Origin: Thermodesulfobacteriota bacterium
GTDB lineage: Bacteria; Desulfobacterota_D; UBA1144; Nemesobacterales; UBA2774
Assembly (NCBI GenBank): GCA_965216785.1
Contig: OZ244197.1
Coordinates: 2,656,001-2,720,000, forward strand
Direction: 5' to 3'
DNA: 64,000 nucleotides
Shown: positions 1 through 64,000 of the stretch, one piece after another
Layout: every line of letters begins with the position of its first letter
Position numbering within the stretch: the stretch's first letter is position 1
Notes under the pieces: generated by a model
The model's input: only the letters and a program-made list of their open reading frames with translations
Told to the model about the DNA's origin: nothing
The model's database searches: none
Made by a program: the position numbers and the translations under genes

Positions 1-26
1 AATATGCTTATTTTTATCTTGCTCAT
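1..26 (-). CDS. 5' end of a gene running off the left edge (MSKIKISI...)
   Basis: Minus-strand ATG at 26 preceded by a GGGAGG ribosome-binding site (32-37); only 8 codons visible. Confidence 0.45.
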
Positions 27-151
27 CAAAACCTCCCTGTATGTAGTTTAACAACCTAAACTCTCACCATAATAACTATAATAATATACCAATTCAAGTA
101 GACAGAAGGCCCTATTTCTTCGAAGGTAGCCCGTGGTGTATAATTACGCAC

Positions 152-670
152 ATGAGCCAGGATCCGGAAGAAAGTAATAGTAGCACATCCGGTAGTGACA
201 GCGAAAAAAGACAGTTTATTCTCCAGGTTGTACAGCCGGGGCTTGCCGGACTTATGGACGGTACGGTTTCATCGCTCGCCCCTCTTTTTGCCGCGGCGCT
301 TGCGACGGAAGACAGCAGGACCGCGTTCCTTGTAGGGCTTGCTACGGCGGTCGGCGCGGGCATCAGCATGGCGTTTTCAGAAGCTCTCTCGGACGACGGT
401 AAAATAAGCGGCCGCGGGAGCCCATGGCTCAGAGGGCTTGTAGAGGGCGGAATGACTTTTCTCGGCGCCATTGGCCACGCGCTGCCCTTTTTAATACCGC
501 ATTTCTGGACAGCTTTTATTGTGGCGAGCGTCGTAGTAGGCATCGAGCTTGTCGCAATCGCTTATATTAGAAATAAATACATGGACACCCCATTTCTCAA
601 GGCCGCGTTTCAGATAATAGTCGGGGGCGTCATAGTACTCGCCGCCGGAATCCTTATAGGCAAATCATAA
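152..670 (+). CDS. VIT1/CCC1 family iron/manganese transporter (MbfA C-terminal-like)
   Basis: VQPGLAGLMDGTVSSLAP and GAGISMAFSEALSDDG motifs; about 5 TM helices. Confidence 0.85.
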   Translation: MSQDPEESNSSTSGSDSEKRQFILQVVQPGLAGLMDGTVSSLAPLFAAALATEDSRTAFLVGLATAVGAGISMAFSEALSDDGKISGRGSPWLRGLVEGGMTFLGAIGHALPFLIPHFWTAFIVASVVVGIELVAIAYIRNKYMDTPFLKAAFQIIVGGVIVLAAGILIGKS

Positions 671-847
671 TATGCTTTAAGAATATATATACAAAGCATA
701 ACACTATGTGCAATAGCGGAACTACATATAAGCTCAGAAATATTTCTATCTTAAATATGCTGAGAAATTGGTCTGGGTATGGATTTCAAATATAAAGAGT
801 TTGTGACGGACCTGCGGGCGAAGATTTGATATTCCGATTCAGGTATC

Positions 848-2902
848 TCAGCTTGCCGATATCGCCCCTTCGTGCCTATGGAGCCTCTCGAGCACATAGC
901 TAATCATTTTATCCCTCCTCACATAACCTTTAACGTATAGGTTTGAGAGATTGTCCACTACCGGGACCCATTTGAGATCGTGCTCTCTCATCGTAGCTGC
1001 TACAAGAGGGGGCGCATCGTTCTCTGTAACTACTACGGGAGAGCTTGTCATAAACTCACTCACCTTCATATGCGGCCTCGCTGTATGCTCGACGGCATTG
1101 AATATATCGGTGCGCGTAATAACCCCCTCGAGCTTATTCCCCTGATCTACAACACAGCAAAATTCAAGGTCTTCGCCTCCGAGAAGTTTAACAGCGTCTT
1201 CAAAGGTATCTTGAGGCGACAGAGTAACCGAAAGCGGACGGATAAAAGTGCTTAGATTTAAACCCTCCAGAATATTATAGGCAAGCGGCATCTTCTGCCA
1301 GATGTTCCCGGTGCGCCTCTTAATTGCATCAGCTAAAAAATCCTTAAAAGGAGCCAGTGTGCCGGATATCTGCTCAAATACTTTCCGCCCGATCACAGTT
1401 ACTTCAAGGTGTGTCTTAGCCCGGACGCTGGAGCTTCTTTCTCTATGCTCTAAAAGCGCCATCTCGCCAAAGAAGTCGCCTTTGCCCAATATTGCGATAA
1501 CTTCCTCATCTTCTCCCTCACCTGAATTCTTCAGGATTTCCACCTCACCTTCCTCAATGATATAAAAGTTATTCGAAGGGTCGCCTTTTTTAAATACATA
1601 ATCACCCGGTATGAAATGAGAGCGTGAGATCCTCTCAGTCTGTATCACTCTCGCGTAGGCCAGGTCGCGCGAGTAAAAAATCTCCCATGCCCAGTCAAAC
1701 CCCACTTTTACCCTGTGAGAGAGCTGAGGGAGCTTAAACAGATACACCGAGCGCCAGAGGAACCAGGCCATAAACCCGGATATTCGCATCCCCAGAAACT
1801 CTGCCACAGCGTTATGCCCCCCAATCGCGCAAAGCTGACCGAGCGGCCTAAAATAAAAGGGTTTTGTCTCCTCCCCACGCATCACCCTTACTATATTTTG
1901 AGCAGTCTGGCGGCCCTGCCGCTCCGCGAACTGCCCTGTAGGTGTACAAATACTTCCGTCATAACTGTTCGTAATCACTGAGCAGTCACCGACTGCCCAA
2001 ACGTTAGATTGTCCCCTCAGCCTCATGTCGGGCTCAGTAAGAAGCCTACCGCGCTCTTTTTCCACATCGAGCGCTTGAACCACTTTTACGGGCGCGTTCC
2101 CTACAGTGCTTACGACTGTCGCCCCTTCTATGGTAGCGCCGTCCGCGAAGCCCACACCGTCCTTCGTTACGTAAGACACTCTATGGTTTAGCACAATGTC
2201 GATCCCGGCTTTTTCCATTTTTTCCCTTGCAAAGTCCCTGAGACTGGAGCTTACCTCGGGGAGTATCTGGTCCCTTGAATGAATAAGTGTTACCTTGATG
2301 TCTTCTTCTGTGATGTTTTTGTAATATTTATGCGTGTCCCGTACCAGATCGTTTATTTCCCCGGCTACCTCAACTCCGCTGAATCCGCCCCCGACAATGA
2401 TAAAAGACATGTACCAGGGTCTTCGCGTCTTATCATCTGATATCTCAGCGTTTTCCATTTGCTGGATAATGTGATATCGAAGCGCTATTGCGTCCCCGAC
2501 CGTTTTAAGAGGGTAGGAATGATCTGCCATACCGGGTATCTGGCCCATATTTACATCTGAACCCGTCGCTATCACAAGATGATCATAGTCCATCCGTCCG
2601 ATAAGGCTCCGGTCACCCGAATATTCAACGTAATTGTTTTCAATATCTATTTTTGTAATATCCTCGGTCCTGCAATAAACACCCGGAAGCATTTGCCTTA
2701 AAGGGACCGAGATTGGCTCAGGGCTTATCGAAGCGCCCACGACTTCTGCAAGGAGCGGCTGAAAAACCATATAGTTCTCACTATTAAATAGAACTATCTG
2801 TGCTTCTTCACCCTTAAGCTTACGTCTAAGAGTAGCTGCGCACTTTACTCCCGCAAACCCGCCCCCCAGTATGATAATTCTCTTTTCAGGCCGATCAGTC
2901 AT
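848..2902 (-). CDS. Type II NADH dehydrogenase-like FAD oxidoreductase fused to a cNMP-binding domain and a CBS pair
   Basis: GGGFAG and GGGFSGVEVAGE Rossmann motifs, WAVGD; GDFFGEMALL..RSSSVRA cNMP motif; C-terminal CBS repeats (GVITRTDI, VSEFMTSSP). Confidence 0.85.
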   Translation of the reverse strand: MTDRPEKRIIILGGGFAGVKCAATLRRKLKGEEAQIVLFNSENYMVFQPLLAEVVGASISPEPISVPLRQMLPGVYCRTEDITKIDIENNYVEYSGDRSLIGRMDYDHLVIATGSDVNMGQIPGMADHSYPLKTVGDAIALRYHIIQQMENAEISDDKTRRPWYMSFIIVGGGFSGVEVAGEINDLVRDTHKYYKNITEEDIKVTLIHSRDQILPEVSSSLRDFAREKMEKAGIDIVLNHRVSYVTKDGVGFADGATIEGATVVSTVGNAPVKVVQALDVEKERGRLLTEPDMRLRGQSNVWAVGDCSVITNSYDGSICTPTGQFAERQGRQTAQNIVRVMRGEETKPFYFRPLGQLCAIGGHNAVAEFLGMRISGFMAWFLWRSVYLFKLPQLSHRVKVGFDWAWEIFYSRDLAYARVIQTERISRSHFIPGDYVFKKGDPSNNFYIIEEGEVEILKNSGEGEDEEVIAILGKGDFFGEMALLEHRERSSSVRAKTHLEVTVIGRKVFEQISGTLAPFKDFLADAIKRRTGNIWQKMPLAYNILEGLNLSTFIRPLSVTLSPQDTFEDAVKLLGGEDLEFCCVVDQGNKLEGVITRTDIFNAVEHTARPHMKVSEFMTSSPVVVTENDAPPLVAATMREHDLKWVPVVDNLSNLYVKGYVRRDKMISYVLERLHRHEGAISAS

Positions 2903-2950
2903 ATGAATCGCTCCATCCCTTTAGCATACTACAGTGATATAAGTCTGTTG

Positions 2951-3364
2951 TTAAGAACCTACCTCGGCTGCTCCAGCGCTAAATAGTTTCTTTATGTTCC
3001 ACTCGCCGGGGCCCGTTATCGCCAGAGCGGCAAACACAATCATATATAAAAGCGCTTTTTCCCACTTCGCAAACGGGTCACCGTTTATCATAAGATGTAT
3101 TACGAAGGCCGCGATAAACATATTTACCGCCGCTATGAATGCCGAGATTCTGGTAAATAATCCTGCTATAATCAGCAAGGGAAAAACGGTCTCAGCCGAT
3201 ATTGCCATATAACCCGAGATAAGCGGCATAGGTATTCCCACATTTGCCACATGCTGTATGAAAGGGGAAGGGTTCAGAAGCTTCGGAAGCCCGTGGGCAA
3301 TAATCATAATAGCGCTCACTGAGACTCTTAATACCAATAGTCCCGCATTGTAACTAATATTCAT
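2951..3364 (-). CDS. DoxX family membrane protein
   Basis: LLVLRV...HGLPKL, GLFTRISA, GPGEWNI pattern; 4 TM. Confidence 0.85.
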   Translation of the reverse strand: MNISYNAGLLVLRVSVSAIMIIAHGLPKLLNPSPFIQHVANVGIPMPLISGYMAISAETVFPLLIIAGLFTRISAFIAAVNMFIAAFVIHLMINGDPFAKWEKALLYMIVFAALAITGPGEWNIKKLFSAGAAEVGS

Positions 3365-3395
3365 TCTAATTCCTCCAGTTCAGTGTAAGTGATGT

Positions 3396-4259
3396 TCAAT
3401 AATTTCCAATAGGTATGCTTAGCGTGACTCCGGAGCGTTTTCCGTCAGTATCTTTAAAAACAATCAGAGTTTCTAAGTTTGAATCTTGTATATCCCGGCC
3501 TGAAAGCGCCCGGACTTCGAGCTTAATATCTGTTCTTCCTTTTCCCCCTGTATCATCGATAGTAACATTTCCGACCGAGAACTCATCACCATCAGCAGGG
3601 TAGAGCTCTATATCGCTCAAAGATTTCTCGTAACTAAGGGAAATGTGAATAATTTCCGAGACCCCGTTTTTTCCCGCGCTGCGAATATCTACTTTAAACG
3701 GGCTGTTCTTATCCGATGCTACAAGAGGGAGCGTACTTTTCCACTCCGAGAAAAGGGCTGTATTCGCACGCTCTTGCCCTTCCGATACAGGAAGACTCTG
3801 TTTAATCTCCGCTTTACCCGGTATGCATATCTCCTCACAGCTTACCCACGACACCTCTGCCGCTAAATCTATCATTGAGCCCGTCTTTAAACCCTCGGGC
3901 ACATTCACATTCGAAAACAGGAGTAGAGAACCCTCATAACCATAGTCAGTTATATCACCCGCCCCGGTAAACTCCTGAGGCAGCGGCCAGTTCAGATCAT
4001 CTGCGGCAAACCCCTCCGGCAGTTTGAAGCGAACCTTTGTCGGAAGCCCCGTATCCCCCGAGTTCTTCCAGTAAATATGCCAGTGTGGAATAATCTCAAA
4101 CAAAACTCCTGCTTTAAAAGGCTTTCCCGGTACAATCGCGTTTACGTCCGTAACGAGGCTTACCTTTACCGGGGACGGAACTTCTTCAGCTTCAGAAGCT
4201 TTAAGAGCAAACAAGAAAGCGGAAGTCAGCACTAAAATGGCAAATAGTATAGTTCTCAA
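3396..4259 (-). CDS. DsbD N-terminal-like (protein-disulfide reductase domain) periplasmic protein
   Basis: WHIYWKNSGDTGLPT and CEEICIP motifs; signal peptide; probable TTG start at 4259 (track ORF starts 4343). Confidence 0.8.
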   Translation of the reverse strand: MRTILFAILVLTSAFLFALKASEAEEVPSPVKVSLVTDVNAIVPGKPFKAGVLFEIIPHWHIYWKNSGDTGLPTKVRFKLPEGFAADDLNWPLPQEFTGAGDITDYGYEGSLLLFSNVNVPEGLKTGSMIDLAAEVSWVSCEEICIPGKAEIKQSLPVSEGQERANTALFSEWKSTLPLVASDKNSPFKVDIRSAGKNGVSEIIHISLSYEKSLSDIELYPADGDEFSVGNVTIDDTGGKGRTDIKLEVRALSGRDIQDSNLETLIVFKDTDGKRSGVTLSIPIGNY

Positions 4260-4330
4260 AGATTTACACCGTTTCTCAATATCAAGGTACTTAAAATATA
4301 CGGCACACCAGGCTGGATAAAAGGGAAATA

Positions 4331-4801
4331 TCATCCGTACCAATTCTCAGTCGGCACTTTCACTGCCAGCACTTCACCTTTGGCACATAATTTTTCATTT
4401 GAAAAAAGCTCGCAAGTAACTGTGATCTTTCTGCCGTCTCTCTTAAGAATCTTTGCCTTTAAATTAACGGCCTCGGAAGTTGGGACGGGCCTTAAATAAT
4501 CTATTTTCATAGACCCTGTAACACACCATAGAAGCGGCTCCGTATCAAGCGCTCTTCCCTCCTCTCTGTAGCAGTCAGCGATGGCAGTGCAGATCGAATG
4601 GCAGTCTATGATTGTGGCTATTATACCGCCGTTTAAATACCCGTCAGGTCCCGCCTTAAAATGCTCCGGTGGGTTCCACTTACAGACAGTTGCCCCCTTT
4701 TCAGACCAACGGCTTTTAATTTGCAGCCCGTGCGGGTTATGCGCTCCGCAGCCCCAGCAGTCGTTATGTTCCCAGTAATCCTGAAAAGCTTTTTCGCTCA
4801 A
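4331..4801 (-). CDS. PaaI family thioesterase (hotdog fold)
   Basis: CWGCGAHNPHGL, GYLNGGIIATIIDCHS, VTGSMKIDYLRPVP. Confidence 0.85.
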   Translation of the reverse strand: MSEKAFQDYWEHNDCWGCGAHNPHGLQIKSRWSEKGATVCKWNPPEHFKAGPDGYLNGGIIATIIDCHSICTAIADCYREEGRALDTEPLLWCVTGSMKIDYLRPVPTSEAVNLKAKILKRDGRKITVTCELFSNEKLCAKGEVLAVKVPTENWYG

Positions 4802-4830
4802 CTGATCATCTCCTTCGTATAATATTTAAG

Positions 4831-5922
4831 CTAAGAATCCTGAACCGCGCGTCCGCCTTTAATTTGAAACTCTTTCATATCTCCCTCGAACACAACCTCT
4901 TTTTTACTCGGAGTCGTAATAAAGACCTGTCCTGTAAAATCTTTAAGCAATCTGAATATGAATTTTTTTCTTCTCTCATCAAGCTCACTCGTTACGTCGT
5001 CAAGCAGGAGCACGGGAGTTTTCCCTAACGTTTCTTTTATTAGCCCTATCTCTGAAGCCTTGAGCGCAAACGCCAGGTTTTTAGCCTCTCCCTGTGAGGC
5101 AAAAGATGAGGCGTCATTCCCCGCAACTTGAAAGGTAATCGAATCCCTGTGCGGCCCGGCTGTAGTGTGACCACGCTTTTTGTCCTTTTCGAAACTAGAC
5201 TCTAACTCTCTCAATAAACCTCGGGCTGGGTCTTTTCCGGCATCAAAAGAGCAAGTGTATATTATATCTATCTCAGCATCTATCCCAGAAGAGAGCTTAT
5301 ATAACTTATTCAATCTGGGTCTGAGCTTTTTTACATATTCTTTTCTTTTAAGGGCTATCTTACCCCCGGTCTCAGCAAGTTTTTCATCCCATACTTCAAG
5401 GTTGCCCGGGCTCAGCCTGTGCGATTTGGAAAGTACTGCGTTACGCTGCGTAAGCGCGCGGTGATACTGCTTTAGGCCCTGCAGGTACTCGGGCTCAAGC
5501 GCTGATATCAGGGCATCCAGGTAACGCCTCCTATTCTGCGGGCTCCCTTTTACAAGCTCGATGTCCGAGGGCAGGAAGGACACCACCTGGTATCTCCCAT
5601 GAACACTTGATGCCCTATAGACTATCTTGCCATTGAGCCTTATAGTCCTTTTCTCTCCTCCGATATAAATATGCACCTCGTCGAGACCGCCGGAGGACTC
5701 GATTTCACCCTTAATCCTGCACTCCTTTTCAGAGAAAGTAATAAGCTCATCGTGCTTCACCTGCTTAAATGGCTTAAACGTAAGGAGAAAATGCACCGCC
5801 TCGAGCAAGTTTGTCTTGCCCTGGGCATTAGCGCCGTGTATCAGGTTCACGTGCTCGCCGAATGTGAACGTCTCGGCCCTGTATGAGCGGAAATTCTTCA
5901 GTGTAAGAGATTTAAGTATCAC
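4831..5922 (-). CDS. recF: DNA replication/repair protein RecF
   Basis: LTLKNFRSY, Walker A GANAQGKTNLLEA, GPHRD, SQGE, LLLDDVTSELD; probable GTG start at 5922. Confidence 0.95.
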   Translation of the reverse strand: MILKSLTLKNFRSYRAETFTFGEHVNLIHGANAQGKTNLLEAVHFLLTFKPFKQVKHDELITFSEKECRIKGEIESSGGLDEVHIYIGGEKRTIRLNGKIVYRASSVHGRYQVVSFLPSDIELVKGSPQNRRRYLDALISALEPEYLQGLKQYHRALTQRNAVLSKSHRLSPGNLEVWDEKLAETGGKIALKRKEYVKKLRPRLNKLYKLSSGIDAEIDIIYTCSFDAGKDPARGLLRELESSFEKDKKRGHTTAGPHRDSITFQVAGNDASSFASQGEAKNLAFALKASEIGLIKETLGKTPVLLLDDVTSELDERRKKFIFRLLKDFTGQVFITTPSKKEVVFEGDMKEFQIKGGRAVQDS

Positions 5923-6089
5923 GGGTTTGCTTTCATCCAGGCTGCTTTGGGAAATTATAATAAAGATAAGCTCTATTATCAATGAAGACGCCGGTAGAGC
6001 CTTCTCGATCAGGCTCACAGAAACCTTTAGAATACGAAAATATTCTTGACCCTCAAATGCTCGAACGGTATTATCTTTTCAGGGTTACG

Positions 6090-8240
6090 ATGATAGCGCT
6101 AAAGATAAAAGAGATAGCGAAAAAAGACTCCGGGAAAGGGTTTGCCCGCTTAAATCCGGACGATATGCACGAGATCGGTGTAGACGCTTGGGACCTTGTA
6201 GAAATCGGCGGCAAAAGAAAGACCATAGTCAGGGTGATGCCGCTTGAAAAGTCTCTTCGACATAAATCGGTTATACAAATAGACCCCATCACCAGAGAAA
6301 ACGCCAGAGTCGATATAGACGAGCATGTGTTCGTGAAGAAAATCGAATCAAAATCGGCGACCAAGGTCGTCTTATCCCCTAAGAATAACGAACTTCTTTA
6401 TAACGGCAACGAAACTAAATACCTCCTCGACCGCCTTGACGGTTATCCCGTAACACTGGGAGATAGAATAAGGCTCAAACTCCCGGGTACGGGAGAAGAG
6501 GAGTTCAACGTATCAGGAATTATCCCTTCAAACTCTGTAATAATAAGGGCTTCCACAAAGATAGACATAAGAAGACGGTCCAAGGAAAAATTCGACAGCT
6601 CAAGAGTAAGCTATGACGACGTAGGCGGGCTCCAGGAGCAGATTACGAAAGTAAGAGAGATCGTAGAGCTTCCCTTAAGATACCCTCAGCTTTTTAACAA
6701 GCTCGGAATAGATCCCCCTCGGGGCATCCTGCTTGTCGGACCTCCGGGCACCGGCAAGACGCTTCTGGCCAAGGCCGTAGCCTATGAAACAAACGCCAAC
6801 TTCCAGGTAATAAACGGTCCCGAGATAATGCACAAGTTCTACGGGGAGAGTGAGGCCAGGCTGAGAGATCTGTTCGAGATTGCCGCCAGAAACCAGCCCT
6901 CGATCATATTTCTTGACGAGCTCGACGCGATAGCTCCCAAGAGGGATAAAGTATCGGGAGACGTTGAGAAAAGAATAGTATCTCAGCTGCTTTCGCTAAT
7001 GGACGGACTCAAGCAAAGGGGCAATATAGTTGTAATAGGAGCAACCAACCTACCCTCCGCTCTTGACCCCGCTCTCAGAAGACCGGGCCGCTTCGACAGA
7101 GAGGTCAGCCTCGAGGTACCCGACAGAAACGGCAGGGCTAAAATATTCGAAGTCCATACGCGCGGAATGCCTCTATCACAGGACATCGACCTTGAAAGAC
7201 TTGCAGACCTCACACACGGGTACGTAGGAGCGGACATTGAGAACCTTTGCAGGGAGGCGGCAATGAAATCACTAAGACGCTCCCTTCCCGATTATGACGA
7301 GAACGATCCCGATTCGATGGACACAAAGAACATCGTGCCCGTTTCCGTAGAGACCTCAGACTTCATGGACGCCCTAAAAGATGTAGAGCCTTCAGCCATA
7401 AGAGAGATTTTCGTTGAGATATCAAAAGTCACATGGGACGATATCGGAGGGCTTAAAGATACCAAGGAAAAACTGCTCGAAGCCGTAATCTGGCCTTTTA
7501 AGCATAAAGACCTATTTGAAATAATTGACGCCAAAGCGCCCAAAGGGATACTCCTTTGCGGTCCTCCCGGAACCGGGAAAACACTGCTTGCCAAAGCGCT
7601 GGCCAACCAAAGCGGCGCTAATTTTATCTCTGTAAAAGGGGCCGAGATACTCTCAAAATACGTTGGAGAGTCAGAGCACGCGGTGAGAGAAGTATTCAAA
7701 AAAGCAAAGCAAGTAGCTCCCTGCATCGTGTTTTTCGACGAGATTGACGCGCTTGCTCCGTGCCGCAGAGAAACAGACGGCACTAGGGTTTCGGAAAGAG
7801 TGGTAAGCCAGCTCCTTACCGAAATGGACGGTGTAGAAGACCTTAGAGAGGTACTCATACTGGCCGCTACTAACAGGGTTGACATTGTGGACCCTGCGCT
7901 TCTGCGCTCAGGGCGCTTCGACCTTATTCTGAATATCCCCTACCCCGATGAGACTGAGCTCATGGAGATACTCAACATTCACACCCGCGGAAAACCCATA
8001 GCGGACGACGTAAAGCTAAAGGAGATAGCGCATAAGACCAAAGGGCTATCGGGGGCCGATGTTGAGCTTCTATGCCAAAGGGCTTCGATGCTCGCGATTA
8101 GAGAGCATTTAAAAGACAGAAGAAAAAAGCTTAAAATCTCAGAGCGCAATTTCTCAGACGCTCTGAGCGAAATAAGGAAAAAAGTCATCGGCAACTACGG
8201 AGACTTCCAAAAGGAGCACCCCGGTCAGTACCGTGCCTAA
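6090..8240 (+). CDS. CDC48/VCP family AAA+ ATPase (N domain plus two AAA modules)
   Basis: Two [13 protein letters not shown] Walker A motifs, DELD/DEID Walker [10 protein letters not shown] and RSGRFD SRH motifs; probable ATG start at 6090 (track ORF starts 5982). Confidence 0.92.
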
Positions 8241-9063
8241 CGAAATAGCGCTTTACGTTATCTCATTCCTACTTGGCACTGTGCTTGGGAGTTTCCTGAA
8301 CGTCTGTATCTACAGGATTCCAAGAGAAGAGTCGATAGCATTCCCGCCTTCCCACTGCCCGCAGTGCGGACATAAAATAAAGTTCTATAACAACATTCCC
8401 ATACTAAGCTACTTACTGCTTGCAGGTAAATGCGCGGACTGTAAGTCAGGCATATCTGCTGTCTATCCGTTTGTAGAGGTTCTATCGGGCCTGCTTCTAC
8501 TATTAACCGTATATACATTTGGTCTTACGCTTCATACGCTCTTTTACGCCGTATTTATTTTTGCCCTTCTGGTAATCACGTTTATTGATCTTGAGCACAT
8601 GATTATCCCCAATATCATAAGTCTCCCCGGCATTATCGTAGGACTTATATTTAACGCGCTCATAACGGATTGGCCCCACAGCCGTGAGCTGATCGAAGGG
8701 GCCTCTATGAGCCTCGGAGGCTTTTTCAGTCTGCTTAACGATGTGCCGTTCCTTGATTCCGTATTCGGAGCCGTTCTCGGAGGAGGCGTGCTGCTGCTTA
8801 TCGCCTTTCTTTACGAGGTAATACGTAAAAGGGAAGGCATGGGCATGGGCGACGTAAAGCTGCTTGCAATGATAGGCGCCTTCATAGGCGTACAGGGAGT
8901 AGTATTCGTCATATTGATTAGCTCAGTTCTGGGCACTGTAGTCGGTATATCTGTAATACTCTATAAGAGGGGCGATCTTAGATACGCCCTTCCCTTCGGC
9001 CCTTTTCTCTCCATAGCCTCTGTGATTTACGTATTCACCGGCGGCTTTAGCCTTCAAATCTAA
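8233..9063 (+). CDS. pilD: Prepilin peptidase / N-methyltransferase
   Basis: GSFLNVCIYRIP, two CxxC motifs, FIDLEH, GMGMGDVKL, PFGPFL. Confidence 0.95.
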   Translation: MPNEIALYVISFLLGTVLGSFLNVCIYRIPREESIAFPPSHCPQCGHKIKFYNNIPILSYLLLAGKCADCKSGISAVYPFVEVLSGLLLLLTVYTFGLTLHTLFYAVFIFALLVITFIDLEHMIIPNIISLPGIIVGLIFNALITDWPHSRELIEGASMSLGGFFSLLNDVPFLDSVFGAVLGGGVLLLIAFLYEVIRKREGMGMGDVKLLAMIGAFIGVQGVVFVILISSVLGTVVGISVILYKRGDLRYALPFGPFLSIASVIYVFTGGFSLQI

Positions 9064-9152
9064 TTAACACCCGGCGCGCAAACTGCACTATAATTAATAA
9101 TGCAAAGAGAACGCGCACTTACAACTGCGCAAAAAAGGCAGCTTCAAATAAA

Positions 9153-10658
9153 ATGCGCTATACCGGTATTACATCAGAAATACTGATAAATATTCTTTTT
9201 ATCACTGCAGTGGCAATGTTCCTCATAGGCTTAATCGCCTTTAAGGTGACGGAGAGGATTGCGCTTCAGGGCAAAATCGATAACGTAAAATCACTCACAA
9301 GCGCAATTGAGAAATCGTACTTCAAGGAAAACGACATAGAGGACGGTATCGAGTTTTTAAAAGAAGCTCTGCCTGAAGGGGCTTGGATGGTTGTTTCAAC
9401 AAACGAGGGCTCTATCATCTCCGGTACGTCCACAGCGGATAAGATCGCTGCTAAGAGCGACCCCCTAATTGCCCGGGCATTAACCTCAGGAGAAATAGCC
9501 GTCGATATCGAGGGTTCGAATATCCCGCCCATAACAAGCTACAAGGGGTTTAAAACCGCAATACCTATAGAGCTTGCAGAGGGAAATAAAGGAGCAATAC
9601 TCATCTCCCAGCCCCTGAGCGCGCTTGAGGACAATATCATTCTGAACCAGCGTCTCATAGCGCTTTGGATAATCCTCTTTCTCATCGTGATAGCGTTTTT
9701 CGGTTTCTACATACTGTCCAGAAGGGTCATCAAGCCCGTTCGCGAGCTCATTAACATCACGGAGAAGATAGCGGCGGGCAAGTTCCCCGATTCTAAAAAC
9801 ATAGGGAAAGTAAAAGAAATCAACCAGCTATACTCGGCCTTAAGGGTAATGTATGAGGAAATAGAGGAAGGAAAGAAAAAGCTAAGAGATAAGATATATG
9901 AATTGGAGCAAAAAAATACGGAGCTGGAACAGACCCAGGGGGAGCTGATCGCCTCTGAAAAGCTTGCCTCACTCGGCAGGCTCTCTGCGGGAGTGGCTCA
10001 TGAGATAGGAAACCCCCTAAGCGCCATCAGCGGTTATGTAGATGTGCTCAAGCGTAGCCCGCGCTTAGACCCCGAGACAACATCTCAGTATCTGGGCGAC
10101 ATACAAAGGGAAATCGAGAGGCTGGATAATATCATAATAACCCTCCTTGAGTACTCGAGGCCCAAAAAGTTTGAGCCGCAGATACTAGACATTAACTCCG
10201 TAATAAAAGACAGCATCGACATTATAGATCGCCAGGGAATATTAAAAAATATCTACATTAAGCAGAACTTAACCGAGGAGCCGGCACTTATTGAGGCGGA
10301 CCCTCACCAGCTCGCTCAGGTAATAATAAACCTTATTCTCAACGCTAAGGACGCAACTGAAGATAACGGTGAAATTATCGTCACCTCCGGCGCGGGCCCG
10401 GGTGAAAGCGTATTTATAAGCGTAAGAGACAACGGAGCCGGCATACCCAGCGTTTTGCTAGACCGAATCTTTGACCCGTTTTTCACAACCAAAGAACCGG
10501 GTAAGGGAACCGGGCTCGGGCTTTCGGTTTCCCAAAGAATTGTAGAGGCTTTCGGCGGCACCATGACGGTAAGAAGCGAAGAGGGTAAAGGAGCCCTTTT
10601 CACACTCATGTTCCAAAGGGTAAGAGATTATGACAAAGCAGAAAATTTTAGTAGTTGA
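9153..10658 (+). CDS. HAMP-domain sensor histidine kinase (PilS/NtrB-like)
   Basis: 2 TM plus HAMP; H-box AHEIGNPL; N, G1, F and G2 boxes (DNGAGI, FDPFFTTK, GTGLGL). Confidence 0.9.
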   Translation: MRYTGITSEILINILFITAVAMFLIGLIAFKVTERIALQGKIDNVKSLTSAIEKSYFKENDIEDGIEFLKEALPEGAWMVVSTNEGSIISGTSTADKIAAKSDPLIARALTSGEIAVDIEGSNIPPITSYKGFKTAIPIELAEGNKGAILISQPLSALEDNIILNQRLIALWIILFLIVIAFFGFYILSRRVIKPVRELINITEKIAAGKFPDSKNIGKVKEINQLYSALRVMYEEIEEGKKKLRDKIYELEQKNTELEQTQGELIASEKLASLGRLSAGVAHEIGNPLSAISGYVDVLKRSPRLDPETTSQYLGDIQREIERLDNIIITLLEYSRPKKFEPQILDINSVIKDSIDIIDRQGILKNIYIKQNLTEEPALIEADPHQLAQVIINLILNAKDATEDNGEIIVTSGAGPGESVFISVRDNGAGIPSVLLDRIFDPFFTTKEPGKGTGLGLSVSQRIVEAFGGTMTVRSEEGKGALFTLMFQRVRDYDKAENFSS

Positions 10659-11991
10659 CGACGAGAAAGGGATCAGAGAATCCCTCACAATAATACTCGA
10701 GATTGAAGGGTACGATGTGCTCTCCGCCCCGAATGCGGACAAAGCGCTTGAGCTTGTAACGGAGGGCTCAAAGTTTGACTTTATTATCTGCGACATAAGG
10801 CTTCCGGGCAAAAACGGTATAGACTTCCTTAAGGACATACGGGAAAGGGGCGTCTCCTCAGTAGTTATTATGATTTCCGCATACGGCACTATCGAGACTT
10901 CGATCGAGGCCATTAAGACCGGAGCCGACGATTACATCAACAAACCTATCAACTCTGAAGAGCTCATACTAAGGATGCGTATGGCAAAGGAGAGAAAAGA
11001 GCTTCAAATAGAGAATAAGAACCTAAAAAAAGAGCTTGGCTTCATGGGAGAGTTGAAGCAAATAGTGTATTCGAGCGAGGTTATGAAAGGGGTGCTCGAG
11101 CTTTCAATGAAAGCCTCTCAGTTTAAAACGACAGTGCTGGTAACAGGCGAGAGCGGAACTGGAAAAGAGCTCATAGCTAGAACGATCCATAACGGCAGCA
11201 ATCGTAAGGACTGCCCGTTTGTAGCTGTAAACTGTGCCGCAATACCCGAGACATTAATGGAAAGCGAGCTATTCGGGTATGAAAAGGGAGCTTTCAGCGG
11301 AGCGAGCGCCGCGAAAACAGGCCTGATAGAAGAAGCTGATGGAGGAACGCTGTTTTTAGATGAGATCGGAGAAATCCCGCTATCCCTTCAGCCAAAACTT
11401 CTCAGGGTGCTTCAGGAGGAGGAATTAAGACGGCTCGGAGATACAAAAACCAGGAAAATAGACCTGAGAGTGATTGCGGCCACATCACTCGACATACAGG
11501 AGGCCGCAAAACAAGGCAGCTTCAGAGAAGACCTATTCTACAGGCTAAACGTATTCCCCATTCACATACCTCCGCTCAGGGAGCGTAAAGATGAAATCCC
11601 GCTCCTGGTAAGCCACTTCATAACAAAATACAATCAAAAACTCAACCGAAGCGTGAAAGACGTTACACCGGAAGTCATGAGCGCTATGATGCACTATGAG
11701 TGGTTCGGAAACATAAGAGAGCTTGAGAATGTGATTGAGAGGGCAATGATTCTGTCAGATACCGATCATATTATTAAAATAGAGCTTATGAACGGCGAGA
11801 GAAAGGACAATTACAGAATAGATACATGGCTCAACTCTCTTAGCTTCGAGGAAGCAAAGCAGACGATTGAGCGCAAGTACATCGAGAGGGCTCTCTCTGA
11901 AACCGGGGGTAACCGCACTAAAGCTGCCAAAATACTCGGAATCAGTAGACGCTCCCTCATCTATAAGCTTAAAGAATATCAGGAGCATTGA
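10630..11991 (+). CDS. Sigma-54-dependent response regulator (PilR/NtrC family)
   Basis: Receiver domain, GESGTGKE, GAFSGA loop, FLDEIGE, C-terminal Fis-type HTH. Confidence 0.92.
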   Translation: MTKQKILVVDDEKGIRESLTIILEIEGYDVLSAPNADKALELVTEGSKFDFIICDIRLPGKNGIDFLKDIRERGVSSVVIMISAYGTIETSIEAIKTGADDYINKPINSEELILRMRMAKERKELQIENKNLKKELGFMGELKQIVYSSEVMKGVLELSMKASQFKTTVLVTGESGTGKELIARTIHNGSNRKDCPFVAVNCAAIPETLMESELFGYEKGAFSGASAAKTGLIEEADGGTLFLDEIGEIPLSLQPKLLRVLQEEELRRLGDTKTRKIDLRVIAATSLDIQEAAKQGSFREDLFYRLNVFPIHIPPLRERKDEIPLLVSHFITKYNQKLNRSVKDVTPEVMSAMMHYEWFGNIRELENVIERAMILSDTDHIIKIELMNGERKDNYRIDTWLNSLSFEEAKQTIERKYIERALSETGGNRTKAAKILGISRRSLIYKLKEYQEH

Positions 11992-12155
11992 TCTCTGGTA
12001 ACAATCCCCGTAGTGGTTACAGCGGAAGTGTTCTTATCAATTTTATTCACCTTTTCCCTTCGTGCACATTCGTGTTAATCCGTGGTTAAATAGCTCTGTT
12101 GCCCTTTAGTACTAGATACTATCCCAACCCCGGTTCTCATGGTTTAATTACTGTC

Positions 12156-13577
12156 ATGCGAAAACGTGTCGTAATCGTGGGCGGAGGCCTGGCCGGACTT
12201 TGCGCAGCCCACAGGATCGTCGAGCTCCGGAGAGAGAAAAACCTCGACCTGGAAATCTTATTGCTTGAAGCGGGCCAAAGAGCAGGCGGCGTAATACATA
12301 CGATAGAAAAAGAGGAGTGTTTGATTGAGCTTGGCCCCGATTCATTTATTACGACAAAGCCCTGGGCTCTTGAGCTGTCTAAAAGACTTGGGCTAACCAC
12401 TGAGCTTATCGGGACCGAGGAAGGTAAGAGACGCTCGTTTGTCTTAAGAAACAGAAAGCTAGTACCGCTCCCGGAAGGTTTTCATATGCTTGCCCCGGGC
12501 AGCGTCATATCGTTCCTAAAAACACCGTTATTCTCATGGAGCGGCAAAGTAAGAATGCTCATGGACCTCATAATCCCCAAAAAGCGTGTAGAAGACGAGA
12601 GTCTCGCGTCGTTTGTAAGGAGAAGGCTTGGCGATGAGGCATTTGAGCGCGCGGCTCAGCCCATGGTAGGCGGCGTTTACACGGCAGACCCAGAGACCCT
12701 CAGCTTGCGTGCCACCATGCCCCAGTTTATCGAGATGGAAGAGAGGTATGGAAGCGTAATAAAGGGTATTTTCAGCGCCCAGCGGAAAAACGCTAAAGAG
12801 AAAAGAGACAGCGGCGCCCGCTACAGTATGTTTCTAAGCTTCAAGAACGGACTCAGGACTCTTATAGAAGCGATTATAGAAAAACTTCCCGAACACTCTT
12901 TAAAACTAAACCGAAGAGTAGAGCGGATCGAGCGCGCCGAAAAGGGTTTTCAGGTCATCACAACTGAGGGCGCAGAAAAAGCGGACGGAGTTATAGTAAC
13001 AACCCCGACTTACATAGCGCAAGAGCTCCTGGAAGGTTTGGATCCGGCTCTGGCAAAAGAGCTCGGGGAAATTGAATACGCCTCCTCTGCAATTCTGGTA
13101 TCGGTATACAAAAGAGAAGATATAGCCGATAAAATGGACGGATTCGGGTTCGTCGTACCATCTACTGAAAACAGCCCCCTACTTGCCTGCTCATACTCAA
13201 GTGTGAAATTCTCCGGGCGTGCTCCCGAAGGGCAAATAATTTTACGCTCATTCGTGGGCGGAGCGCTCGACCCTGACATTTTAGAGCTTTCGGAGCAGGA
13301 AATAACTAAAACTATTAACAATGAATTACATTCTATACTTGGTATTTCGGCAGAGCCCCTATTCTCGATACTGCAAAGATACCCACGTGCCATGCCTCAA
13401 TATAAAATTGGCCACCTGGATACTGTTCAGAGAATTGAAAAGCGGGTAAAAGAGCTTCCCGGCTTAGAGATCGCGGGAATCGCTTACAGGGGAGTTGGAA
13501 TACCTGACTGCGTACATTCCGGTGAAAAGGCTGCGGAATCGCTTATAGGTACTTTATACAATAATAACAGCAAGTAA
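12156..13577 (+). CDS. hemY: Protoporphyrinogen/coproporphyrinogen oxidase, HemY family
   Basis: GGGLAGLCAA, ELGPDSF, AMPQYKIGH, GVGIPDCV; probable ATG start at 12156. Confidence 0.92.
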   Translation: MRKRVVIVGGGLAGLCAAHRIVELRREKNLDLEILLLEAGQRAGGVIHTIEKEECLIELGPDSFITTKPWALELSKRLGLTTELIGTEEGKRRSFVLRNRKLVPLPEGFHMLAPGSVISFLKTPLFSWSGKVRMLMDLIIPKKRVEDESLASFVRRRLGDEAFERAAQPMVGGVYTADPETLSLRATMPQFIEMEERYGSVIKGIFSAQRKNAKEKRDSGARYSMFLSFKNGLRTLIEAIIEKLPEHSLKLNRRVERIERAEKGFQVITTEGAEKADGVIVTTPTYIAQELLEGLDPALAKELGEIEYASSAILVSVYKREDIADKMDGFGFVVPSTENSPLLACSYSSVKFSGRAPEGQIILRSFVGGALDPDILELSEQEITKTINNELHSILGISAEPLFSILQRYPRAMPQYKIGHLDTVQRIEKRVKELPGLEIAGIAYRGVGIPDCVHSGEKAAESLIGTLYNNNSK

Positions 13578-13584
13578 CATAGCA

Positions 13585-14166
13585 CTACTCATGTTGTGCT
13601 TCAAGTCTTTTCCTTCTCGTAATCCAGCCGTAGATCTTCCTTATCGAGAAGAATATTAGCACTATGACAGCAACCGCGGCGACTGCGGGCATAGCAATCG
13701 CAAGTATCGACATAACTATGGAGCTTCCCGCTTCAGCGGTTGATACAACCGGGTTTCCAATCCCTCCGGTTGTTACGGTAGAAGCAACCCTTGTTATGCT
13801 CGTAAATCCCTGAACCGTGCCGGCAACGCCTCCCCCAACTATCACGGCAAGCGCCCATTTCAAAAGCGGAGTCATTTCTGTAACAGCCGAGGCCATCACT
13901 ATGGTTCCAGCAACCGTAGCCGCGGGAACCGCTATAGTATCAAGCAGGTTATCGAGCCATGGGATGTAGTAGGCGGCGACCTCACATATCGTAGCTATGG
14001 CAAAAGCGGCTAAGGCGGGATAAGTGGCTATCCACTCAAATTCAGGCGAGAGTGTAAGGGAGCCCGAGAGCGATGCAATACTCATTATTAGGAGCGGAAC
14101 GAATATTCTGAACCCGCACGCTGCTGCAAGCCCTACCCCGAGAAATACTCCAAGCATAGTCTCCAT
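13585..14166 (-). CDS. DUF4126 family membrane protein
   Basis: GVGLAAACGFRIFVPLL, YYIPWLDNLLD, GNPVVSTAE. Confidence 0.85.
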   Translation of the reverse strand: METMLGVFLGVGLAAACGFRIFVPLLIMSIASLSGSLTLSPEFEWIATYPALAAFAIATICEVAAYYIPWLDNLLDTIAVPAATVAGTIVMASAVTEMTPLLKWALAVIVGGGVAGTVQGFTSITRVASTVTTGGIGNPVVSTAEAGSSIVMSILAIAMPAVAAVAVIVLIFFSIRKIYGWITRRKRLEAQHE

Positions 14167-14302
14167 ACACTTTACCTCCGTATGATTCAGGACATATAAA
14201 ACTCCCCGTTATTTCAATAAATAGTATATGAAGGGGCATTCTCAATATCAAGCTCTAATTCGGAAGGCATGCCGATGATACAGAACTAGACGGGACGGGT
14301 GT

Positions 14303-14731
14303 CTATTTCCCCTTCTTCTCTACACTCTCAACTTTTATATTATAATAGAGCTCTTTACCGGCGAGCGGGTGGTTATAATTAATCGTTACATTCTCCTGGG
14401 TCACTTCCATAACATAACAGTTACCGTGAGGAGTCTGTAGAATTTGCCCTTTTTCAGGTGTGAGTTCCACTCCATCGAATACCTGAGCCTCAATTACTTG
14501 TATCAGCTCTGGGTTCTCATGACCGTAACCCTCTTCAGGCGGAATCTTAAACTTCTTCTCGTCCCCCTCTTTCATACCCATAAGCTCTTTCTCTAGACCG
14601 CTCACTAATTCACCTTCACCAATTACACCCGTAAACGGGTCCTGCTCAAAAGTGTGAAAGGTTGAGCCGTCCTCAAGCCTTCCCTCAAAATTCAGTGTAA
14701 CCTTATCGCCAGTCTCAATAGCGTCACTCAT
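14303..14731 (-). CDS. slyD: FKBP-type peptidyl-prolyl isomerase, SlyD-like (no His-rich tail)
   Basis: GDKVTLNFEGRLEDG, PPEEGYG, NYNHPLAGKEL; GGAGG before ATG at 14731. Confidence 0.85.
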   Translation of the reverse strand: MSDAIETGDKVTLNFEGRLEDGSTFHTFEQDPFTGVIGEGELVSGLEKELMGMKEGDEKKFKIPPEEGYGHENPELIQVIEAQVFDGVELTPEKGQILQTPHGNCYVMEVTQENVTINYNHPLAGKELYYNIKVESVEKKGK

Positions 14732-14883
14732 CTGGAGACCTCCTGTTGTATTCAAAACGCTTCGTATGATAACATTAAGCTTGTAAAATTTCGAGCCATT
14801 AATGAAAATATAGAAAATATATATCTATTCAAACCTGGTATAATTAATTCTCTGAATAAATACTCAATAGGGAGGATTTAGCT

Positions 14884-15645
14884 ATGAAGCTTGAAAACAA
14901 AGTAGCGCTAATCACGGGAGGAAGCCTCGGGCTCGGTAAGGCCACGGCTTTCTTATTCGCCCAGGAAGGAGCCAAAGTCATTATTACCGGAAGGACAGAA
15001 AGTAAACTCCAGGAAACAGTTGAGGAAGCAAAACAGCAAGGGCTAGAGATTGATTATTTGGTCGGAGACGTATCAGATGAGCAGAGGACTATAGAAACCG
15101 TTAAGCACATTATAGATAAGTACGGTAAAATCGACATTCTATTTAATAACGCGGGCGTGCTTTATCTCGGCACTACTCACGAGACCGATACCGAGATATG
15201 GGATAAAACATTCGCGATTAACGTAAGAGGCACTTACTTAATGTCTAAGCATGTGATCCCTCATATGCTGGAAAAAGGTTACGGCGTAATCATAAACAAC
15301 TCCTCGATTCTCGGACTTAAGGCAGTGCCTGGCGTAGCTGCATACAACGCCACAAAGGGCGCCGTAACACAGCTTACTCGAAGCACTGCGCTTGAGTACG
15401 CGGACAAGGGTATCCGTGTAAACGCCATCTGCCCGGGAACAATCGTAACGCCCATGGTCGACGGCTTGCTGGACGCTATGCCGGATAGAGACGGGGCAGA
15501 AGAGCTCTTCAAGTCATTCCACCCAATTGGACGATTTGGAACCCCTGACGAAATCGCGCATGCGGTACTTTTCCTCTGCGATGACAACGTGGCGTTTATG
15601 ACAGGAACCATGCTATCGGTAGACGGCGGCTGGGTTGCCAGATAG
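14884..15645 (+). CDS. Short-chain dehydrogenase/reductase
   Basis: TGGSLGLG, NNAG, YNATK, IRVNAICPG. Confidence 0.92.
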   Translation: MKLENKVALITGGSLGLGKATAFLFAQEGAKVIITGRTESKLQETVEEAKQQGLEIDYLVGDVSDEQRTIETVKHIIDKYGKIDILFNNAGVLYLGTTHETDTEIWDKTFAINVRGTYLMSKHVIPHMLEKGYGVIINNSSILGLKAVPGVAAYNATKGAVTQLTRSTALEYADKGIRVNAICPGTIVTPMVDGLLDAMPDRDGAEELFKSFHPIGRFGTPDEIAHAVLFLCDDNVAFMTGTMLSVDGGWVAR

Positions 15646-15792
15646 CTTGATAAAAGATTTGCGTCCTTGATTAAGTGCCCGCTTAAGCTTCATCACGGAA
15701 ACAATTTTCACCCGCGACTGGACAATTGTATCCGTTTGTAGGTATATATATTGAGAATCAGAAAACATGGATTTTTAGAGGAGAATGGAAAA

Positions 15793-16116
15793 ATGAGATT
15801 TATTACAACACTGACTCTTGCTTTAGTAATGTCGCTTAGCCTGCTCACTGTAAGCAGCCACGCAAAGAACTACTTTCCGCTAACGCCCTCTCAAAAGCAC
15901 TTCACCGCCATCATAGTACAGCTAAAGACCTTCAGGTCTGTTGAGTGGGAATCCCCCGTGTCTATGTGGGTGCGAATACCCTCAAGCCAAAGGAGCCGCG
16001 CCCAGGAGCTCGCCAACACGATTGAGGACAGAGCAAGAGACGCCCTCAAACAGCCCTTCTGTGTTCACATCTACGTTAAGAAAGGCGAAACCGCAGCCCG
16101 CTCCTGCGTTTATTAA
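15793..16116 (+). CDS. Hypothetical secreted protein
   Basis: Signal peptide MRFITTLTLALVMSLSLLTVSSHA; no recognisable motif. Confidence 0.65.
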   Translation: MRFITTLTLALVMSLSLLTVSSHAKNYFPLTPSQKHFTAIIVQLKTFRSVEWESPVSMWVRIPSSQRSRAQELANTIEDRARDALKQPFCVHIYVKKGETAARSCVY

Positions 16117-16266
16117 GATTTCCACAAAGATACCGCTGAAGAGTTGTCAATCTGAGCAGAGCGAAGAATCTCAGCCCGGATAGCAATACTCATTGAAATC
16201 CCGGCGGATTATATTATCCTAATCTACCTATAAAATTTTGATGCCATCTTTTGCAAGCGAAAATAA

Positions 16267-16341
16267 GCCGACGTAGCTCAGCGGTAGAGCAGCTCACTCG
16301 TAATGAGCAGGTCATCGGTTCAATTCCGATCGTCGGCTCCA
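16267..16341 (+). tRNA. tRNA-Thr (anticodon CGT); serves as integration site
   Basis: Cloverleaf: acceptor GCCGACG/CGTCGGC, D arm GCTC/GAGC, anticodon arm GCTCA-CTCGTAA-TGAGC, T arm ATCGG-TTCAATT-CCGAT, encoded CCA. Confidence 0.97.
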
Positions 16342-16460
16342 ATGTTTACTGATAGTTACATCACTATTAGGTACTGGATAATTACCAGTGTCTTCTCCCT
16401 GTCTAACCACTACACTTTAATTTATGTCTACTGTGAATCTTACGCAGGAGGCAAAGACTA

Positions 16461-17501
16461 ATGGCTTCATTAGTATTCAAACATAATAGTTACTATGCTG
16501 TATTCAGTGTTAATAAGAGGAAGAAGTGGATAAGAATCGGTAAGGTTAGTAAACCAGAAGCGAAGAAAATTCTTAAACAACTGGAAGCTGAACATCTAAA
16601 AGGGAAATTGGGATTAGTAGAAAATAAGCAAATCCTACTGGATGATTTTCTAAATGAATATCTAGCCCACTCTAAAACGAATAAAGCCCCAAATACTTAT
16701 AGGCTGGAAAAAGGAATAGCTAAAACTATTAGATCACATTTCGGTAATATTCTTTTAACAACAATTGATAACCGCGGGCTAGATACTTATAAAGCAAGCA
16801 GAGTAAATAAAGGGTTAAAACCTTCAAGCATTAATAGAGAAATAATGGCTATTAAATATATGCTAAGGAAAGCTTATGATTGGAAGTATATTGAGCATAT
16901 ACCTAATATTAAGTTATTAAAGATTCCCAATAGACCTGTTCAATTTTTATCAGTGGATGAAATTGACAGTCTAATTAACCATTCGAGCATATGGTTAAAG
17001 CCAATAATAATGGTATTGCGTAATACTGGTATGAGGATAGGCGAGCTACTCAACTTACGCTTTAATGATATAGATTTAGCTAGAGGATATATAACTGTTA
17101 GAAGCCCGAAAACTAATAATTATAGAATAGTTCCTATTAACAATGAGCTTAGCACCCTACTCCATTGGCTTACTAATAATTATATAGCCCCGAAGGGTTT
17201 AACTGTTAAGCCTCGATCCAACTTACATAAGGAATATTTGTTTTGTCATTCAGATGGAACTAGAATTAAGAGCATTAAGACTAGTTTTAATAAAGCATGT
17301 AAAAGAGCAGGTATTAAAGCCACTGTACATATGCTTAGACACAGCTTCGCTTCATATTTAGTAATGAATGGGGTGGATTTAGTATCGGTTAAAGAGTTAT
17401 TAGGCCATACAAGTATTAATACAACAATGATTTATTCACATATATCTAATGAGCATAAGAATAATTCAGTTTCTAGGTTGCCATGGTTGAACAACTATTA
17501 A
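16461..17501 (+). CDS. Tyrosine recombinase / phage integrase
   Basis: TGMRIGELLNL (R), PKT (K), HMLRHSFAS (HxxR), LLGHTSINTTMIY (H, Y); N-terminal arm-binding-like region. Confidence 0.96.
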   Translation: MASLVFKHNSYYAVFSVNKRKKWIRIGKVSKPEAKKILKQLEAEHLKGKLGLVENKQILLDDFLNEYLAHSKTNKAPNTYRLEKGIAKTIRSHFGNILLTTIDNRGLDTYKASRVNKGLKPSSINREIMAIKYMLRKAYDWKYIEHIPNIKLLKIPNRPVQFLSVDEIDSLINHSSIWLKPIIMVLRNTGMRIGELLNLRFNDIDLARGYITVRSPKTNNYRIVPINNELSTLLHWLTNNYIAPKGLTVKPRSNLHKEYLFCHSDGTRIKSIKTSFNKACKRAGIKATVHMLRHSFASYLVMNGVDLVSVKELLGHTSINTTMIYSHISNEHKNNSVSRLPWLNNY

Positions 17502-17514
17502 TTCATTTAGATTG

Positions 17515-18222
17515 TTAGTGGCATAGATCCTTTATTGCATCATAGGCTAGGAATAAGCCTAATTCCCCAGCTTTAGATAGGTCTAAGCACCCGGAGTCTA
17601 TTTGACCAATAGCTAATTTAGACATGCCTCTTCCCATATATCCTTTAGCATCCTTAGAATTTAACTGTATAACTTTGTTGAAGTCTACAATACTACCTCT
17701 ATAGTCTCTTAATTCAGATTTGGCAAGCCCCCTTATCAAATAAGTGTAAGAATCATTAGGCTCCAATTCAATACATTTACCAAAATCCTTCATAGCTTCA
17801 TCATAAAAACCCAATTTAATTTTTACACTACCCCTATTTGTATATGCATGACAATTATTAGGGTTAATTTCAAGAGCTTTATCATAATCTAGCATAGCCC
17901 CACTATAGTCACCTAATCTAGACATTGCACCACCTCTAGAGGCGTATGCACTAGAATCGTTTGGGTTTAACTCTATTACTTTACTGTAGTCTGCTATTGC
18001 ACCACGATAGTCACCCAGCTGATATTTAGAACTACCCCTACCGCTGTATGCATCAGTATCGTTAGGTTTAAGCTGTATAACATTACTGTAATCTATTATT
18101 GCACCTTTGAAGTCTTTATTACCAAATTTAATAAAGGCATTGAATCTGTAGTCTTCAACGTTTTGAGCTATGGCGAAATTAGTGAACAAGGTTAAAATAC
18201 ATATAATTACAGCTACTTTCAT
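17515..18222 (-). CDS. Secreted tetratricopeptide repeat protein
   Basis: Signal peptide; repeated GDYRGAIADYSKVIELNPN units; probable start at 18222. Confidence 0.88.
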   Translation of the reverse strand: MKVAVIICILTLFTNFAIAQNVEDYRFNAFIKFGNKDFKGAIIDYSNVIQLKPNDTDAYSGRGSSKYQLGDYRGAIADYSKVIELNPNDSSAYASRGGAMSRLGDYSGAMLDYDKALEINPNNCHAYTNRGSVKIKLGFYDEAMKDFGKCIELEPNDSYTYLIRGLAKSELRDYRGSIVDFNKVIQLNSKDAKGYMGRGMSKLAIGQIDSGCLDLSKAGELGLFLAYDAIKDLCH

Positions 18223-18289
18223 AATTGCTTTATAATAACACATAGATCATGGTAATATAAAGTTGTCATTGACTAAAAGGATAGTATTT

Positions 18290-18607
18290 ATGAAATCATC
18301 TAAATCTATTGCTTTACTAGCCATGTTTGGCTTTTTATTAATATGCATAGGTTGTGCATCACACGAAACAGAAAATATGTTGAACGCTGGATTAGGAAAT
18401 ATGACATATGAGAATTCTTTGCAAATGTTTGGAGCTCCGTATATGTGTGCCGAGGAAGGTAGAACCAAAACATGTACTTGGATATATGGAAGTAGCAAAT
18501 TTGGTTGTGTCGGTAAAGTTTGTGGCACCGTCGACCCACCGACAGCTTATCTAACTTTTGTAAATGGCGTATTAAGTAATTGGCGATTGACCGGTAAATG
18601 GAAGTAA
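18290..18607 (+). CDS. Putative small lipoprotein
   Basis: MKSSKSIALLAMFGFLLICIG-C lipobox-like signal; Cys-rich mature part; C-terminal LTFVNGVLSNW. Confidence 0.65.
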   Translation: MKSSKSIALLAMFGFLLICIGCASHETENMLNAGLGNMTYENSLQMFGAPYMCAEEGRTKTCTWIYGSSKFGCVGKVCGTVDPPTAYLTFVNGVLSNWRLTGKWK

Positions 18608-18678
18608 AATTATCATACAACCTGTTGATAATCAGATTAATAATATTCGTATTGCTACCTAATAATTTCAGCTAATGG

Positions 18679-19500
18679 TTATTGACATAATATGTTTATA
18701 TTATTATATGCTTGAAAATACCCCATTTCACCTGCTTTAGATAGGTCTAAACATCCAGATTCTTTTTGACCTAGTAATATTTTAGCAATTCCCCTGTAAT
18801 TATATGCTTGAGCATCATTGGGAGTAAGTTCAATGACTTTGTTATAATCTACTATCGCACCACGATAATCGGCTTGTCGATATTTAAAACTACCCCTGTT
18901 GTAATATGCTTGAGCATCATTGGGAGTAAGTTCAATGACTTTGTTATAGTCAATCAATGCACCTCTATGATCACCCAATACAATCTTAGTATTAGCCCTG
19001 TTACCATATATTTCAGCGATATTCGGGTCTAGCTCTATAGCCTTGTTATAGTCAATCAATGCACCTCTATAATCACCCAGATTGAACTTCGCATTTCCTC
19101 TGAAATAGTATGCCCTTGTGAAAACAGAGTCTAATAGAATAGCCTTGTTAAAGTCTTGTATCGCTCCTCTATAATCATCCAGGCGGATTTTAGCTTCACC
19201 CCTCTGAAGATACCCATCAGGAATACCAGGGTTTAACTCAATAGCCTTATTGTAATCTTTTATAGCACCTCTATAGTCACCCAGCATACTCTTAGCTAAA
19301 CCCCTGCCCCCGTATGCTGAATACGCAACAGGCCCATTAATCTTTGTTAACTCTATAGCTTTATTAAATTGTTCTATGGCACCTGTATAATCACCTTTTT
19401 CAACATTTTCTATTCCAGCATTAAAAAAATCCTTTGCTGTTTGCGCCAGAATTAAGTTTGGAATCATAACAAGTAAAAAAATAAGACCTATTATTTTCAT
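18679..19500 (-). CDS. Secreted tetratricopeptide repeat protein (paralogue of 17515-18222)
   Basis: Signal peptide, TPR units, shared C-terminus GCLDLSKAGE(L/M)G. Confidence 0.88.
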   Translation of the reverse strand: MKIIGLIFLLVMIPNLILAQTAKDFFNAGIENVEKGDYTGAIEQFNKAIELTKINGPVAYSAYGGRGLAKSMLGDYRGAIKDYNKAIELNPGIPDGYLQRGEAKIRLDDYRGAIQDFNKAILLDSVFTRAYYFRGNAKFNLGDYRGALIDYNKAIELDPNIAEIYGNRANTKIVLGDHRGALIDYNKVIELTPNDAQAYYNRGSFKYRQADYRGAIVDYNKVIELTPNDAQAYNYRGIAKILLGQKESGCLDLSKAGEMGYFQAYNNINILCQ

Positions 19501-19581
19501 AGTTACCTAACTTTCCCTAATAATCACAATAAAATAGACCGTATTATTTATCAAGTAGCTTTTTAATCTAAAGCTAATAGC

Positions 19582-20592
19582 CTAGTTTGTCATAAATAAA
19601 AACTTATCTTCATCATAACCAGAAGAATAATATTCAAATTGCTCTCTAATCATTTCAGCCAAGTGATTAAATATCGATTCATCCTGTACAAGTTTTACAA
19701 ATTCTGAGTAGCTAGGCCTTTTATAAAATGTTTTCCTCTTAACAGCTTCCTCTAGTATGTTGTCAAAATGAATACATTTCATTAGCCACTCCATAGTATC
19801 TTTAAGAGCCAGCCATAAGGGAACATTTCTCTCTAGTTCAATAAATAGACTTTTTAGTACCTTCTCCTTTTTACTCAGTTTTATCACATCAGCTCCTACT
19901 CCGAGACTTATATATTTATATAACGTCTTAAAATCACCTCTCACATAAGCTTCAAGCATAAATAGAAGTAGTTCATTAAAGCACGGTTCTATTACATTAG
20001 CCACTCTTTCTAAATGGATTTTAATATCATTACCGCCTTTATTTAACCGTTTCTCTCCCAATATATACTTAGAATTTGTAAAGTTTATTACTGAGAAAAA
20101 TTCAAGGTTATCTGTATATATCACATATAAGAATACGCCCTTACCTGTAGTCCCATTGGCTTCTTTGGCCCTATTTAAATCTAATAAATACTCACTATAG
20201 TCATACTCAACTGGGTTTATATTCAACTCTTTATCTTTCCACACCCCACATCTATCGATATACGAATAATTCTTAGTGCTATTTTCAATATTAAAGTGAT
20301 CGCCAGTCAAATATTTCTTAATGGATTCCCTATGAGCCTTACTGAATTTGTATGGGGTACTATCATCTAAATTATCGATACGTTTTAGCTCCTGTATACC
20401 GTGATGAACACAATATTTCCCCAGTATTAATCTATCTATATCATAGTCGTACCAACCCTTCGGATACCTGATATTAGGTTGTCTATTTATTGTTTTCACT
20501 AAGACATCATAATTGTCATTGTAAATACAACGGGTATAAAGCTGAAAGTTGTTAAACATCTCCGGATTTCTTAGATTAGCTGTTTCTGTCAT
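19582..20592 (-). CDS. Hypothetical protein of the integrative element
   Basis: 336-aa ORF in AT-rich DNA with an AAGGGAG RBS; no recognisable motif. Confidence 0.7.
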   Translation of the reverse strand: MTETANLRNPEMFNNFQLYTRCIYNDNYDVLVKTINRQPNIRYPKGWYDYDIDRLILGKYCVHHGIQELKRIDNLDDSTPYKFSKAHRESIKKYLTGDHFNIENSTKNYSYIDRCGVWKDKELNINPVEYDYSEYLLDLNRAKEANGTTGKGVFLYVIYTDNLEFFSVINFTNSKYILGEKRLNKGGNDIKIHLERVANVIEPCFNELLLFMLEAYVRGDFKTLYKYISLGVGADVIKLSKKEKVLKSLFIELERNVPLWLALKDTMEWLMKCIHFDNILEEAVKRKTFYKRPSYSEFVKLVQDESIFNHLAEMIREQFEYYSSGYDEDKFLFMTN

Positions 20593-20723
20593 TTTTATCT
20601 CCCTTCTTAAAACTTATTTGCCTTATATATTTTCATGTAGTGTTGATAGAATTAGAATTCGTATAATGCTGGAGCTATACCTATCTATCAACTGTCTATT
20701 TTATTTCTAGAAGCACGGTAGCA

Positions 20724-20990
20724 CTACATTAGATCACGCTCAGAATGGATTTTAATCATTCGTTCACGGGCTAATTCTCTCTGTTTAGTTGATACCTTCT
20801 TTGGAGGGCTAATTTTAACCCAGTTCTTAGGTACTATGTAAACCTCATAATCGGCCTGCTTATGACTCGGCTCCACGCCTAATTTCTTCATTCTGGTTTT
20901 AACCCGTCTTTGTCTGGTAGTTATGCTTGCGGTATCTTCTGCATCGTTAAAATTAATAACTGTCTCGGTTTCTAGTTTAGTTAGACTCAT
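20724..20990 (-). CDS. Small basic hypothetical protein of phage/ICE type
   Basis: ETVINFN...Y.VPKNWVKISPPK...QRELARER pattern recalled from mobile-element hypotheticals; GAGG RBS. Confidence 0.65.
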   Translation of the reverse strand: MSLTKLETETVINFNDAEDTASITTRQRRVKTRMKKLGVEPSHKQADYEVYIVPKNWVKISPPKKVSTKQRELARERMIKIHSERDLM

Positions 20991-21014
20991 TATCCTCTAC
21001 ATTCCTCCTATATC

Positions 21015-21311
21015 TTATTCTTTATTTAGCGGTGGTACTAAGTAATAATCTGGATCTCTATGACCCTCGCGTCGGTTATCATTGGCAAACATCATATAAT
21101 TGACATTCCCGTCTTCTGTTGTCTCCGCATAATCAATGACCTTTTGTAAATCTTCCTTTGTCATACTGACGGAGAAGTATGGCATATCGTATCCATCTCT
21201 AGCGTATAACCAGGCCGCACCCCAGGTTATAAACTCCTTCTTATCATCTTTAACATGTTTCACCTCTTCCTTAGCCGATATCCGAAAAAATGACCTTTTT
21301 TTCTTAGACAT
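21015..21311 (-). CDS. Hypothetical protein with DUF736-like motifs
   Basis: GAAW...G..PYFSV and F.N.N...DPDY motifs; AGGA RBS. Confidence 0.6.
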   Translation of the reverse strand: MSKKKRSFFRISAKEEVKHVKDDKKEFITWGAAWLYARDGYDMPYFSVSMTKEDLQKVIDYAETTEDGNVNYMMFANDNRREGHRDPDYYLVPPLNKE

Positions 21312-21481
21312 ATCCTATTCCTCGCTTGTTTATTTTATTCAGTATATGACATATTCAACTACTTTATATCACCTACTGAACAATATTATTCATAATTAGT
21401 AGTCGTAGAATTTAGATGGTATTAATCCAGGATACTTTAAACCAAATTTGATTGATATTATCACCCATCCATCTAATTCAA

Positions 21482-21534
21482 CACAACAAAATGTGTTATA
21501 AATACATAGAACCACAATATGTTGTGTTTGTCAA
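21482..21534 (-). promoter_or_regulatory. Tandem NrdR-box-like operators overlapping a sigma-70-like promoter
   Basis: CACAACAAAATGTG (21482) and CACAATATGTTGTG (21513) 31 bp apart; minus strand TTGACA-N17-TTCTAT. Confidence 0.5.
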
Positions 21535-21809
21535 GTATTTTTCACAAATTGTGGTAGATTAGTGTAAATATCTAATGCAATGTCTGAACATATGAAAACA
21601 ATTGAAGATTAAGTGAAAATAATATGCTCAATAAGGGAAAAGGCTATTAAGTCAATATAACCCGCGGCTAGTTATTAACTTTATTAAACACGTCTACCCC
21701 CTATATATAATTAATATATATACACGGTTAATATATGGGTATTCATGATTTAACTGTAAGCTTAATGTTTAATAATAACTGCACGTTTATTAAACGTAAG
21801 TATTTAACC

Positions 21810-22009
21810 TTTACTAATGAAAAGAAAAACATATGTTTAATAAACATACGTACTAACAAGTACCTACATGTATCTAATAGTTAATACATACGAACTAATA
21901 GTTAATGCGTATGTATTAACTGGTAATACATATGATAAACTAGTAGAATAAGTGGTAAACCAGTAGAACTTATGGTAATCAATTGGTAGTATTCTTTTCA
22001 TTTAGTAAA
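21810..22009. repeat. Degenerate ~21-bp tandem repeats enclosed by a 17/18-bp inverted repeat
   Basis: TTTACTAATGAAAAGAA (21810-21826) vs TTCTTTTCATTTAGTAAA (21992-22009); inner units such as ACATACGAACTAATAGTTAAT and GCGTATGTATTAACTGGTAAT. Confidence 0.6.
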
Positions 22010-22678
22010 AACTGGTATATATGTTAATACATGTGTTATGTAGTAACCAATGGTTATGTATTAACTAGTTATTAGGCCCGGATTAATCATTACTGGATTA
22101 AATAAAGCTTATTGACCTTTAAACAAATATAATTTACTAGACCCTGATTACCATTTAACTATTTAGCATCCATGTACCCTTATCAACTCATGATTAATCG
22201 TTGAAAAATCCGCATAATAGACATTCTGTGCATAATATTGGGAATTAATTATCATATATTTATAGATGGTTACAATACACACTTAAAGTAATAATCTCTT
22301 GCTTACTATGTGGAATTTAGTAGATTATGATAATTGTATATTAATACCGGATAACTATTCCCCCAATACTTGTATATGTTATATATAAAGTATATAGTAT
22401 ACTAATCCACGGGCTGGTGGTAGAGTAGCTGGGATGGATAATTTACCCTTTATGGCGGGCTAATCTATTATGAGCATTTGATAAATGTGGATTAGTATTT
22501 AATAGAAAACAATGTTCTTAGACATTAGATGACAATCTACTAACATAAACCAATAATGACCTATTCCCTTATGATTTATATTCAATCATCTCTTTATCCA
22601 GCCTTAGACTAGCTGTACAATTGTTTATGAATATTGTACAATGCTTGTCAATTATTGATTCTAAAGGAGAATGGATAA

Positions 22679-23950
22679 ATGAATAGACTTAAATTATTCT
22701 TACCTATAGTAGCTTTAATATTTATTTTTGCGCTGCATCAACAACCTGCAAACGCCGAAGATATAACTCCTGTAATCAGGCAATTAACAAACTTCGATAG
22801 TGACGTTCTCCCAGGCAGAAGACCTGTAAGCCAGGACGGGTCGTTGATAGCGGCAAGTAGCGGTGAAAATATTAACGGCGGTAACCCGGATGAGAACGGT
22901 GAGATATATTTATTTCACGTACCTGTTTTATCTATCCGTAATATTGATCAAATAACCAATACCTCTAACTGTTTCAACTTCGATCCCACTATAAGCGGCG
23001 ACGGAAACATAATAGCTTTTATTTCAGACTGTGATATTACGGGACAAAACCAGAATAACCTTCAGCAGGGCTTCTTCTTTAATAGGCTAAGCGGTCAGTT
23101 CACCCAGTTCACGAATAATACGAATGGAAATGTTTCAATAATTGTGATAAGCAAAGACGGCTCGACTATCGCAATCAGATCAACCATGAACATAAACGGC
23201 GGTAATCCGGATTTCAGCGATGAGATTTTCACCTTTAACATTAATAGCGGGACGCTAACGCAGATTACTATGTCTAATACTGACAGTACTGATCCGGATA
23301 TAAACGCCGACGGGTCTGTTATAATTATGAGATCGCGGGCCAACTTCACGGGACAGAACCCGACAAACCGAAACCAGGTTTTTAGATACGACGGAAATTT
23401 CCAACAAATCACAAACATTACCACGGGAACTACAACTCTCCCATCGGTAAACGACGACGGGTCAATTATATCGTATGGCTCAAACGGGGACGTTCTTTTA
23501 CCAAACCCTGGATTTATTCATCGGATTTACTTGTACGACAACAATACAGGTACGACCACGCAAATAACCAATAACAATACCGGGAGCTCTAATATCCCAA
23601 CCCTTAGCGGTGACGGCAAGAGGCTGTTATTCAAATCGAACGGTGATGTATTGGGACCCGGTAACGGCTTTGATCAGCTTTTCTTATATGAGATGGGCGT
23701 AATTACTCAGCTCACGAATTTTACCGGCGCTGAAGTTGATAATATATTTCAGCCTAGTATAAGCTGTGACGGAGAGTCTTTTGTTTTCGGTGGGAACGTA
23801 CCAGATAGTAGAATTCAGCTTTTCAAGGGGCTATTCGAGGTTCCGGTGAGGCCTATTCCTACCCTTTCAGAGTGGGGTCTAGTAGCTATGGCTGGAGTAT
23901 TGGGAATCGTAGGTCTACTAGCTATTCGCAGAAGAAAAGCACGGATTTAG
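22679..23950 (+). CDS. IPTL-CTERM sorted surface protein with TolB/PD40-like beta-propeller repeats
   Basis: Signal peptide; repeated TQIT....P.ISGDG..IAF units; C-terminal RPIPTLSEWG-TM-RRRK. Confidence 0.9.
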   Translation: MNRLKLFLPIVALIFIFALHQQPANAEDITPVIRQLTNFDSDVLPGRRPVSQDGSLIAASSGENINGGNPDENGEIYLFHVPVLSIRNIDQITNTSNCFNFDPTISGDGNIIAFISDCDITGQNQNNLQQGFFFNRLSGQFTQFTNNTNGNVSIIVISKDGSTIAIRSTMNINGGNPDFSDEIFTFNINSGTLTQITMSNTDSTDPDINADGSVIIMRSRANFTGQNPTNRNQVFRYDGNFQQITNITTGTTTLPSVNDDGSIISYGSNGDVLLPNPGFIHRIYLYDNNTGTTTQITNNNTGSSNIPTLSGDGKRLLFKSNGDVLGPGNGFDQLFLYEMGVITQLTNFTGAEVDNIFQPSISCDGESFVFGGNVPDSRIQLFKGLFEVPVRPIPTLSEWGLVAMAGVLGIVGLLAIRRRKARI

Positions 23951-24009
23951 TAATTCATAATTCCCCCTTATCTATCCTCCTCCTGCAGGCAATTAGGGGG
24001 GAAGCTGGT

Positions 24010-24035
24010 ATGAGGGGAGTTTTGGCTCCCCTCAT
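24010..24035 (+). terminator. Hairpin downstream of the IPTL-CTERM gene
   Basis: ATGAGGGGAG-ttttgg-CTCCCCTCAT perfect 10-bp stem. Confidence 0.55.
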
Positions 24036-24091
24036 TAAAATCCATCTGTCGACCTATAGCTGGGCCTAATCAACTGATGAGATATATAGCG

Positions 24092-24323
24092 CTATTCTAC
24101 TATTGAACCCCCAGTAACAACATGATAAATTAGATACTTACGCAGGAGGCATATGCATTAAAAGTGTCTAACCATTATCTAACCATTCAATCGTATTTAG
24201 TTAATGTGAGGTCTTATGCTAGATAATTTATCAAGTGTTAACAGCTCATTAGCTGACCAAATATTAGCTAATATCTCACTCGTAATGAGCAGGTCATCGG
24301 TTCAATTCCGATCGTCGGCTCCA
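24092..24323 (+). repeat. Right end of element 1 including att core (copy 1 of a 232-bp direct repeat)
   Basis: Matches 26375-26606 with one visible mismatch; ends in the 49-bp tRNA-Thr fragment; contains tandem TCTAACCATT repeats. Confidence 0.92.
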
Positions 24324-24563
24324 GTAAATACTAGGACTTTCTCCGACTCACGGCGAGAACATCTAGGGCTTTCTACCCATTGTCTACCAACTAGAACCTC
24401 TTGCTTTAGATGACAACCTACTATTATTAACTAATAATTGCCCATTCCCTTTTGATTTGTATAGTCAGTTATCCCTTTATCCAGCCTTTGACTAGTGTTT
24501 ACATTGACCTACACATGTAGTAGAATAGCTACAATATTTTTGTTTAAAGGAGGATATTAAACA

Positions 24564-25322
24564 ATGTTTACAACCAACAGACTTTATTTATCAGTGTTAT
24601 TAATAGCTGTGTTAGCAGTAGTTCCAATATGGTCAGCTAGTGCACAGGATCCGGATCAAGTAGACAGTGTTGACCCATTATTTATCGATCATTTAAACCT
24701 AATCAGTGAAATGACAGTTCCAAATGTGCTCATTGAGTTTGACGACATGCCGCAGGGACCCACAACAATCGAAGATATACTGAACACATTCCCCGATTCA
24801 TGTCTTGGGAATATCACTATCACATCCAAACAGCCACCCTTTGTAGGATCGTCTGGTATATATAATTCTAACACAGGCGGTGGTAGAGCGCTTGCCTTAA
24901 ATCCCGATAATTCAGGTGGTTTATATCTTGTAGATCCGGGGGGGCTTTTTCGCCCGAATGATGACATAGTTATCGATTTGATTGTGCCTGTTAGACAGAT
25001 AGGAATTGAATTAGGCGACGTGTCTGGGACAATGAGTGCTGAGTTTTTTAACGGCGCCGTGTCTCTTGGAACTATTGGCTTACCTATAAGCTCAGTTGAC
25101 AGGACCAATACAATAGAAAGTGATATTGCATTCAATCGCGTTGTAATATCTTCACCATTTGCACCTGATCTTATTGATTTTGTAATGCCCTCTGTCAGAG
25201 TACAGTTGTGTAATTTCGTAAGACCTATACCGACGCTTTCCGAATGGGGTCTAATAGCTATGGCAGGAGTATTAGGAATAATCGCTATTTTGGCTATCCG
25301 CAGAAGAAAGGCAGCTGCCTAA
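24564..25322 (+). CDS. IPTL-CTERM sorted surface protein
   Basis: Signal peptide; C-terminal RPIPTLSEWGLIAMAGVLGIIAILAIRRRKAAA; AAGGAGG RBS. Confidence 0.9.
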   Translation: MFTTNRLYLSVLLIAVLAVVPIWSASAQDPDQVDSVDPLFIDHLNLISEMTVPNVLIEFDDMPQGPTTIEDILNTFPDSCLGNITITSKQPPFVGSSGIYNSNTGGGRALALNPDNSGGLYLVDPGGLFRPNDDIVIDLIVPVRQIGIELGDVSGTMSAEFFNGAVSLGTIGLPISSVDRTNTIESDIAFNRVVISSPFAPDLIDFVMPSVRVQLCNFVRPIPTLSEWGLIAMAGVLGIIAILAIRRRKAAA

Positions 25323-25356
25323 TCGGCAACCAACTTATACAATACAATTTAACTTT

Positions 25357-25383
25357 AAAAAGGGGAGCTTCGGCTCCCTTTTT
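25357..25383 (+). terminator. Rho-independent terminator
   Basis: AAAAAGGGGAGC-TTCG-GCTCCCTTTTT. Confidence 0.85.
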
Positions 25384-25539
25384 AGTTTGGTTTTAATATC
25401 TATAAATCCAACTTAAATCCTTGTTGACATATGGGGTGCTAGACAATTATTGTAATATATTAATATTGTGTTGGTACACATTGGTTACAACTTAAATTTG
25501 ATTGTGCATGAATAAGTAATACTTACATAAGAAGGAGCT

Positions 25540-26265
25540 ATGATTATGAGCAATCAATCAATGGTTATTGGAAATGAATCTGCAAACTGTAGAAAATCTA
25601 ACTGGTGTAGAATCACTACAATTTTATCCATTTTATTACTAGGTATGTATATCGCATCACAGACTGTATTGGCAGCAAACCCGACGGATCCAGAGTGGGT
25701 ACTGAAAGCCAACTACGTAGATGCTTGCAGTTGCGACGTGGCATGCCCCTGTATCTTCGGTCAGCCATCAACTCACGGTTATTGTAAGGGTGCAACATTG
25801 GTGGAGATCACAGAAGGATATTATGGCAAGGTCGACCTAACTGGTGTGAGTGTTCTGGCTGTGTACAACAGTGGCAAATGGATTAAATTTTTTGTTAGTG
25901 AGAATGCAACCAAAGAACAGACAGATGCAGTAGTTGAATTCCTCCCGGTCGCTGAAGGTTTCTTTAAAGCTCCTATCCGCGAAGTAAAGAACCAGCCAAT
26001 ATCAGTATTACGTACAAGTGACAAAGTGAAAATTTCTACTGAAGAGACTCTAATCGAGTTAGAGCAGATACAGAATGCCAACGGAGACCCAATCAAGGTA
26101 CTAGGATTACCTGCTCATGGATTCCCGGGCTTGCCCTATCTTGACCATACACAATATAAAACAGTAACATTGGTACATGATAGTGAAAAGGAAAAATTCA
26201 ATTTTTCTGAGACCAATGGGTACACAGCAAGGATAGATGCTTCTAGCGATTCGAAAGAGCAATAA
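25540..26265 (+). CDS. DUF1326 family protein (Cys-rich, probable metal binding)
   Basis: YVDACSCDVACPC...HGYC...ITEGYYGKVDLTG motif. Confidence 0.8.
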   Translation: MIMSNQSMVIGNESANCRKSNWCRITTILSILLLGMYIASQTVLAANPTDPEWVLKANYVDACSCDVACPCIFGQPSTHGYCKGATLVEITEGYYGKVDLTGVSVLAVYNSGKWIKFFVSENATKEQTDAVVEFLPVAEGFFKAPIREVKNQPISVLRTSDKVKISTEETLIELEQIQNANGDPIKVLGLPAHGFPGLPYLDHTQYKTVTLVHDSEKEKFNFSETNGYTARIDASSDSKEQ

Positions 26266-26374
26266 CTAAAGATCTAAATTACGTGTTTCTACCAAACTAT
26301 TAGATCCAGTCGACTCAAACATCCATTTCTCAACCCTTATACAGGCCTAACCAATTTAGTAAGAGTTACTACCC

Positions 26375-26606
26375 CTATTCTACTATTGAACCCCCAGTAA
26401 CAACATGATAAATTAGATACTTACGCAGGAGGCATATGCATTAAAAGTGTCTAACCATTATCTAACCATTCAATCGTATTTAGTTAATGTGAGGTCTTAT
26501 GCTAGATAATTTATCAAGTGTTAACAGCTCCTTAGCTGACCAAATATTAGCTAATATCTCACTCGTAATGAGCAGGTCATCGGTTCAATTCCGATCGTCG
26601 GCTCCA
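26375..26606 (+). repeat. Right end of unit 2 including att core (copy 2 of the 232-bp direct repeat)
   Basis: Matches 24092-24323; tRNA fragment at 26558-26606. Confidence 0.92.
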
Positions 26607-26713
26607 TTGTTTATAGTAAGTTACACCACATTTAGATACTGGCTCACGGATATTATCTACCCAACTCACTGTTATTCATGCCTACTGAGAATCTTACACG
26701 GGAGGCAAAACTA

Positions 26714-26899
26714 ATGGCTACACTAGTCCACAAGTATAAGAGTTACTATGGGGATTTAATCTATGGCCTATCATTCGGTACCTGTTGTGGAATCGTAAGA
26801 CCAATACCGACACTTTCTGAATGAGGTCTAATAGCTATGGCAGGAGTTTTAGGGATAATTGGGTTACTGGCACTCCGAAGAAGAAATCAAACAGCATAA
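26714..26899 (+). pseudogene. Chimeric remnant: integrase N-terminus fused in frame to an IPTL-CTERM tail with an internal stop
   Basis: Reads MATLVHKYKSYY-GDLIYGLSFGTCCGIVRPIPTLSE*GLIAMAGVLGIIGLLALRRRNQTA*; upstream 26607-26713 is homologous to the integrase leader 16342-16460. Confidence 0.85.
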
Positions 26900-26968
26900 A
26901 CTGAAAGAATAAATCTGATCACACAAACGGGAACAGTACACTCAAACCGATAAAGAAAGATAAGAGCA

Positions 26969-28645
26969 TTATCTTTCTTTGCCCCTCTGCCGCAAATATT
27001 TATCGATATCCTCCACATTCTTTTGGTTAAATTTCTTAAAAGTCGTAAAGCCGTCGCTCGTCATTAAAATATCGGTCCTGTTCCATACGGCTAAATTGAC
27101 ATCCCTGTCCGATGTTGCGGATAAATTGTCTTCGAGCTGTTTCAAAATCTCAGGGGATAGAGTATCTGTACCGATGGTCTCGACTAAAACATACCAAGAT
27201 TCGCCCTTTGGCCTGTGATGAATGTTTATCGGGATAATATTGCTGTATTGTTCAAACTCTCCTAATAACGCTTCATCGATCTCACCCCTCAATCGTTCTT
27301 CCTCCTCTGTAAAGCCTGCGTAAATGTAGCCGGGAAGAAGGTCTCCGCTCGCATCGGAATAGGTAATTTCTTCATTTTTTATAATGAGGCTCATCTTTGG
27401 GTTTTGCATTTTACTTCTCAGGTCCTCCTGAAGCTCCCCTATCTCGCTCTCCGTAAGATTCCTATAGCTCTGTATTGTAGCGACAACGGTCGGCCCGCGG
27501 AGCAGTTCAACATAGTCTACATCTACGAGCGACATACCGTGCCAGTGGGTAAACCTTTCTATAAGCTCTTTCTCGATTACATTCACGGCTTTTTTCCAGT
27601 CGGTAAGCGATTCCTTAAGAAAGAATCCATCGAGGTTCTGTCTGATGACGTTCTCGCCCGACCCAATAGCGCCAACGTCTTGAGCAAGTACATTCCTGAA
27701 TATAAGCTCTGTAGGTTTCTTTGTCTGCTCTTCGATATTCTTCTGCACCGCTTCGACCTGATAGGGCGTTACCGTCCTCGGACTCTTTATATTTGCCAAT
27801 ACGTACAATTTCCCATTTTCCTCGTCGTAAATAAAACCGTCGAGCGATGTTGTATGAAGCTCTATCATTGCTGATTCCAAAATGTTTTTAATGGTGTTGC
27901 TCAAGTACCTCTCCTGGACAATCTCGATAAGTGAGTAGGTAAGGAACACGCATACGGCTAGAAATCCGATAATTGCCAGACCAAAACGCCTGAGCAGGTC
28001 TTTGGTCGAGACCGAGATCCACCACGGGGAAAGGCCTGCAAGCATGAACGTCGTACCGGCAACTAGCAGTATCGACAGGAAATTTGCAAAAAACAGCATA
28101 AAGGAGCCGAATGCCCCGTAGTAATAGCCGAGCGAAACGCATATACCGGTATTTGATAACGGAGGCACAATGGCTGTAGCTATCGCAACGCCGGGGAGAG
28201 CCGGACTCAATTTTTCATCTATCATAGCATACGCCCCTGCAAAACCGGCCAGTACCGCTACCATAAGATCGAGCAGGGTGGGCTTGGTTCTGGCGAGCAT
28301 TTCAGGGGTTGCTGCAAGCTCCAGAGGCAAAAATCCGATCAGACCCGCAGAAACAATCGCCAGTATGGCACCCAGAATTACTGAGCGCAGGGCTGTGGCC
28401 AGAAGACGGGGTTTGCCTATGACTATGCCAAGGGTGATGCCTATTATGGGGGTCATAAGAGGCGAAACCAGCATAGCTCCGATAATGACCGCAGTGCTGT
28501 TGGATATAAGACCGAAGGCAGCGATGAGTGAAGCAGTGGCCAGAAGAGCGTAGAATCTAAAGCCCGGCTCTGACCCGGTACTGATCTCCTCAATTATTTG
28601 TTCTTTACGCTGCTCAGATACCCTGGTAAAAAATTTAGTAATCAT
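26969..28645 (-). CDS. DUF389 (TIGR00341-like) membrane protein with a large C-terminal soluble region
   Basis: STAVIIGAMLVSPLMTPI, RTKPTLLDLMVAVLAG, LPGVAIATAIVPPL. Confidence 0.88.
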   Translation of the reverse strand: MITKFFTRVSEQRKEQIIEEISTGSEPGFRFYALLATASLIAAFGLISNSTAVIIGAMLVSPLMTPIIGITLGIVIGKPRLLATALRSVILGAILAIVSAGLIGFLPLELAATPEMLARTKPTLLDLMVAVLAGFAGAYAMIDEKLSPALPGVAIATAIVPPLSNTGICVSLGYYYGAFGSFMLFFANFLSILLVAGTTFMLAGLSPWWISVSTKDLLRRFGLAIIGFLAVCVFLTYSLIEIVQERYLSNTIKNILESAMIELHTTSLDGFIYDEENGKLYVLANIKSPRTVTPYQVEAVQKNIEEQTKKPTELIFRNVLAQDVGAIGSGENVIRQNLDGFFLKESLTDWKKAVNVIEKELIERFTHWHGMSLVDVDYVELLRGPTVVATIQSYRNLTESEIGELQEDLRSKMQNPKMSLIIKNEEITYSDASGDLLPGYIYAGFTEEEERLRGEIDEALLGEFEQYSNIIPINIHHRPKGESWYVLVETIGTDTLSPEILKQLEDNLSATSDRDVNLAVWNRTDILMTSDGFTTFKKFNQKNVEDIDKYLRQRGKER

Positions 28646-28769
28646 ACCGTTTATCGCACATGCTATATGATATAATAATTATGAGATTCAACATAATGCA
28701 CACTTTTAATAATTACATAGGTGTCATCTAATTCAATACTAAGAAGGTTAAAATCGCTCAAAAATTCAA

Positions 28770-29459
28770 ATGGGGACGGAAAATGATCAGGGACTTAATC
28801 TTGCTATAATACTCGAAGGTTTCGAAGGCTTCATCCTTATTATAGTTTGTACATTATTCTGGCCGATTCTACGCTATATTCTCCGAAACATAGGAACAAC
28901 CCTAGAAGAAAGAGAAAGGGAGTGGCCCGGAGATACACTACTTGAACGAGCTGACCGGACTTCGACACGCGCAATTAATATAGACACTAACCCCCATAAT
29001 ATTTGGCCCTGGATTGTACAGATAGGCCGAGATAAAGCGGGGTTCTATTCTTATGAATCTGTTGAGAACCTAGCCGGACTCGATGTAAAGAACCGGGAAA
29101 CAATAGTACCCGAATTCCAGACTTTGAGAGAGGGGGAATTTATATCCCTTCATCCAAATGGTCAGGGTGTCTATGCGGATAAAATAAAACCTAATGAGCA
29201 CCTTATATGCAGGGACTGGAAAGATGATTCAAAGATCGAGGAGCTAAGACCAGTATCCAAAAAAACATGGTCATTTTACATAGTTCAAGTCAATACAGAT
29301 AGATCACGGCTCATTATAAGATCATGCGAAGAGACATTGCGCCCAGATTTCCTTCACGTTCTCGTAACACTTTTATTTATGGATCCTATTGATTTTGTGA
29401 TGGAGTATAAAATGCTTCGTACAATCAAACGGCTGACCGAGGGTTGTGAACTAACATGA
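28770..29459 (+). CDS. Hypothetical protein, SRPBCC-like conserved family
   Basis: TRAINID....IWPWIVQIGRDKAGFYSY..ENLAG and FVMEYKMLRTIKR motifs. Confidence 0.7.
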   Translation: MGTENDQGLNLAIILEGFEGFILIIVCTLFWPILRYILRNIGTTLEEREREWPGDTLLERADRTSTRAINIDTNPHNIWPWIVQIGRDKAGFYSYESVENLAGLDVKNRETIVPEFQTLREGEFISLHPNGQGVYADKIKPNEHLICRDWKDDSKIEELRPVSKKTWSFYIVQVNTDRSRLIIRSCEETLRPDFLHVLVTLLFMDPIDFVMEYKMLRTIKRLTEGCELT

Positions 29460-29532
29460 AATTTCTCCAAAAAACTGAACATAAGAATAAGGGCTTTAGA
29501 GCACCTAACATAAACAATATCAGATAGTTAAA

Positions 29533-29610
29533 TTAGAGTGCATCACGCTTACGATCGGTTCACAAAACCACTCAATTTTATCCCTTCTTAGCTAGTATCC
29601 AGAACACTTA
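29533..29610 (+). repeat. Dispersed ~125-128 bp repeat family, copy 1
   Basis: TTAGAGTGCATCACGCTTACGATCGGTTCACAAAACCACTCAATTTTATCCCTTCTT; similar to copies at 31.9, 32.0, 34.9, 36.7 and 36.9 kb. Confidence 0.8.
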
Positions 29611-29683
29611 CAGACGCCATTAACTGAGACAGATAAAAGGGAAACAGTACTATACCTTCTATATCCTGTTTTGACCTATAAAC

Positions 29684-29851
29684 TCATTCGACCACTCTAT
29701 TATCTTTAGAATTATAGTTATTACGGGCTTTTTCTATTGCACTAGAATGTGTCCTACCCCATTTATCTATAGAAATAAATATGTTTTCTAGTGATTTCCC
29801 AATATCGGTTAGTGAATACTCAACCCTGGGTATTATTTCAGGGTAGTGCTT
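29684..29851 (-). pseudogene. C-terminal fragment of a second HxlR-family regulator
   Basis: Translates as KHYPEIIPRVEYSLTDIGKSLENIFISIDKWGRTHSSAIEKARNNY...*; no start codon before an upstream in-frame stop. Confidence 0.75.
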
Positions 29852-29886
29852 GCAGTCTAATGCTAACTTTTCTCTAGAAGTTTAGT

Positions 29887-30234
29887 CTATCTTTTATCAT
29901 AAGCTGCACGTGAGTGTTCTATCTTGGAGTAATTGGTTGCTGCCCACTCAAAGAGCGGCAACAGTATTTCCACTATTTGCTGGCCGCGCACAGTTAGTTC
30001 ATAAGAAACCGCAACCGGCGGGCCGGGATCGACTGAACGAGTTAAATAACCATCACGTTCCAGGCTGCGCAGTTTCTCGGACAGTACTCTTTGCGAAATG
30101 CCACCGAGTTTTCGTTTGATCGCCCCAAACCGCAACGCACCATCCGAAAGCTCGGTAAGTATCAGTATTTGCCATTTACTCGTGATCCCAACAATCACTT
30201 TCCGGATCGGGCAGTCAGCTACGTTTTCGGACAT
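29887..30234 (-). CDS. HxlR family winged-helix transcriptional regulator
   Basis: DCPIR...SKWQILIL..L....RFG.IKR.L.GISQRVLSEKLRSLERDG; CAGGAGG RBS before ATG at 30234. Confidence 0.9.
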   Translation of the reverse strand: MSENVADCPIRKVIVGITSKWQILILTELSDGALRFGAIKRKLGGISQRVLSEKLRSLERDGYLTRSVDPGPPVAVSYELTVRGQQIVEILLPLFEWAATNYSKIEHSRAAYDKR

Positions 30235-30354
30235 AGTTACCTCCTGCATACTTAGTGTTAAAACAGTTACTACTTGACACTTAGTATGAAAGTAATACCA
30301 TATTAACTTCAGAAAACAAAATCGAGACAGGCGCAAAAAAGGAGGTGTTCAGTC

Positions 30355-31122
30355 ATGTCAAATAAGGAAAAAGCAGTTGCAATTGTTGAAGCCTTTGAAA
30401 CAGGAAGCTCTAAAGTATTGGACTATATAAGTGATGAAAAATACATTCAGCACAACCTGGGTTTCCCGGACGGGAAAAATGCTATAGTTGGTTTTTTTGC
30501 AGATAAGCCAACAGGCATTACTGTCAAAATACATAGAGTAATAGAGGAAGGTAATACGGTAGCTCTACACAGCACTTACGGAGGTGTTTGGAACAACGGA
30601 ACACCACAGGTGGCTTTTGATGTATTTAAGTTTGAAAATGGCTTGATAGTAGAGCATTGGGATAATCTGCTTGATGTTGCTCAACCTAATCCAAGTGGTC
30701 GTACCCAGACAGATGGACCTACGGAAGTGAATGATTTGGAACAGACCGAAGCCAACAAAAAAGTGGTTACCCGCTTGATGAATGAAGCATTTTTAGGAAA
30801 CGATTACAGCAAAATTACCGAAATGATTAGCCCTAAAAAGTATATTCAACATAACCCTCAAGTTTCTGATGGACTAGATGGGTTTAACGATTTTCTCGCT
30901 GATTTAGCTGAGCAGAATACCACGATGAGCTATTCAAGCTCTCATCAAATCATAGCTGAAGGAGATTTTGTGCTCACTTTAGCCGATGGGACGTTTGGCG
31001 ATCAGGAAGTAGCTTACTATGACCTATTTCGTCTCGAAAACGGATTAATTGTAGAACATTGGGATTTGGTGTCTGAAATACCACCAAAGTCTGAATGGCA
31101 GAATCAAAATGGAAAGTTTTAG
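30355..31122 (+). CDS. Tandem SnoaL/NTF2-like domain protein
   Basis: Two repeats of YIQHN...DG and D.F.(F/L)ENGLIVEHWD. Confidence 0.88.
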   Translation: MSNKEKAVAIVEAFETGSSKVLDYISDEKYIQHNLGFPDGKNAIVGFFADKPTGITVKIHRVIEEGNTVALHSTYGGVWNNGTPQVAFDVFKFENGLIVEHWDNLLDVAQPNPSGRTQTDGPTEVNDLEQTEANKKVVTRLMNEAFLGNDYSKITEMISPKKYIQHNPQVSDGLDGFNDFLADLAEQNTTMSYSSSHQIIAEGDFVLTLADGTFGDQEVAYYDLFRLENGLIVEHWDLVSEIPPKSEWQNQNGKF

Positions 31123-31757
31123 TGAATAATGACATAGAGCTTGTATATGTAATGGATCCGCATTGTGGGTGGTGTTTTGGATTTGGAAAAGTAATTTTAG
31201 ACTTGTTTGAAATATACAAAGACAATTCGTTGGTCAACTTTGACATTAAGCCCGGAGGATTGTTTTATCCTGCAATTGAAATCGAAGAGGGCTTTGCTGA
31301 TGGCAAGCGCCCAATTGCCAAGCGTATCGAAGAGTTGGCAAAAGTGAAGTTTTCTGAAAATTATTTCACCAAAATATTAGGAACCGGAAGTATACTAGAT
31401 AGCGAACCTCCAGCCAGAGCTATTTTATCTATTAAGAAAATAACCCGAGATATCCTTGTTCAATTTACTGAAAGATTACTTGAAAAAGAATTTATCTTTG
31501 GCAAGAACACTTCATTTGACGAAACTATTTTTGAATGTATCAAAGAGTTCAAAGTTGAAGAAGCAGCGTTCGAAAAACACTACAATTCAGCCGAAATGAA
31601 GCAGCAAGTGATTTTAGAATTTCAACAAGCTCGTAGTATGGTGACAGGTTTTCCTGTGCTTTTTGTGAAACACAAGAATCAATTAACAAAACTGGCAGGG
31701 GGTTATGCACCAAGAGAACGATTGGTAAAAAAAATAGAAGCTTTATTGGTAGAGTAA
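31122..31757 (+). CDS. DsbA family (thioredoxin-fold) protein
   Basis: YVMDPHCGWCFGF and VTGFPVL cis-Pro loop; probable GTG start at 31122. Confidence 0.85.
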   Translation: MNNDIELVYVMDPHCGWCFGFGKVILDLFEIYKDNSLVNFDIKPGGLFYPAIEIEEGFADGKRPIAKRIEELAKVKFSENYFTKILGTGSILDSEPPARAILSIKKITRDILVQFTERLLEKEFIFGKNTSFDETIFECIKEFKVEEAAFEKHYNSAEMKQQVILEFQQARSMVTGFPVLFVKHKNQLTKLAGGYAPRERLVKKIEALLVE

Positions 31758-31829
31758 GCTAGACTTCATCTGATATTTGCCATCATCATTTTGTAACCAC
31801 CGGGGAGAAATTGAGTTGACCTTGTTTTC

Positions 31830-32110
31830 CTTTGATTCTTTTACAGCATTCAGAGTATAAATAAACTAAGAAGTGCCATAAAATAATCAGCATTGACAGT
31901 AGATTATACTAGAGCACATCAGGCTTACGTTATGTTCACAATACCACTAATTTATACCCCTTCTTCTACAGCATTCAGGCTATAAATGTGTCAGGAAGAA
32001 CTAATCAGTATAAATAAACCATGATAGCAACATAAACTAGAGCCAATCACACTTACATTGTAATAACAATATCGGAAATTTATATCCCTTCTTTTCTAGA
32101 ATCCGTAAAT
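31830..32110 (+). repeat. Dispersed repeat family, tandem copies 2 and 3 (128 bp apart) plus an upstream partial unit
   Basis: CTAGAGCACATCAGGCTTACGTTATGTTCACAATACCAC at 31909 and CTAGAGCCAATCACACTTAC at 32037. Confidence 0.8.
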
Positions 32111-32390
32111 CTTAAATACGTAGAAAGTAATAACATCTTTAATATTTCCTTGTTCTTGCCCACCGGAAACACCATGTCTTATGTAAGGTATTATGACAAC
32201 CACATACGAACATAAATGTAAAGAGATTGAAAAATGTGAATGAAATTTAGAGTTTACGCGCACTACCCAATTGGCATGCTATATGCAGCCAACAATATTG
32301 GCGGTAAGAAATCTGAACAATGTTTTTTTAATTTAAATATGAGCAATGTATTGTAGCTGTGGATGATTGTTCAACGAGAGGTTTTGTATT

Positions 32391-32957
32391 ATGAACGAGA
32401 AAACAAAAAAAACAGATTGGAAACAGAAAGTTATCCACGAATTTCTAGAATACTGGATAAATGTCATTTATTTAGCTCTTTTTTTCGGTGTATTTATATC
32501 GTACCGAAGATTAATATTGGCCCAGTATCAGATCAGCTACATTGAGTACGGAGTTAGTATAATCGAAGCGCTGGTATTAGCCAAAATCATAATGATAGGA
32601 ACTGTTTTGAGAATAGGCCAAAGGTTTCAAGAAATGCCTTTGATTATTCCAACAATATTCAGGTCGTTTATTTTTAGCATTTGGGTTGCTATCTATAAGG
32701 TGCTTGAGCATACAGTTGTGGGGCTTGTGCATGGGAAAGGTCTGACGGGTGGGATCAATGAGCTTATAGGACGGGGCGGCAATGAATTGGTTGCGGGGTG
32801 CCTTGTCATATTTTTCGCTTTTATCCCATTCTTTGCAGTCAAAGAATTAGGGAGGGTGATGGGTGAGGGTAAATTAGCTGAACTGTTTTTACGAAGAAGA
32901 GCCGGTAAGGAGTCCAATTTCGATACAGCAACTTATTCTCACACTGACAAAGGATGA
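32391..32957 (+). CDS. Hypothetical membrane protein (about 4 TM)
   Basis: Hydrophobic segments; ALVLAKII and AFIPFFAVKELGRVMGEGKL motifs. Confidence 0.7.
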   Translation: MNEKTKKTDWKQKVIHEFLEYWINVIYLALFFGVFISYRRLILAQYQISYIEYGVSIIEALVLAKIIMIGTVLRIGQRFQEMPLIIPTIFRSFIFSIWVAIYKVLEHTVVGLVHGKGLTGGINELIGRGGNELVAGCLVIFFAFIPFFAVKELGRVMGEGKLAELFLRRRAGKESNFDTATYSHTDKG

Positions 32958-33050
32958 GAAAACTGTTGACGAAGGTATTGAAAGTAATGATTCAATTATG
33001 AGTGAAAAGTTTGAAAATACCACCATATCCTACATAGGAGGAAGATAATC

Positions 33051-34199
33051 ATGGCTAAAACAAAGAAGGCAAAGACGGTACCCCTCAATTGGAACGAGGT
33101 GTACTACACCAATTGTCCCTTGGTGTCTGCCAGCAATGTCGATCAGGAGCTGGGTTGGACCAAGGAGGAGTACAAGAAGATTGGTGTCCAGTACGCGTAT
33201 TTCCGCTCGCGCCGCGAGAACAACTGGTACCCGCACTACGTCCACAACCTCGACAACCTCATCCGCTTCGGCGGTCTGTTCCCCCCCATCCACGTTCATG
33301 CGGACATCCGCAGAACCAGGCTACTGGGGGCGACTCATGCTCCACGCGAAGGTGGCTGTATGATGGTGCGGACTCGGGACGACATCTACCGGATGATCGA
33401 CCTCAAGGGCAGAAAGATTGGTCTCACCAAGAGCCTAAACACCATCAAGAACGACTGGTGGCGCATCCAGGAGGAACAAGGTATAGAGCTGATGCTCCGA
33501 ATGAACGGCATGAGCCGTGACGATGTGGAGATCGTGGAGTTCCCCTACCCGGATGACTGGTACGAAAACCCTGAGATGTTAGAGCCCATCGAGAACCCAT
33601 CCGAATTACAGCTCAAGCGGGACCACAAGCATGACTTGGCCTTCCGTCCCCTGGAAACGGCGTTATTGGAGGGAGTCGTAGATGCGATTTATACTCAAAG
33701 TAAGGTCTTCCAACATCTTCAGGAGGCGACGGGCAAACTCAAGGCCATTGAGGACCTGTCCAGGTATCCGGACTGGACTCTGCAGGTGGCCAACATTCCC
33801 GCCGTCATCACCTGCACTGACGAGATGGCCGAGAAGCACCCCGAGCTCGCCGTTACTTTCATGAAAGGTATGATTAAGGTGGGGCGATGGTCCAATGAGC
33901 ACAAGCACGCAACTGCGGCGATCCTGAATAGGCAGACGTACTACTTGGACGTCGAGGATACGTATAGGGGCATAAAGGACATAGACATGGTGCCCAACCT
34001 GTCGCCCCAGAACCTGGCAGCCATTGGAATCGGAAAAGACTTCATGCTTAGCCACGGCTACATCAAGAACGACTTTGATGTGCATGAATGGGCTGCACCG
34101 GAGTTTCTCGAAACTGCAGCGAAGGAGCTGCTAGAGGAACGCTGGAAAAAAGTAACCATGGAAAAGCTGCCCGAGATGTCTACGTTACGGCTCGGGTAG
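33051..34199 (+). CDS. DszB-like desulfinase (periplasmic-binding-protein fold enzyme)
   Basis: YYTNCP, PHYVH and IRFGGLFPPI match the Cys/His/Arg-Gly motifs of DszB; no signal peptide; C-terminal FDVHEWAAPEFL. Confidence 0.72.
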   Translation: MAKTKKAKTVPLNWNEVYYTNCPLVSASNVDQELGWTKEEYKKIGVQYAYFRSRRENNWYPHYVHNLDNLIRFGGLFPPIHVHADIRRTRLLGATHAPREGGCMMVRTRDDIYRMIDLKGRKIGLTKSLNTIKNDWWRIQEEQGIELMLRMNGMSRDDVEIVEFPYPDDWYENPEMLEPIENPSELQLKRDHKHDLAFRPLETALLEGVVDAIYTQSKVFQHLQEATGKLKAIEDLSRYPDWTLQVANIPAVITCTDEMAEKHPELAVTFMKGMIKVGRWSNEHKHATAAILNRQTYYLDVEDTYRGIKDIDMVPNLSPQNLAAIGIGKDFMLSHGYIKNDFDVHEWAAPEFLETAAKELLEERWKKVTMEKLPEMSTLRLG

Positions 34200-34227
34200 T
34201 AATAGTTTATAGAAACAGGAGGATATA

Positions 34228-34635
34228 ATGCCCAAGACAGCTATGGATCTAATCACAGAAGCCGGGGCTCAGATTGAGAACCTATCACCTATGGATGCCT
34301 CGAACGAGATCGCCTCAGGAAATATGATCGTGGTCGATGTCCGCGAACCGATGGAATGGGAGCAGCACATCGAGGGTGCGTTCCAGATACCGAGGGGATT
34401 GCTTGAGTTCGTTGCGGACCCTGCATGCGCGCCAATCCTGCCGCCGAGTCTGAAGTTCGATCTGGATCCGACCCGCCGGGTTATCGTATACTGCAACACG
34501 GGAGGACGTGGTGTACTCGCTGCGCTTACGCTGAAGACAATGGGCTTCGAGCATGTCGCCAATCTCGAAGGTGGGTTCATTGCCTGGAAGGAAGCCGGTC
34601 TGCCAGTCGCCGAGCACCATGCGGCTTTGTTATAG
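34228..34635 (+). CDS. Rhodanese-like sulfurtransferase
   Basis: VDVREPMEW, IPRGLLEF, VYCNTGGRG, NLEGGFIAW. Confidence 0.9.
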   Translation: MPKTAMDLITEAGAQIENLSPMDASNEIASGNMIVVDVREPMEWEQHIEGAFQIPRGLLEFVADPACAPILPPSLKFDLDPTRRVIVYCNTGGRGVLAALTLKTMGFEHVANLEGGFIAWKEAGLPVAEHHAALL

Positions 34636-34849
34636 GTTTCCAATAGAGTGGGATTGAGTAGTTGTACTGATCTTCTGGTGAGCTTCTTTACGCTTCGAAT
34701 TTAGATTTTTTAAAATATGAACGGGGCTGAGAACGTGAGTAACTGTCAGTTAAGCACCCGGAAACCAGTCCACCTTTAGAGTAAGAATTTTGCACTTTGT
34801 TCTCTAATGAATTGCTCGATGCTCTTTTTTTATACTAGCTGCACGGATA

Positions 34850-34897
34850 AACATTCAACAATTCCGGCAACTTAAACTAGAGCCAATCACACTTACA
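34850..34897 (+). repeat. Dispersed repeat family, copy 4 (truncated after the core spacer)
   Basis: AAACTAGAGCCAATCACACTTACA identical to the copy at 32034-32057, then similarity stops. Confidence 0.75.
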
Positions 34898-34991
34898 CTC
34901 GACAAGAGTCACTTTTTTTGCCAGCATAAGAAAATTTAGAACACTAAATTAGCTCATGTATACTCATAATTAAAATAAACAGGAGGAATCC

Positions 34992-36596
34992 ATGAAACAA
35001 TTAGCTACGGCATTTTTATTCATTACAATCATGCTAACGTCGGTCTCTGCCGCTTCAGAGGAGAACAATACAAACGACAAAGATTTTTTGAAAGACTATT
35101 CTATGTCTAAAAAGCATAGCCATCAGGGTTACGAACATTGGTCATATGAGGATAGCGTTGATATCGAAGAATTAAGGAAAAAGAAAGGGAAAATTTACTC
35201 AAATGCGGATGAAATTCGCGCAGTACTCTCAGGTGGTGTGAAAATAAATCCTGAGACCGGTGAGGAGCTTTGGAAAGAAGGGCTAATGTTCGAAGGCATA
35301 GAGCCTATGCCACATATGGTCTCCGCCGCCAACTGGTTCCCTCGCACAGAAGAAGTTCAACCTAACGAAATGCGGATTACCTTTATGGGGACATCACCTT
35401 TGATACGTCCGGGGCAAATGAATACCTCAGTGTATGTTGAATTAGGTAATGGCTCAAGCTTTGTTTTTGATATAGGCGAAGGTTCTGTAGCCAACTATAT
35501 CGCTGCTGGTGTAGCGCTGAATGAATTGGACAAAATTTTTATCACACACCTCCATGTTGATCATTTTGGTTCACTGCCGTACGTATATGAGTTTGGCGGC
35601 TGGAATGGCCGCTGGGAAAAACCAATGACTGTTTACGGCCCGTCAGGAGCCACTCCTGAGTATGGGACGAAAGCCATGGTTGAAGGAATGCTAAATATGT
35701 TGAAATGGCACACAGACGCGTTTGATGTGTTCCCCGCTGGCAATGACATTGATGTCGTTGAGTTTGACTTCAATGATGACGGGGGTGTAATTTACGACGA
35801 AGACAATGTAAAAATAATTCATTGGCGTCGAAGCCATGCAAAAGATGGGGCTTCTGGTTATCGTCTCGATTGGAAAATCAATGATAAGGAATCGTTATGT
35901 TTCGTCTGGACAGGCGATGGACGCCCAAATGAGTTAGATATAAAATATGCAAAGGGATGTGATGTGTATGTAACAGAGCTTCAAACTGAGACATTTGGTG
36001 TATCTTCCATCGTACAGGGTGTACCGCCTTTCTTGGCAAGATATACAGTTGATACACATCACACACCTGCTTATGCAGCAGGCTACTTAGCATCCAAGAT
36101 CGAACCTAGGATACTAATGACAACTCATATGTCCTTTGATCCTTATTTAAACGAGGAAACAGTTGCGGAGATTAGAGAGCATTGGCAAGGACCATACCAC
36201 TTCGGTGCGCCTGACGGGATTGTCGTCAATGTAACACCGGATAAAATATGGGTTCGAGAAGGTATATTACCCGACTTTCCCAACACAAGAGCTCCTCAGT
36301 TTGATATGAGAGATGGATCGGACTTCCGTGTACCGATGCCAAAAAAGCAGCGCGTTGATATTCAGCAGCAGGAAATACGTGATCTCGAGATTGATCCGAA
36401 ACTTTACTATCCGGAAGGTTATCATCCTGAGTTAATGCCTGAATGGCCGGTAGAACGTGATATTGTAATCCCTGCACAAAATGTCCCTGAGTCAATGAAA
36501 CAAGGCATGGGAGCAAAACAAGAGTATATGGACAAGGCACGTAAGACACATGGATTACCCCCTAAATCCGTAACGCGACCATCAAATGACCAATAA
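34992..36596 (+). CDS. Secreted MBL-fold metallo-hydrolase (RNase Z/arylsulfatase-like)
   Basis: Signal peptide; ITFMGT, FDIGEG, THLHVDH, WTGDG, HHT motifs. Confidence 0.82.
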   Translation: MKQLATAFLFITIMLTSVSAASEENNTNDKDFLKDYSMSKKHSHQGYEHWSYEDSVDIEELRKKKGKIYSNADEIRAVLSGGVKINPETGEELWKEGLMFEGIEPMPHMVSAANWFPRTEEVQPNEMRITFMGTSPLIRPGQMNTSVYVELGNGSSFVFDIGEGSVANYIAAGVALNELDKIFITHLHVDHFGSLPYVYEFGGWNGRWEKPMTVYGPSGATPEYGTKAMVEGMLNMLKWHTDAFDVFPAGNDIDVVEFDFNDDGGVIYDEDNVKIIHWRRSHAKDGASGYRLDWKINDKESLCFVWTGDGRPNELDIKYAKGCDVYVTELQTETFGVSSIVQGVPPFLARYTVDTHHTPAYAAGYLASKIEPRILMTTHMSFDPYLNEETVAEIREHWQGPYHFGAPDGIVVNVTPDKIWVREGILPDFPNTRAPQFDMRDGSDFRVPMPKKQRVDIQQQEIRDLEIDPKLYYPEGYHPELMPEWPVERDIVIPAQNVPESMKQGMGAKQEYMDKARKTHGLPPKSVTRPSNDQ

Positions 36597-36670
36597 CGCA
36601 TGAAAAAAAGAATGCCGTTTTAAGTGCTGGCACTTGTGCGGCCATGATATAAAACAGTTTCTAATTCCAT

Positions 36671-36698
36671 AAAAGGGGAGCTTCGACTCCCCTTTTTT
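36671..36698 (+). terminator. Rho-independent terminator
   Basis: AAAAGGGGAG-CTTCGA-CTCCCCTTTTTT. Confidence 0.8.
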
Positions 36699-36742
36699 AT
36701 TGCCAGAAAACATAATAATTGTAAATAATTACATCACCCAGA

Positions 36743-36950
36743 TTAAGTCCACATCACGCTTACGTTATGTCCACAATACCACTTATTTATACACCTTCTT
36801 AACTAGCAATAAGAACACATAAAAGCACAGAAGTGCATCGAAATAATCAACAATTACAGCCAGTGAAACTAGAGCCAATCACACTTAGGTTATGTTCACA
36901 AAACCACTCATTTTTACCCCTTCTTTTGTAGTATTCAGTACACATTAAAG
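36743..36950 (+). repeat. Dispersed repeat family, tandem copies 5 and 6 (125 bp apart)
   Basis: AGTCCACATCACGCTTACGTTATGTCCACAATACCAC at 36746 and AGAGCCAATCACACTTAGGTTATGTTCACAAAACCAC at 36871. Confidence 0.8.
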
Positions 36951-37058
36951 ACCGAATTAAAACTGGTATTAAGTATCCACTCTAGCAAATGAATGCATCC
37001 ATTTTAAGCCTTTTATAAACTCAAGTTTATGTAGGTGAATCTATAAGAGCGATAAATT

Positions 37059-37961
37059 ATGAAATCAAAGTTCCATTCAGGTGAAATAGCCGTTCAGACC
37101 AAGGCCGGAGTCCAAGATATCGCGCAAAGGGTCTCTAGAGTAATTGGTACAACCTTACCGCGTAATGCCCAATATTTCCTGGAGATGCAGAGAATGGCAA
37201 TCATCGGATCATTGGATGATAGCGGCAATGTTCAGGCTAGGGTTTTAGTAGGCAATCCAGGGTTCATGGAGGCTTTAGATGAGAAGACTATTCGTATTGA
37301 GGCCGACCCGAGCAGTGGTGATAATTTATTTGAAAACCTTAAGAACAAAAATGAAATTGGCCTGTTAGCGATCGAGCTTGCCGCAAGGCTCCGGCTAAAA
37401 GTAAAAGGCAAGGCTAGATTGGAAGATAGCAGCATCTTTATAACACTCGAGCGAGCCTATGCTCAATGTCCTAAGTACATACAAGCACGCGAAGCAGACT
37501 CGGCGCCTCCTAAGCCGCGATCAGAACAGAGCGTCCAACATTTTGATAGCTTAAGCGACGATCTCAAGAATTTCTTAGCGGCGTCCGATACGTTTTTTAT
37601 AGCCTCTTATCACGAGGATACCGGAATAGACGTTTCACACAGGGGAGGCAGCCCCGGCTTTATCAAAGTTTTGAACAATAAAAAGATAGTCTTCCCCGAC
37701 TACCCAGGTAACAGTATGTTCAACACCTTGGGAAACATTTCCGTAAACCCTGGAGCAAGTCTATTGTTCATAGACTTTAATAACGGGAGTACCGTAAAAC
37801 TTAGTGGAGAGGCGAAAATTATTTGGGACGATGAGCGGGTTTCGGCATTTGAGGGGGCTGAACGCATAATCGAATACGATATAAGCGCTGTTGCGCTTAA
37901 CCGGGGCGCAGTGCCGCTAAATTGGCAATTCCTTGAGTATTCCCCATTTAATCCACTCTAG
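37059..37961 (+). CDS. Pyridoxamine 5'-phosphate oxidase-family FMN-binding protein (tandem domains)
   Basis: FHSGEIAVQ, QCPKYIQAR, DVSHRGGSPGF, PDYPGNSMFNTLGN. Confidence 0.88.
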   Translation: MKSKFHSGEIAVQTKAGVQDIAQRVSRVIGTTLPRNAQYFLEMQRMAIIGSLDDSGNVQARVLVGNPGFMEALDEKTIRIEADPSSGDNLFENLKNKNEIGLLAIELAARLRLKVKGKARLEDSSIFITLERAYAQCPKYIQAREADSAPPKPRSEQSVQHFDSLSDDLKNFLAASDTFFIASYHEDTGIDVSHRGGSPGFIKVLNNKKIVFPDYPGNSMFNTLGNISVNPGASLLFIDFNNGSTVKLSGEAKIIWDDERVSAFEGAERIIEYDISAVALNRGAVPLNWQFLEYSPFNPL

Positions 37962-38057
37962 ATTTGCGGCTGTTCTGCATAAACGGACGATTCTTATATT
38001 TGCTATCACAATACGCCCTACTACTTTTATATATTGGGATATGTTATTTTAATATTT

Positions 38058-39803
38058 ATGGCGCGTTTACTATCCGTAAATGTATCGCTTCCAAAGGAGA
38101 TAACCCACAAAGGGAAGAAGATTACCACCGGCATATTTAAAGAACCCGTAGAAGGACGCGTCAAAGTTAATAAACTGAACCTTGAGGGTGACGGGCAGGC
38201 TGATTTGATAGGGCACGGGGGTACTTTTAGAGCCATCAATGTCTATTCATATGACAACTATGCTTTGTGGGCAGAGGATTTAAATAGAGACGACTTCAAG
38301 TTTGGGCAATTCGGTGAAAATTTCACTGTAGAAGGTATGTCCGACTACGAGATCCACGTCGGTGATAGATTCAAAATAGGGAGCGCGCATTTTGAAGTGA
38401 CTCAGCCTCGAGTCCCTTGTTATAAACTGGCGATCAAGATGGGAGAAGAGGGTTTTTACAACAAAATCCTTTCAAGCGGGCGGCTCGGTTTTTATTTCAG
38501 AGTTATAGAAGAAGGAGAAGTCGGGGCTGACGATGTCATTGAAAAAGTGTATGCAGACCCTACAGCAATGACTATAGATGAAGTCAACAGTTTGATGTAC
38601 TTCGATAAGGATAACTATGAGGGGTTTGAAAAGGCCCTTAAAATAAAAGCGCTCTCGCCCGGTTGGAAAACCACTTTTGAGGACCGTCTTGCAAAGGCGG
38701 AGTTGTCGGAGAGAACCAAAGACAAATACATGACGTTGACTGTCAGCAAAAAAGTACCTGAAAGTAAAACTATTACATCTTTCTATTTAGTTCCGGACGA
38801 AGGGCAGCCCTTACCCTCTTTTATGCCCGGGCAGTTCTTACCTTTGAAGCTCGATATACCGGGGCAGTTTAAGCCCGTTTTCAGGACCTACTCAATCTCA
38901 GACAGCCCGCACAAGGATTACTATAGGCTGACAATCAAAAGAGAGCCGCCCCCGCCTGACCGTCCGGACCTATACCCGGGTGTCTCTTCCAATTACTTCC
39001 ATGATCAGGTAGAACCCGGAACGAACTTACTTGCCAAAGCGCCGAGAGGTAAATTCTACCTAGACACTAATATTGATAATCCGGTGGTTTTACTGAGCGC
39101 GGGTGTCGGTCTAACTCCGCTTGTCAGCATGCTTAACTCGATCATAGATTGCGGATCCAAACGCCAAGTATGGTTTATCCACGGAGCAAGAAACAGTAAC
39201 GAACACGCCATGGGTGAGCATATTCGTAAAGTAGCTGAGGAAAATGACAACGTCCACATTCACGTAGCTTACAGCAAGCCGCTAAAAGACAATATCGAGG
39301 GCCGAGACTATGACAGTAAAGGGCATGTGGACTTAGAGCTTTTAAAGAGAGTGCTTCCCGGAAACGAAGCTGAATTTTATCTTTGCGGACCTCCTCTGTT
39401 CATGAAATCGCTTTTTAATGGACTCCTTGAATGGAAAGTCCCGGAATATTGTATTAACTATGAGTTTTTCGGCCCCGCCTCACTACTTAATGATAGAGAA
39501 AAAGTCTCTACTCCCAAGCGGGCAGCGGAGGCAATGGACTGCTCGAGTGAGATTGAGGTGGATTTTTCTGCGTCAGGTATTAAATCTAACTGGAACCCCT
39601 CATTTGAAAGCATATTGGATCTGGCGGAAGCAAACGGATTAAGCCCTGACTATAGCTGCCGCTCGGGGATTTGTCATACATGCATGTGCAGAATGCAAAG
39701 CGGGGAAGTGGAATATGTTGAGGAGCCACTCGACCAGCCGGAAGAAGGCTGCGTGTTAATCTGTGTAGCCAGACCTAAGAGTAATGTTGTGATTGATATT
39801 TAA
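38058..39803 (+). CDS. MOSC / 3-alpha / FAD-NAD oxidoreductase / 2Fe-2S ferredoxin fusion
   Basis: FGENFTV, TQPRVPCYKL, RTYSIS, AGVGLTP, YLCGP, CRSGICHTC...C; probable ATG start at 38058. Confidence 0.9.
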   Translation: MARLLSVNVSLPKEITHKGKKITTGIFKEPVEGRVKVNKLNLEGDGQADLIGHGGTFRAINVYSYDNYALWAEDLNRDDFKFGQFGENFTVEGMSDYEIHVGDRFKIGSAHFEVTQPRVPCYKLAIKMGEEGFYNKILSSGRLGFYFRVIEEGEVGADDVIEKVYADPTAMTIDEVNSLMYFDKDNYEGFEKALKIKALSPGWKTTFEDRLAKAELSERTKDKYMTLTVSKKVPESKTITSFYLVPDEGQPLPSFMPGQFLPLKLDIPGQFKPVFRTYSISDSPHKDYYRLTIKREPPPPDRPDLYPGVSSNYFHDQVEPGTNLLAKAPRGKFYLDTNIDNPVVLLSAGVGLTPLVSMLNSIIDCGSKRQVWFIHGARNSNEHAMGEHIRKVAEENDNVHIHVAYSKPLKDNIEGRDYDSKGHVDLELLKRVLPGNEAEFYLCGPPLFMKSLFNGLLEWKVPEYCINYEFFGPASLLNDREKVSTPKRAAEAMDCSSEIEVDFSASGIKSNWNPSFESILDLAEANGLSPDYSCRSGICHTCMCRMQSGEVEYVEEPLDQPEEGCVLICVARPKSNVVIDI

Positions 39804-39908
39804 TACGCACACAAATCTTAAAACACTATCCCAAGAAAATAACGACTCTGCGCCTAGATGTACTGCTCCCCAATAGTGCAATGATAATTAATTACCGGAT
39901 AAATGTGA

Positions 39909-40664
39909 TTAAATGGAAAAGTTCAAGCCTAATATTACATTTGTGATCTCGGGATCGTTTATTCCGAGCTCAAGCCCCCATTCAATTGCGATACCAGAAA
40001 TCGGCGCATAGCCGGCGGAGGTCCTTATAATAGCGGGGTATTCGTTATCAGGCGTGTTTAAATCTCCTGAGAGTTCTAAACTGTATATAATTTCTTCAAT
40101 AAACAAAGGCATCTCCATCTCGAGCCCGTAAGTGAAATTATGTTCAAAGCGCTGCTCTGAAATCTGATCGTTTAGAGTGATATATCCGATGCTGGCCTGA
40201 AGAGACATAACGGACAAATGTTTTCTTAAACCGAGTACATGCTCAAGCTCATGGATTTGAGAAACCGCTCCCTCATTACTATAATCTATGGGAACCAGAG
40301 CCGAAGTTTCAGCTACAATCCCCGGCAGATGAGCACCTTCAGCCAGAATAACTAATTCTGCGGATAATCCTGTATCTCCGAAACCAAACCCCGAAACCGC
40401 GTATAATGGGTCAATGGGAAGAAACGGGGAATCAACCTCGGGTTCAATTAAACTGTTTACACTATATTTAAGAGACCACGTGGTTTGATAACTGCTGCTG
40501 TGGCTATTGACTGTACTCTCATTTCCTATACTCAGTCCGGGCTCAATATTCCCGTAAAACGTCCCACCCTCGGAAGCATCGGCGTACAGTATATGGAAAT
40601 TTAGACATAATACCGTAACTACAAGAAAAACTGTTTTAGCGATGATCATCCCGGTAAGGCTCAT
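39909..40664 (-). CDS. Putative outer-membrane beta-barrel ('transporter' family-like) protein
   Basis: Signal peptide, GFGDTGL motif, alternating beta-strand pattern, C-terminal LGLNFSI. Confidence 0.5.
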   Translation of the reverse strand: MSLTGMIIAKTVFLVVTVLCLNFHILYADASEGGTFYGNIEPGLSIGNESTVNSHSSSYQTTWSLKYSVNSLIEPEVDSPFLPIDPLYAVSGFGFGDTGLSAELVILAEGAHLPGIVAETSALVPIDYSNEGAVSQIHELEHVLGLRKHLSVMSLQASIGYITLNDQISEQRFEHNFTYGLEMEMPLFIEEIIYSLELSGDLNTPDNEYPAIIRTSAGYAPISGIAIEWGLELGINDPEITNVILGLNFSI

Positions 40665-40704
40665 AGTATTCCCCCTTGTTATGCTTTAAGGCGCAGACGG
40701 AGTT

Positions 40705-42024
40705 TTAGAACCCCTCTTCGTTTTGAATTATCTCGCCAAGTATAGCTTCCACCTCTTCAGTCTTGCTTTCGTGAATGTGCGGATTAACGGCTGCTGAAAG
40801 CCCGAGTAACTCTTTTGCTTTCTTCACGTTATCCTGTCCATAGAGAATCATGCCGGCGTGATAATACAAAGTAGCGTCTTCCGTGCCGAGTCTTAGCGCC
40901 TTGCGCATAGCCTCTTCAGCACCTGCCATGTCTCCCATTTTGTAGCGGACCCATGCGAGCGTGTCATATGCATATATATCCTCTGTATCTTCCAGATCGT
41001 ATAGCGCAAGCTCGACCGCCCTGTCCAAATTGATATTTTTATCCGCGTAATGGAGCGCAAGCTCGCGCGAGTGGCCCTTAATGCCCTGGCGCTGATATAT
41101 CTCATACTGTGTCTCTGCTTTTCTGTAATGCTTCTTCGATCTCGCTGTATCACCGAGCTCGTGGTAAATGTCCCCTAACGCTAGGTAGTACTCGGGCTTA
41201 GGGCTTACGTTTATTGCACGACGGTAATAAGAAGCGGCCTTTCCATATTCACCCCTTTGAAAGTAAAGCTCGCCCAGATGCTCAAGCGCAAGGTAGTAGT
41301 CCTCGAACATCACTAGCGCATTACGGTAGTGCAGCTCCGATTTTTCTGGTTCGCCACAGTCGAAATACAGCGATCCCAGCATCACATCGGCCCATGCCAT
41401 GTTCTCCTCGGGCAGATCAAGCCTCCTGGACAAATCTATAGCCTGCTCCATTGCGCTAATTGCCCCCTCCGTGTCACCGGTGAGGAACCTTATGCGCGAG
41501 ATCCTGGTGTAGGAATCAAAACCCGGGTCTAAATACAGCATTAGCGCATATGCTTTTAGAGCCTCGTCGTAATCGCCGAGCTCAAGGTACGCGTCTCCTT
41601 TAAGCGCGTATGTAGCCGCCTTATCCGGCCTTAATTCAATTGCTTTGTCGGCATTGGTAAGCGCTCCCCGGAAATCGTGCTTGTAGGAGCTTACTCTTCC
41701 CAAGTGTAGGTAAATCTTATAGTCGCCGGGGGTTAGTTCCGAAGCTTTGATCAGTAGCTTCTCGGCTTTTTTATAATTACCGATACCGCCTTCTTCCCGG
41801 CCCTTTTGTATGTATAGCTCCCCGAGCTTTAGATAGTGATAATAGTCCCGGGGGTCCTTCTCCATCTTCTCCTCATAACTTTCTATCAGCTTATCGGTAG
41901 GGCTTTTCGCCTTATTTTGTTTCTGATCTTTATGGCTGTGGCCTACACCGTGGCCGTTTGATAAAGAAGGGGTAAGTAATATTACGAAAGCTATCAGAAT
42001 TAGTATTGCGGGGAATGTTTTCAT
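40705..42024 (-). CDS. Secreted TPR protein associated with DUF4331
   Basis: Signal peptide, His-rich N-terminus, many TPR units, DIYAYDTLAW. Confidence 0.85.
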   Translation of the reverse strand: MKTFPAILILIAFVILLTPSLSNGHGVGHSHKDQKQNKAKSPTDKLIESYEEKMEKDPRDYYHYLKLGELYIQKGREEGGIGNYKKAEKLLIKASELTPGDYKIYLHLGRVSSYKHDFRGALTNADKAIELRPDKAATYALKGDAYLELGDYDEALKAYALMLYLDPGFDSYTRISRIRFLTGDTEGAISAMEQAIDLSRRLDLPEENMAWADVMLGSLYFDCGEPEKSELHYRNALVMFEDYYLALEHLGELYFQRGEYGKAASYYRRAINVSPKPEYYLALGDIYHELGDTARSKKHYRKAETQYEIYQRQGIKGHSRELALHYADKNINLDRAVELALYDLEDTEDIYAYDTLAWVRYKMGDMAGAEEAMRKALRLGTEDATLYYHAGMILYGQDNVKKAKELLGLSAAVNPHIHESKTEEVEAILGEIIQNEEGF

Positions 42025-42103
42025 TTTATCTCTCCATACCGTTTATTTAACAAGGGAGCGGAAATAGTTTGTTCCCGCCCCCTAATTCGTTTCCATTGAA
42101 TAG

Positions 42104-43762
42104 TTAGTCAACTGGGCATATGCCGTCATCAGTTCCTGTACATCCAAACTCGCCAGGGTCTACGTGGCGGCTGTTGCGGCCGTCATGGGCATAGTTAAGG
42201 TAAGGGAACGAAGTCCTGTAAGGCTGTACGTCATTTACGTTAACGCCGTCCCCGATTCGGTTGTGCGGGAATATATTGAAGTCAGGGTTCAGGACACCTA
42301 CAGCTACGCGTGACACTACGTCGATTACGTCGTCCACTACGCGGCGTCCGTTAGGAAATCCGGCAGGGTCGTCGTTGGTCTCGTCCTCATCCAGCAATGT
42401 CAGGAATCCAAGCCTGCTCTGCTGATCCGGAGGAGTCGGAGGAATTCCGGTGTTAAGCCTCAAGAGGTCCGCTATAGGTCCCGTAGGCGTGCCCTCTGCA
42501 GCAACCGGAGGAACGTACTGAACGATGGGTAAGAGGTCGAGTCTAGGTACGTCCGGTATCGGAAGAATATCCGGGCCGAACAGCGCTTCATAGACAGAGT
42601 TGAGCACGCGCGTAATGACCGGGTCTAAAAAGAAATCCTGGTACTCAGAGTCGTTCTTAGGCTTAGCCATACTGAATTTGTCTTTGAAGCCGATGCCTAT
42701 AATCAGCTCGTTTATGAGCGGGTTAGCCATCCTTTGAATCTGAGTGAACCTCTTAGAGAGTCTAGGCTCTTCGCCAGGGCCTCTGAATCTTTTCATCTGA
42801 GGTCTTGAGCTCGTACCCCACATTCCTATAGTAGCTTCAGGCTCTGAAGCATCGTGTAGCTCGCCGTCGCTCGTCAGAAGCTCGATAGGCACCTCGATTG
42901 CGATTGCGTTCACGTTATAGCCTGAAAACTCGTCCGCGGCGTAATTATTGAAATCGTCAGCGTCCTGCTCGTCTGTGAGAACTCCCTGTACCACGAAACC
43001 CTGGGTCCTGAAGTTGAAGGAGTCAAAAGCCGCTCCGAGATCGAGCCAAAACGGGTCGTCAACGGTTCCGGCAAACACTTTCATATCGTCTTCCAGTTCA
43101 TATACGCCCTGCTCGAATAGAGAGGGGTAATCAGGCATTGTCCTCGGGCCCGCGTTCGTCGGAACTTTAAAAAGAGGGCCGCCATTTGCGTTTTTGAGCC
43201 TTGTGCGTTTTTTGCCCTTTACCATTGTCACTGTATAGCTTTGGCGCAGTCCGAGACCTTGAGAGCCCGCCCCGGAAAGAGACGTAATAGCCGGAGGAAC
43301 GACCGGCTGACCTACAGTTGAATTACCGTCCAGGTCGTCAGGGGCGTTCTCAGGAGCGTTAACTCCTCCGAGCGCTCCCACATATGCAGTGAAAACGTTA
43401 GGCAGTCTAATCTCGTTCTCAAAACGAAACTCAAACACTATGTCCTCTTCTGCATCGTGGTCGTTATCAACTCTGATAGCATAGAGGATCTCTGGGTCGA
43501 ACGGAAAGTAAGAAGGCCCGTTTCCCGGCTCTAAGAACGGATCGTAGGTAACGATCATTGTAACTTTGCCTGATGAGCTCTCATCATCCGGATCGTAACT
43601 AACAAAAGCGAATACGTCAGGGATGTCCGCTTCATCGTCAAGCGCCGTGATCGGAGCCTCCCTGTGGTTTGCGGCTTGGACTACCGTCGCCGGAGTTGCT
43701 GCTGAAAGAACGAACCCCGTAATAAGTAAAGAAAAAGCGATTATAAATTTTGATAAACTCAT
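42104..43762 (-). CDS. DUF4331 domain protein
   Basis: ANHREAP....D..ADIPDVFAF, FAGTVDDPFWLDL, GFPNGRR..DDVID. Confidence 0.9.
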   Translation of the reverse strand: MSLSKFIIAFSLLITGFVLSAATPATVVQAANHREAPITALDDEADIPDVFAFVSYDPDDESSSGKVTMIVTYDPFLEPGNGPSYFPFDPEILYAIRVDNDHDAEEDIVFEFRFENEIRLPNVFTAYVGALGGVNAPENAPDDLDGNSTVGQPVVPPAITSLSGAGSQGLGLRQSYTVTMVKGKKRTRLKNANGGPLFKVPTNAGPRTMPDYPSLFEQGVYELEDDMKVFAGTVDDPFWLDLGAAFDSFNFRTQGFVVQGVLTDEQDADDFNNYAADEFSGYNVNAIAIEVPIELLTSDGELHDASEPEATIGMWGTSSRPQMKRFRGPGEEPRLSKRFTQIQRMANPLINELIIGIGFKDKFSMAKPKNDSEYQDFFLDPVITRVLNSVYEALFGPDILPIPDVPRLDLLPIVQYVPPVAAEGTPTGPIADLLRLNTGIPPTPPDQQSRLGFLTLLDEDETNDDPAGFPNGRRVVDDVIDVVSRVAVGVLNPDFNIFPHNRIGDGVNVNDVQPYRTSFPYLNYAHDGRNSRHVDPGEFGCTGTDDGICPVD

Positions 43763-43800
43763 GAAACTTACCTCCTGGAAAAATTGATTTTGAATATATA

Positions 43801-43826
43801 TACGCCGCTTGCAATTATTTGGAGCA
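43801..43826 (-). promoter_or_regulatory. ECF sigma promoter upstream of the DUF4331 operon
   Basis: TGCTCC-N16-CGTA on minus strand. Confidence 0.7.
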
Positions 43827-43875
43827 CATATTTTATATAAGATATATAAATAATATTGTCTATATACCTTTAGTA

Positions 43876-43920
43876 GGAAAAACCGGAGTGACGGCGGTCT
43901 AGCCGCCGCTCACCCGGCTC
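43876..43920 (-). terminator. Long GC-rich terminator hairpin downstream of msrB
   Basis: CCGGGTGAGCGGCGG-ctaga-CCGCCGTCACTCCGG-TTTTT on minus strand. Confidence 0.75.
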
Positions 43921-44009
43921 TTAAGAAGGTATAGAGAGAATGAATATCGGGGGTTATTACTAGCTTTCATAAATTACTCGGAATCTTTGAATGACAGCTC
44001 TATATTTTC

Positions 44010-44528
44010 TTACTCAACGAACTCGAGCGCTCCTGAATTTATGCAGTACCTAAGACCGGTTGGCTCGGGCCCGTCGTTAAATACGTGACCCAGGTGTTCG
44101 CCGCACTTTGACAGGACTTCGGTCCTCTTAATACCAAGGTCGTAATCGTCCTTGAGCACAATCGAGTCCTCGGATATAGGTTGATAGAAACTCGGCCATC
44201 CGGTGCCTGAGTCATATTTATGCTCCGAGCTGAATACCGGCTCTTTACAGCCAGCTGAAACATATATGCCTTTCTTTTTATTGTAGAGATACTCTCCGGA
44301 AAAAGCCTTTTCAGTCCCTTTCTCCCAGAGAAGTTGATACTGTCCTGGGGTAAGCCTCTTTTTCCATTCCTCTTTTGAAAGATTCATTTTAGTAGAATCC
44401 TGAGCTTGTGATGCATTGTCTTTAGCTGCCAGATAACCAACAGACTCTGTATCAAATTTAGATAGAAATAGAAATCCGAAAACTAAAACAATCAAAACTA
44501 TTATTCCTATGTACTTATTGTTTTTCAT
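44010..44528 (-). CDS. msrB: Peptide methionine (R)-sulfoxide reductase, membrane-anchored or exported
   Basis: GTEKAFSG, KYDSGTGWPSF, HLGHVFNDGP, RYCINS; N-terminal hydrophobic segment; start at 44528. Confidence 0.93.
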   Translation of the reverse strand: MKNNKYIGIIVLIVLVFGFLFLSKFDTESVGYLAAKDNASQAQDSTKMNLSKEEWKKRLTPGQYQLLWEKGTEKAFSGEYLYNKKKGIYVSAGCKEPVFSSEHKYDSGTGWPSFYQPISEDSIVLKDDYDLGIKRTEVLSKCGEHLGHVFNDGPEPTGLRYCINSGALEFVE

Positions 44529-44606
44529 TTCTGACCTCCGAATTGATTTGATAAGCAAGGCGCCCCCTTCTCTCCGGGAGCGCCTTAGTCATTTAATCTC
44601 ATATGA

Positions 44607-45176
44607 TTAGTTGGGTAATACGACTGTGTCTATAACGTGTATAACGCCGTTTGACTGAATAACATCATAGGTAGTTATATTTGCCGTGTTACCGTTTTCA
44701 TCTTTTAGCACGACGTTGTTCGGGCCGTTCATCCACGCTGTAAGCGTTCCTCCGCTTGCGGTTTTGAACTCTGCCTGTCCGCCGCCCTGCTCGATCTTCT
44801 TGGATATAGCTCTGAAATCAAGGCTCCCCGGCACTACGTGATAGGTAAGTACCTTTGTAAGAGTCTCCTTGTTCTCAGGCTTGAGAAGTGTCTCTACCGT
44901 GCCCTCGGGAAGGTTCTCGAAAGCGTCGTTGGTAGGGGCGAATACTGTAAACGGACCGGGGCTCTTTAGGGTTTCAACAAGTCCTGCAGCCTGAACCGCG
45001 GCTACGAGTGTGGTGTGGTCCTTTGAATTTACGGCATTATCAACGATGTCCTTTGTAGGGAACATGGCCTCGCCGCCAACCATTACTGTATTTGCGGAAA
45101 AGGCCTGGCTTCCGCCGATTGTAAACATTGCCGCCACTATGAGCAGCATGAAGAATCTTTTAACTGTTGTGTGCAT
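44607..45176 (-). CDS. Fasciclin (FAS1) domain secreted protein, MPT70/83-like
   Basis: TLVAAVQAAGLVETL..PGPFTVFAPTNDAF, LTYHVV, NGVIHVIDTV. Confidence 0.93.
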   Translation of the reverse strand: MHTTVKRFFMLLIVAAMFTIGGSQAFSANTVMVGGEAMFPTKDIVDNAVNSKDHTTLVAAVQAAGLVETLKSPGPFTVFAPTNDAFENLPEGTVETLLKPENKETLTKVLTYHVVPGSLDFRAISKKIEQGGGQAEFKTASGGTLTAWMNGPNNVVLKDENGNTANITTYDVIQSNGVIHVIDTVVLPN

Positions 45177-45210
45177 TTAAGCACCTCCTTGAATAAATTT
45201 TGACTATAGA

Positions 45211-45237
45211 TACGACAGGCGTGAGTGGTTTGGAGCA
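45211..45237 (-). promoter_or_regulatory. ECF sigma promoter upstream of fasciclin-msrB
   Basis: TGCTCC-N17-CGTA on minus strand. Confidence 0.7.
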
Positions 45238-45308
45238 CAAGAATTTTTGAAAATTCAAAATTTGCGCTAACACCGGGAAGGACGTATTGAAGCTTGTAAT
45301 GTTGTTAT

Positions 45309-45372
45309 AAAAAAAGCCCGATTAAGCGAATAACCGGGCTTCATGTAAGGATGGTATAGGGGTGTATACAGT
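45309..45372 (-). ncRNA. Candidate ~65-nt ECF-dependent small RNA
   Basis: Promoter motif TGATCT-N16-CGTA (45378-45403), then a C/U-rich stretch and terminator AAGCCCGGTT...AATCGGGCTTTTTT, with no ORF. Confidence 0.45.
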
Positions 45373-45470
45373 ATTCTTACGCCGGATAAGCGCATTTAGA
45401 TCATATCTTTGAATAAAGTGCGGGCCGGGATAGTTATTCCAAACTGGGGGTTATTATTGAAGCAGCCTAG

Positions 45471-46052
45471 TCAGGCAAGAATCTCGTTTTCCTGAGAGGA
45501 CATAACCAATAGCAAGCACCCGTTTTCGGTGGAGATGGCTTCGTGGACGCTGCTGGCGTCCGCTCTTATATAGTCACCGACGCCGAACTTATGGCCGCCC
45601 ATGTTGATATCGCCCTCTATTATATAGCATTCTTCATCTTCAGCGTGTACGTGATCCGGGAAAGTAGCTCCCGCGTCCATGCTCACTAGCACGGTAGAGT
45701 ACTTGCGCTCGGAGTCTTCATAGAGCTGCTTTACTCTGACTCCGTTAATGATCTCTACCCATTGACCTTCATTTTGCCGTACATATAAAAATCCTTTGTC
45801 CTTATCAGAACTCTCGCGGTGTTCCCGGATTTCGGCAAAAAGCTTCTCCTCAAGCCCCGGAGGTTCTCCCTGTGGCTTGGTATTATAGGTAAGGTCGTCC
45901 ACTATCTCTTTAAAATATTCGAGATGCACGGATGCCTGGCTATCCTCTTTCAACATAACCTCGAACTCCGCCTTCTCCTCTTCACTTAAAATGCCAAGCG
46001 CATAGGATGCGGCTAAATCCTGGATATCTTCATCAGTGTACTTCTGCGCCAT
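45471..46052 (-). CDS. Anti-sigma factor with ChrR-like cupin domain
   Basis: N-terminal LAASYALGILS..E...FE anti-sigma domain; cupin FPDHVHAEDEECYIIEG...SVHE. Confidence 0.82.
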   Translation of the reverse strand: MAQKYTDEDIQDLAASYALGILSEEEKAEFEVMLKEDSQASVHLEYFKEIVDDLTYNTKPQGEPPGLEEKLFAEIREHRESSDKDKGFLYVRQNEGQWVEIINGVRVKQLYEDSERKYSTVLVSMDAGATFPDHVHAEDEECYIIEGDINMGGHKFGVGDYIRADASSVHEAISTENGCLLLVMSSQENEILA

Positions 46053-46648
46053 ATGAACGTCCTTGCTCTTCTTTAATTATATTCTTCAGTTTAACCATTG
46101 CAACCCTGATAGTGCTTTTGACCGACCCGACGGGTATGCCCACTTTCTCGGCAATCTCGCTATGACTGAACTGGTGGTAGTAGGAGAGCTCCATAACTTC
46201 TTTCTGTTTGGATGTAAGCTGAGACATAGCGTTTCTCATTATCTTTCTTCTCTCAGATGCTATGTAGGTGTCCTCCGGGTTATCGGTGCTCGTCACCAGA
46301 CTTTCGTCAATGCTATCATCTATTTGCACTGCTCTTGCGCTTTTTCTAATCTTATCAATTGCGCGGGTTCTGGTTATCATTAACAGCCAGCTTAACGGTT
46401 TGCTCAATCCTCTGTCATACCGAGACGCGTTTTTCCAGACATACATAAATACCTCGAGCGCCACTTCCTCAGCCTCTTCAGAGTTAGATATGACCCTGTG
46501 CGACATGCCGTAAACGAGTCTTACTGTCTTTTTATAAAACTCCCTCATCGCACCTTCATCACCTTGTGAAATTTGCGTCAGAAGAAGCTCTAACTCGTTT
46601 TGTTCGTTCGTATGCTCCGATTGAGAAGCCTCTGTTTCAGGACTCATA
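46033..46648 (-). CDS. ECF RNA polymerase sigma factor (SigK/RpoE-like)
   Basis: Region 2 AEEVALEVFMYVWKNA..YD...WLL..TRTRAIDKIR; region 4 SHSEIAEKVGIPVGSVKS; start uncertain (46648-46731). Confidence 0.9.
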
Positions 46649-46773
46649 GTCTTATTGTAACTATCTATTGGACTTATCTTACTTCCGCCTATCTTCGTAC
46701 TCATATTAGCACACTCAGTATTAAATTCCAATCATAGTTAAGTTAAAAATATACAGCAGCATACTTAAACAAT

Positions 46774-47075
46774 TTACTCGTCGACTTGAGCAAAAAACCT
46801 TTCTTCAAGCCCCCGGGGTTCCTCTTCGGGCTCTGTATTATAAGCGAGGTCTTCCATAATCTCTTTGAAGTATTCCAGATGCAACGATGCTCGGCTATCC
46901 TTTTTGAGCATAGCCTCAAACTTTGCTTTTTCCTCTCTACTCAGTATTCCCAGAGCATAGGAAGCAGCTAAATCCTGAACCTCTTCATCTGTATACTTGC
47001 GCGTCATATAATCTTCCCTGATCAATATTAATTATATTCCCCGGTTACCACTGTCACCCTGATAGCGCTTTTGTA
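46774..47075 (-). pseudogene. Partial duplicate of the sigma 3' end and the anti-sigma N-terminal domain (ORF 46774-47007)
   Basis: MTRKYTDEEVQDLAASYALGILSREEKAKFE... closely matches 45471-46052 but stops before the cupin; 47008-47075 matches the sigma C-terminal DNA. Confidence 0.75.
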
Positions 47076-47132
47076 GAAAACCCACGTGATTTGCAAATGT
47101 AAAAACGCACAATCGTACTCTACGGCTATTAA

Positions 47133-47158
47133 TACGATGGTTTGTTGCGATTGGATCA
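47133..47158 (-). promoter_or_regulatory. ECF sigma promoter
   Basis: TGATCC-N16-CGTA on minus strand. Confidence 0.7.
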
Positions 47159-47210
47159 CAAATTTTTAATTCGGCTGGAATTAATTCGGAATGTAAATAT
47201 GACTATAACA

Positions 47211-47807
47211 TTACCCGCGATTTTCGAATATTGCGAGCGTATTTCTGAGTTTGTCCTTGGCGAGTCTGAGCGTGCTTTTCACAGAACCAACGGGTATATC
47301 CAGCATTTCAGCAATCTCAGACTGGTTAAACTGTGAGAAGTAGGCAAGCTCTACGACCCTCCTCTGCTTTGGGCTTAGCCCTGAAAGCGAGTCGAGCACA
47401 ATCTGCCGCATCTCAAGGCCCATCACCGTGTCCTCAGGGCTGAGCCCGGTATCTGATAACTCCCCCTCAAGAGCGTCCGGGAGATCAATAGACGGCTTTC
47501 TTCTGCGGAGCTTATCGATCGCGCGCGAGCGCGTCAGCATAACGAGCCAGGTCGAAGGGTTACTCTGATCCGGGTCGTAGCCCGATGCGCTCTTCCAGAC
47601 ATATTTATATACATCCAGCACTACTTCTTCCGCATCGTCCTTATCGCTAAGGATCTGAAGCGCCAGGCTGTAGAGAAGCCTGTTAGTTTCGTCGTATAGT
47701 TTGCCGAGAGAGTCTTCGTCACCTTCTGCAATAAGGGCTATCAAACCCCGCCACCTGAGATTCCTGTTAGTAGAAGATTCGGATTTGTTGTCCATATCTT
47801 GAGACAT
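47211..47807 (-). CDS. ECF RNA polymerase sigma factor (second SigK-like paralogue)
   Basis: AEEVVLDVYKYVWKSA..YD...WLVMLTRSRAIDKLR; NQSEIAEMLDIPVGSVKSTLR. Confidence 0.92.
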   Translation of the reverse strand: MSQDMDNKSESSTNRNLRWRGLIALIAEGDEDSLGKLYDETNRLLYSLALQILSDKDDAEEVVLDVYKYVWKSASGYDPDQSNPSTWLVMLTRSRAIDKLRRRKPSIDLPDALEGELSDTGLSPEDTVMGLEMRQIVLDSLSGLSPKQRRVVELAYFSQFNQSEIAEMLDIPVGSVKSTLRLAKDKLRNTLAIFENRG

Positions 47808-48022
47808 TTTATCTCGCTATGTATAAAGCAAGCATTTTCGGTAATTTTATACTATTAGAAAATAACCTCATAGCCCAGCTTTCATTCGCAAGGGCTCAGA
47901 TTTATAGAATACTGTGAGCTTATCTCTCTATTCTTACGTATACATCAAGTAATATAGAAAGAAGTTTTGGTTAATTGTACTTTCAAGTATCAAGATGTAC
48001 CATATTACGAAAGAGGTTAAGT

Positions 48023-48841
48023 ATGCCTTACGACGAACGAGTACAAGAGTTGATCTCAGCATATTCACTAGGCGTGCTGGACGGTGAAGACCTAAAAGAG
48101 CTAGAAGATTTTCTCGCAAAAAACCCAGGTGTATATAATGATCTGCTCAGGGAGAACGAAGAAGCGTTCTCACAGCTCTCCTATGTGGTAAAGGGCGGTA
48201 GCCCGTCTCCAGAGCTCCGTACTAAGCTCTTAAATGAAGTGAAAGCCTCTGAGAAGGAGATCCCAGCACAAGAGAGCCCCGCACCCTTCTGGGAGAGGCT
48301 GCAGCCCCTCTGGCTGGGACTGGGAAGCGCGGCTGCGGTTGTCATTATAGCTCTTCTGATCGGCTACAATATATCCCTTAGCAACAGACTCAATGACCAG
48401 CTTGCGCAGAATCAAAACCTTGAAAACCAGCTCTTAGAGCAGCAAACCGAACTTGCAGCGCTTGAAAAAGTGCTTGGAACTCAGAGTGAAGCTCTGGCAT
48501 TTCTCGAAAACCCCAATGTCGTCATTATTAATATGGTCAAGACCGAGCCCGGTTTGAAGGCTGTGGGTAGAATGCTCTGGAATACGGAAGATGATGAAGC
48601 GCTATTTTACGGAATTAATCTCCCGCAAATTCCGGAAGGAAAGACCTATCAGTTATGGGCAATCGCAGGAGACGTGCCCAAAAATGCTGGAGTGTTTCAG
48701 GTAGACAGCGAAGGCAATAACCACCATGTTATAAAATCCTTAAGCGACTTCGGCGACATCAGCACGTTTGCGGTGAGCCTCGAGCCCGCGGGCGGAGTCC
48801 CCTCACCTACCGGCGAGATTTACTTAGCAGGTGAAATATAG
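48023..48841 (+). CDS. Anti-sigma-K factor RskA family membrane protein
   Basis: ISAYSLGVLD N-domain, one TM, coiled coil, GKTYQLWAI and FAVSLEPAGGVPSPTG; start at 48023. Confidence 0.88.
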   Translation: MPYDERVQELISAYSLGVLDGEDLKELEDFLAKNPGVYNDLLRENEEAFSQLSYVVKGGSPSPELRTKLLNEVKASEKEIPAQESPAPFWERLQPLWLGLGSAAAVVIIALLIGYNISLSNRLNDQLAQNQNLENQLLEQQTELAALEKVLGTQSEALAFLENPNVVIINMVKTEPGLKAVGRMLWNTEDDEALFYGINLPQIPEGKTYQLWAIAGDVPKNAGVFQVDSEGNNHHVIKSLSDFGDISTFAVSLEPAGGVPSPTGEIYLAGEI

Positions 48842-49205
48842 TAAAAGGACTAGAGGATAAAACAGATTCAATAGCACCTGTATATAAATTTCTTAAAATA
48901 GTTGTTATAAGAGCGATCTTCATTTCTTATATACAGCGATAAATTTAATTCATAGGCGAGAATTCTAAATCCCCGGAAGCCTTACGCGACCCAAAGCCCT
49001 CGACCATACAATTGGTATCATGATATATATCTGAGAAACCACTGCACCATATAGATATAAGATTTCTTATTGTGATTCAGTTTCAACTTAATACTCAAGT
49101 TAGTCGAACAACGCACCGAACTCATACATATATAAGCTTTACATTTCTCATATTTTTGTTTAAAATGGTCGCATGATAGTTATATGTAAAGGAGGGTACT
49201 AAACT

Positions 49206-50006
49206 ATGTTAACAATCAACAGACTTTATTTGTCTTTAATATTAATCACTATTCTTACTTTAATTCCTTTCTGGTCCGCAAGTAATGCCCAGGACAGCTA
49301 TGGTGATAGCGATCCTGGTAATCTACCTGATCCGGGTGCACAAGCAGACAATGTAATTGAGTCCTTTGAAACTCAAGGCCCATTAACGTTTGTCGACGAC
49401 CAGGCCTTGTTCAACGGTTCGTGTGGCGCCCTAGCTTTCGAAAACTTCGAAAACACAGAAGCACCAGTCGGTGGAGTTGCTGTTTGCCCAAATCCAATTA
49501 ACAGCAATACAGGGAATGGATGTTACCAACTGGGAACTGTTATTCCCGGATTTTCAATGAATGCAATTAACCCCCCCAATCCGGCTCAAGCTTTAGCCTC
49601 AGTATCATTTGGTTTAGGAAACGTTGCGGCAGGTCCTAACTTCTTCGCCGATGACCTTAGAGTTGATTTTAACGGGTTTGTAAACGCTATCGGTTTGAAC
49701 ATAATTACAGCGGGTTCTAGTACAGTTGTAGTGGATGTATACTCAGGATCTGACTTTTTGGGATCGGCGCTTGTAAATGTTGCGGGTACAGCAGGCACAT
49801 TCATAGGTATAGCAGCCCAGGCCCAGATAACACACATCGAGTTGGTGAATGGTAATGGGGAATTACTCAATGACCTTTCGTTCGGTTCGTGTGGTGGAAT
49901 CGCAAGACCCATCCCCACCCTTTCCGAATGGGGCCTCATAGCCATAGCGGGAGTTCTGGGAATAATCGCTGTATTGGCTATCCGCAGAAGAAAGGCAGCA
50001 GCTTAA
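49206..50006 (+). CDS. IPTL-CTERM sorted surface protein (paralogue of 24564-25322)
   Basis: MLTINRLYLSL signal peptide; C-terminal RPIPTLSEWG-TM-RRRKAAA. Confidence 0.9.
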   Translation: MLTINRLYLSLILITILTLIPFWSASNAQDSYGDSDPGNLPDPGAQADNVIESFETQGPLTFVDDQALFNGSCGALAFENFENTEAPVGGVAVCPNPINSNTGNGCYQLGTVIPGFSMNAINPPNPAQALASVSFGLGNVAAGPNFFADDLRVDFNGFVNAIGLNIITAGSSTVVVDVYSGSDFLGSALVNVAGTAGTFIGIAAQAQITHIELVNGNGELLNDLSFGSCGGIARPIPTLSEWGLIAIAGVLGIIAVLAIRRRKAAA

Positions 50007-50041
50007 CCTGCAACCAACCCATACAATAAAATTTATCTTTT

Positions 50042-50069
50042 AAAAAGGGAGCTTCGGCTCCCTTTTTTT
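50042..50069 (+). terminator. Rho-independent terminator
   Basis: AAAAAGGGAGC-TTCG-GCTCCCTTTTTTT. Confidence 0.88.
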
Positions 50070-50199
50070 GTATTATCCGCTCGAAAACAAGCTGATAAGA
50101 AGATAAACTTAATCCCTCTCCTAAACACGATTTGTCAGACAATCGTACATCTTACACGCTAGTTGCAAATAATTACCTTGTAATTATTACATTTATCTG

Positions 50200-50214
50200 T
50201 GGCACCGTATTTGC
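50200..50214 (+). promoter_or_regulatory. Sigma-54 (-24/-12) promoter of the cco operon
   Basis: TGGCAC-CGTAT-TTGC matches the TGGCAC-N5-TTGC consensus, 33 bp upstream of the ccoI ATG. Confidence 0.75.
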
Positions 50215-50247
50215 CATTATACATAGGGATATCATAATACTAGTACA

Positions 50248-52710
50248 ATGGAAAACTCGACCACTTGCTCCATACGGAAAGCTCATGAGCTCCTGAAAGC
50301 TCAGCGCTGCGCCCATTGCGGAGACGAACTTACGGCCTCAAATACTGTCGAGTCCCAAGGCAGGTATTTTTGCTGTAACGGCTGCTCCTCGGTATATGAG
50401 CTTTTACACAATCTCGGTCTTGATGATTTCTACAAGATTAGGGACGCTCAATATACCGGGAAGATAGAGACCCCGTTCGATACCGATCCCGGAGATTCAT
50501 ACGATTACCTCAATACTGACAGTTTTAAAGAGCTTTATACCAGAGAAGACGACCCCCTCACCATGAACTTTTACATCGAGGGCATACACTGTGCCGCTTG
50601 CTTATGGCTCCTTGAAAAAATCCCTGAATTCGCGCCGGGAATCACGTCGGTCTCTCTCAATATGTCGGACAACACCGCTTCCGTAAGGTTCAAGGAACCG
50701 GGGCAATACTCTGTGTTCCCAAAAACAGTAAGAACGCTCGGGTATAAAGCGCACCCTATAAAAATCGACGGCGATGAGAGCGTACGTGAGCTCAAGAGAA
50801 AAGAGAGCCGGACTTCGCTTATCAGAATTGCCGTAGCTGCGGTGTGCGCGGGCAACATCATGCTCCTGTCCGCGGCCATTTATTCAGGCGCCGGGGGTGC
50901 GTTCAGAGACTACTTCGAGCTTCTAAACCTCCTGCTCACGCTCCCTGTCGTGACGTACTGCGCCTACCCTTTCTATAAAAGCGTGTGGAGCTCCTTAAGA
51001 ATCAAGCGGGCCACAGTAGACATCCCGGTAGTGTTTGTTATTCTCACAGGCTTTTTACTCAGCACCTACAGCTACTTTAAAGGCACTAGCGAGGTCTACT
51101 TCGACTCCATTACAGCCTTTGTTTTCTTACTTCTTGCAAGCCGTTATTTTCTTAAAATAGTCCAGGACCGGGCAGCCGGCACAGAGCCCTTAAGCCGTAG
51201 TCTCTTTTCCTCCAACAGAGTCCTCATACGGGACGATAAAACTAAAGAGTACGCTCTTATGCCGATTGAGCGCCTAGAGGCGGGGCAGTTAATCAAGTTG
51301 TCAAAGGGCGCTCGCGTGCCCGTTGACGGAGAGCTTCTCTCCTCATCTTCAGAGCTCAGCCTAAGCGTTCTTACGGGTGAGAACATACCGGTAAAAGTAC
51401 TTAAGGGAAGCCATGTGTACGCGGGCTCAGTGCTAGAATCCGAAGAGGCCGTGGTGAAGGTAAAAAAGACCGGGAAATTCACCCGCATAGGCGAAATACT
51501 CGATTCTGTAAACAGCAACTACCAGAGCAAATTCAACTTCACCACAAAGAGCGACAGATTCGCCACAGTGTTCACTCTAGCCGTGGGCGCTCTGGCCATA
51601 GTTTCATTTTTCACAGTCTCCGCACTTTACTCGCCGGGAGAGGCTCTAAGGCGCGTAATCGCCTTTGTGCTCATAGCATGCCCGTGCGCGTTCGTTTTCG
51701 CTCTTCCGCTTTCACTTGGGCTGTCTATCAAATCGGGCATTAAGAAAGGCTATCTCGTAAAAGATACATCCATCTTCGATAAGCTCCCGAATATAAAAAA
51801 CATATTTTTCGATAAGACGGGCACCTTGACCAAAGGTGTGTTTAAAATTCTCAAATGGGATACTGGCAAGCTCCCGCTTCAGGATAAAGCGGCGGTTCTT
51901 GCTATTGAGAGAGAATCCTCTCACCCTGTGGCAAGAGCGGTAGTCGGCTATCTCGCGGACCAGGAGCTTCCGGCCTTCAAAGTTGATGAATTTAAAATGG
52001 TTCCCTCAAAAGGTGTACAAGCGCAAGTAAACGGTAGCGCTTACTCGCTTATATCAGAAAGCATAGATCAGCGAAATGACATAAACGCCATTATCTCGAC
52101 CAAGATAGTCCTCAGTAAGGACGGAGAGCCCATCTCGGACATTCTCCTAGGCGACTCGCTTAAAGAAGACGCGAAATACGTAGTCGATGAGCTTCAAAAA
52201 AACGGCAAGAACGTATTTATACTCTCCGGAGACCGTGAGAGCAGCGTAGAGCTCGCGGGCGAGAGGCTCGGCGTTTCCGGGGACAATGTGTTCTGGGAGA
52301 AAACTCCGGAGGAAAAAGCTCACTTAATATCAGATACTAAAAGCGGACTTTCCATGATGATAGGCGACGGGCTAAATGACGCCGCGGCGCTAACGTCCGC
52401 GGATATAGGCATAGCTATCCAGGGAAGCGTCGAGGAAAGCATGAAGGTATCGGATGCCTATATACTAAATAACGATCTATTTTCAGTGCTCGAGCTAATG
52501 AATCAAGGCGGCTCTGTTAAAGACACGCTTCGGAGAAACACAACCTTCTCCATACTATACAACGTTGCCGCCGGATCGTTTGCGCTTCTTGGGTTTATAA
52601 GCCCGTTAATAGCTGCCGTGCTCATGCCGCTAAGCTCGCTGCTGCTCATAGGTTCTTCTCTGTATGGAAGACAAAATCCGAGGTTTAAGGAGCTTAAAGC
52701 AAAATTATGA
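50248..52710 (+). CDS. ccoI: Copper-translocating P1B-type ATPase of cbb3 assembly
   Basis: CAHCG..FCCNGC N-domain, GIHCAAC, ACPCA, DKTGTLT, GDGLNDA; first gene of the cco operon. Confidence 0.9.
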   Translation: MENSTTCSIRKAHELLKAQRCAHCGDELTASNTVESQGRYFCCNGCSSVYELLHNLGLDDFYKIRDAQYTGKIETPFDTDPGDSYDYLNTDSFKELYTREDDPLTMNFYIEGIHCAACLWLLEKIPEFAPGITSVSLNMSDNTASVRFKEPGQYSVFPKTVRTLGYKAHPIKIDGDESVRELKRKESRTSLIRIAVAAVCAGNIMLLSAAIYSGAGGAFRDYFELLNLLLTLPVVTYCAYPFYKSVWSSLRIKRATVDIPVVFVILTGFLLSTYSYFKGTSEVYFDSITAFVFLLLASRYFLKIVQDRAAGTEPLSRSLFSSNRVLIRDDKTKEYALMPIERLEAGQLIKLSKGARVPVDGELLSSSSELSLSVLTGENIPVKVLKGSHVYAGSVLESEEAVVKVKKTGKFTRIGEILDSVNSNYQSKFNFTTKSDRFATVFTLAVGALAIVSFFTVSALYSPGEALRRVIAFVLIACPCAFVFALPLSLGLSIKSGIKKGYLVKDTSIFDKLPNIKNIFFDKTGTLTKGVFKILKWDTGKLPLQDKAAVLAIERESSHPVARAVVGYLADQELPAFKVDEFKMVPSKGVQAQVNGSAYSLISESIDQRNDINAIISTKIVLSKDGEPISDILLGDSLKEDAKYVVDELQKNGKNVFILSGDRESSVELAGERLGVSGDNVFWEKTPEEKAHLISDTKSGLSMMIGDGLNDAAALTSADIGIAIQGSVEESMKVSDAYILNNDLFSVLELMNQGGSVKDTLRRNTTFSILYNVAAGSFALLGFISPLIAAVLMPLSSLLLIGSSLYGRQNPRFKELKAKL

Positions 52711-52892
52711 ACATAATATTTCTTACACTCGGCGTATCTATAGCAATTGCTATATCATTTCTCTTCGCGTTTATCTGGGCTACGCGCAAGGGACAGTATG
52801 ACGATCTTGAAACACCCGGACATAGAATGTTACTCGATGACTATGAAACAGAGAATACGAATAAAAATAAAACGGAGGATAGAGACTCATGA
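52707..52892 (+). CDS. ccoS: cbb3-type oxidase maturation protein
   Basis: TM followed by WATRKGQYDDLETPGHRMLLDD. Confidence 0.92.
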   Translation: MNIIFLTLGVSIAIAISFLFAFIWATRKGQYDDLETPGHRMLLDDYETENTNKNKTEDRDS

Positions 52893-55054
52893 GCGCAGTT
52901 AACCAAGCTGGGGCAGGGATGTTGGACAGAGTCGTTTATGACGACGACATAGTTGTAAAGTTTTTATACGCCACGTTATTCTGGGGGGCCGCTGCTTTTC
53001 TGGTCGGTTTGCTAGCGGCTCTCCAGCTTGCTTTCTGGCCGGCCAATCTGGAGCTCGAATGGCTGACATTCGGGAGAATCCGGCCACTTCACACCAATGC
53101 CGCAATATTCGCGTTCGGCGGAAATATCATATTTGCGGGCATATACCACTCGACACAGAGGCTCCTTAAGACAAGGAACTTCTCTGACATGCTGAGCAAC
53201 ATTCACTTCTGGGGATGGCAGCTCATAATTGTGGGAGCCCTAATAACCCTTCCGCTCGGCTATACGATGAGTAAAGAATACGCAGAGCTCGAATGGCCTC
53301 TCGACATAGCGATCGCGGTTATCTGGGTTGTATTTGCCGTCAATTTCTTCGGCACGATAGCCAAAAGAAGGGTAAAACACCTATACGTCGCGATATGGTT
53401 TTATATAGCAACCATCATCACCGTAGCGATGCTCCACATCGTCAACTCGATCGAGATACCCGTTGCGTTCTTAAAGAGCTACCCGGTTTATTCGGGTGTC
53501 CAGGACGCTCTGGTTCAATGGTGGTACGGTCACAACGCTGTGGCTTTTTTCCTAACCACTCCTTTCCTGGGACTCATGTACTACTATGTCCCCAAGGCTG
53601 CGAATAGGCCAATTTACAGCTACAAGCTGTCTATCGTTCATTTCTGGTCTCTCGTGTTCATCTACATCTGGGCCGGGCCTCATCATCTATTAAACACAGC
53701 GCTTCCCGACTGGGCACAGACCATTGGTATGATTTTCAGCCTTATGCTCTGGGCGCCTAGCTGGGGCGGCATGATTAACGGCTTGCTGACGCTCCGCGGC
53801 GCATGGCATAAACTCCGTACTGACCCGATAATCAAGTTTCTGGCTGTTGCCGTTACTTTCTACGGAATGTCCACGTTCGAAGGACCGCTGCTGTCTATAA
53901 AATCGGTAAGCTCTCTCGCTCACTACACCGACTGGATCATCGGACACGTTCACGGAGGAACACTCGGATGGAACGGGTTCCTAACCTTCGGAATCATCTA
54001 CTATCTGGTACCGAAACTATGGAAGACCAAGATTTACAGCGTTAAGCTCGAGAACTGGCATTTCTGGGTAGGGCTCTTAGGGATACTTCTCTACTACATC
54101 TCCATGTGGGCAAGCGGTATCACACAGGGACTCATGTGGCAGGCTATCGGCGAGAACGGACAGCTTGTGTACCCGGACTTCGTCGAGACTGTAATGAGGA
54201 TAGTCCCTCTGTACTGGGTAAGGTTCATCGGCGGAAGCCTGTTCTTAATCGGCTTCATGTTCATGCTTTATAACATATGGATGACCATTAAGCTTGCGCC
54301 TAAGAGAGACAGTAAAGAAGTACGCGAAGTAGCGCCTCTTTCGGCAGACGTTACAGATATAGGTACCGGTCACAGAAAACTCGAAGCGCTCAGCCTCGTG
54401 TTCACCGTGATCCTTTTCATCTCCGTAATAGTGGGATCGATCATTGAGATACTCCCAACGCTCTCGATCTATAAGTACCTGCCTTCTTCGGAAAAGACAG
54501 AGCCTTATACACCTCTTGAGCTAGCGGGAAGAGACATATACATAAAAGAAGGCTGCTATGTCTGCCACTCCCAGATGATCAGGAAACTGCCGTTCGACGT
54601 GCTCCGCTACGGTCCCAGCTCGACCATAGCCGAGTCCATGTACGACAGACCTTTTCAGTGGGGCTCCAAACGTACCGGGCCCGATCTGGCAAGAGTCGGA
54701 GGAAAGTACCCGGACATGTGGCACCTTAGGCATATGATAAACCCAAGGGAGATAACCCCCAACTCCATCATGCCTTCCTATCCGTGGCAGGCGGTTAAGA
54801 AGACCGACTACCATATACTGAGGAAGAAGTTCAGTGTGATGAAGATGCTCGGAGTTCCCTATTCGGATGAGGACGTAGCGAACGCGGATATTAAAGCGGA
54901 AAAAGAAGCGGCGCTCATCTACGAAGGGCTGCTTGAGCAGGACCCTTCACTTACATCCATCAAGGATACGGAGATAATTGCGCTTATCGCCTATCTCCAG
55001 AGCTTGGGGCAGAAAACCACTACGGGTGAGGAGGTGTCGACATCAAACAATTAG
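52889..55054 (+). CDS. ccoN: cbb3-type cytochrome c oxidase, fused subunits I and II (CcoNO)
   Basis: RPLHTN, WWYGHNAV, WAGPHH, GHVH; then EGCYVCHSQMIR and WGSKRTGPDLAR (CcoO). Confidence 0.96.
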   Translation: MSAVNQAGAGMLDRVVYDDDIVVKFLYATLFWGAAAFLVGLLAALQLAFWPANLELEWLTFGRIRPLHTNAAIFAFGGNIIFAGIYHSTQRLLKTRNFSDMLSNIHFWGWQLIIVGALITLPLGYTMSKEYAELEWPLDIAIAVIWVVFAVNFFGTIAKRRVKHLYVAIWFYIATIITVAMLHIVNSIEIPVAFLKSYPVYSGVQDALVQWWYGHNAVAFFLTTPFLGLMYYYVPKAANRPIYSYKLSIVHFWSLVFIYIWAGPHHLLNTALPDWAQTIGMIFSLMLWAPSWGGMINGLLTLRGAWHKLRTDPIIKFLAVAVTFYGMSTFEGPLLSIKSVSSLAHYTDWIIGHVHGGTLGWNGFLTFGIIYYLVPKLWKTKIYSVKLENWHFWVGLLGILLYYISMWASGITQGLMWQAIGENGQLVYPDFVETVMRIVPLYWVRFIGGSLFLIGFMFMLYNIWMTIKLAPKRDSKEVREVAPLSADVTDIGTGHRKLEALSLVFTVILFISVIVGSIIEILPTLSIYKYLPSSEKTEPYTPLELAGRDIYIKEGCYVCHSQMIRKLPFDVLRYGPSSTIAESMYDRPFQWGSKRTGPDLARVGGKYPDMWHLRHMINPREITPNSIMPSYPWQAVKKTDYHILRKKFSVMKMLGVPYSDEDVANADIKAEKEAALIYEGLLEQDPSLTSIKDTEIIALIAYLQSLGQKTTTGEEVSTSNN

Positions 55055-55230
55055 CGCTTTCATATTTTGAGAATATAGAGCTTACGAACCTGGCTTTGAT
55101 TCTGTTCCTGACGGCATTCACTATAGTTGTCGTCAGGGTGCTCTTCGGATCCAATAAAAAGCTCTACGATAAAATGGAGCGTTTGCCGCTTGAAGACGAT
55201 GATATTATACAGGAGGAGAAAGACACATGA
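55042..55230 (+). CDS. ccoQ: cbb3-type oxidase subunit CcoQ with non-canonical ATC start (not in ORF track)
   Basis: (M)KQLALSYFENIELTNLALILFLTAFTIVVVRVLFGSNKKLYDKMERLPLEDD...; GAGGAGGT RBS at 55028-55035; lies between ccoO and ccoP. Confidence 0.75.
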   Translation: MKQLALSYFENIELTNLALILFLTAFTIVVVRVLFGSNKKLYDKMERLPLEDDDIIQEEKDT

Positions 55231-55796
55231 GCGACGACGATAAATTAATAAAAGGCCACGATTACGACGGGATACAGGAGCTCAACAACCCGCTTCCGGG
55301 ATGGTGGCTCGCTACTTTTTATATCACGATCATATTCTCGATCGGCTACTACGCCTATTATACGTTCCTTGGCGGACCCACGTCCGATGAAGAGCTGGCA
55401 AGCAGTATGAGCGTGATTCAGGAGGAAAGACAAGCCGCGAAAGATACTCAAGAGGTTAAGTCAGAGGAGTACTTTATAGCTCTTCTGGACGATCAAGAAG
55501 TGCTCGCGGCCGGTAAAGCCGAATACACGGCCAAGTGCCTTGCCTGTCACGGCGACAAAGCACAGGGGCTCATAGGGCCCAATATGACGGATGACTACTG
55601 GATTCATGGCGACGGTTCGGTAACCTCTATGTTAGAGGTTGCTAAGAGCGGAGTACCCGATAAGGGTATGCCTCCATGGGAAGGCGTGATACCGGAGGAG
55701 ACCCTGGAAGCTGTCACAGTGTATATGTACAGCCTACAAGGTACAGACCCGCCCGGAGCCAAAGCGCCTCAAGGAGAAAAGATAGAGCGTAAATGA
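55227..55796 (+). CDS. ccoP: cbb3-type oxidase subunit III (single-heme form)
   Basis: GHDYDGIQELNNPLPGWW; one CLACH; GPNMTDDYWIHG. Confidence 0.92.
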   Translation: MSDDDKLIKGHDYDGIQELNNPLPGWWLATFYITIIFSIGYYAYYTFLGGPTSDEELASSMSVIQEERQAAKDTQEVKSEEYFIALLDDQEVLAAGKAEYTAKCLACHGDKAQGLIGPNMTDDYWIHGDGSVTSMLEVAKSGVPDKGMPPWEGVIPEETLEAVTVYMYSLQGTDPPGAKAPQGEKIERK

Positions 55797-57220
55797 AGGT
55801 CCTTGACCAGAGAAACCTGCCAGAAGACCGTCCGTCCACCATGGATGAGACGGGCAAGAGGGTATTTGTATTCCCGGCCAGTGTTAGCGGATTCTGGAGA
55901 CACGCGAGAACCATCGTAGAGATATTCCTGATAATCTTTTTCCTAGTGCTGCCATGGATAAAGATTGGCGGTCATCAGGCTCTTCTTCTCGACATAGGCA
56001 ATAGAAGATTCTCGGTGTTCGGGCTCACTTTTTGGTCTCACGACGCTCCGCTCATATTCTTTTTACTTGCGTTCCTGGCTATTGGGCTTGCCTTCATCAC
56101 GGCCGTATGGGGTCGTATATGGTGCGGCTGGGCGTGCCCTCAGACAGTATTCATTGACGGGGTGTTCAGAAGGTTCGAGTACTGGATTATCGGTAGCTAT
56201 ATCCAGCAGCGGAACCTGGCCAAAGCCCCCTGGAGCCTTAAGAAATTCTTCAAGCTCTCGGTACTCTGGTCACTTTTTCTGATTGCAAGCCTCATCATCG
56301 CACACAGCTTCCTCGCGTATTTCGTGGGGGCCGACAAATTAGTCGAGATGACTCAGCACAACCCGGGCGAGAACTGGACCATATTTATTATCATGGCGTT
56401 TACAACCGCGGTCATTCTGTTCGATTTCGGATGGTTCAGAGAACAGTTCTGCATCATCATGTGCCCCTATGGCCGCTTCCAGTCTGTTCTGATGGACGAC
56501 GACTCTCTTACTGTATCATACGACCCGGTGAGGGGCGAGCCCAGAAGAGGCGCCGTAGGCGAGGGACAAGAACAGGGCGACTGCATTGACTGCTATAAAT
56601 GCATAGCCGTTTGCCCCACGGGTATTGATATTAGACGAGGGCTACAGCTCGAGTGTATAGGCTGCACCGCGTGCATCGACGCCTGTGACGAGGTGATGGA
56701 GAAAATCGACAAACCCAAAGGTCTCATAAGATATGCAACGGGAAGCAGCCTTAAGGGGATAGCAACCAAATGGTTCAGGCCAAGGGTCGCTATCTACTCG
56801 GTACTTCTCCTCGCGGTTGTAGGAGCTCTCATGTTCTCTGTCTCCAGGAGACAGGACATAGACGTCACAGTCTTAAGAGCCAAGGACAATCCCTATCAGG
56901 TCGTAAGTAACGGGGACAAGGGAGAAGATGTAATAAACCACTTCAAGATGCATATGAAGAACCATACGTTTGACGACCTTAGCCTCAAAGTCGTGCTGCC
57001 CGCAGACTGGGAGTCGAAAAATATAGAGATTATTTCTCAGAACAAAACAATCGAGCTTGAAGCGGGTAAGGACATCACTCTTCACTTCTTCGTAAAATTC
57101 CCTAGAGAGGTGACAGACAGCGAGGGCTCTAGAAACATCACGGTAGATTTCATTAATCAAAAAGACAATCAGATTCTAATCGAGGAGGATGTGAAGCTTG
57201 TCGGACCTAAGTCCATTTGA
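55793..57220 (+). CDS. ccoG: Cytochrome c oxidase accessory protein CcoG/FixG
   Basis: GRIWCGWACPQTV, FCIIMCPYGRFQ, two CxxCxxCxxxC ferredoxin motifs. Confidence 0.93.
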   Translation: MKVLDQRNLPEDRPSTMDETGKRVFVFPASVSGFWRHARTIVEIFLIIFFLVLPWIKIGGHQALLLDIGNRRFSVFGLTFWSHDAPLIFFLLAFLAIGLAFITAVWGRIWCGWACPQTVFIDGVFRRFEYWIIGSYIQQRNLAKAPWSLKKFFKLSVLWSLFLIASLIIAHSFLAYFVGADKLVEMTQHNPGENWTIFIIMAFTTAVILFDFGWFREQFCIIMCPYGRFQSVLMDDDSLTVSYDPVRGEPRRGAVGEGQEQGDCIDCYKCIAVCPTGIDIRRGLQLECIGCTACIDACDEVMEKIDKPKGLIRYATGSSLKGIATKWFRPRVAIYSVLLLAVVGALMFSVSRRQDIDVTVLRAKDNPYQVVSNGDKGEDVINHFKMHMKNHTFDDLSLKVVLPADWESKNIEIISQNKTIELEAGKDITLHFFVKFPREVTDSEGSRNITVDFINQKDNQILIEEDVKLVGPKSI

Positions 57221-57917
57221 CGCCATCTTAAGAGATTGGTCTTATTTATCAATTCCTCTTGGGGTATTCATAGCAAGTTTGCTCGGCAGCACACACTGCG
57301 CCTCGATGTGCGGCCCTATAGCGATAACCGTTAATAACTCGGGCGGTCATATGAGCCTATACCATTTCGGTCGTCTCTTAAGCTACCTAGCGCTTGGCGC
57401 TCTTGCGGGTCTTTTGGGGGAGGCATTTTTATCAAATAATTACGGTGTAGTTACAACTGTTTCGGTAATACTTATATCTGCTTTCTTCATATACACGGGC
57501 TATAGACTTATTCGGGGAAAGCCGCTTGACATAATACCCACGCGCTTAATAACCGCGTTCTTGTCAAAGCCCGCCCGATGGTCATTTGCGCGAGGAAAAA
57601 TTTTAGGCTCCTTGAGCATCGGAATAGTAAACGGCTTTTTGCCTTGCGGATGGGTATATATATTCGTAATAGGCGCGGTCGCTACAAAGAACCCTCTTTA
57701 CGGCGCGGGAATATTGCTTATATTCTGGATCGGTACTGTGCCCGTTCTCTCCGCCCTCCCCTTTGTCTATAAAAAAACCGTAGGCAGAGGATCCCGAAAG
57801 CTCACAATGGCCGCGGGGATTGTGCTCATACTCATAGGCCTTGCAAACGTTGTTGTCCACACCCTGCCTTCGGGGCATTCCGGACACACAAATCATCATT
57901 CGCACAGCATGAGATAA
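57198..57917 (+). CDS. Sulfite exporter TauE/SafE-like (DsbD_2) membrane protein of cco clusters
   Basis: GSTHCASMCGP, YHFGRLLSY, NGFLPCGWVY; His-rich tail. Confidence 0.85.
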   Translation: MSDLSPFDAILRDWSYLSIPLGVFIASLLGSTHCASMCGPIAITVNNSGGHMSLYHFGRLLSYLALGALAGLLGEAFLSNNYGVVTTVSVILISAFFIYTGYRLIRGKPLDIIPTRLITAFLSKPARWSFARGKILGSLSIGIVNGFLPCGWVYIFVIGAVATKNPLYGAGILLIFWIGTVPVLSALPFVYKKTVGRGSRKLTMAAGIVLILIGLANVVVHTLPSGHSGHTNHHSHSMR

Positions 57918-57958
57918 CCTGGCTATTTAGTCATAAGCGGGCCCTTTGATTTTGCAAC

Positions 57959-58327
57959 TTAAGCAATATTCAGTATGCCCTTGAGTATATCCGTAGTAGT
58001 GATAATCCCGGTCAACCTTCCGTCATCAGAAAGTACGGGAGTGGCGTTAATCTTATGGCTAATAAGGATCATACCCGCTTCCTCAAGCGAGGAGTCCTCG
58101 CTAATAGACACCGGATCGGGAGTCATTACGTTCCTTACTGTTAAATGCGGGTCTGTTACCAGAGCCATCCGGAGGTCTCTATCACTGATTATTCCCACCA
58201 GATTATCATTATCCACAACCGGCGCCTGACGTATCGATCTATCAGAGAGCATATTGAATGCAACCCTCAGATCATCACCCGGTGATACCGATGCCGGATT
58301 ACGAGTCATATAGTCTTTTACCAGCAT
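57959..58327 (-). CDS. CBS domain protein (AcuB-like pair)
   Basis: VKDYMTRNP, LVGIISDRDL, VRNVMTPDP, GIITTTDIL. Confidence 0.9.
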   Translation of the reverse strand: MLVKDYMTRNPASVSPGDDLRVAFNMLSDRSIRQAPVVDNDNLVGIISDRDLRMALVTDPHLTVRNVMTPDPVSISEDSSLEEAGMILISHKINATPVLSDDGRLTGIITTTDILKGILNIA

Positions 58328-58365
58328 ATCTCACCCCTCTTGGCTTTATTTAATACTTAAAATAG

Positions 58366-58381
58366 TGCAAGAACGGTGCCG
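58366..58381 (-). promoter_or_regulatory. Sigma-54 promoter of the CBS gene
   Basis: CGGCAC-CGTTC-TTGCA on minus strand. Confidence 0.65.
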
Positions 58382-58523
58382 GACTATCTGGCATGTAATA
58401 CAGGGTAAATGCAAAATTGGAGTGTAAATTGTCTTATTTTAATACAAATTTCTTGAATCCGTATCAGAGAACAGTCCCAATTTTCAAGCTTTCAACTTAA
58501 TTCCAAGAAGAAATGTATTTTGG

Positions 58524-58850
58524 CTAATCATTACGGGGCGAGCCGTGCAGTACGGCAACGAATACCAAATCCTCATCAAGAGCTTTTACTGAGTGTTTTT
58601 CATCAACGTCGAAAATCAGGATAGATCCCGGTACTGCTTTCTCCTCGGTATCATCTGAGCCTCTGAACATACCCTCTCCTTTCAGCACAATCAGATAAAC
58701 AGGAGACGAGGGCGAGCTATGCTCCTTGATTTCCTGTCCAGGGCGCAGCGCAAACTCAAGAAGCCTCCCGTTCTTATCCACGTGTATAGGCCTGGCGATA
58801 CCATGCTTCTCATTAAATCGAATACCGTCCATGAGATTAATGTGTTCCAT
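58524..58850 (-). CDS. Cupin domain protein
   Basis: LRPGQEIKEHSS...VLKGEG...EKHSVKA. Confidence 0.85.
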   Translation of the reverse strand: MEHINLMDGIRFNEKHGIARPIHVDKNGRLLEFALRPGQEIKEHSSPSSPVYLIVLKGEGMFRGSDDTEEKAVPGSILIFDVDEKHSVKALDEDLVFVAVLHGSPRND

Positions 58851-58868
58851 GTTGCCCCCCCTATCTAT

Positions 58869-59339
58869 TTATTTCTTACCTTCTTCCAGTACAGCCCGAG
58901 AAGCCTCGGTAAATCCGCCAAGGAACCTGCCGTTTTCCCGCTCCGCAAGCTCTCTCGCTGCATTTTCGTCACTGGCTGCGACAATTCCATGGCCCATAGG
59001 CGTTTTAATGCTCTCTACCCATACATAGTAGGCTGAAGAGCCGTCTATCCACTCGCCGCTACTATAGTCCTTAACGTAGTAGGTGGCTATTTCTCCCCGC
59101 TCGCTGTTCCCACCCTCCCCTGCGGAAGTATAGTGGAGCATACAGCCCAGATCGTCGAATTTTCTAGACTTCCCCCCGGGCAATATATACTGGGCTGAAT
59201 ATGCCTCCTCGCTTATTATCATCTTACACCTTTCACATACATCTTCACCGTAATATATCTGCGCTGGCCCAGTGCTCGGGGTATCTTTACAAGAAAAGAA
59301 GAATGCCATCAATAATATTAGTGCGAGAGTTATTTTCAA
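58869..59339 (-). CDS. nosL: Nitrous oxide reductase accessory lipoprotein NosL
   Basis: Lipobox FFSC, CERCKMII, FDDLGCM, TPMGHG; TTG start overlapping the nosY stop. Confidence 0.9.
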   Translation of the reverse strand: MKITLALILLMAFFFSCKDTPSTGPAQIYYGEDVCERCKMIISEEAYSAQYILPGGKSRKFDDLGCMLHYTSAGEGGNSERGEIATYYVKDYSSGEWIDGSSAYYVWVESIKTPMGHGIVAASDENAARELAERENGRFLGGFTEASRAVLEEGKK

Positions 59340-60175
59340 AGCTCCTCCTTCCTGAAGCGGCTGAATACGGTATAAGCCAAAGCAAGCGGTATCAATGTCC
59401 ATAGTGCCATGATGAAAAAGAGAAGATAAAATATTCCTTCACGCCCAAACGTCCTTACAGCGTAAACCCCCACAGGCCCAAGTATCTCAAATCTCGGGCT
59501 CAGCACCAGAACCGAGGCTATCTTAAACACTTCTCCCGGGTTCAGAAGCGCAAGGATCAGCACCTGCCTTATCCCCAAGTCCAACACCACAGTTGTTCCC
59601 ATAACCCCCAGATCACCGAGCACAATGAAGAAGAGCCACAAGAAAACGCATATCCCTATTGCCTTTGACCCCTTTGTGGAGAATACCGAGACTGTAAAAC
59701 CGACGCCCAGCAGTGAAGCCGCCAGAAGACCCGAAAGCAGAGCTGTAATCAGATAGTTCGTTACATCGCCGCCCCCGCCCCTGAGCGAGACCCCCACTCC
59801 CGCTATACCGAAGCCTATTGAAATTGAAAACCATATTACGATCAGAAGCCCTAGATACTTCCCGAAAAACACCTCTGATTTTGTCACCGGGTGTGAGAGC
59901 AGATAGGAAAGAGTGCCGTTTTCCCTCTCAGAGGCAATACTAATACCCCCTGTAATTAACGCGATCAGAGGAACAAACAAAAGCACCAGATTTATCAGAC
60001 TTGCGGCAGTCCTGCCGTAACCTGTAAAACCTTCTATATTCGTGCCCGATGTAGCGATTAACAGCACAAGGAGCGCGAGAGCGGAAAAGCATGCGGTATA
60101 AAGAATAAACCATCTGTTTTTAAGAGACTCCGCAGCCTCTTTCCGCATAATCAGCAATATATTCTTAATATCCAT
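59336..60175 (-). CDS. nosY: ABC transporter permease NosY
   Basis: RTAASLINLVLLFVPLIAL, ERENGTLSYLLSHPV; nos context. Confidence 0.9.
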   Translation of the reverse strand: MDIKNILLIMRKEAAESLKNRWFILYTACFSALALLVLLIATSGTNIEGFTGYGRTAASLINLVLLFVPLIALITGGISIASERENGTLSYLLSHPVTKSEVFFGKYLGLLIVIWFSISIGFGIAGVGVSLRGGGGDVTNYLITALLSGLLAASLLGVGFTVSVFSTKGSKAIGICVFLWLFFIVLGDLGVMGTTVVLDLGIRQVLILALLNPGEVFKIASVLVLSPRFEILGPVGVYAVRTFGREGIFYLLFFIMALWTLIPLALAYTVFSRFRKEEL

Positions 60176-61064
60176 TTTCTTCTATCTGTTTGACCAGACC
60201 CTCCATTGTGGGCTCGTCTATAGTAAAATTCTGCACCTCGATACCGTTTTCGATCAGCCGTTTAATAGGCGCCATTCTCAGGCTGTTTTCTATTTCAATA
60301 TTAAGCCCTGAACCGTTTCTGGTTACGCCCTGAAAACCTCCCTTAAGAAGTAAGGACTTAGCTCTGTCAACGCTCTCCTCGGCTATGACTAAATTAATTT
60401 TCACTTTGAGCCCAAGCGTCTCACCCAGGTTCTCGGGCTTTGCTTCCAATATAACTTTTCCGGCTCTCATAAATAGCGCTCTGTCGGCAAGGAGATCAAC
60501 TTCGTCAAGCCTGTGAGAGGAAAAGAGCACTGTCTTACCATCTTTTTTGTATGAGCTTACAAGAGTGAGAAAATCATTTCTCGCCTGCGCGTCCAGGTTT
60601 GAAGTCGGCTCATCAAGTATTAGCACAGGGGGCTCAGAAAGAAGGGCTATCGCAAAGGAGAGGCGCTGCCTCATTCCTCCGGAAAGCTCAGAGGTAGATT
60701 TAAGCTCATGCTCTTTAAGGCCGGTGAGATCAAGCACATGGTCTATTCTATCATTCCTCACCCGTCTGATAGAGGCAAAGAAGTGTAGGATATCCCTTGT
60801 CCTTATATCATAGAACTCAGGCTCCTGCGGCACATAGCCGATAAGCGACTTTGCCTGCTTTGGATTATCATTAACGTCCCGTCCGTCTACAGTTATAACG
60901 CCGCTGTAATCAAGAAGTCCCAGTACGCATTTTAGAAGAGTGCTCTTACCCGCGCCGTTTGCCCCGAGGAGCGCGACCGCTTGACCCTGTTCTACACCAA
61001 ACGTTACGCCGTCTACCGCGAGTACTTGACCAAAGCTCTTTGTAACAGAGTTAACTTCTATCAT
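60165..61064 (-). CDS. nosF: ABC transporter ATP-binding protein NosF
   Basis: GANGAGKST, LSGGMRQR, ILDEPT, SSH; between nosD and nosY. Confidence 0.9.
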   Translation of the reverse strand: MIEVNSVTKSFGQVLAVDGVTFGVEQGQAVALLGANGAGKSTLLKCVLGLLDYSGVITVDGRDVNDNPKQAKSLIGYVPQEPEFYDIRTRDILHFFASIRRVRNDRIDHVLDLTGLKEHELKSTSELSGGMRQRLSFAIALLSEPPVLILDEPTSNLDAQARNDFLTLVSSYKKDGKTVLFSSHRLDEVDLLADRALFMRAGKVILEAKPENLGETLGLKVKINLVIAEESVDRAKSLLLKGGFQGVTRNGSGLNIEIENSLRMAPIKRLIENGIEVQNFTIDEPTMEGLVKQIEENGY

Positions 61065-61076
61065 AATTTAAACCTT

Positions 61077-62453
61077 TCACCTCGCTTTCATATACATGTA
61101 AGCGAATACGGGAATCAATATCATAAACAGGCTCGGAATGAATAAACCATAGGAAAATCCGGACTTTCCAAGCTTATATGTCTCATGAATCATAGGACTC
61201 ATTAGAGGGTAGTTATCCTCTACTTTGGGCTCGGGTTTTATTACAGGAAACGCCTCTGCCGCAAGCTCGATCGCCTCGGCTACGGGGCTGTATATAAATA
61301 TTCTCAAATTCGGGTAAGAGTCTATCAAGCTCTCGAAAAGGCTCTCGGCCCTATAGGGCGTCTCCCCTACCCCGTCATTGTTTGCGTCATATCCAACGTA
61401 ATCACTCCAGTAATTGCCTTTTCCGCTCTCATACCACTTATTACCTGAAAGTGTCCCGCCGCCCCTGACCTCTATTTGCTCGGTGTTGTCTATAAAGCTG
61501 TTAGAAACCAAAAGGTTCCGCTCTATCGAAGGCATGAATGAAGCCCCTATATCGTTAAACGCAATTACGTTTTCACTTATCGTATTCCATGAGTCTATCA
61601 TATGAGGGGAGTTATCCAGGTATAACCCGATACGGTTATCTATAAATAGGTTTCCCCGGGCGGTAATGTCGTCCAGGTCCTTGAACCCTACCCCATAGCC
61701 GGTCGCGGGGCCCTGATTACGGGCGAAAATGTTATTATGAAAGGTAATATTGCCGCTGTACATTAAAAACCCGCCCACGTAGTTATCTACAAAAACATTA
61801 TCTTCAAATAAATTGTCGTCACTATACATATAATGAAGACCGTAGCGGCCTTTCTCCACCGTGTTTCCCTTTATATGCGTATTACCGGACCACCACATCA
61901 CTAGATCCCTGGTACGTATAAGGTGGTTGTCCAGTATCTTCGTATCCGAGCTATACCATAGCCGGATACCGTCGCCCCGCACAGGAAGCGGCAAATCTTT
62001 ACCTACAACCTTGTTTCTCTCTATTACTCCGCCGGGTGAGTTCTTATAATATATTCCGAAGAGAACATCTTCGAGTGTATTGTCTGAAATTATGGTTCCT
62101 GGAGAGTCCGAGACAACAATTCCCGTATCTTCGACTGATAACCCTTCACCGCTCCCCCTAACGGTAAATCCGCTAAAGACGCATTCGGGGGCATTAATCT
62201 TAACAACCGTCCCCTTTCCTTCACCGTCTATACGCGGGTTCCCGATACCTAGAAGCTTAAGGGTTTTATCTACAACGATATGCTCTTTATATGTGCCGCC
62301 GTGAACCTCTATTGTGTCCCCTGTTCCAGCCGATTGGATTGCCTCGGATATGGAGCCGAGCTTGCCTTGTGCAGACACTCTAATCGTCTCTGCCAAGGCG
62401 CCCTGTGCACAGAAACAAAAAATGAGTAGTAACAAAACTCTGAGCAGGCTCAT
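61077..62453 (-). CDS. nosD: Nitrous oxide reductase maturation protein NosD
   Basis: Beta-helix repeats, RGDGIRLW, RYGLHYMYS, GNYWSDY.GYD. Confidence 0.93.
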   Translation of the reverse strand: MSLLRVLLLLIFCFCAQGALAETIRVSAQGKLGSISEAIQSAGTGDTIEVHGGTYKEHIVVDKTLKLLGIGNPRIDGEGKGTVVKINAPECVFSGFTVRGSGEGLSVEDTGIVVSDSPGTIISDNTLEDVLFGIYYKNSPGGVIERNKVVGKDLPLPVRGDGIRLWYSSDTKILDNHLIRTRDLVMWWSGNTHIKGNTVEKGRYGLHYMYSDDNLFEDNVFVDNYVGGFLMYSGNITFHNNIFARNQGPATGYGVGFKDLDDITARGNLFIDNRIGLYLDNSPHMIDSWNTISENVIAFNDIGASFMPSIERNLLVSNSFIDNTEQIEVRGGGTLSGNKWYESGKGNYWSDYVGYDANNDGVGETPYRAESLFESLIDSYPNLRIFIYSPVAEAIELAAEAFPVIKPEPKVEDNYPLMSPMIHETYKLGKSGFSYGLFIPSLFMILIPVFAYMYMKAR

Positions 62454-62477
62454 AATATTCGCATGAAGACCCTCTTC

Positions 62478-63134
62478 CTAAGTGGCTCCGCCAGATCCTA
62501 CAATAAGAGGCTTATAAGCCCTTCTATGAAAGTAGAGTCCGATTATAATCAGTACGGAGGCCGCCATTGACATATAAAGGCCCACTTCCCAGCTCGCTAT
62601 AGTACTGAACTGAGCGATCTTTCCTTCACCTAACAACGGAGGCACAAAAGGTTGCACTGCGTTTTTAAGCGGAGCGTTCTGGTCAAGGTTCGTGCCAAAT
62701 GTCCTCATCCAGAAATACAGATCAGCCAGAAAAAACACCGGGTATGCGATTGCCGGTATCGCGAGGAATAGGGCAAACGGACTGTGCACAAATATAGTGC
62801 CCACAATAAGGAGCGCGAGCCCGATTATAATAAATACGCTCAGCGTCCGCTCCAGCACAGCCGCCTCTCCCAGGGGTTTCATTCCGATATAATGATTCAG
62901 GCTGTCAATTTCACCGATATCGCCCGTAAGCCTGTTCACATACATACTTGCCTCCAGGCCACCTGGGTACTGCGGCGCGAAAAGTGTTATTTTCCAGTAC
63001 GGAAGGAATATAGAGATAAATAACACGATCGCGGCCGCGAGCATAATAATCGTGGGAATCATGAATCTCCTCTTCTCTTTCTCCCACAACTCCTTAGGAA
63101 CCCGCGGCCCCAGAAACAGTTCATTTTCTTTCAT
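62478..63134 (-). CDS. nosB: NosB-like membrane protein of clade II nos clusters
   Basis: PYWKITLFAPQYPGGL, IDSLNHYIGMKPL, PPLLG.GKIAQF; 4 TM. Confidence 0.8.
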   Translation of the reverse strand: MKENELFLGPRVPKELWEKEKRRFMIPTIIMLAAAIVLFISIFLPYWKITLFAPQYPGGLEASMYVNRLTGDIGEIDSLNHYIGMKPLGEAAVLERTLSVFIIIGLALLIVGTIFVHSPFALFLAIPAIAYPVFFLADLYFWMRTFGTNLDQNAPLKNAVQPFVPPLLGEGKIAQFSTIASWEVGLYMSMAASVLIIIGLYFHRRAYKPLIVGSGGAT

Positions 63135-63241
63135 AGCTGTGCTCCCTCTCTTAAATCTATTAGTTACAAACCTGCATTACGCCTCGGGGATACCTTACGT
63201 ACAGTCTAAGCTCAGAGGTAAGATTATACAAACAAACGGTG

Positions 63242-63610
63242 CTACTTGCCGGTCAATATTCTTCTGGCGTTTAGCCCCGCGGTAGCGGCTTTTACATAAT
63301 ACTGCCACGCCATGTTATAGCCGTAATTGGCTTTTTCCCACTCCTGAGCTTCCATAGCCGTATCACCTTGCTTAAGAAACTTGTCGCCTTCGCCAAGCTG
63401 TATTACAGCGTCATCAATTAGCTCTTTTGCTGTAGGATTATCTTGGTCCCCTATCTCTTGAAGCTCTTCATAGACACTCATTACTTGTGCCCTCGTGCTC
63501 GTAGCCTGCTCCTGCCAGCTCTTTGCCGTCTCTTCATTCTGAGCTCCAAATGCGGCGCTTACGAAAACAAACACCAATACCGGACTGAGAAGAAAATATA
63601 GTTTTTTCAT
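63242..63610 (-). CDS. Hypothetical secreted alpha-helical protein in the nos operon
   Basis: Signal peptide MKKLYFLLSPVLVFVFVSAAFG; AGGGAGG RBS; no CxxCH. Confidence 0.7.
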   Translation of the reverse strand: MKKLYFLLSPVLVFVFVSAAFGAQNEETAKSWQEQATSTRAQVMSVYEELQEIGDQDNPTAKELIDDAVIQLGEGDKFLKQGDTAMEAQEWEKANYGYNMAWQYYVKAATAGLNARRILTGK

Positions 63611-63657
63611 TCTAATACCCTCCCTTATAGTGTTTTGCATTCCAAAATACCAGCCCC

Positions 63658-63696
63658 CCTCGCAACCCCCATAAAGACCTTGGGTTACGAGGGAGG
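63658..63696 (-). terminator. Intercistronic hairpin after nosZ
   Basis: CCTCGCAACCC...GGGTTACGAGG imperfect stem. Confidence 0.5.
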
Positions 63697-63716
63697 TTCA
63701 GCCATAGCTCTGTTAA

Positions 63717-64000
63717 TTATTTTTTAGGTTCTACCATCAAATACCCCATCATCTCGAGATGAAGGGCAGAGCAAAACTCGGTGCAGTAAAACGGGTACAC
63801 ACCCGGCTTATCCGCTGTGAATTTAACCGTGCTGCTCTCCCCGGGCTCAAGGCTCAGGTTTACGTTGTACCCATCTATAGCAAACCCATGTGTAGCGTCT
63901 CTTGCCCGCTCGACACTTGTTATGTGCAAGATCACTTCGTCTCCTTCGTTCACTGTTATATGCTCAGGATTAAAGTGACTTCTGATAGCGGTCATCCAAA
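63717..64000 (-). CDS. nosZ: Nitrous oxide reductase, C-terminal CuA domain (partial; continues beyond window)
   Basis: DATHGF and FYCTEFCSALHLEM CuA ligands; followed by nosB-D-F-Y-L. Confidence 0.93.
   Translation of the reverse strand, partial: WMTAIRSHFNPEHITVNEGDEVILHITSVERARDATHGFAIDGYNVNLSLEPGESSTVKFTADKPGVYPFYCTEFCSALHLEMMGYLMVEPKK

Follow-up and report, generated by a model that had tools for sequence, protein, structure and literature searches.

The window analyzed here, a stretch of 64,000 nucleotides from the chromosome of an uncultured Dadabacteria-like bacterium (genome G000, 92% complete by markers), carries between positions 29533 and 36950 a series of related repeats with small groups of genes between them. 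This raises the questions whether the repeats are joints at which blocks of genes have moved, which enzyme made them, and how far such an arrangement is known from other organisms. A sequence-only reading had proposed a possibly undescribed gene-capture system, pdif- or integron-like, built on a repeat of about 125-128 bp with an 11-8-11 core.

Repeat Copies and Their Register

All six cores named in that reading (29535, 31911, 32039, 34879, 36746, and 36871) were found on the plus strand and between genes, as were its two tandem pairs, with periods of 128 and 125 bp. The five full window copies gave E-values of 1.6e-20 to 4.6e-16 with a profile built from them (i.e., as self-matches), and the same profile recovered 15 more chromosomal copies outside the window (E 2.5e-17 to 1.1e-3; best value in the reversed genome 0.65). 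The chromosome holds 26 repeat sites at 8 loci with one orientation within every cluster (5 of 5 multi-site clusters; P about 4e-6 under random orientation), and 14 of the 33 genomes of the family carry sites. The profile scan that had been suggested as a check came out as predicted, with sites that cluster in islands, share their orientation, and show synteny breaks inside the core. A pattern scan of metagenomes yielded four loci with the site; in the viral contigs and plasmids searched, sites were absent and recombinases only distant. Since one contig each from two sequencing runs, likely of the source sample (X3 and X6), spans 26577-42000 with zero differences, the array is not an assembly artefact.

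Every site consists of two halves, the left of about 45 bp and the right of about 75 bp, joined at a CT or GA dinucleotide. The repeat length of 125-128 bp therefore holds, but it does not describe a separate repeat unit, being the sum of one right half and one left half. Across the 88 rows of the repeat family, the central dinucleotide is CT in 61, GA in 10, TT in 5, and another in 12; in five short units the two successive cores differ, GA being paired with CT (or with a shifted variant). The dyad symmetry was confirmed, its 11-8-11 register was not: the true axis lies one base to the left, on the CT or GA. Among 32 full sites from many genomes, arm complementarity was 0.54 about the central CT, 0.39 about the originally proposed axis, and 0.11-0.32 about 17 other axes, while within the window the difference is small (26/54 versus 25/66) and two copies fit the proposed register at 7/11. 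The arm matrix used below left out 10 doubtful or misregistered rows of the 88, and other arm statistics used all rows above the score cut-offs. Core and inner-arm positions are far more conserved than adjacent positions, the three bases to the right of the CT being conserved and the two to its left variable. Left and right arms are drawn from one shared pool and are interchangeable between sides, as for a single homodimeric enzyme. The 16 full copies have diverged to 42-80% identity over 105 nt, and several right halves are shortened or interrupted by IS3-like elements.

Organization of the Array

The halves divide the array into the following parts (plus strand where marked +).

28770-29547 (+): upstream segment closed by the left half of site 1; one gene (229 aa) without a Pfam match
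29505-29620 (+): full junction site 1; core CT at 29548-29549 between the left half and a right half with arm variant ATCGG; marks the left end of the block that the sister strain lacks
29550-31923: module 1, 2.4 kb, GC 0.39, three genes
29887-30228 (minus strand): HxlR regulator, module 1
30355-31122: double SnoaL-like protein, module 1
31128-31757: DsbA-like protein (below the Pfam cut-off), module 1
31881-31998 (+): full junction site 2; core CT at 31924-31925
31926-32051 (+): cargo-less unit 1, one right half fused straight to one left half; microCIME-like
32009-32125 (+): full junction site 3; right half of the second type (TTGTA), core CT at 32052-32053
32054-34891 (+): module 2, 2.8 kb, identical spacers on both flanks
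32391-32957: 188-aa protein, no Pfam match, module 2
33051-34199: NMT1/THI5-like protein, GC3 0.73, module 2
34228-34635: rhodanese, module 2
34849-34897 (+): left-half-only (attR-like) junction; sequence past the spacer unlike a right half, core CT at 34892-34893
34894-36758 (+): module 3, 1.9 kb, one gene and a terminator-like hairpin
34992-36596: 534-aa metallo-beta-lactamase-fold hydrolase, module 3
36670-36698: terminator-like hairpin, module 3
36716-36833 (+): full junction site 5; left half of the second type, core CT at 36759-36760; marks the right end of the block that the sister strain lacks
36761-36883 (+): cargo-less unit 2
36841-36958 (+): full junction site 6; core CT at 36884-36885
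36886-39803 (+): probable next module, two genes
37059-37961: pyridoxamine-phosphate-oxidase-family gene, probable next module
38034-39803: MOSC/FAD/2Fe-2S gene, probable next module
29541-36751: block of 7,211 bp missing from runs X1 and X2; comprises modules 1-3 and cargo-less unit 1

As the sequence-only reading had noted, base composition varies between modules (GC3 of 0.32 to 0.73 across 10 genes) and the copy at 34879 loses its likeness after the spacer; only its left half and spacer are kept, which makes it a hybrid junction. The tandem copies were likewise correctly seen as cargo-less: they form gene-less units of 125 and 128 bp with both att ends kept. Modules include divergently oriented genes and terminators, and the genes of 28770-39803 contain no recombinase domain. 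Relaxed half-site scans found no outer array boundary to the left of the 28770 segment or to the right of the 36886 module. In genome G009, a site precedes a gene similar to the one at 37059-37961 (locus L312).

Filled and Empty Alleles

Contigs from two samples of one study (X1 and X2), representing a sister strain, join window position 29540 to 36752 with 13 letters that fit both sides. The sister strain thus lacks the 7,211-bp block between the copies at 29535 and 36746, and the joint falls within 13 letters common to sites 1 and 5. These 13 letters are, by inspection, the longest identity between the two copies, so that a microhomology deletion could also yield this joint. Both runs also lack an 18,525-bp island that splits dprA, here with a joint of three letters fitting both sides. 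The three letters are spacer positions 3-5, the central GA included; the host spacer is complete on neither flank, and the target is not duplicated. The empty allele reads NKEVF, like most intact relatives, and the flanks of the island are about 99.7% identical between the strains (679 bp with 2 differences). A back-joint in run X1 resembles a circle of the dprA island (side of 33 letters, two other differences, 90% likeness), a weak hint that was not counted.

Half-sites were found at joins to three host genes or their control regions, namely comM, dprA, and an ABC-transporter promoter. Another left-half variant is represented by five copies in genome G074, which are alike over about 40 bp and part ways immediately past the core CT. 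Together with the dprA joint, these left halves place the crossover at the central dinucleotide, without target duplication. The repeats are real site-specific joints separating mobile blocks of accessory genes.

A Large Serine Recombinase Related to the Half-Sites

In genome G003, comM is split at the core of the repeat, with a right half at the left junction. At the right junction, inside comM, the gene for P0121, a large serine recombinase (LSR) of 527 aa, ends on the left arm. The protein contains Resolvase, Recombinase, and Zn-ribbon domains and has no DUF4368 match. The left arm at the gene end is inverted-complementary to the right half of the repeat at 19 of 22 positions (best elsewhere in the gene 13/22, 1,560 positions), and the two ends of the G003 element thereby form an inverted repeat with 22-bp arms, of the kind found in the attP sites of serine integrases (about 22-25 bp per arm). 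The full sites of the window show a self inverted repeat of only 5-8/22, and their left half lacks the outer motif. Compared with the P0121 arm, 72 right halves match at a mean of 13.7/22 (shuffles 5.8, highest 9.5), those of the window at 16, 17, 11, 16, and 16 of 22. The P0121 gene holds the best match to the distal motif of the left half (21.8 bits, against 2.4 for the second best), with an offset of 15 bp; the 15-bp gap relative to the gene end recurs in all 28 left halves aligned. This motif matches the G003 gene end and none of four LSR ends in G074.

Those four P0121 relatives end in four different host sequences with the cores CT, GA, TT, and CT, and their ends match the right half of the G074 genome at 13-16/22. 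An LSR gene abutting its site is thus seen for P0121 and for four relatives; G003 provides the one whole LSR-site element and G074 gives fragments, the genomic context of LSR homologs being known from G003, G069, and G074. Genes for umuDC lie in the G003 island and behind one right half of G074. P0121 was found in only 3 of 101 genomes of the order and was not found in G000, where a profile search returned only two distant LSRs (24-25% identical) and no close relative. The LSR profile likewise found none in G001, G002, and G009 (80-93% complete, many sites each), and a comM island in G022 has a right half with neither an LSR nor a left half at its other end.

The choice of targets was examined with the arm matrix. 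Of 1,494 positions, the one used in comM came out on top in 15 of 16 intact genes and in second place in the other; the used dprA position came only 3rd to 124th of about 1,060 (21 genes). In attB sites the outer (zinc-ribbon) motif is described as shifted 5 bp nearer the core relative to attP (PMC3783163), and in 16 comM targets the outer motif of the left arm lies 5 bp closer to the core than in the right half (+14 versus +19), with no shift seen on the right side. At one promoter target, each of three genomes has a right half of its own kind. The LSR resident in comM was rejected as the enzyme, as it uses another position and its junctions reach at most 10/22 of an inverted repeat.

The junctions were probably made by an LSR of the P0121 family acting in trans, as judged from arm matches and gene ends. 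It is likely that the gene modules were stacked at several chromosomal sites by a visiting LSR and not by the host Xer enzymes.

Alternative Origins of the Junctions

A tyrosine recombinase with a 6-8-bp overlap and tolerance of mismatches on one side appears improbable as the source. Arms of 9 bp around an 8-bp centre suit this enzyme class, and the one-sided conservation of the spacer would also fit a recombinase needing homology on one side only. The best candidate, a catalytic-domain-only enzyme of 208-213 aa, has three copies in G000, two of them within 200 bp of a site, and among the loci with at least 60% identity 3 of 11 score 12-41 bits for the start of a right half (99th percentile of the null 4.2). 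However, 8 of these 11 loci have no clear site, its conserved upstream palindromes resemble the arms no better than shuffles do (p 0.16-0.93; 11 loci), and the enzyme was not found in G001, G002, or G009. The crossover within three letters at dprA, with the host spacer whole on neither flank, also argues against it, and it would leave the 19/22 agreement with the LSR gene end unexplained. The 208-aa form was rejected as cognate enzyme because its promoter-arm likeness is non-significant and most homologs have no adjoining site; a conserved 289-aa recombinase-fold protein has its catalytic Arg replaced and also occurs in site-free genera. Other tyrosine and serine recombinases fetched from relatives (loci L398-L478) have no adjoining site.

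The integrase at 16461, put forward in the sequence-only reading as a possible enzyme, has its own tRNA-Thr att copies, and those regions match the right-half consensus at no more than 12/22, which does not exceed an unrelated control. The suggested likeness to integrons found no backing: no attC-like hairpin was seen, and five tyrosine recombinases scanned fell far below the integron-integrase cut-off. DNA folding gave no shared hairpin (1 of 5 copies below z -2), and an IHF-like motif considered for the left half had no full match in 48.

Decidedly unlikely, too, is that the sites are inactive scars of old LSR elements, and that the arrays change only via homologous or microhomology recombination with no dedicated enzyme. 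This shares its LSR origin with a P0121-family enzyme acting in trans and differs only in present activity. It would agree with the failure to find the cognate LSR in G000, with the divergence of the copies (42-80%) and the truncated or IS3-like-hit right halves, and with a window joint that lies within the longest shared stretch. On the other hand, the dprA island varies between strains with near-identical flanks and has a three-letter joint beyond the guidance of homology, and core and inner arms are far more conserved than their neighbors.

Recombination by host XerC/XerD, as at the pdif sites of Acinetobacter or at cer, is very unlikely, and the Xer or pdif reading first proposed is not supported. 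XerC- and XerD-like genes are present in G000, so that no visiting enzyme would be needed, and three right arms of the window match the host XerD arm at 8/11. Yet the dif site of the host (G000:2550768, at the KOPS switch) has a 6-bp spacer, no more than 16 of the 72 right halves have a XerD-type TTATG start, and agreement between left halves and the host XerC arm averages 4.8/11 (the second arm match average against host dif arms is 5.4/11). Moreover, the sites do not alternate in orientation, their arms swap sides, and the crossover lies at the central dinucleotide. Scans for canonical dif sites in G000 and 45 relatives yielded nothing above control.

That the halves are ends of an IS or MITE (IS630, IS5, IS110, or IS200 type) is most improbable: the gene-less 125-bp units are MITE-like and a CT core without target duplication recalls IS110, but no IS110 (PF01548), IS200 (PF01797), or IS630-type (PF13358) transposase was found in G000 (92% complete), dprA shows no target duplication, and the repeats have no consistent hairpin and no Rfam family.

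Proposed Mechanism

For the P0121-family LSR preferred here, the right half would correspond to the P' arm of the attP, and the left half to the 3' end of the LSR gene carrying the P arm, minus the 15 bp with the outer binding motif. One module, or several together, might be excised as a circle via crossover at two cores and integrate at a 2-bp core in comM (the best natural match), in looser look-alike targets, or in an existing junction. With an asymmetric core, every module would retain the same orientation, and arrays would grow over repeated rounds, a unit stripped of all cargo appearing in them as a tandem pair of 125-128 bp. As the LSR was not found in G000, the modules appear non-autonomous, and with no close relative encoded there they would move only on the visit of an autonomous element, or may now be fixed.

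Full sites, with a P'-like right half and a left half without outer motif, fall outside the standard attP x attB rule, and the GA/CT core mismatch of the five short units runs counter to the rule of a shared core for both ends. Tentatively, a 15-bp deletion at the gene end of a multi-targeting LSR may have freed a half-site from one-way attP x attB recombination and made junctions reusable, so that modules of one to three genes might be shuffled among at least 8 loci, comM and dprA included, on visits of a helper.

Comparison With Known Systems

To call the system possibly undescribed was an overstatement, because integrase-less modules bounded by att sites and gene-less micro-units have been described for SCC, Dehalococcoides, and Streptococcus. 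The array is a multi-target variant of the kind known from SCC composites, Dehalococcoides ssrA islands, and streptococcal CIMEs/microCIMEs; judged by these comparisons, the multi-target form appears to be what is new.

In Dehalococcoides, the LSR DsiB (about 540 aa) is reported to have a variable C-terminus since its 3' end overlaps the att site, and ssrA islands lie in tandem with att repeats between them, 15 having no integration genes and being read as cis-mobilizable (PMC3146451). The overlapping gene end, the att-separated tandem islands, and the integrase-less units are shared with the present array; the single target (ssrA) and the 20-bp direct repeat given in that account (PMC3146451) differ from the 8 loci in one chromosome, several unrelated targets, 2-bp core, modules of 0.1-3 kb, and deleted left arm found here.

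SCC elements are described as using an LSR, degenerate inverted-repeat half-sites about a central GA, and a target within a coding frame, and in composites internal att sites divide tandem units, some of which have no recombinase (PMC13739063). All of this recurs here, with half-sites centred on a dinucleotide, whereas SCC has the single target rlmH, CcrAB/CcrC enzymes, and elements of mostly tens of kb (PMC13739063). The array does not belong to SCC, as its targets are comM, dprA, and others, and no Ccr-type enzyme passed the cut-off (the resident LSR scored 161 bits, cut-off 900).

Streptococcal CIMEs are reported as recombinase-less elements that keep both att ends, accrete in tandem, and carry 1.2-13 kb of cargo, with gene-less microCIMEs of 130-220 bp (PMC7563491) that resemble the present units of 125-128 bp. 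Both att ends without recombinase genes are found here as well. Each CIME array is described at one ICE/IME target gene, next to the element that mobilizes it (PMC7563491), whereas here no helper lies in or near the array and, with no cognate LSR found in the genome, mobilization in cis by an ICE or IME is not seen.

LSR clusters with several attB targets about a dinucleotide core are known, the magnesium-chelatase gene (comM) being hit by 12.4% of site-specific LSRs and competence genes being enriched among targets, and the elements described are autonomous (PMC10083194), in contrast to the apparently non-autonomous modules seen here. Acinetobacter pdif modules, as presented in PMC13141974, are small adaptive modules between recombinase sites served by an enzyme in trans, and the likeness ends there, since their XerC and XerD arms, 6-bp spacer, alternating orientation, and plasmid location have no counterpart here.

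Implications

A general caution is that an arm of the TTATG type is weak evidence for XerCD. The data also provide a resource, i.e., a candidate multi-targeting LSR with about 80 natural junction variants, a likely attP, and a preferred attB, and they make a question of LSR directionality testable, namely whether the loss of one outer motif allows product junctions to be reused. If the proposed reuse is true, the modules would form a parallel to integrons and dif modules, served by a serine recombinase and with no fixed platform. The array also shows a way in which this uncultured lineage gathers accessory genes, as integrase-less modules stacked in many places on the chromosome, two competence genes having been disrupted in the process.

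Distribution and architecture of the sites

The feature is real. All six cores that the sequence-only reading had placed between window positions 29535 and 36871 were recovered there, on the plus strand and in intergenic sequence, and contigs from what is likely the source sample cover the whole array with no differences. A profile built from the five full copies identified 15 further copies across the 3.12-Mb chromosome (G000; E 2.5e-17 to 1.1e-3; best E in the reversed genome used as control, 0.65), and separate left-part and right-part matrices were used to complete the tally, giving 26 sites at 8 loci, namely five clusters of 2-6 sites each and three singles. Both the clustering and the shared orientation that had been anticipated were borne out, the latter by the fact that each of the five clusters is wholly co-oriented (P ~4e-6 if random). 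According to protein matches, the lineage is Candidatus Dadabacteria/Thermodesulfobacteriota. A model built on sequence only matched 14 of the family's 33 genomes, G000 included; outside the family it matched 1 of 18 genomes, weakly.

Genomes with sites by genus (sequence-only model)
g1: 2 of 2
g2: 8 of 10
g3: 2 of 10
g4: 0 of 1
g5: 0 of 7
g6: 1 of 1
g7: 0 of 1

Each site consists of two halves, a left one of ~45 bp and a right one of ~75 bp. The tandem repeat of 125-128 bp described earlier stands insofar as the tandem pairs exist (125 and 128 bp), but each unit consists of one right half directly joined to one left half; such units are cargo-free modules. Of the 88 distinct rows drawn from G000 and relatives, a set containing a few false or misregistered rows, 32 were full sites, 35 right-half-only by score, 14 left-half-only and 7 intermediate. 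The dyad of the proposed 11-8-11 register was likewise retained, but its best axis lies one base further left (complementarity 0.54 vs 0.39; 0.11-0.32 about other axes); for the window copies taken by themselves, the registers are nearly equal. The central dinucleotide over the 88 rows is CT in 61, GA in 10, TT in 5 and another in 12 cases. Left arms and reverse-complemented right arms form one pool: cross-scoring by the matrix of the other side (44 and 66 arms, 10 rows dropped) yielded +6.9 and +3.9 bits, compared with -10.7 and -11.9 for shuffles.

Junctions with host genes and empty alleles

The sites are two-part, their halves form junctions at host genes, and strains differ by presence or absence with breaks in the core. 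The gene dprA, intact in relatives, is split in G000 by an 18.5-kb recombinase-less island (G000:C1:2997111-3015636) with only a right half at its start and only a left half at its end. In the related genomes G003 and G022, the GGHNLL codons of comM are followed by the junction with a right half; G050 and G001 have comM-like copies of this spot, likewise with a right half. A position close upstream of an ABC-transporter gene is occupied by a different right half in each of G000, G001 and the metagenome locus L170. In an arm-matrix ranking, the used dprA spot came 3rd to 124th of about 1,060 positions (21 genes); the used comM spot held the top rank among 1,494 positions in 15 of the 16 intact genes, and comM therefore looks like the native target. 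Splitting of comM was observed at two positions, by two LSR (large serine recombinase) families, one following GGHNLL and the other some 20 codons downstream. G000 thus has two interrupted competence genes, dprA and comM.

Split-comM loci
G000:C1:861952-895655
G003:C9
G004:C5
G018:C4
G024:C1

Sister-strain contigs from the sequencing runs X1 and X2 (two samples of one study, flanks about 99% identical to G000) fuse window position 29540 to 36752, with 7,211 bp missing and 13 letters fitting both sides. These letters span the inner arm and spacer of the two sites bounding the skipped block (sites 1 and 5; cores at 29548-29549 and 36759-36760), and since they lie within the longest identity between these copies, the window joint alone is not discriminating. 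The 18,525-bp dprA island is also missing from X1/X2, and here the joint fits both sides over 3 letters, corresponding to spacer positions 3-5, central GA included. Breakpoints inside the spacer, which the sequence-only reading had named as support, were found at dprA, with those of the window joint falling in inner arm and spacer. The empty dprA form, rebuilt from G000's own letters at the joint coordinates, reads NKEVF; each flank of the filled allele departs from it at a single spacer base, which lies towards the element, with no target duplication and no transfer of a whole spacer. From its letters, the dprA joint has the pattern that a crossover at the central dinucleotide would leave. 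Furthermore, five copies of another left-half variant in G074 agree over ~40 bp and diverge directly after CT, where four different triplets follow.

A large serine recombinase as candidate enzyme

The modules are quite probably non-autonomous and moved in trans by an LSR of the P0121 family. P0121 (527 aa; Resolvase, Recombinase and zinc-ribbon domains) is located at the end of the comM island of G003, which starts with a right half. Its last codons encode the left arm, and its close homologues have similar terminal residues and are variable beyond them; the C-terminus of DsiB is described, in the accessible text, to vary likewise where the gene overlaps its att site (PMC3146451). In G003, two 22-bp stretches, one adjoining the core on its left at the gene end and one on its right at the island start, are inverted-complementary at 19/22 positions, the maximum elsewhere in the gene being 13/22. 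When scored against the P0121 arm, the full set of 72 right halves reached a mean of 13.7/22, shuffles 5.8 (highest 9.5). The ACCAC tail pointed out previously occupies +19 to +23 and is the outer motif of the P0121-type arm; on its left side, comM has a similar motif at +14, matching the 5-bp attB shift described in the available part of PMC3783163, and its right side gave no such signal.

For the distal portion of module left halves, the best match is the end of the P0121 gene, where it lies 15 bp farther from the core, and 28/28 aligned left halves lack these 15 bp, which hold the outer motif; the four LSR gene ends of G074 show no such distal match. Of the six P0121-family matches in that genome, four have 3′ ends that lie in four distinct host sequences (cores CT, GA, TT, CT); it also holds two right halves, and umuDC, likewise present in the G003 island, follows one of them. 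Among 101 genomes of the order, P0121 was detected in 3, and it was not found in G000, the two LSRs of which are 24-25% identical to it and lie at other sites.

If a P0121-family LSR is the enzyme, the module left half would derive from the end of an LSR gene, and modules would move as circle intermediates and accrete at existing junctions. This model does not account for the reuse of junctions that have only one full P-type arm, which the shared 15-bp left-arm loss may explain, for the one-sided conservation next to CT (the three bases on its right are conserved, the two on its left are not), for five short units whose two cores differ, one being GA and the next CT or a shifted variant, or for the G022 comM island, which has a right half without LSR and left half.

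Recombination by XerCD, suggested earlier from the resemblance of the arms, is not supported: three window right arms match the XerD arm of the host dif at 8/11 positions, but only 16/72 right halves start with TTATG, left halves match the host XerC arm at a mean of 4.8/11, the dif site itself (G000:2550768, at the KOPS switch) has a 6-bp spacer, and pdif sites, according to the accessible part of PMC13141974, alternate in orientation, whereas these clusters are co-oriented. The window integrase at 16461-17501, also proposed, belongs to tRNA-Thr. Neither an origin as insertion-sequence ends (no IS110, IS200 or IS630-type transposase was found in G000) nor an integron-like nature (no attC-like fold was found) could be upheld, and comparison with Rfam yielded no family.

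Neighboring elements

A short tyrosine recombinase occurs in three copies, 82-88% identical:
G000:C1:870935-871561, 208-213-aa tyrosine recombinase
G000:C1:1163412-1164038, 208-213-aa tyrosine recombinase
G000:C1:1289416-1290057, 208-213-aa tyrosine recombinase

It is without N-terminal binding domain, has a conserved palindromic upstream region, and often shares islands with an LSR; ~100 protein-database clusters are close to it, and the accessible text of 10.1101/542381 yielded no class for it. As cognate enzyme it was rejected, adjoining a site at 3/11 loci with no other link. A 289-aa protein with tyrosine-recombinase fold (G000:C1:1318854-1319723, minus strand, L013), the gene of which adjoins a 5S-rRNA-like stretch and an rpoD-like gene, has its catalytic Arg changed to Ser and both His motifs changed. 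Present in 28/32 f1 and 7/11 f7 genomes and in none of the other families searched, it is probably a domesticated DNA-binding protein.

Further features of the window are:
16267-26606, tRNA-Thr tandem islands (integrase 16461-17501; tRNA 3′-end copies 24275-24323 and 26558-26606)
23846-23941, 25218-25313, 26795-26890 and 49902-49997, IPTL-CTERM tails with common terminator

Because the tRNA 5′ part is fused at 26558 in X1/X2, the tRNA-Thr islands seem to be absent from the sister strain. Window 26318-26606, ending in the tRNA-Thr fragment, has an 86% identical copy at G000:C1:1606810-1607098, which lies within the tRNA-Ser island and adjoins another site array. Modules often carry IPTL-CTERM genes as cargo, and the associated terminator repeatedly precedes one left-half variant. 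In two genomes, an IS3-like element interrupts the right half (L270:4553 in G003; L310:8628 in G009). G074, which belongs to another family of the order and holds the six P0121-family matches, has a second left-half family (L583, L585-L589) of six copies, each ending at core CT, with the same architecture as the G000 sites.

Relation to known systems

Integrase-less att-bounded tandem units are described, in the portions of the sources available, for Dehalococcoides ssrA islands (PMC3146451), staphylococcal SCC composites (PMC13739063) and streptococcal CIMEs, gene-less microCIMEs of 130-220 bp included (PMC7563491). By analogy, the window array would work like these three; it is not an SCC, a pdif array or an integron, and it agrees with the definition of a CIME except for the helper element in tandem. 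From the accessible text, LSRs commonly target comM, and LSRs with multiple targets have been described (PMC10083194; PMC11472951); the att-site tables of PMC10083194 may already contain this LSR cluster. In mostly open-access coverage, no literature was found that treats sites of this type in Dadabacteria or LSR-derived modules forming a multi-locus network.

Compared with the known kin, distinctive features are the many targets in one chromosome, the very small modules, the two competence genes among the targets and the 15-bp loss common to the left arms. It is conceivable, though rather doubtful, that these sites constitute a serine-recombinase-driven, chromosome-wide gene-capture network, in which the 15-bp loss would free half-sites from the one-way attP x attB rule.
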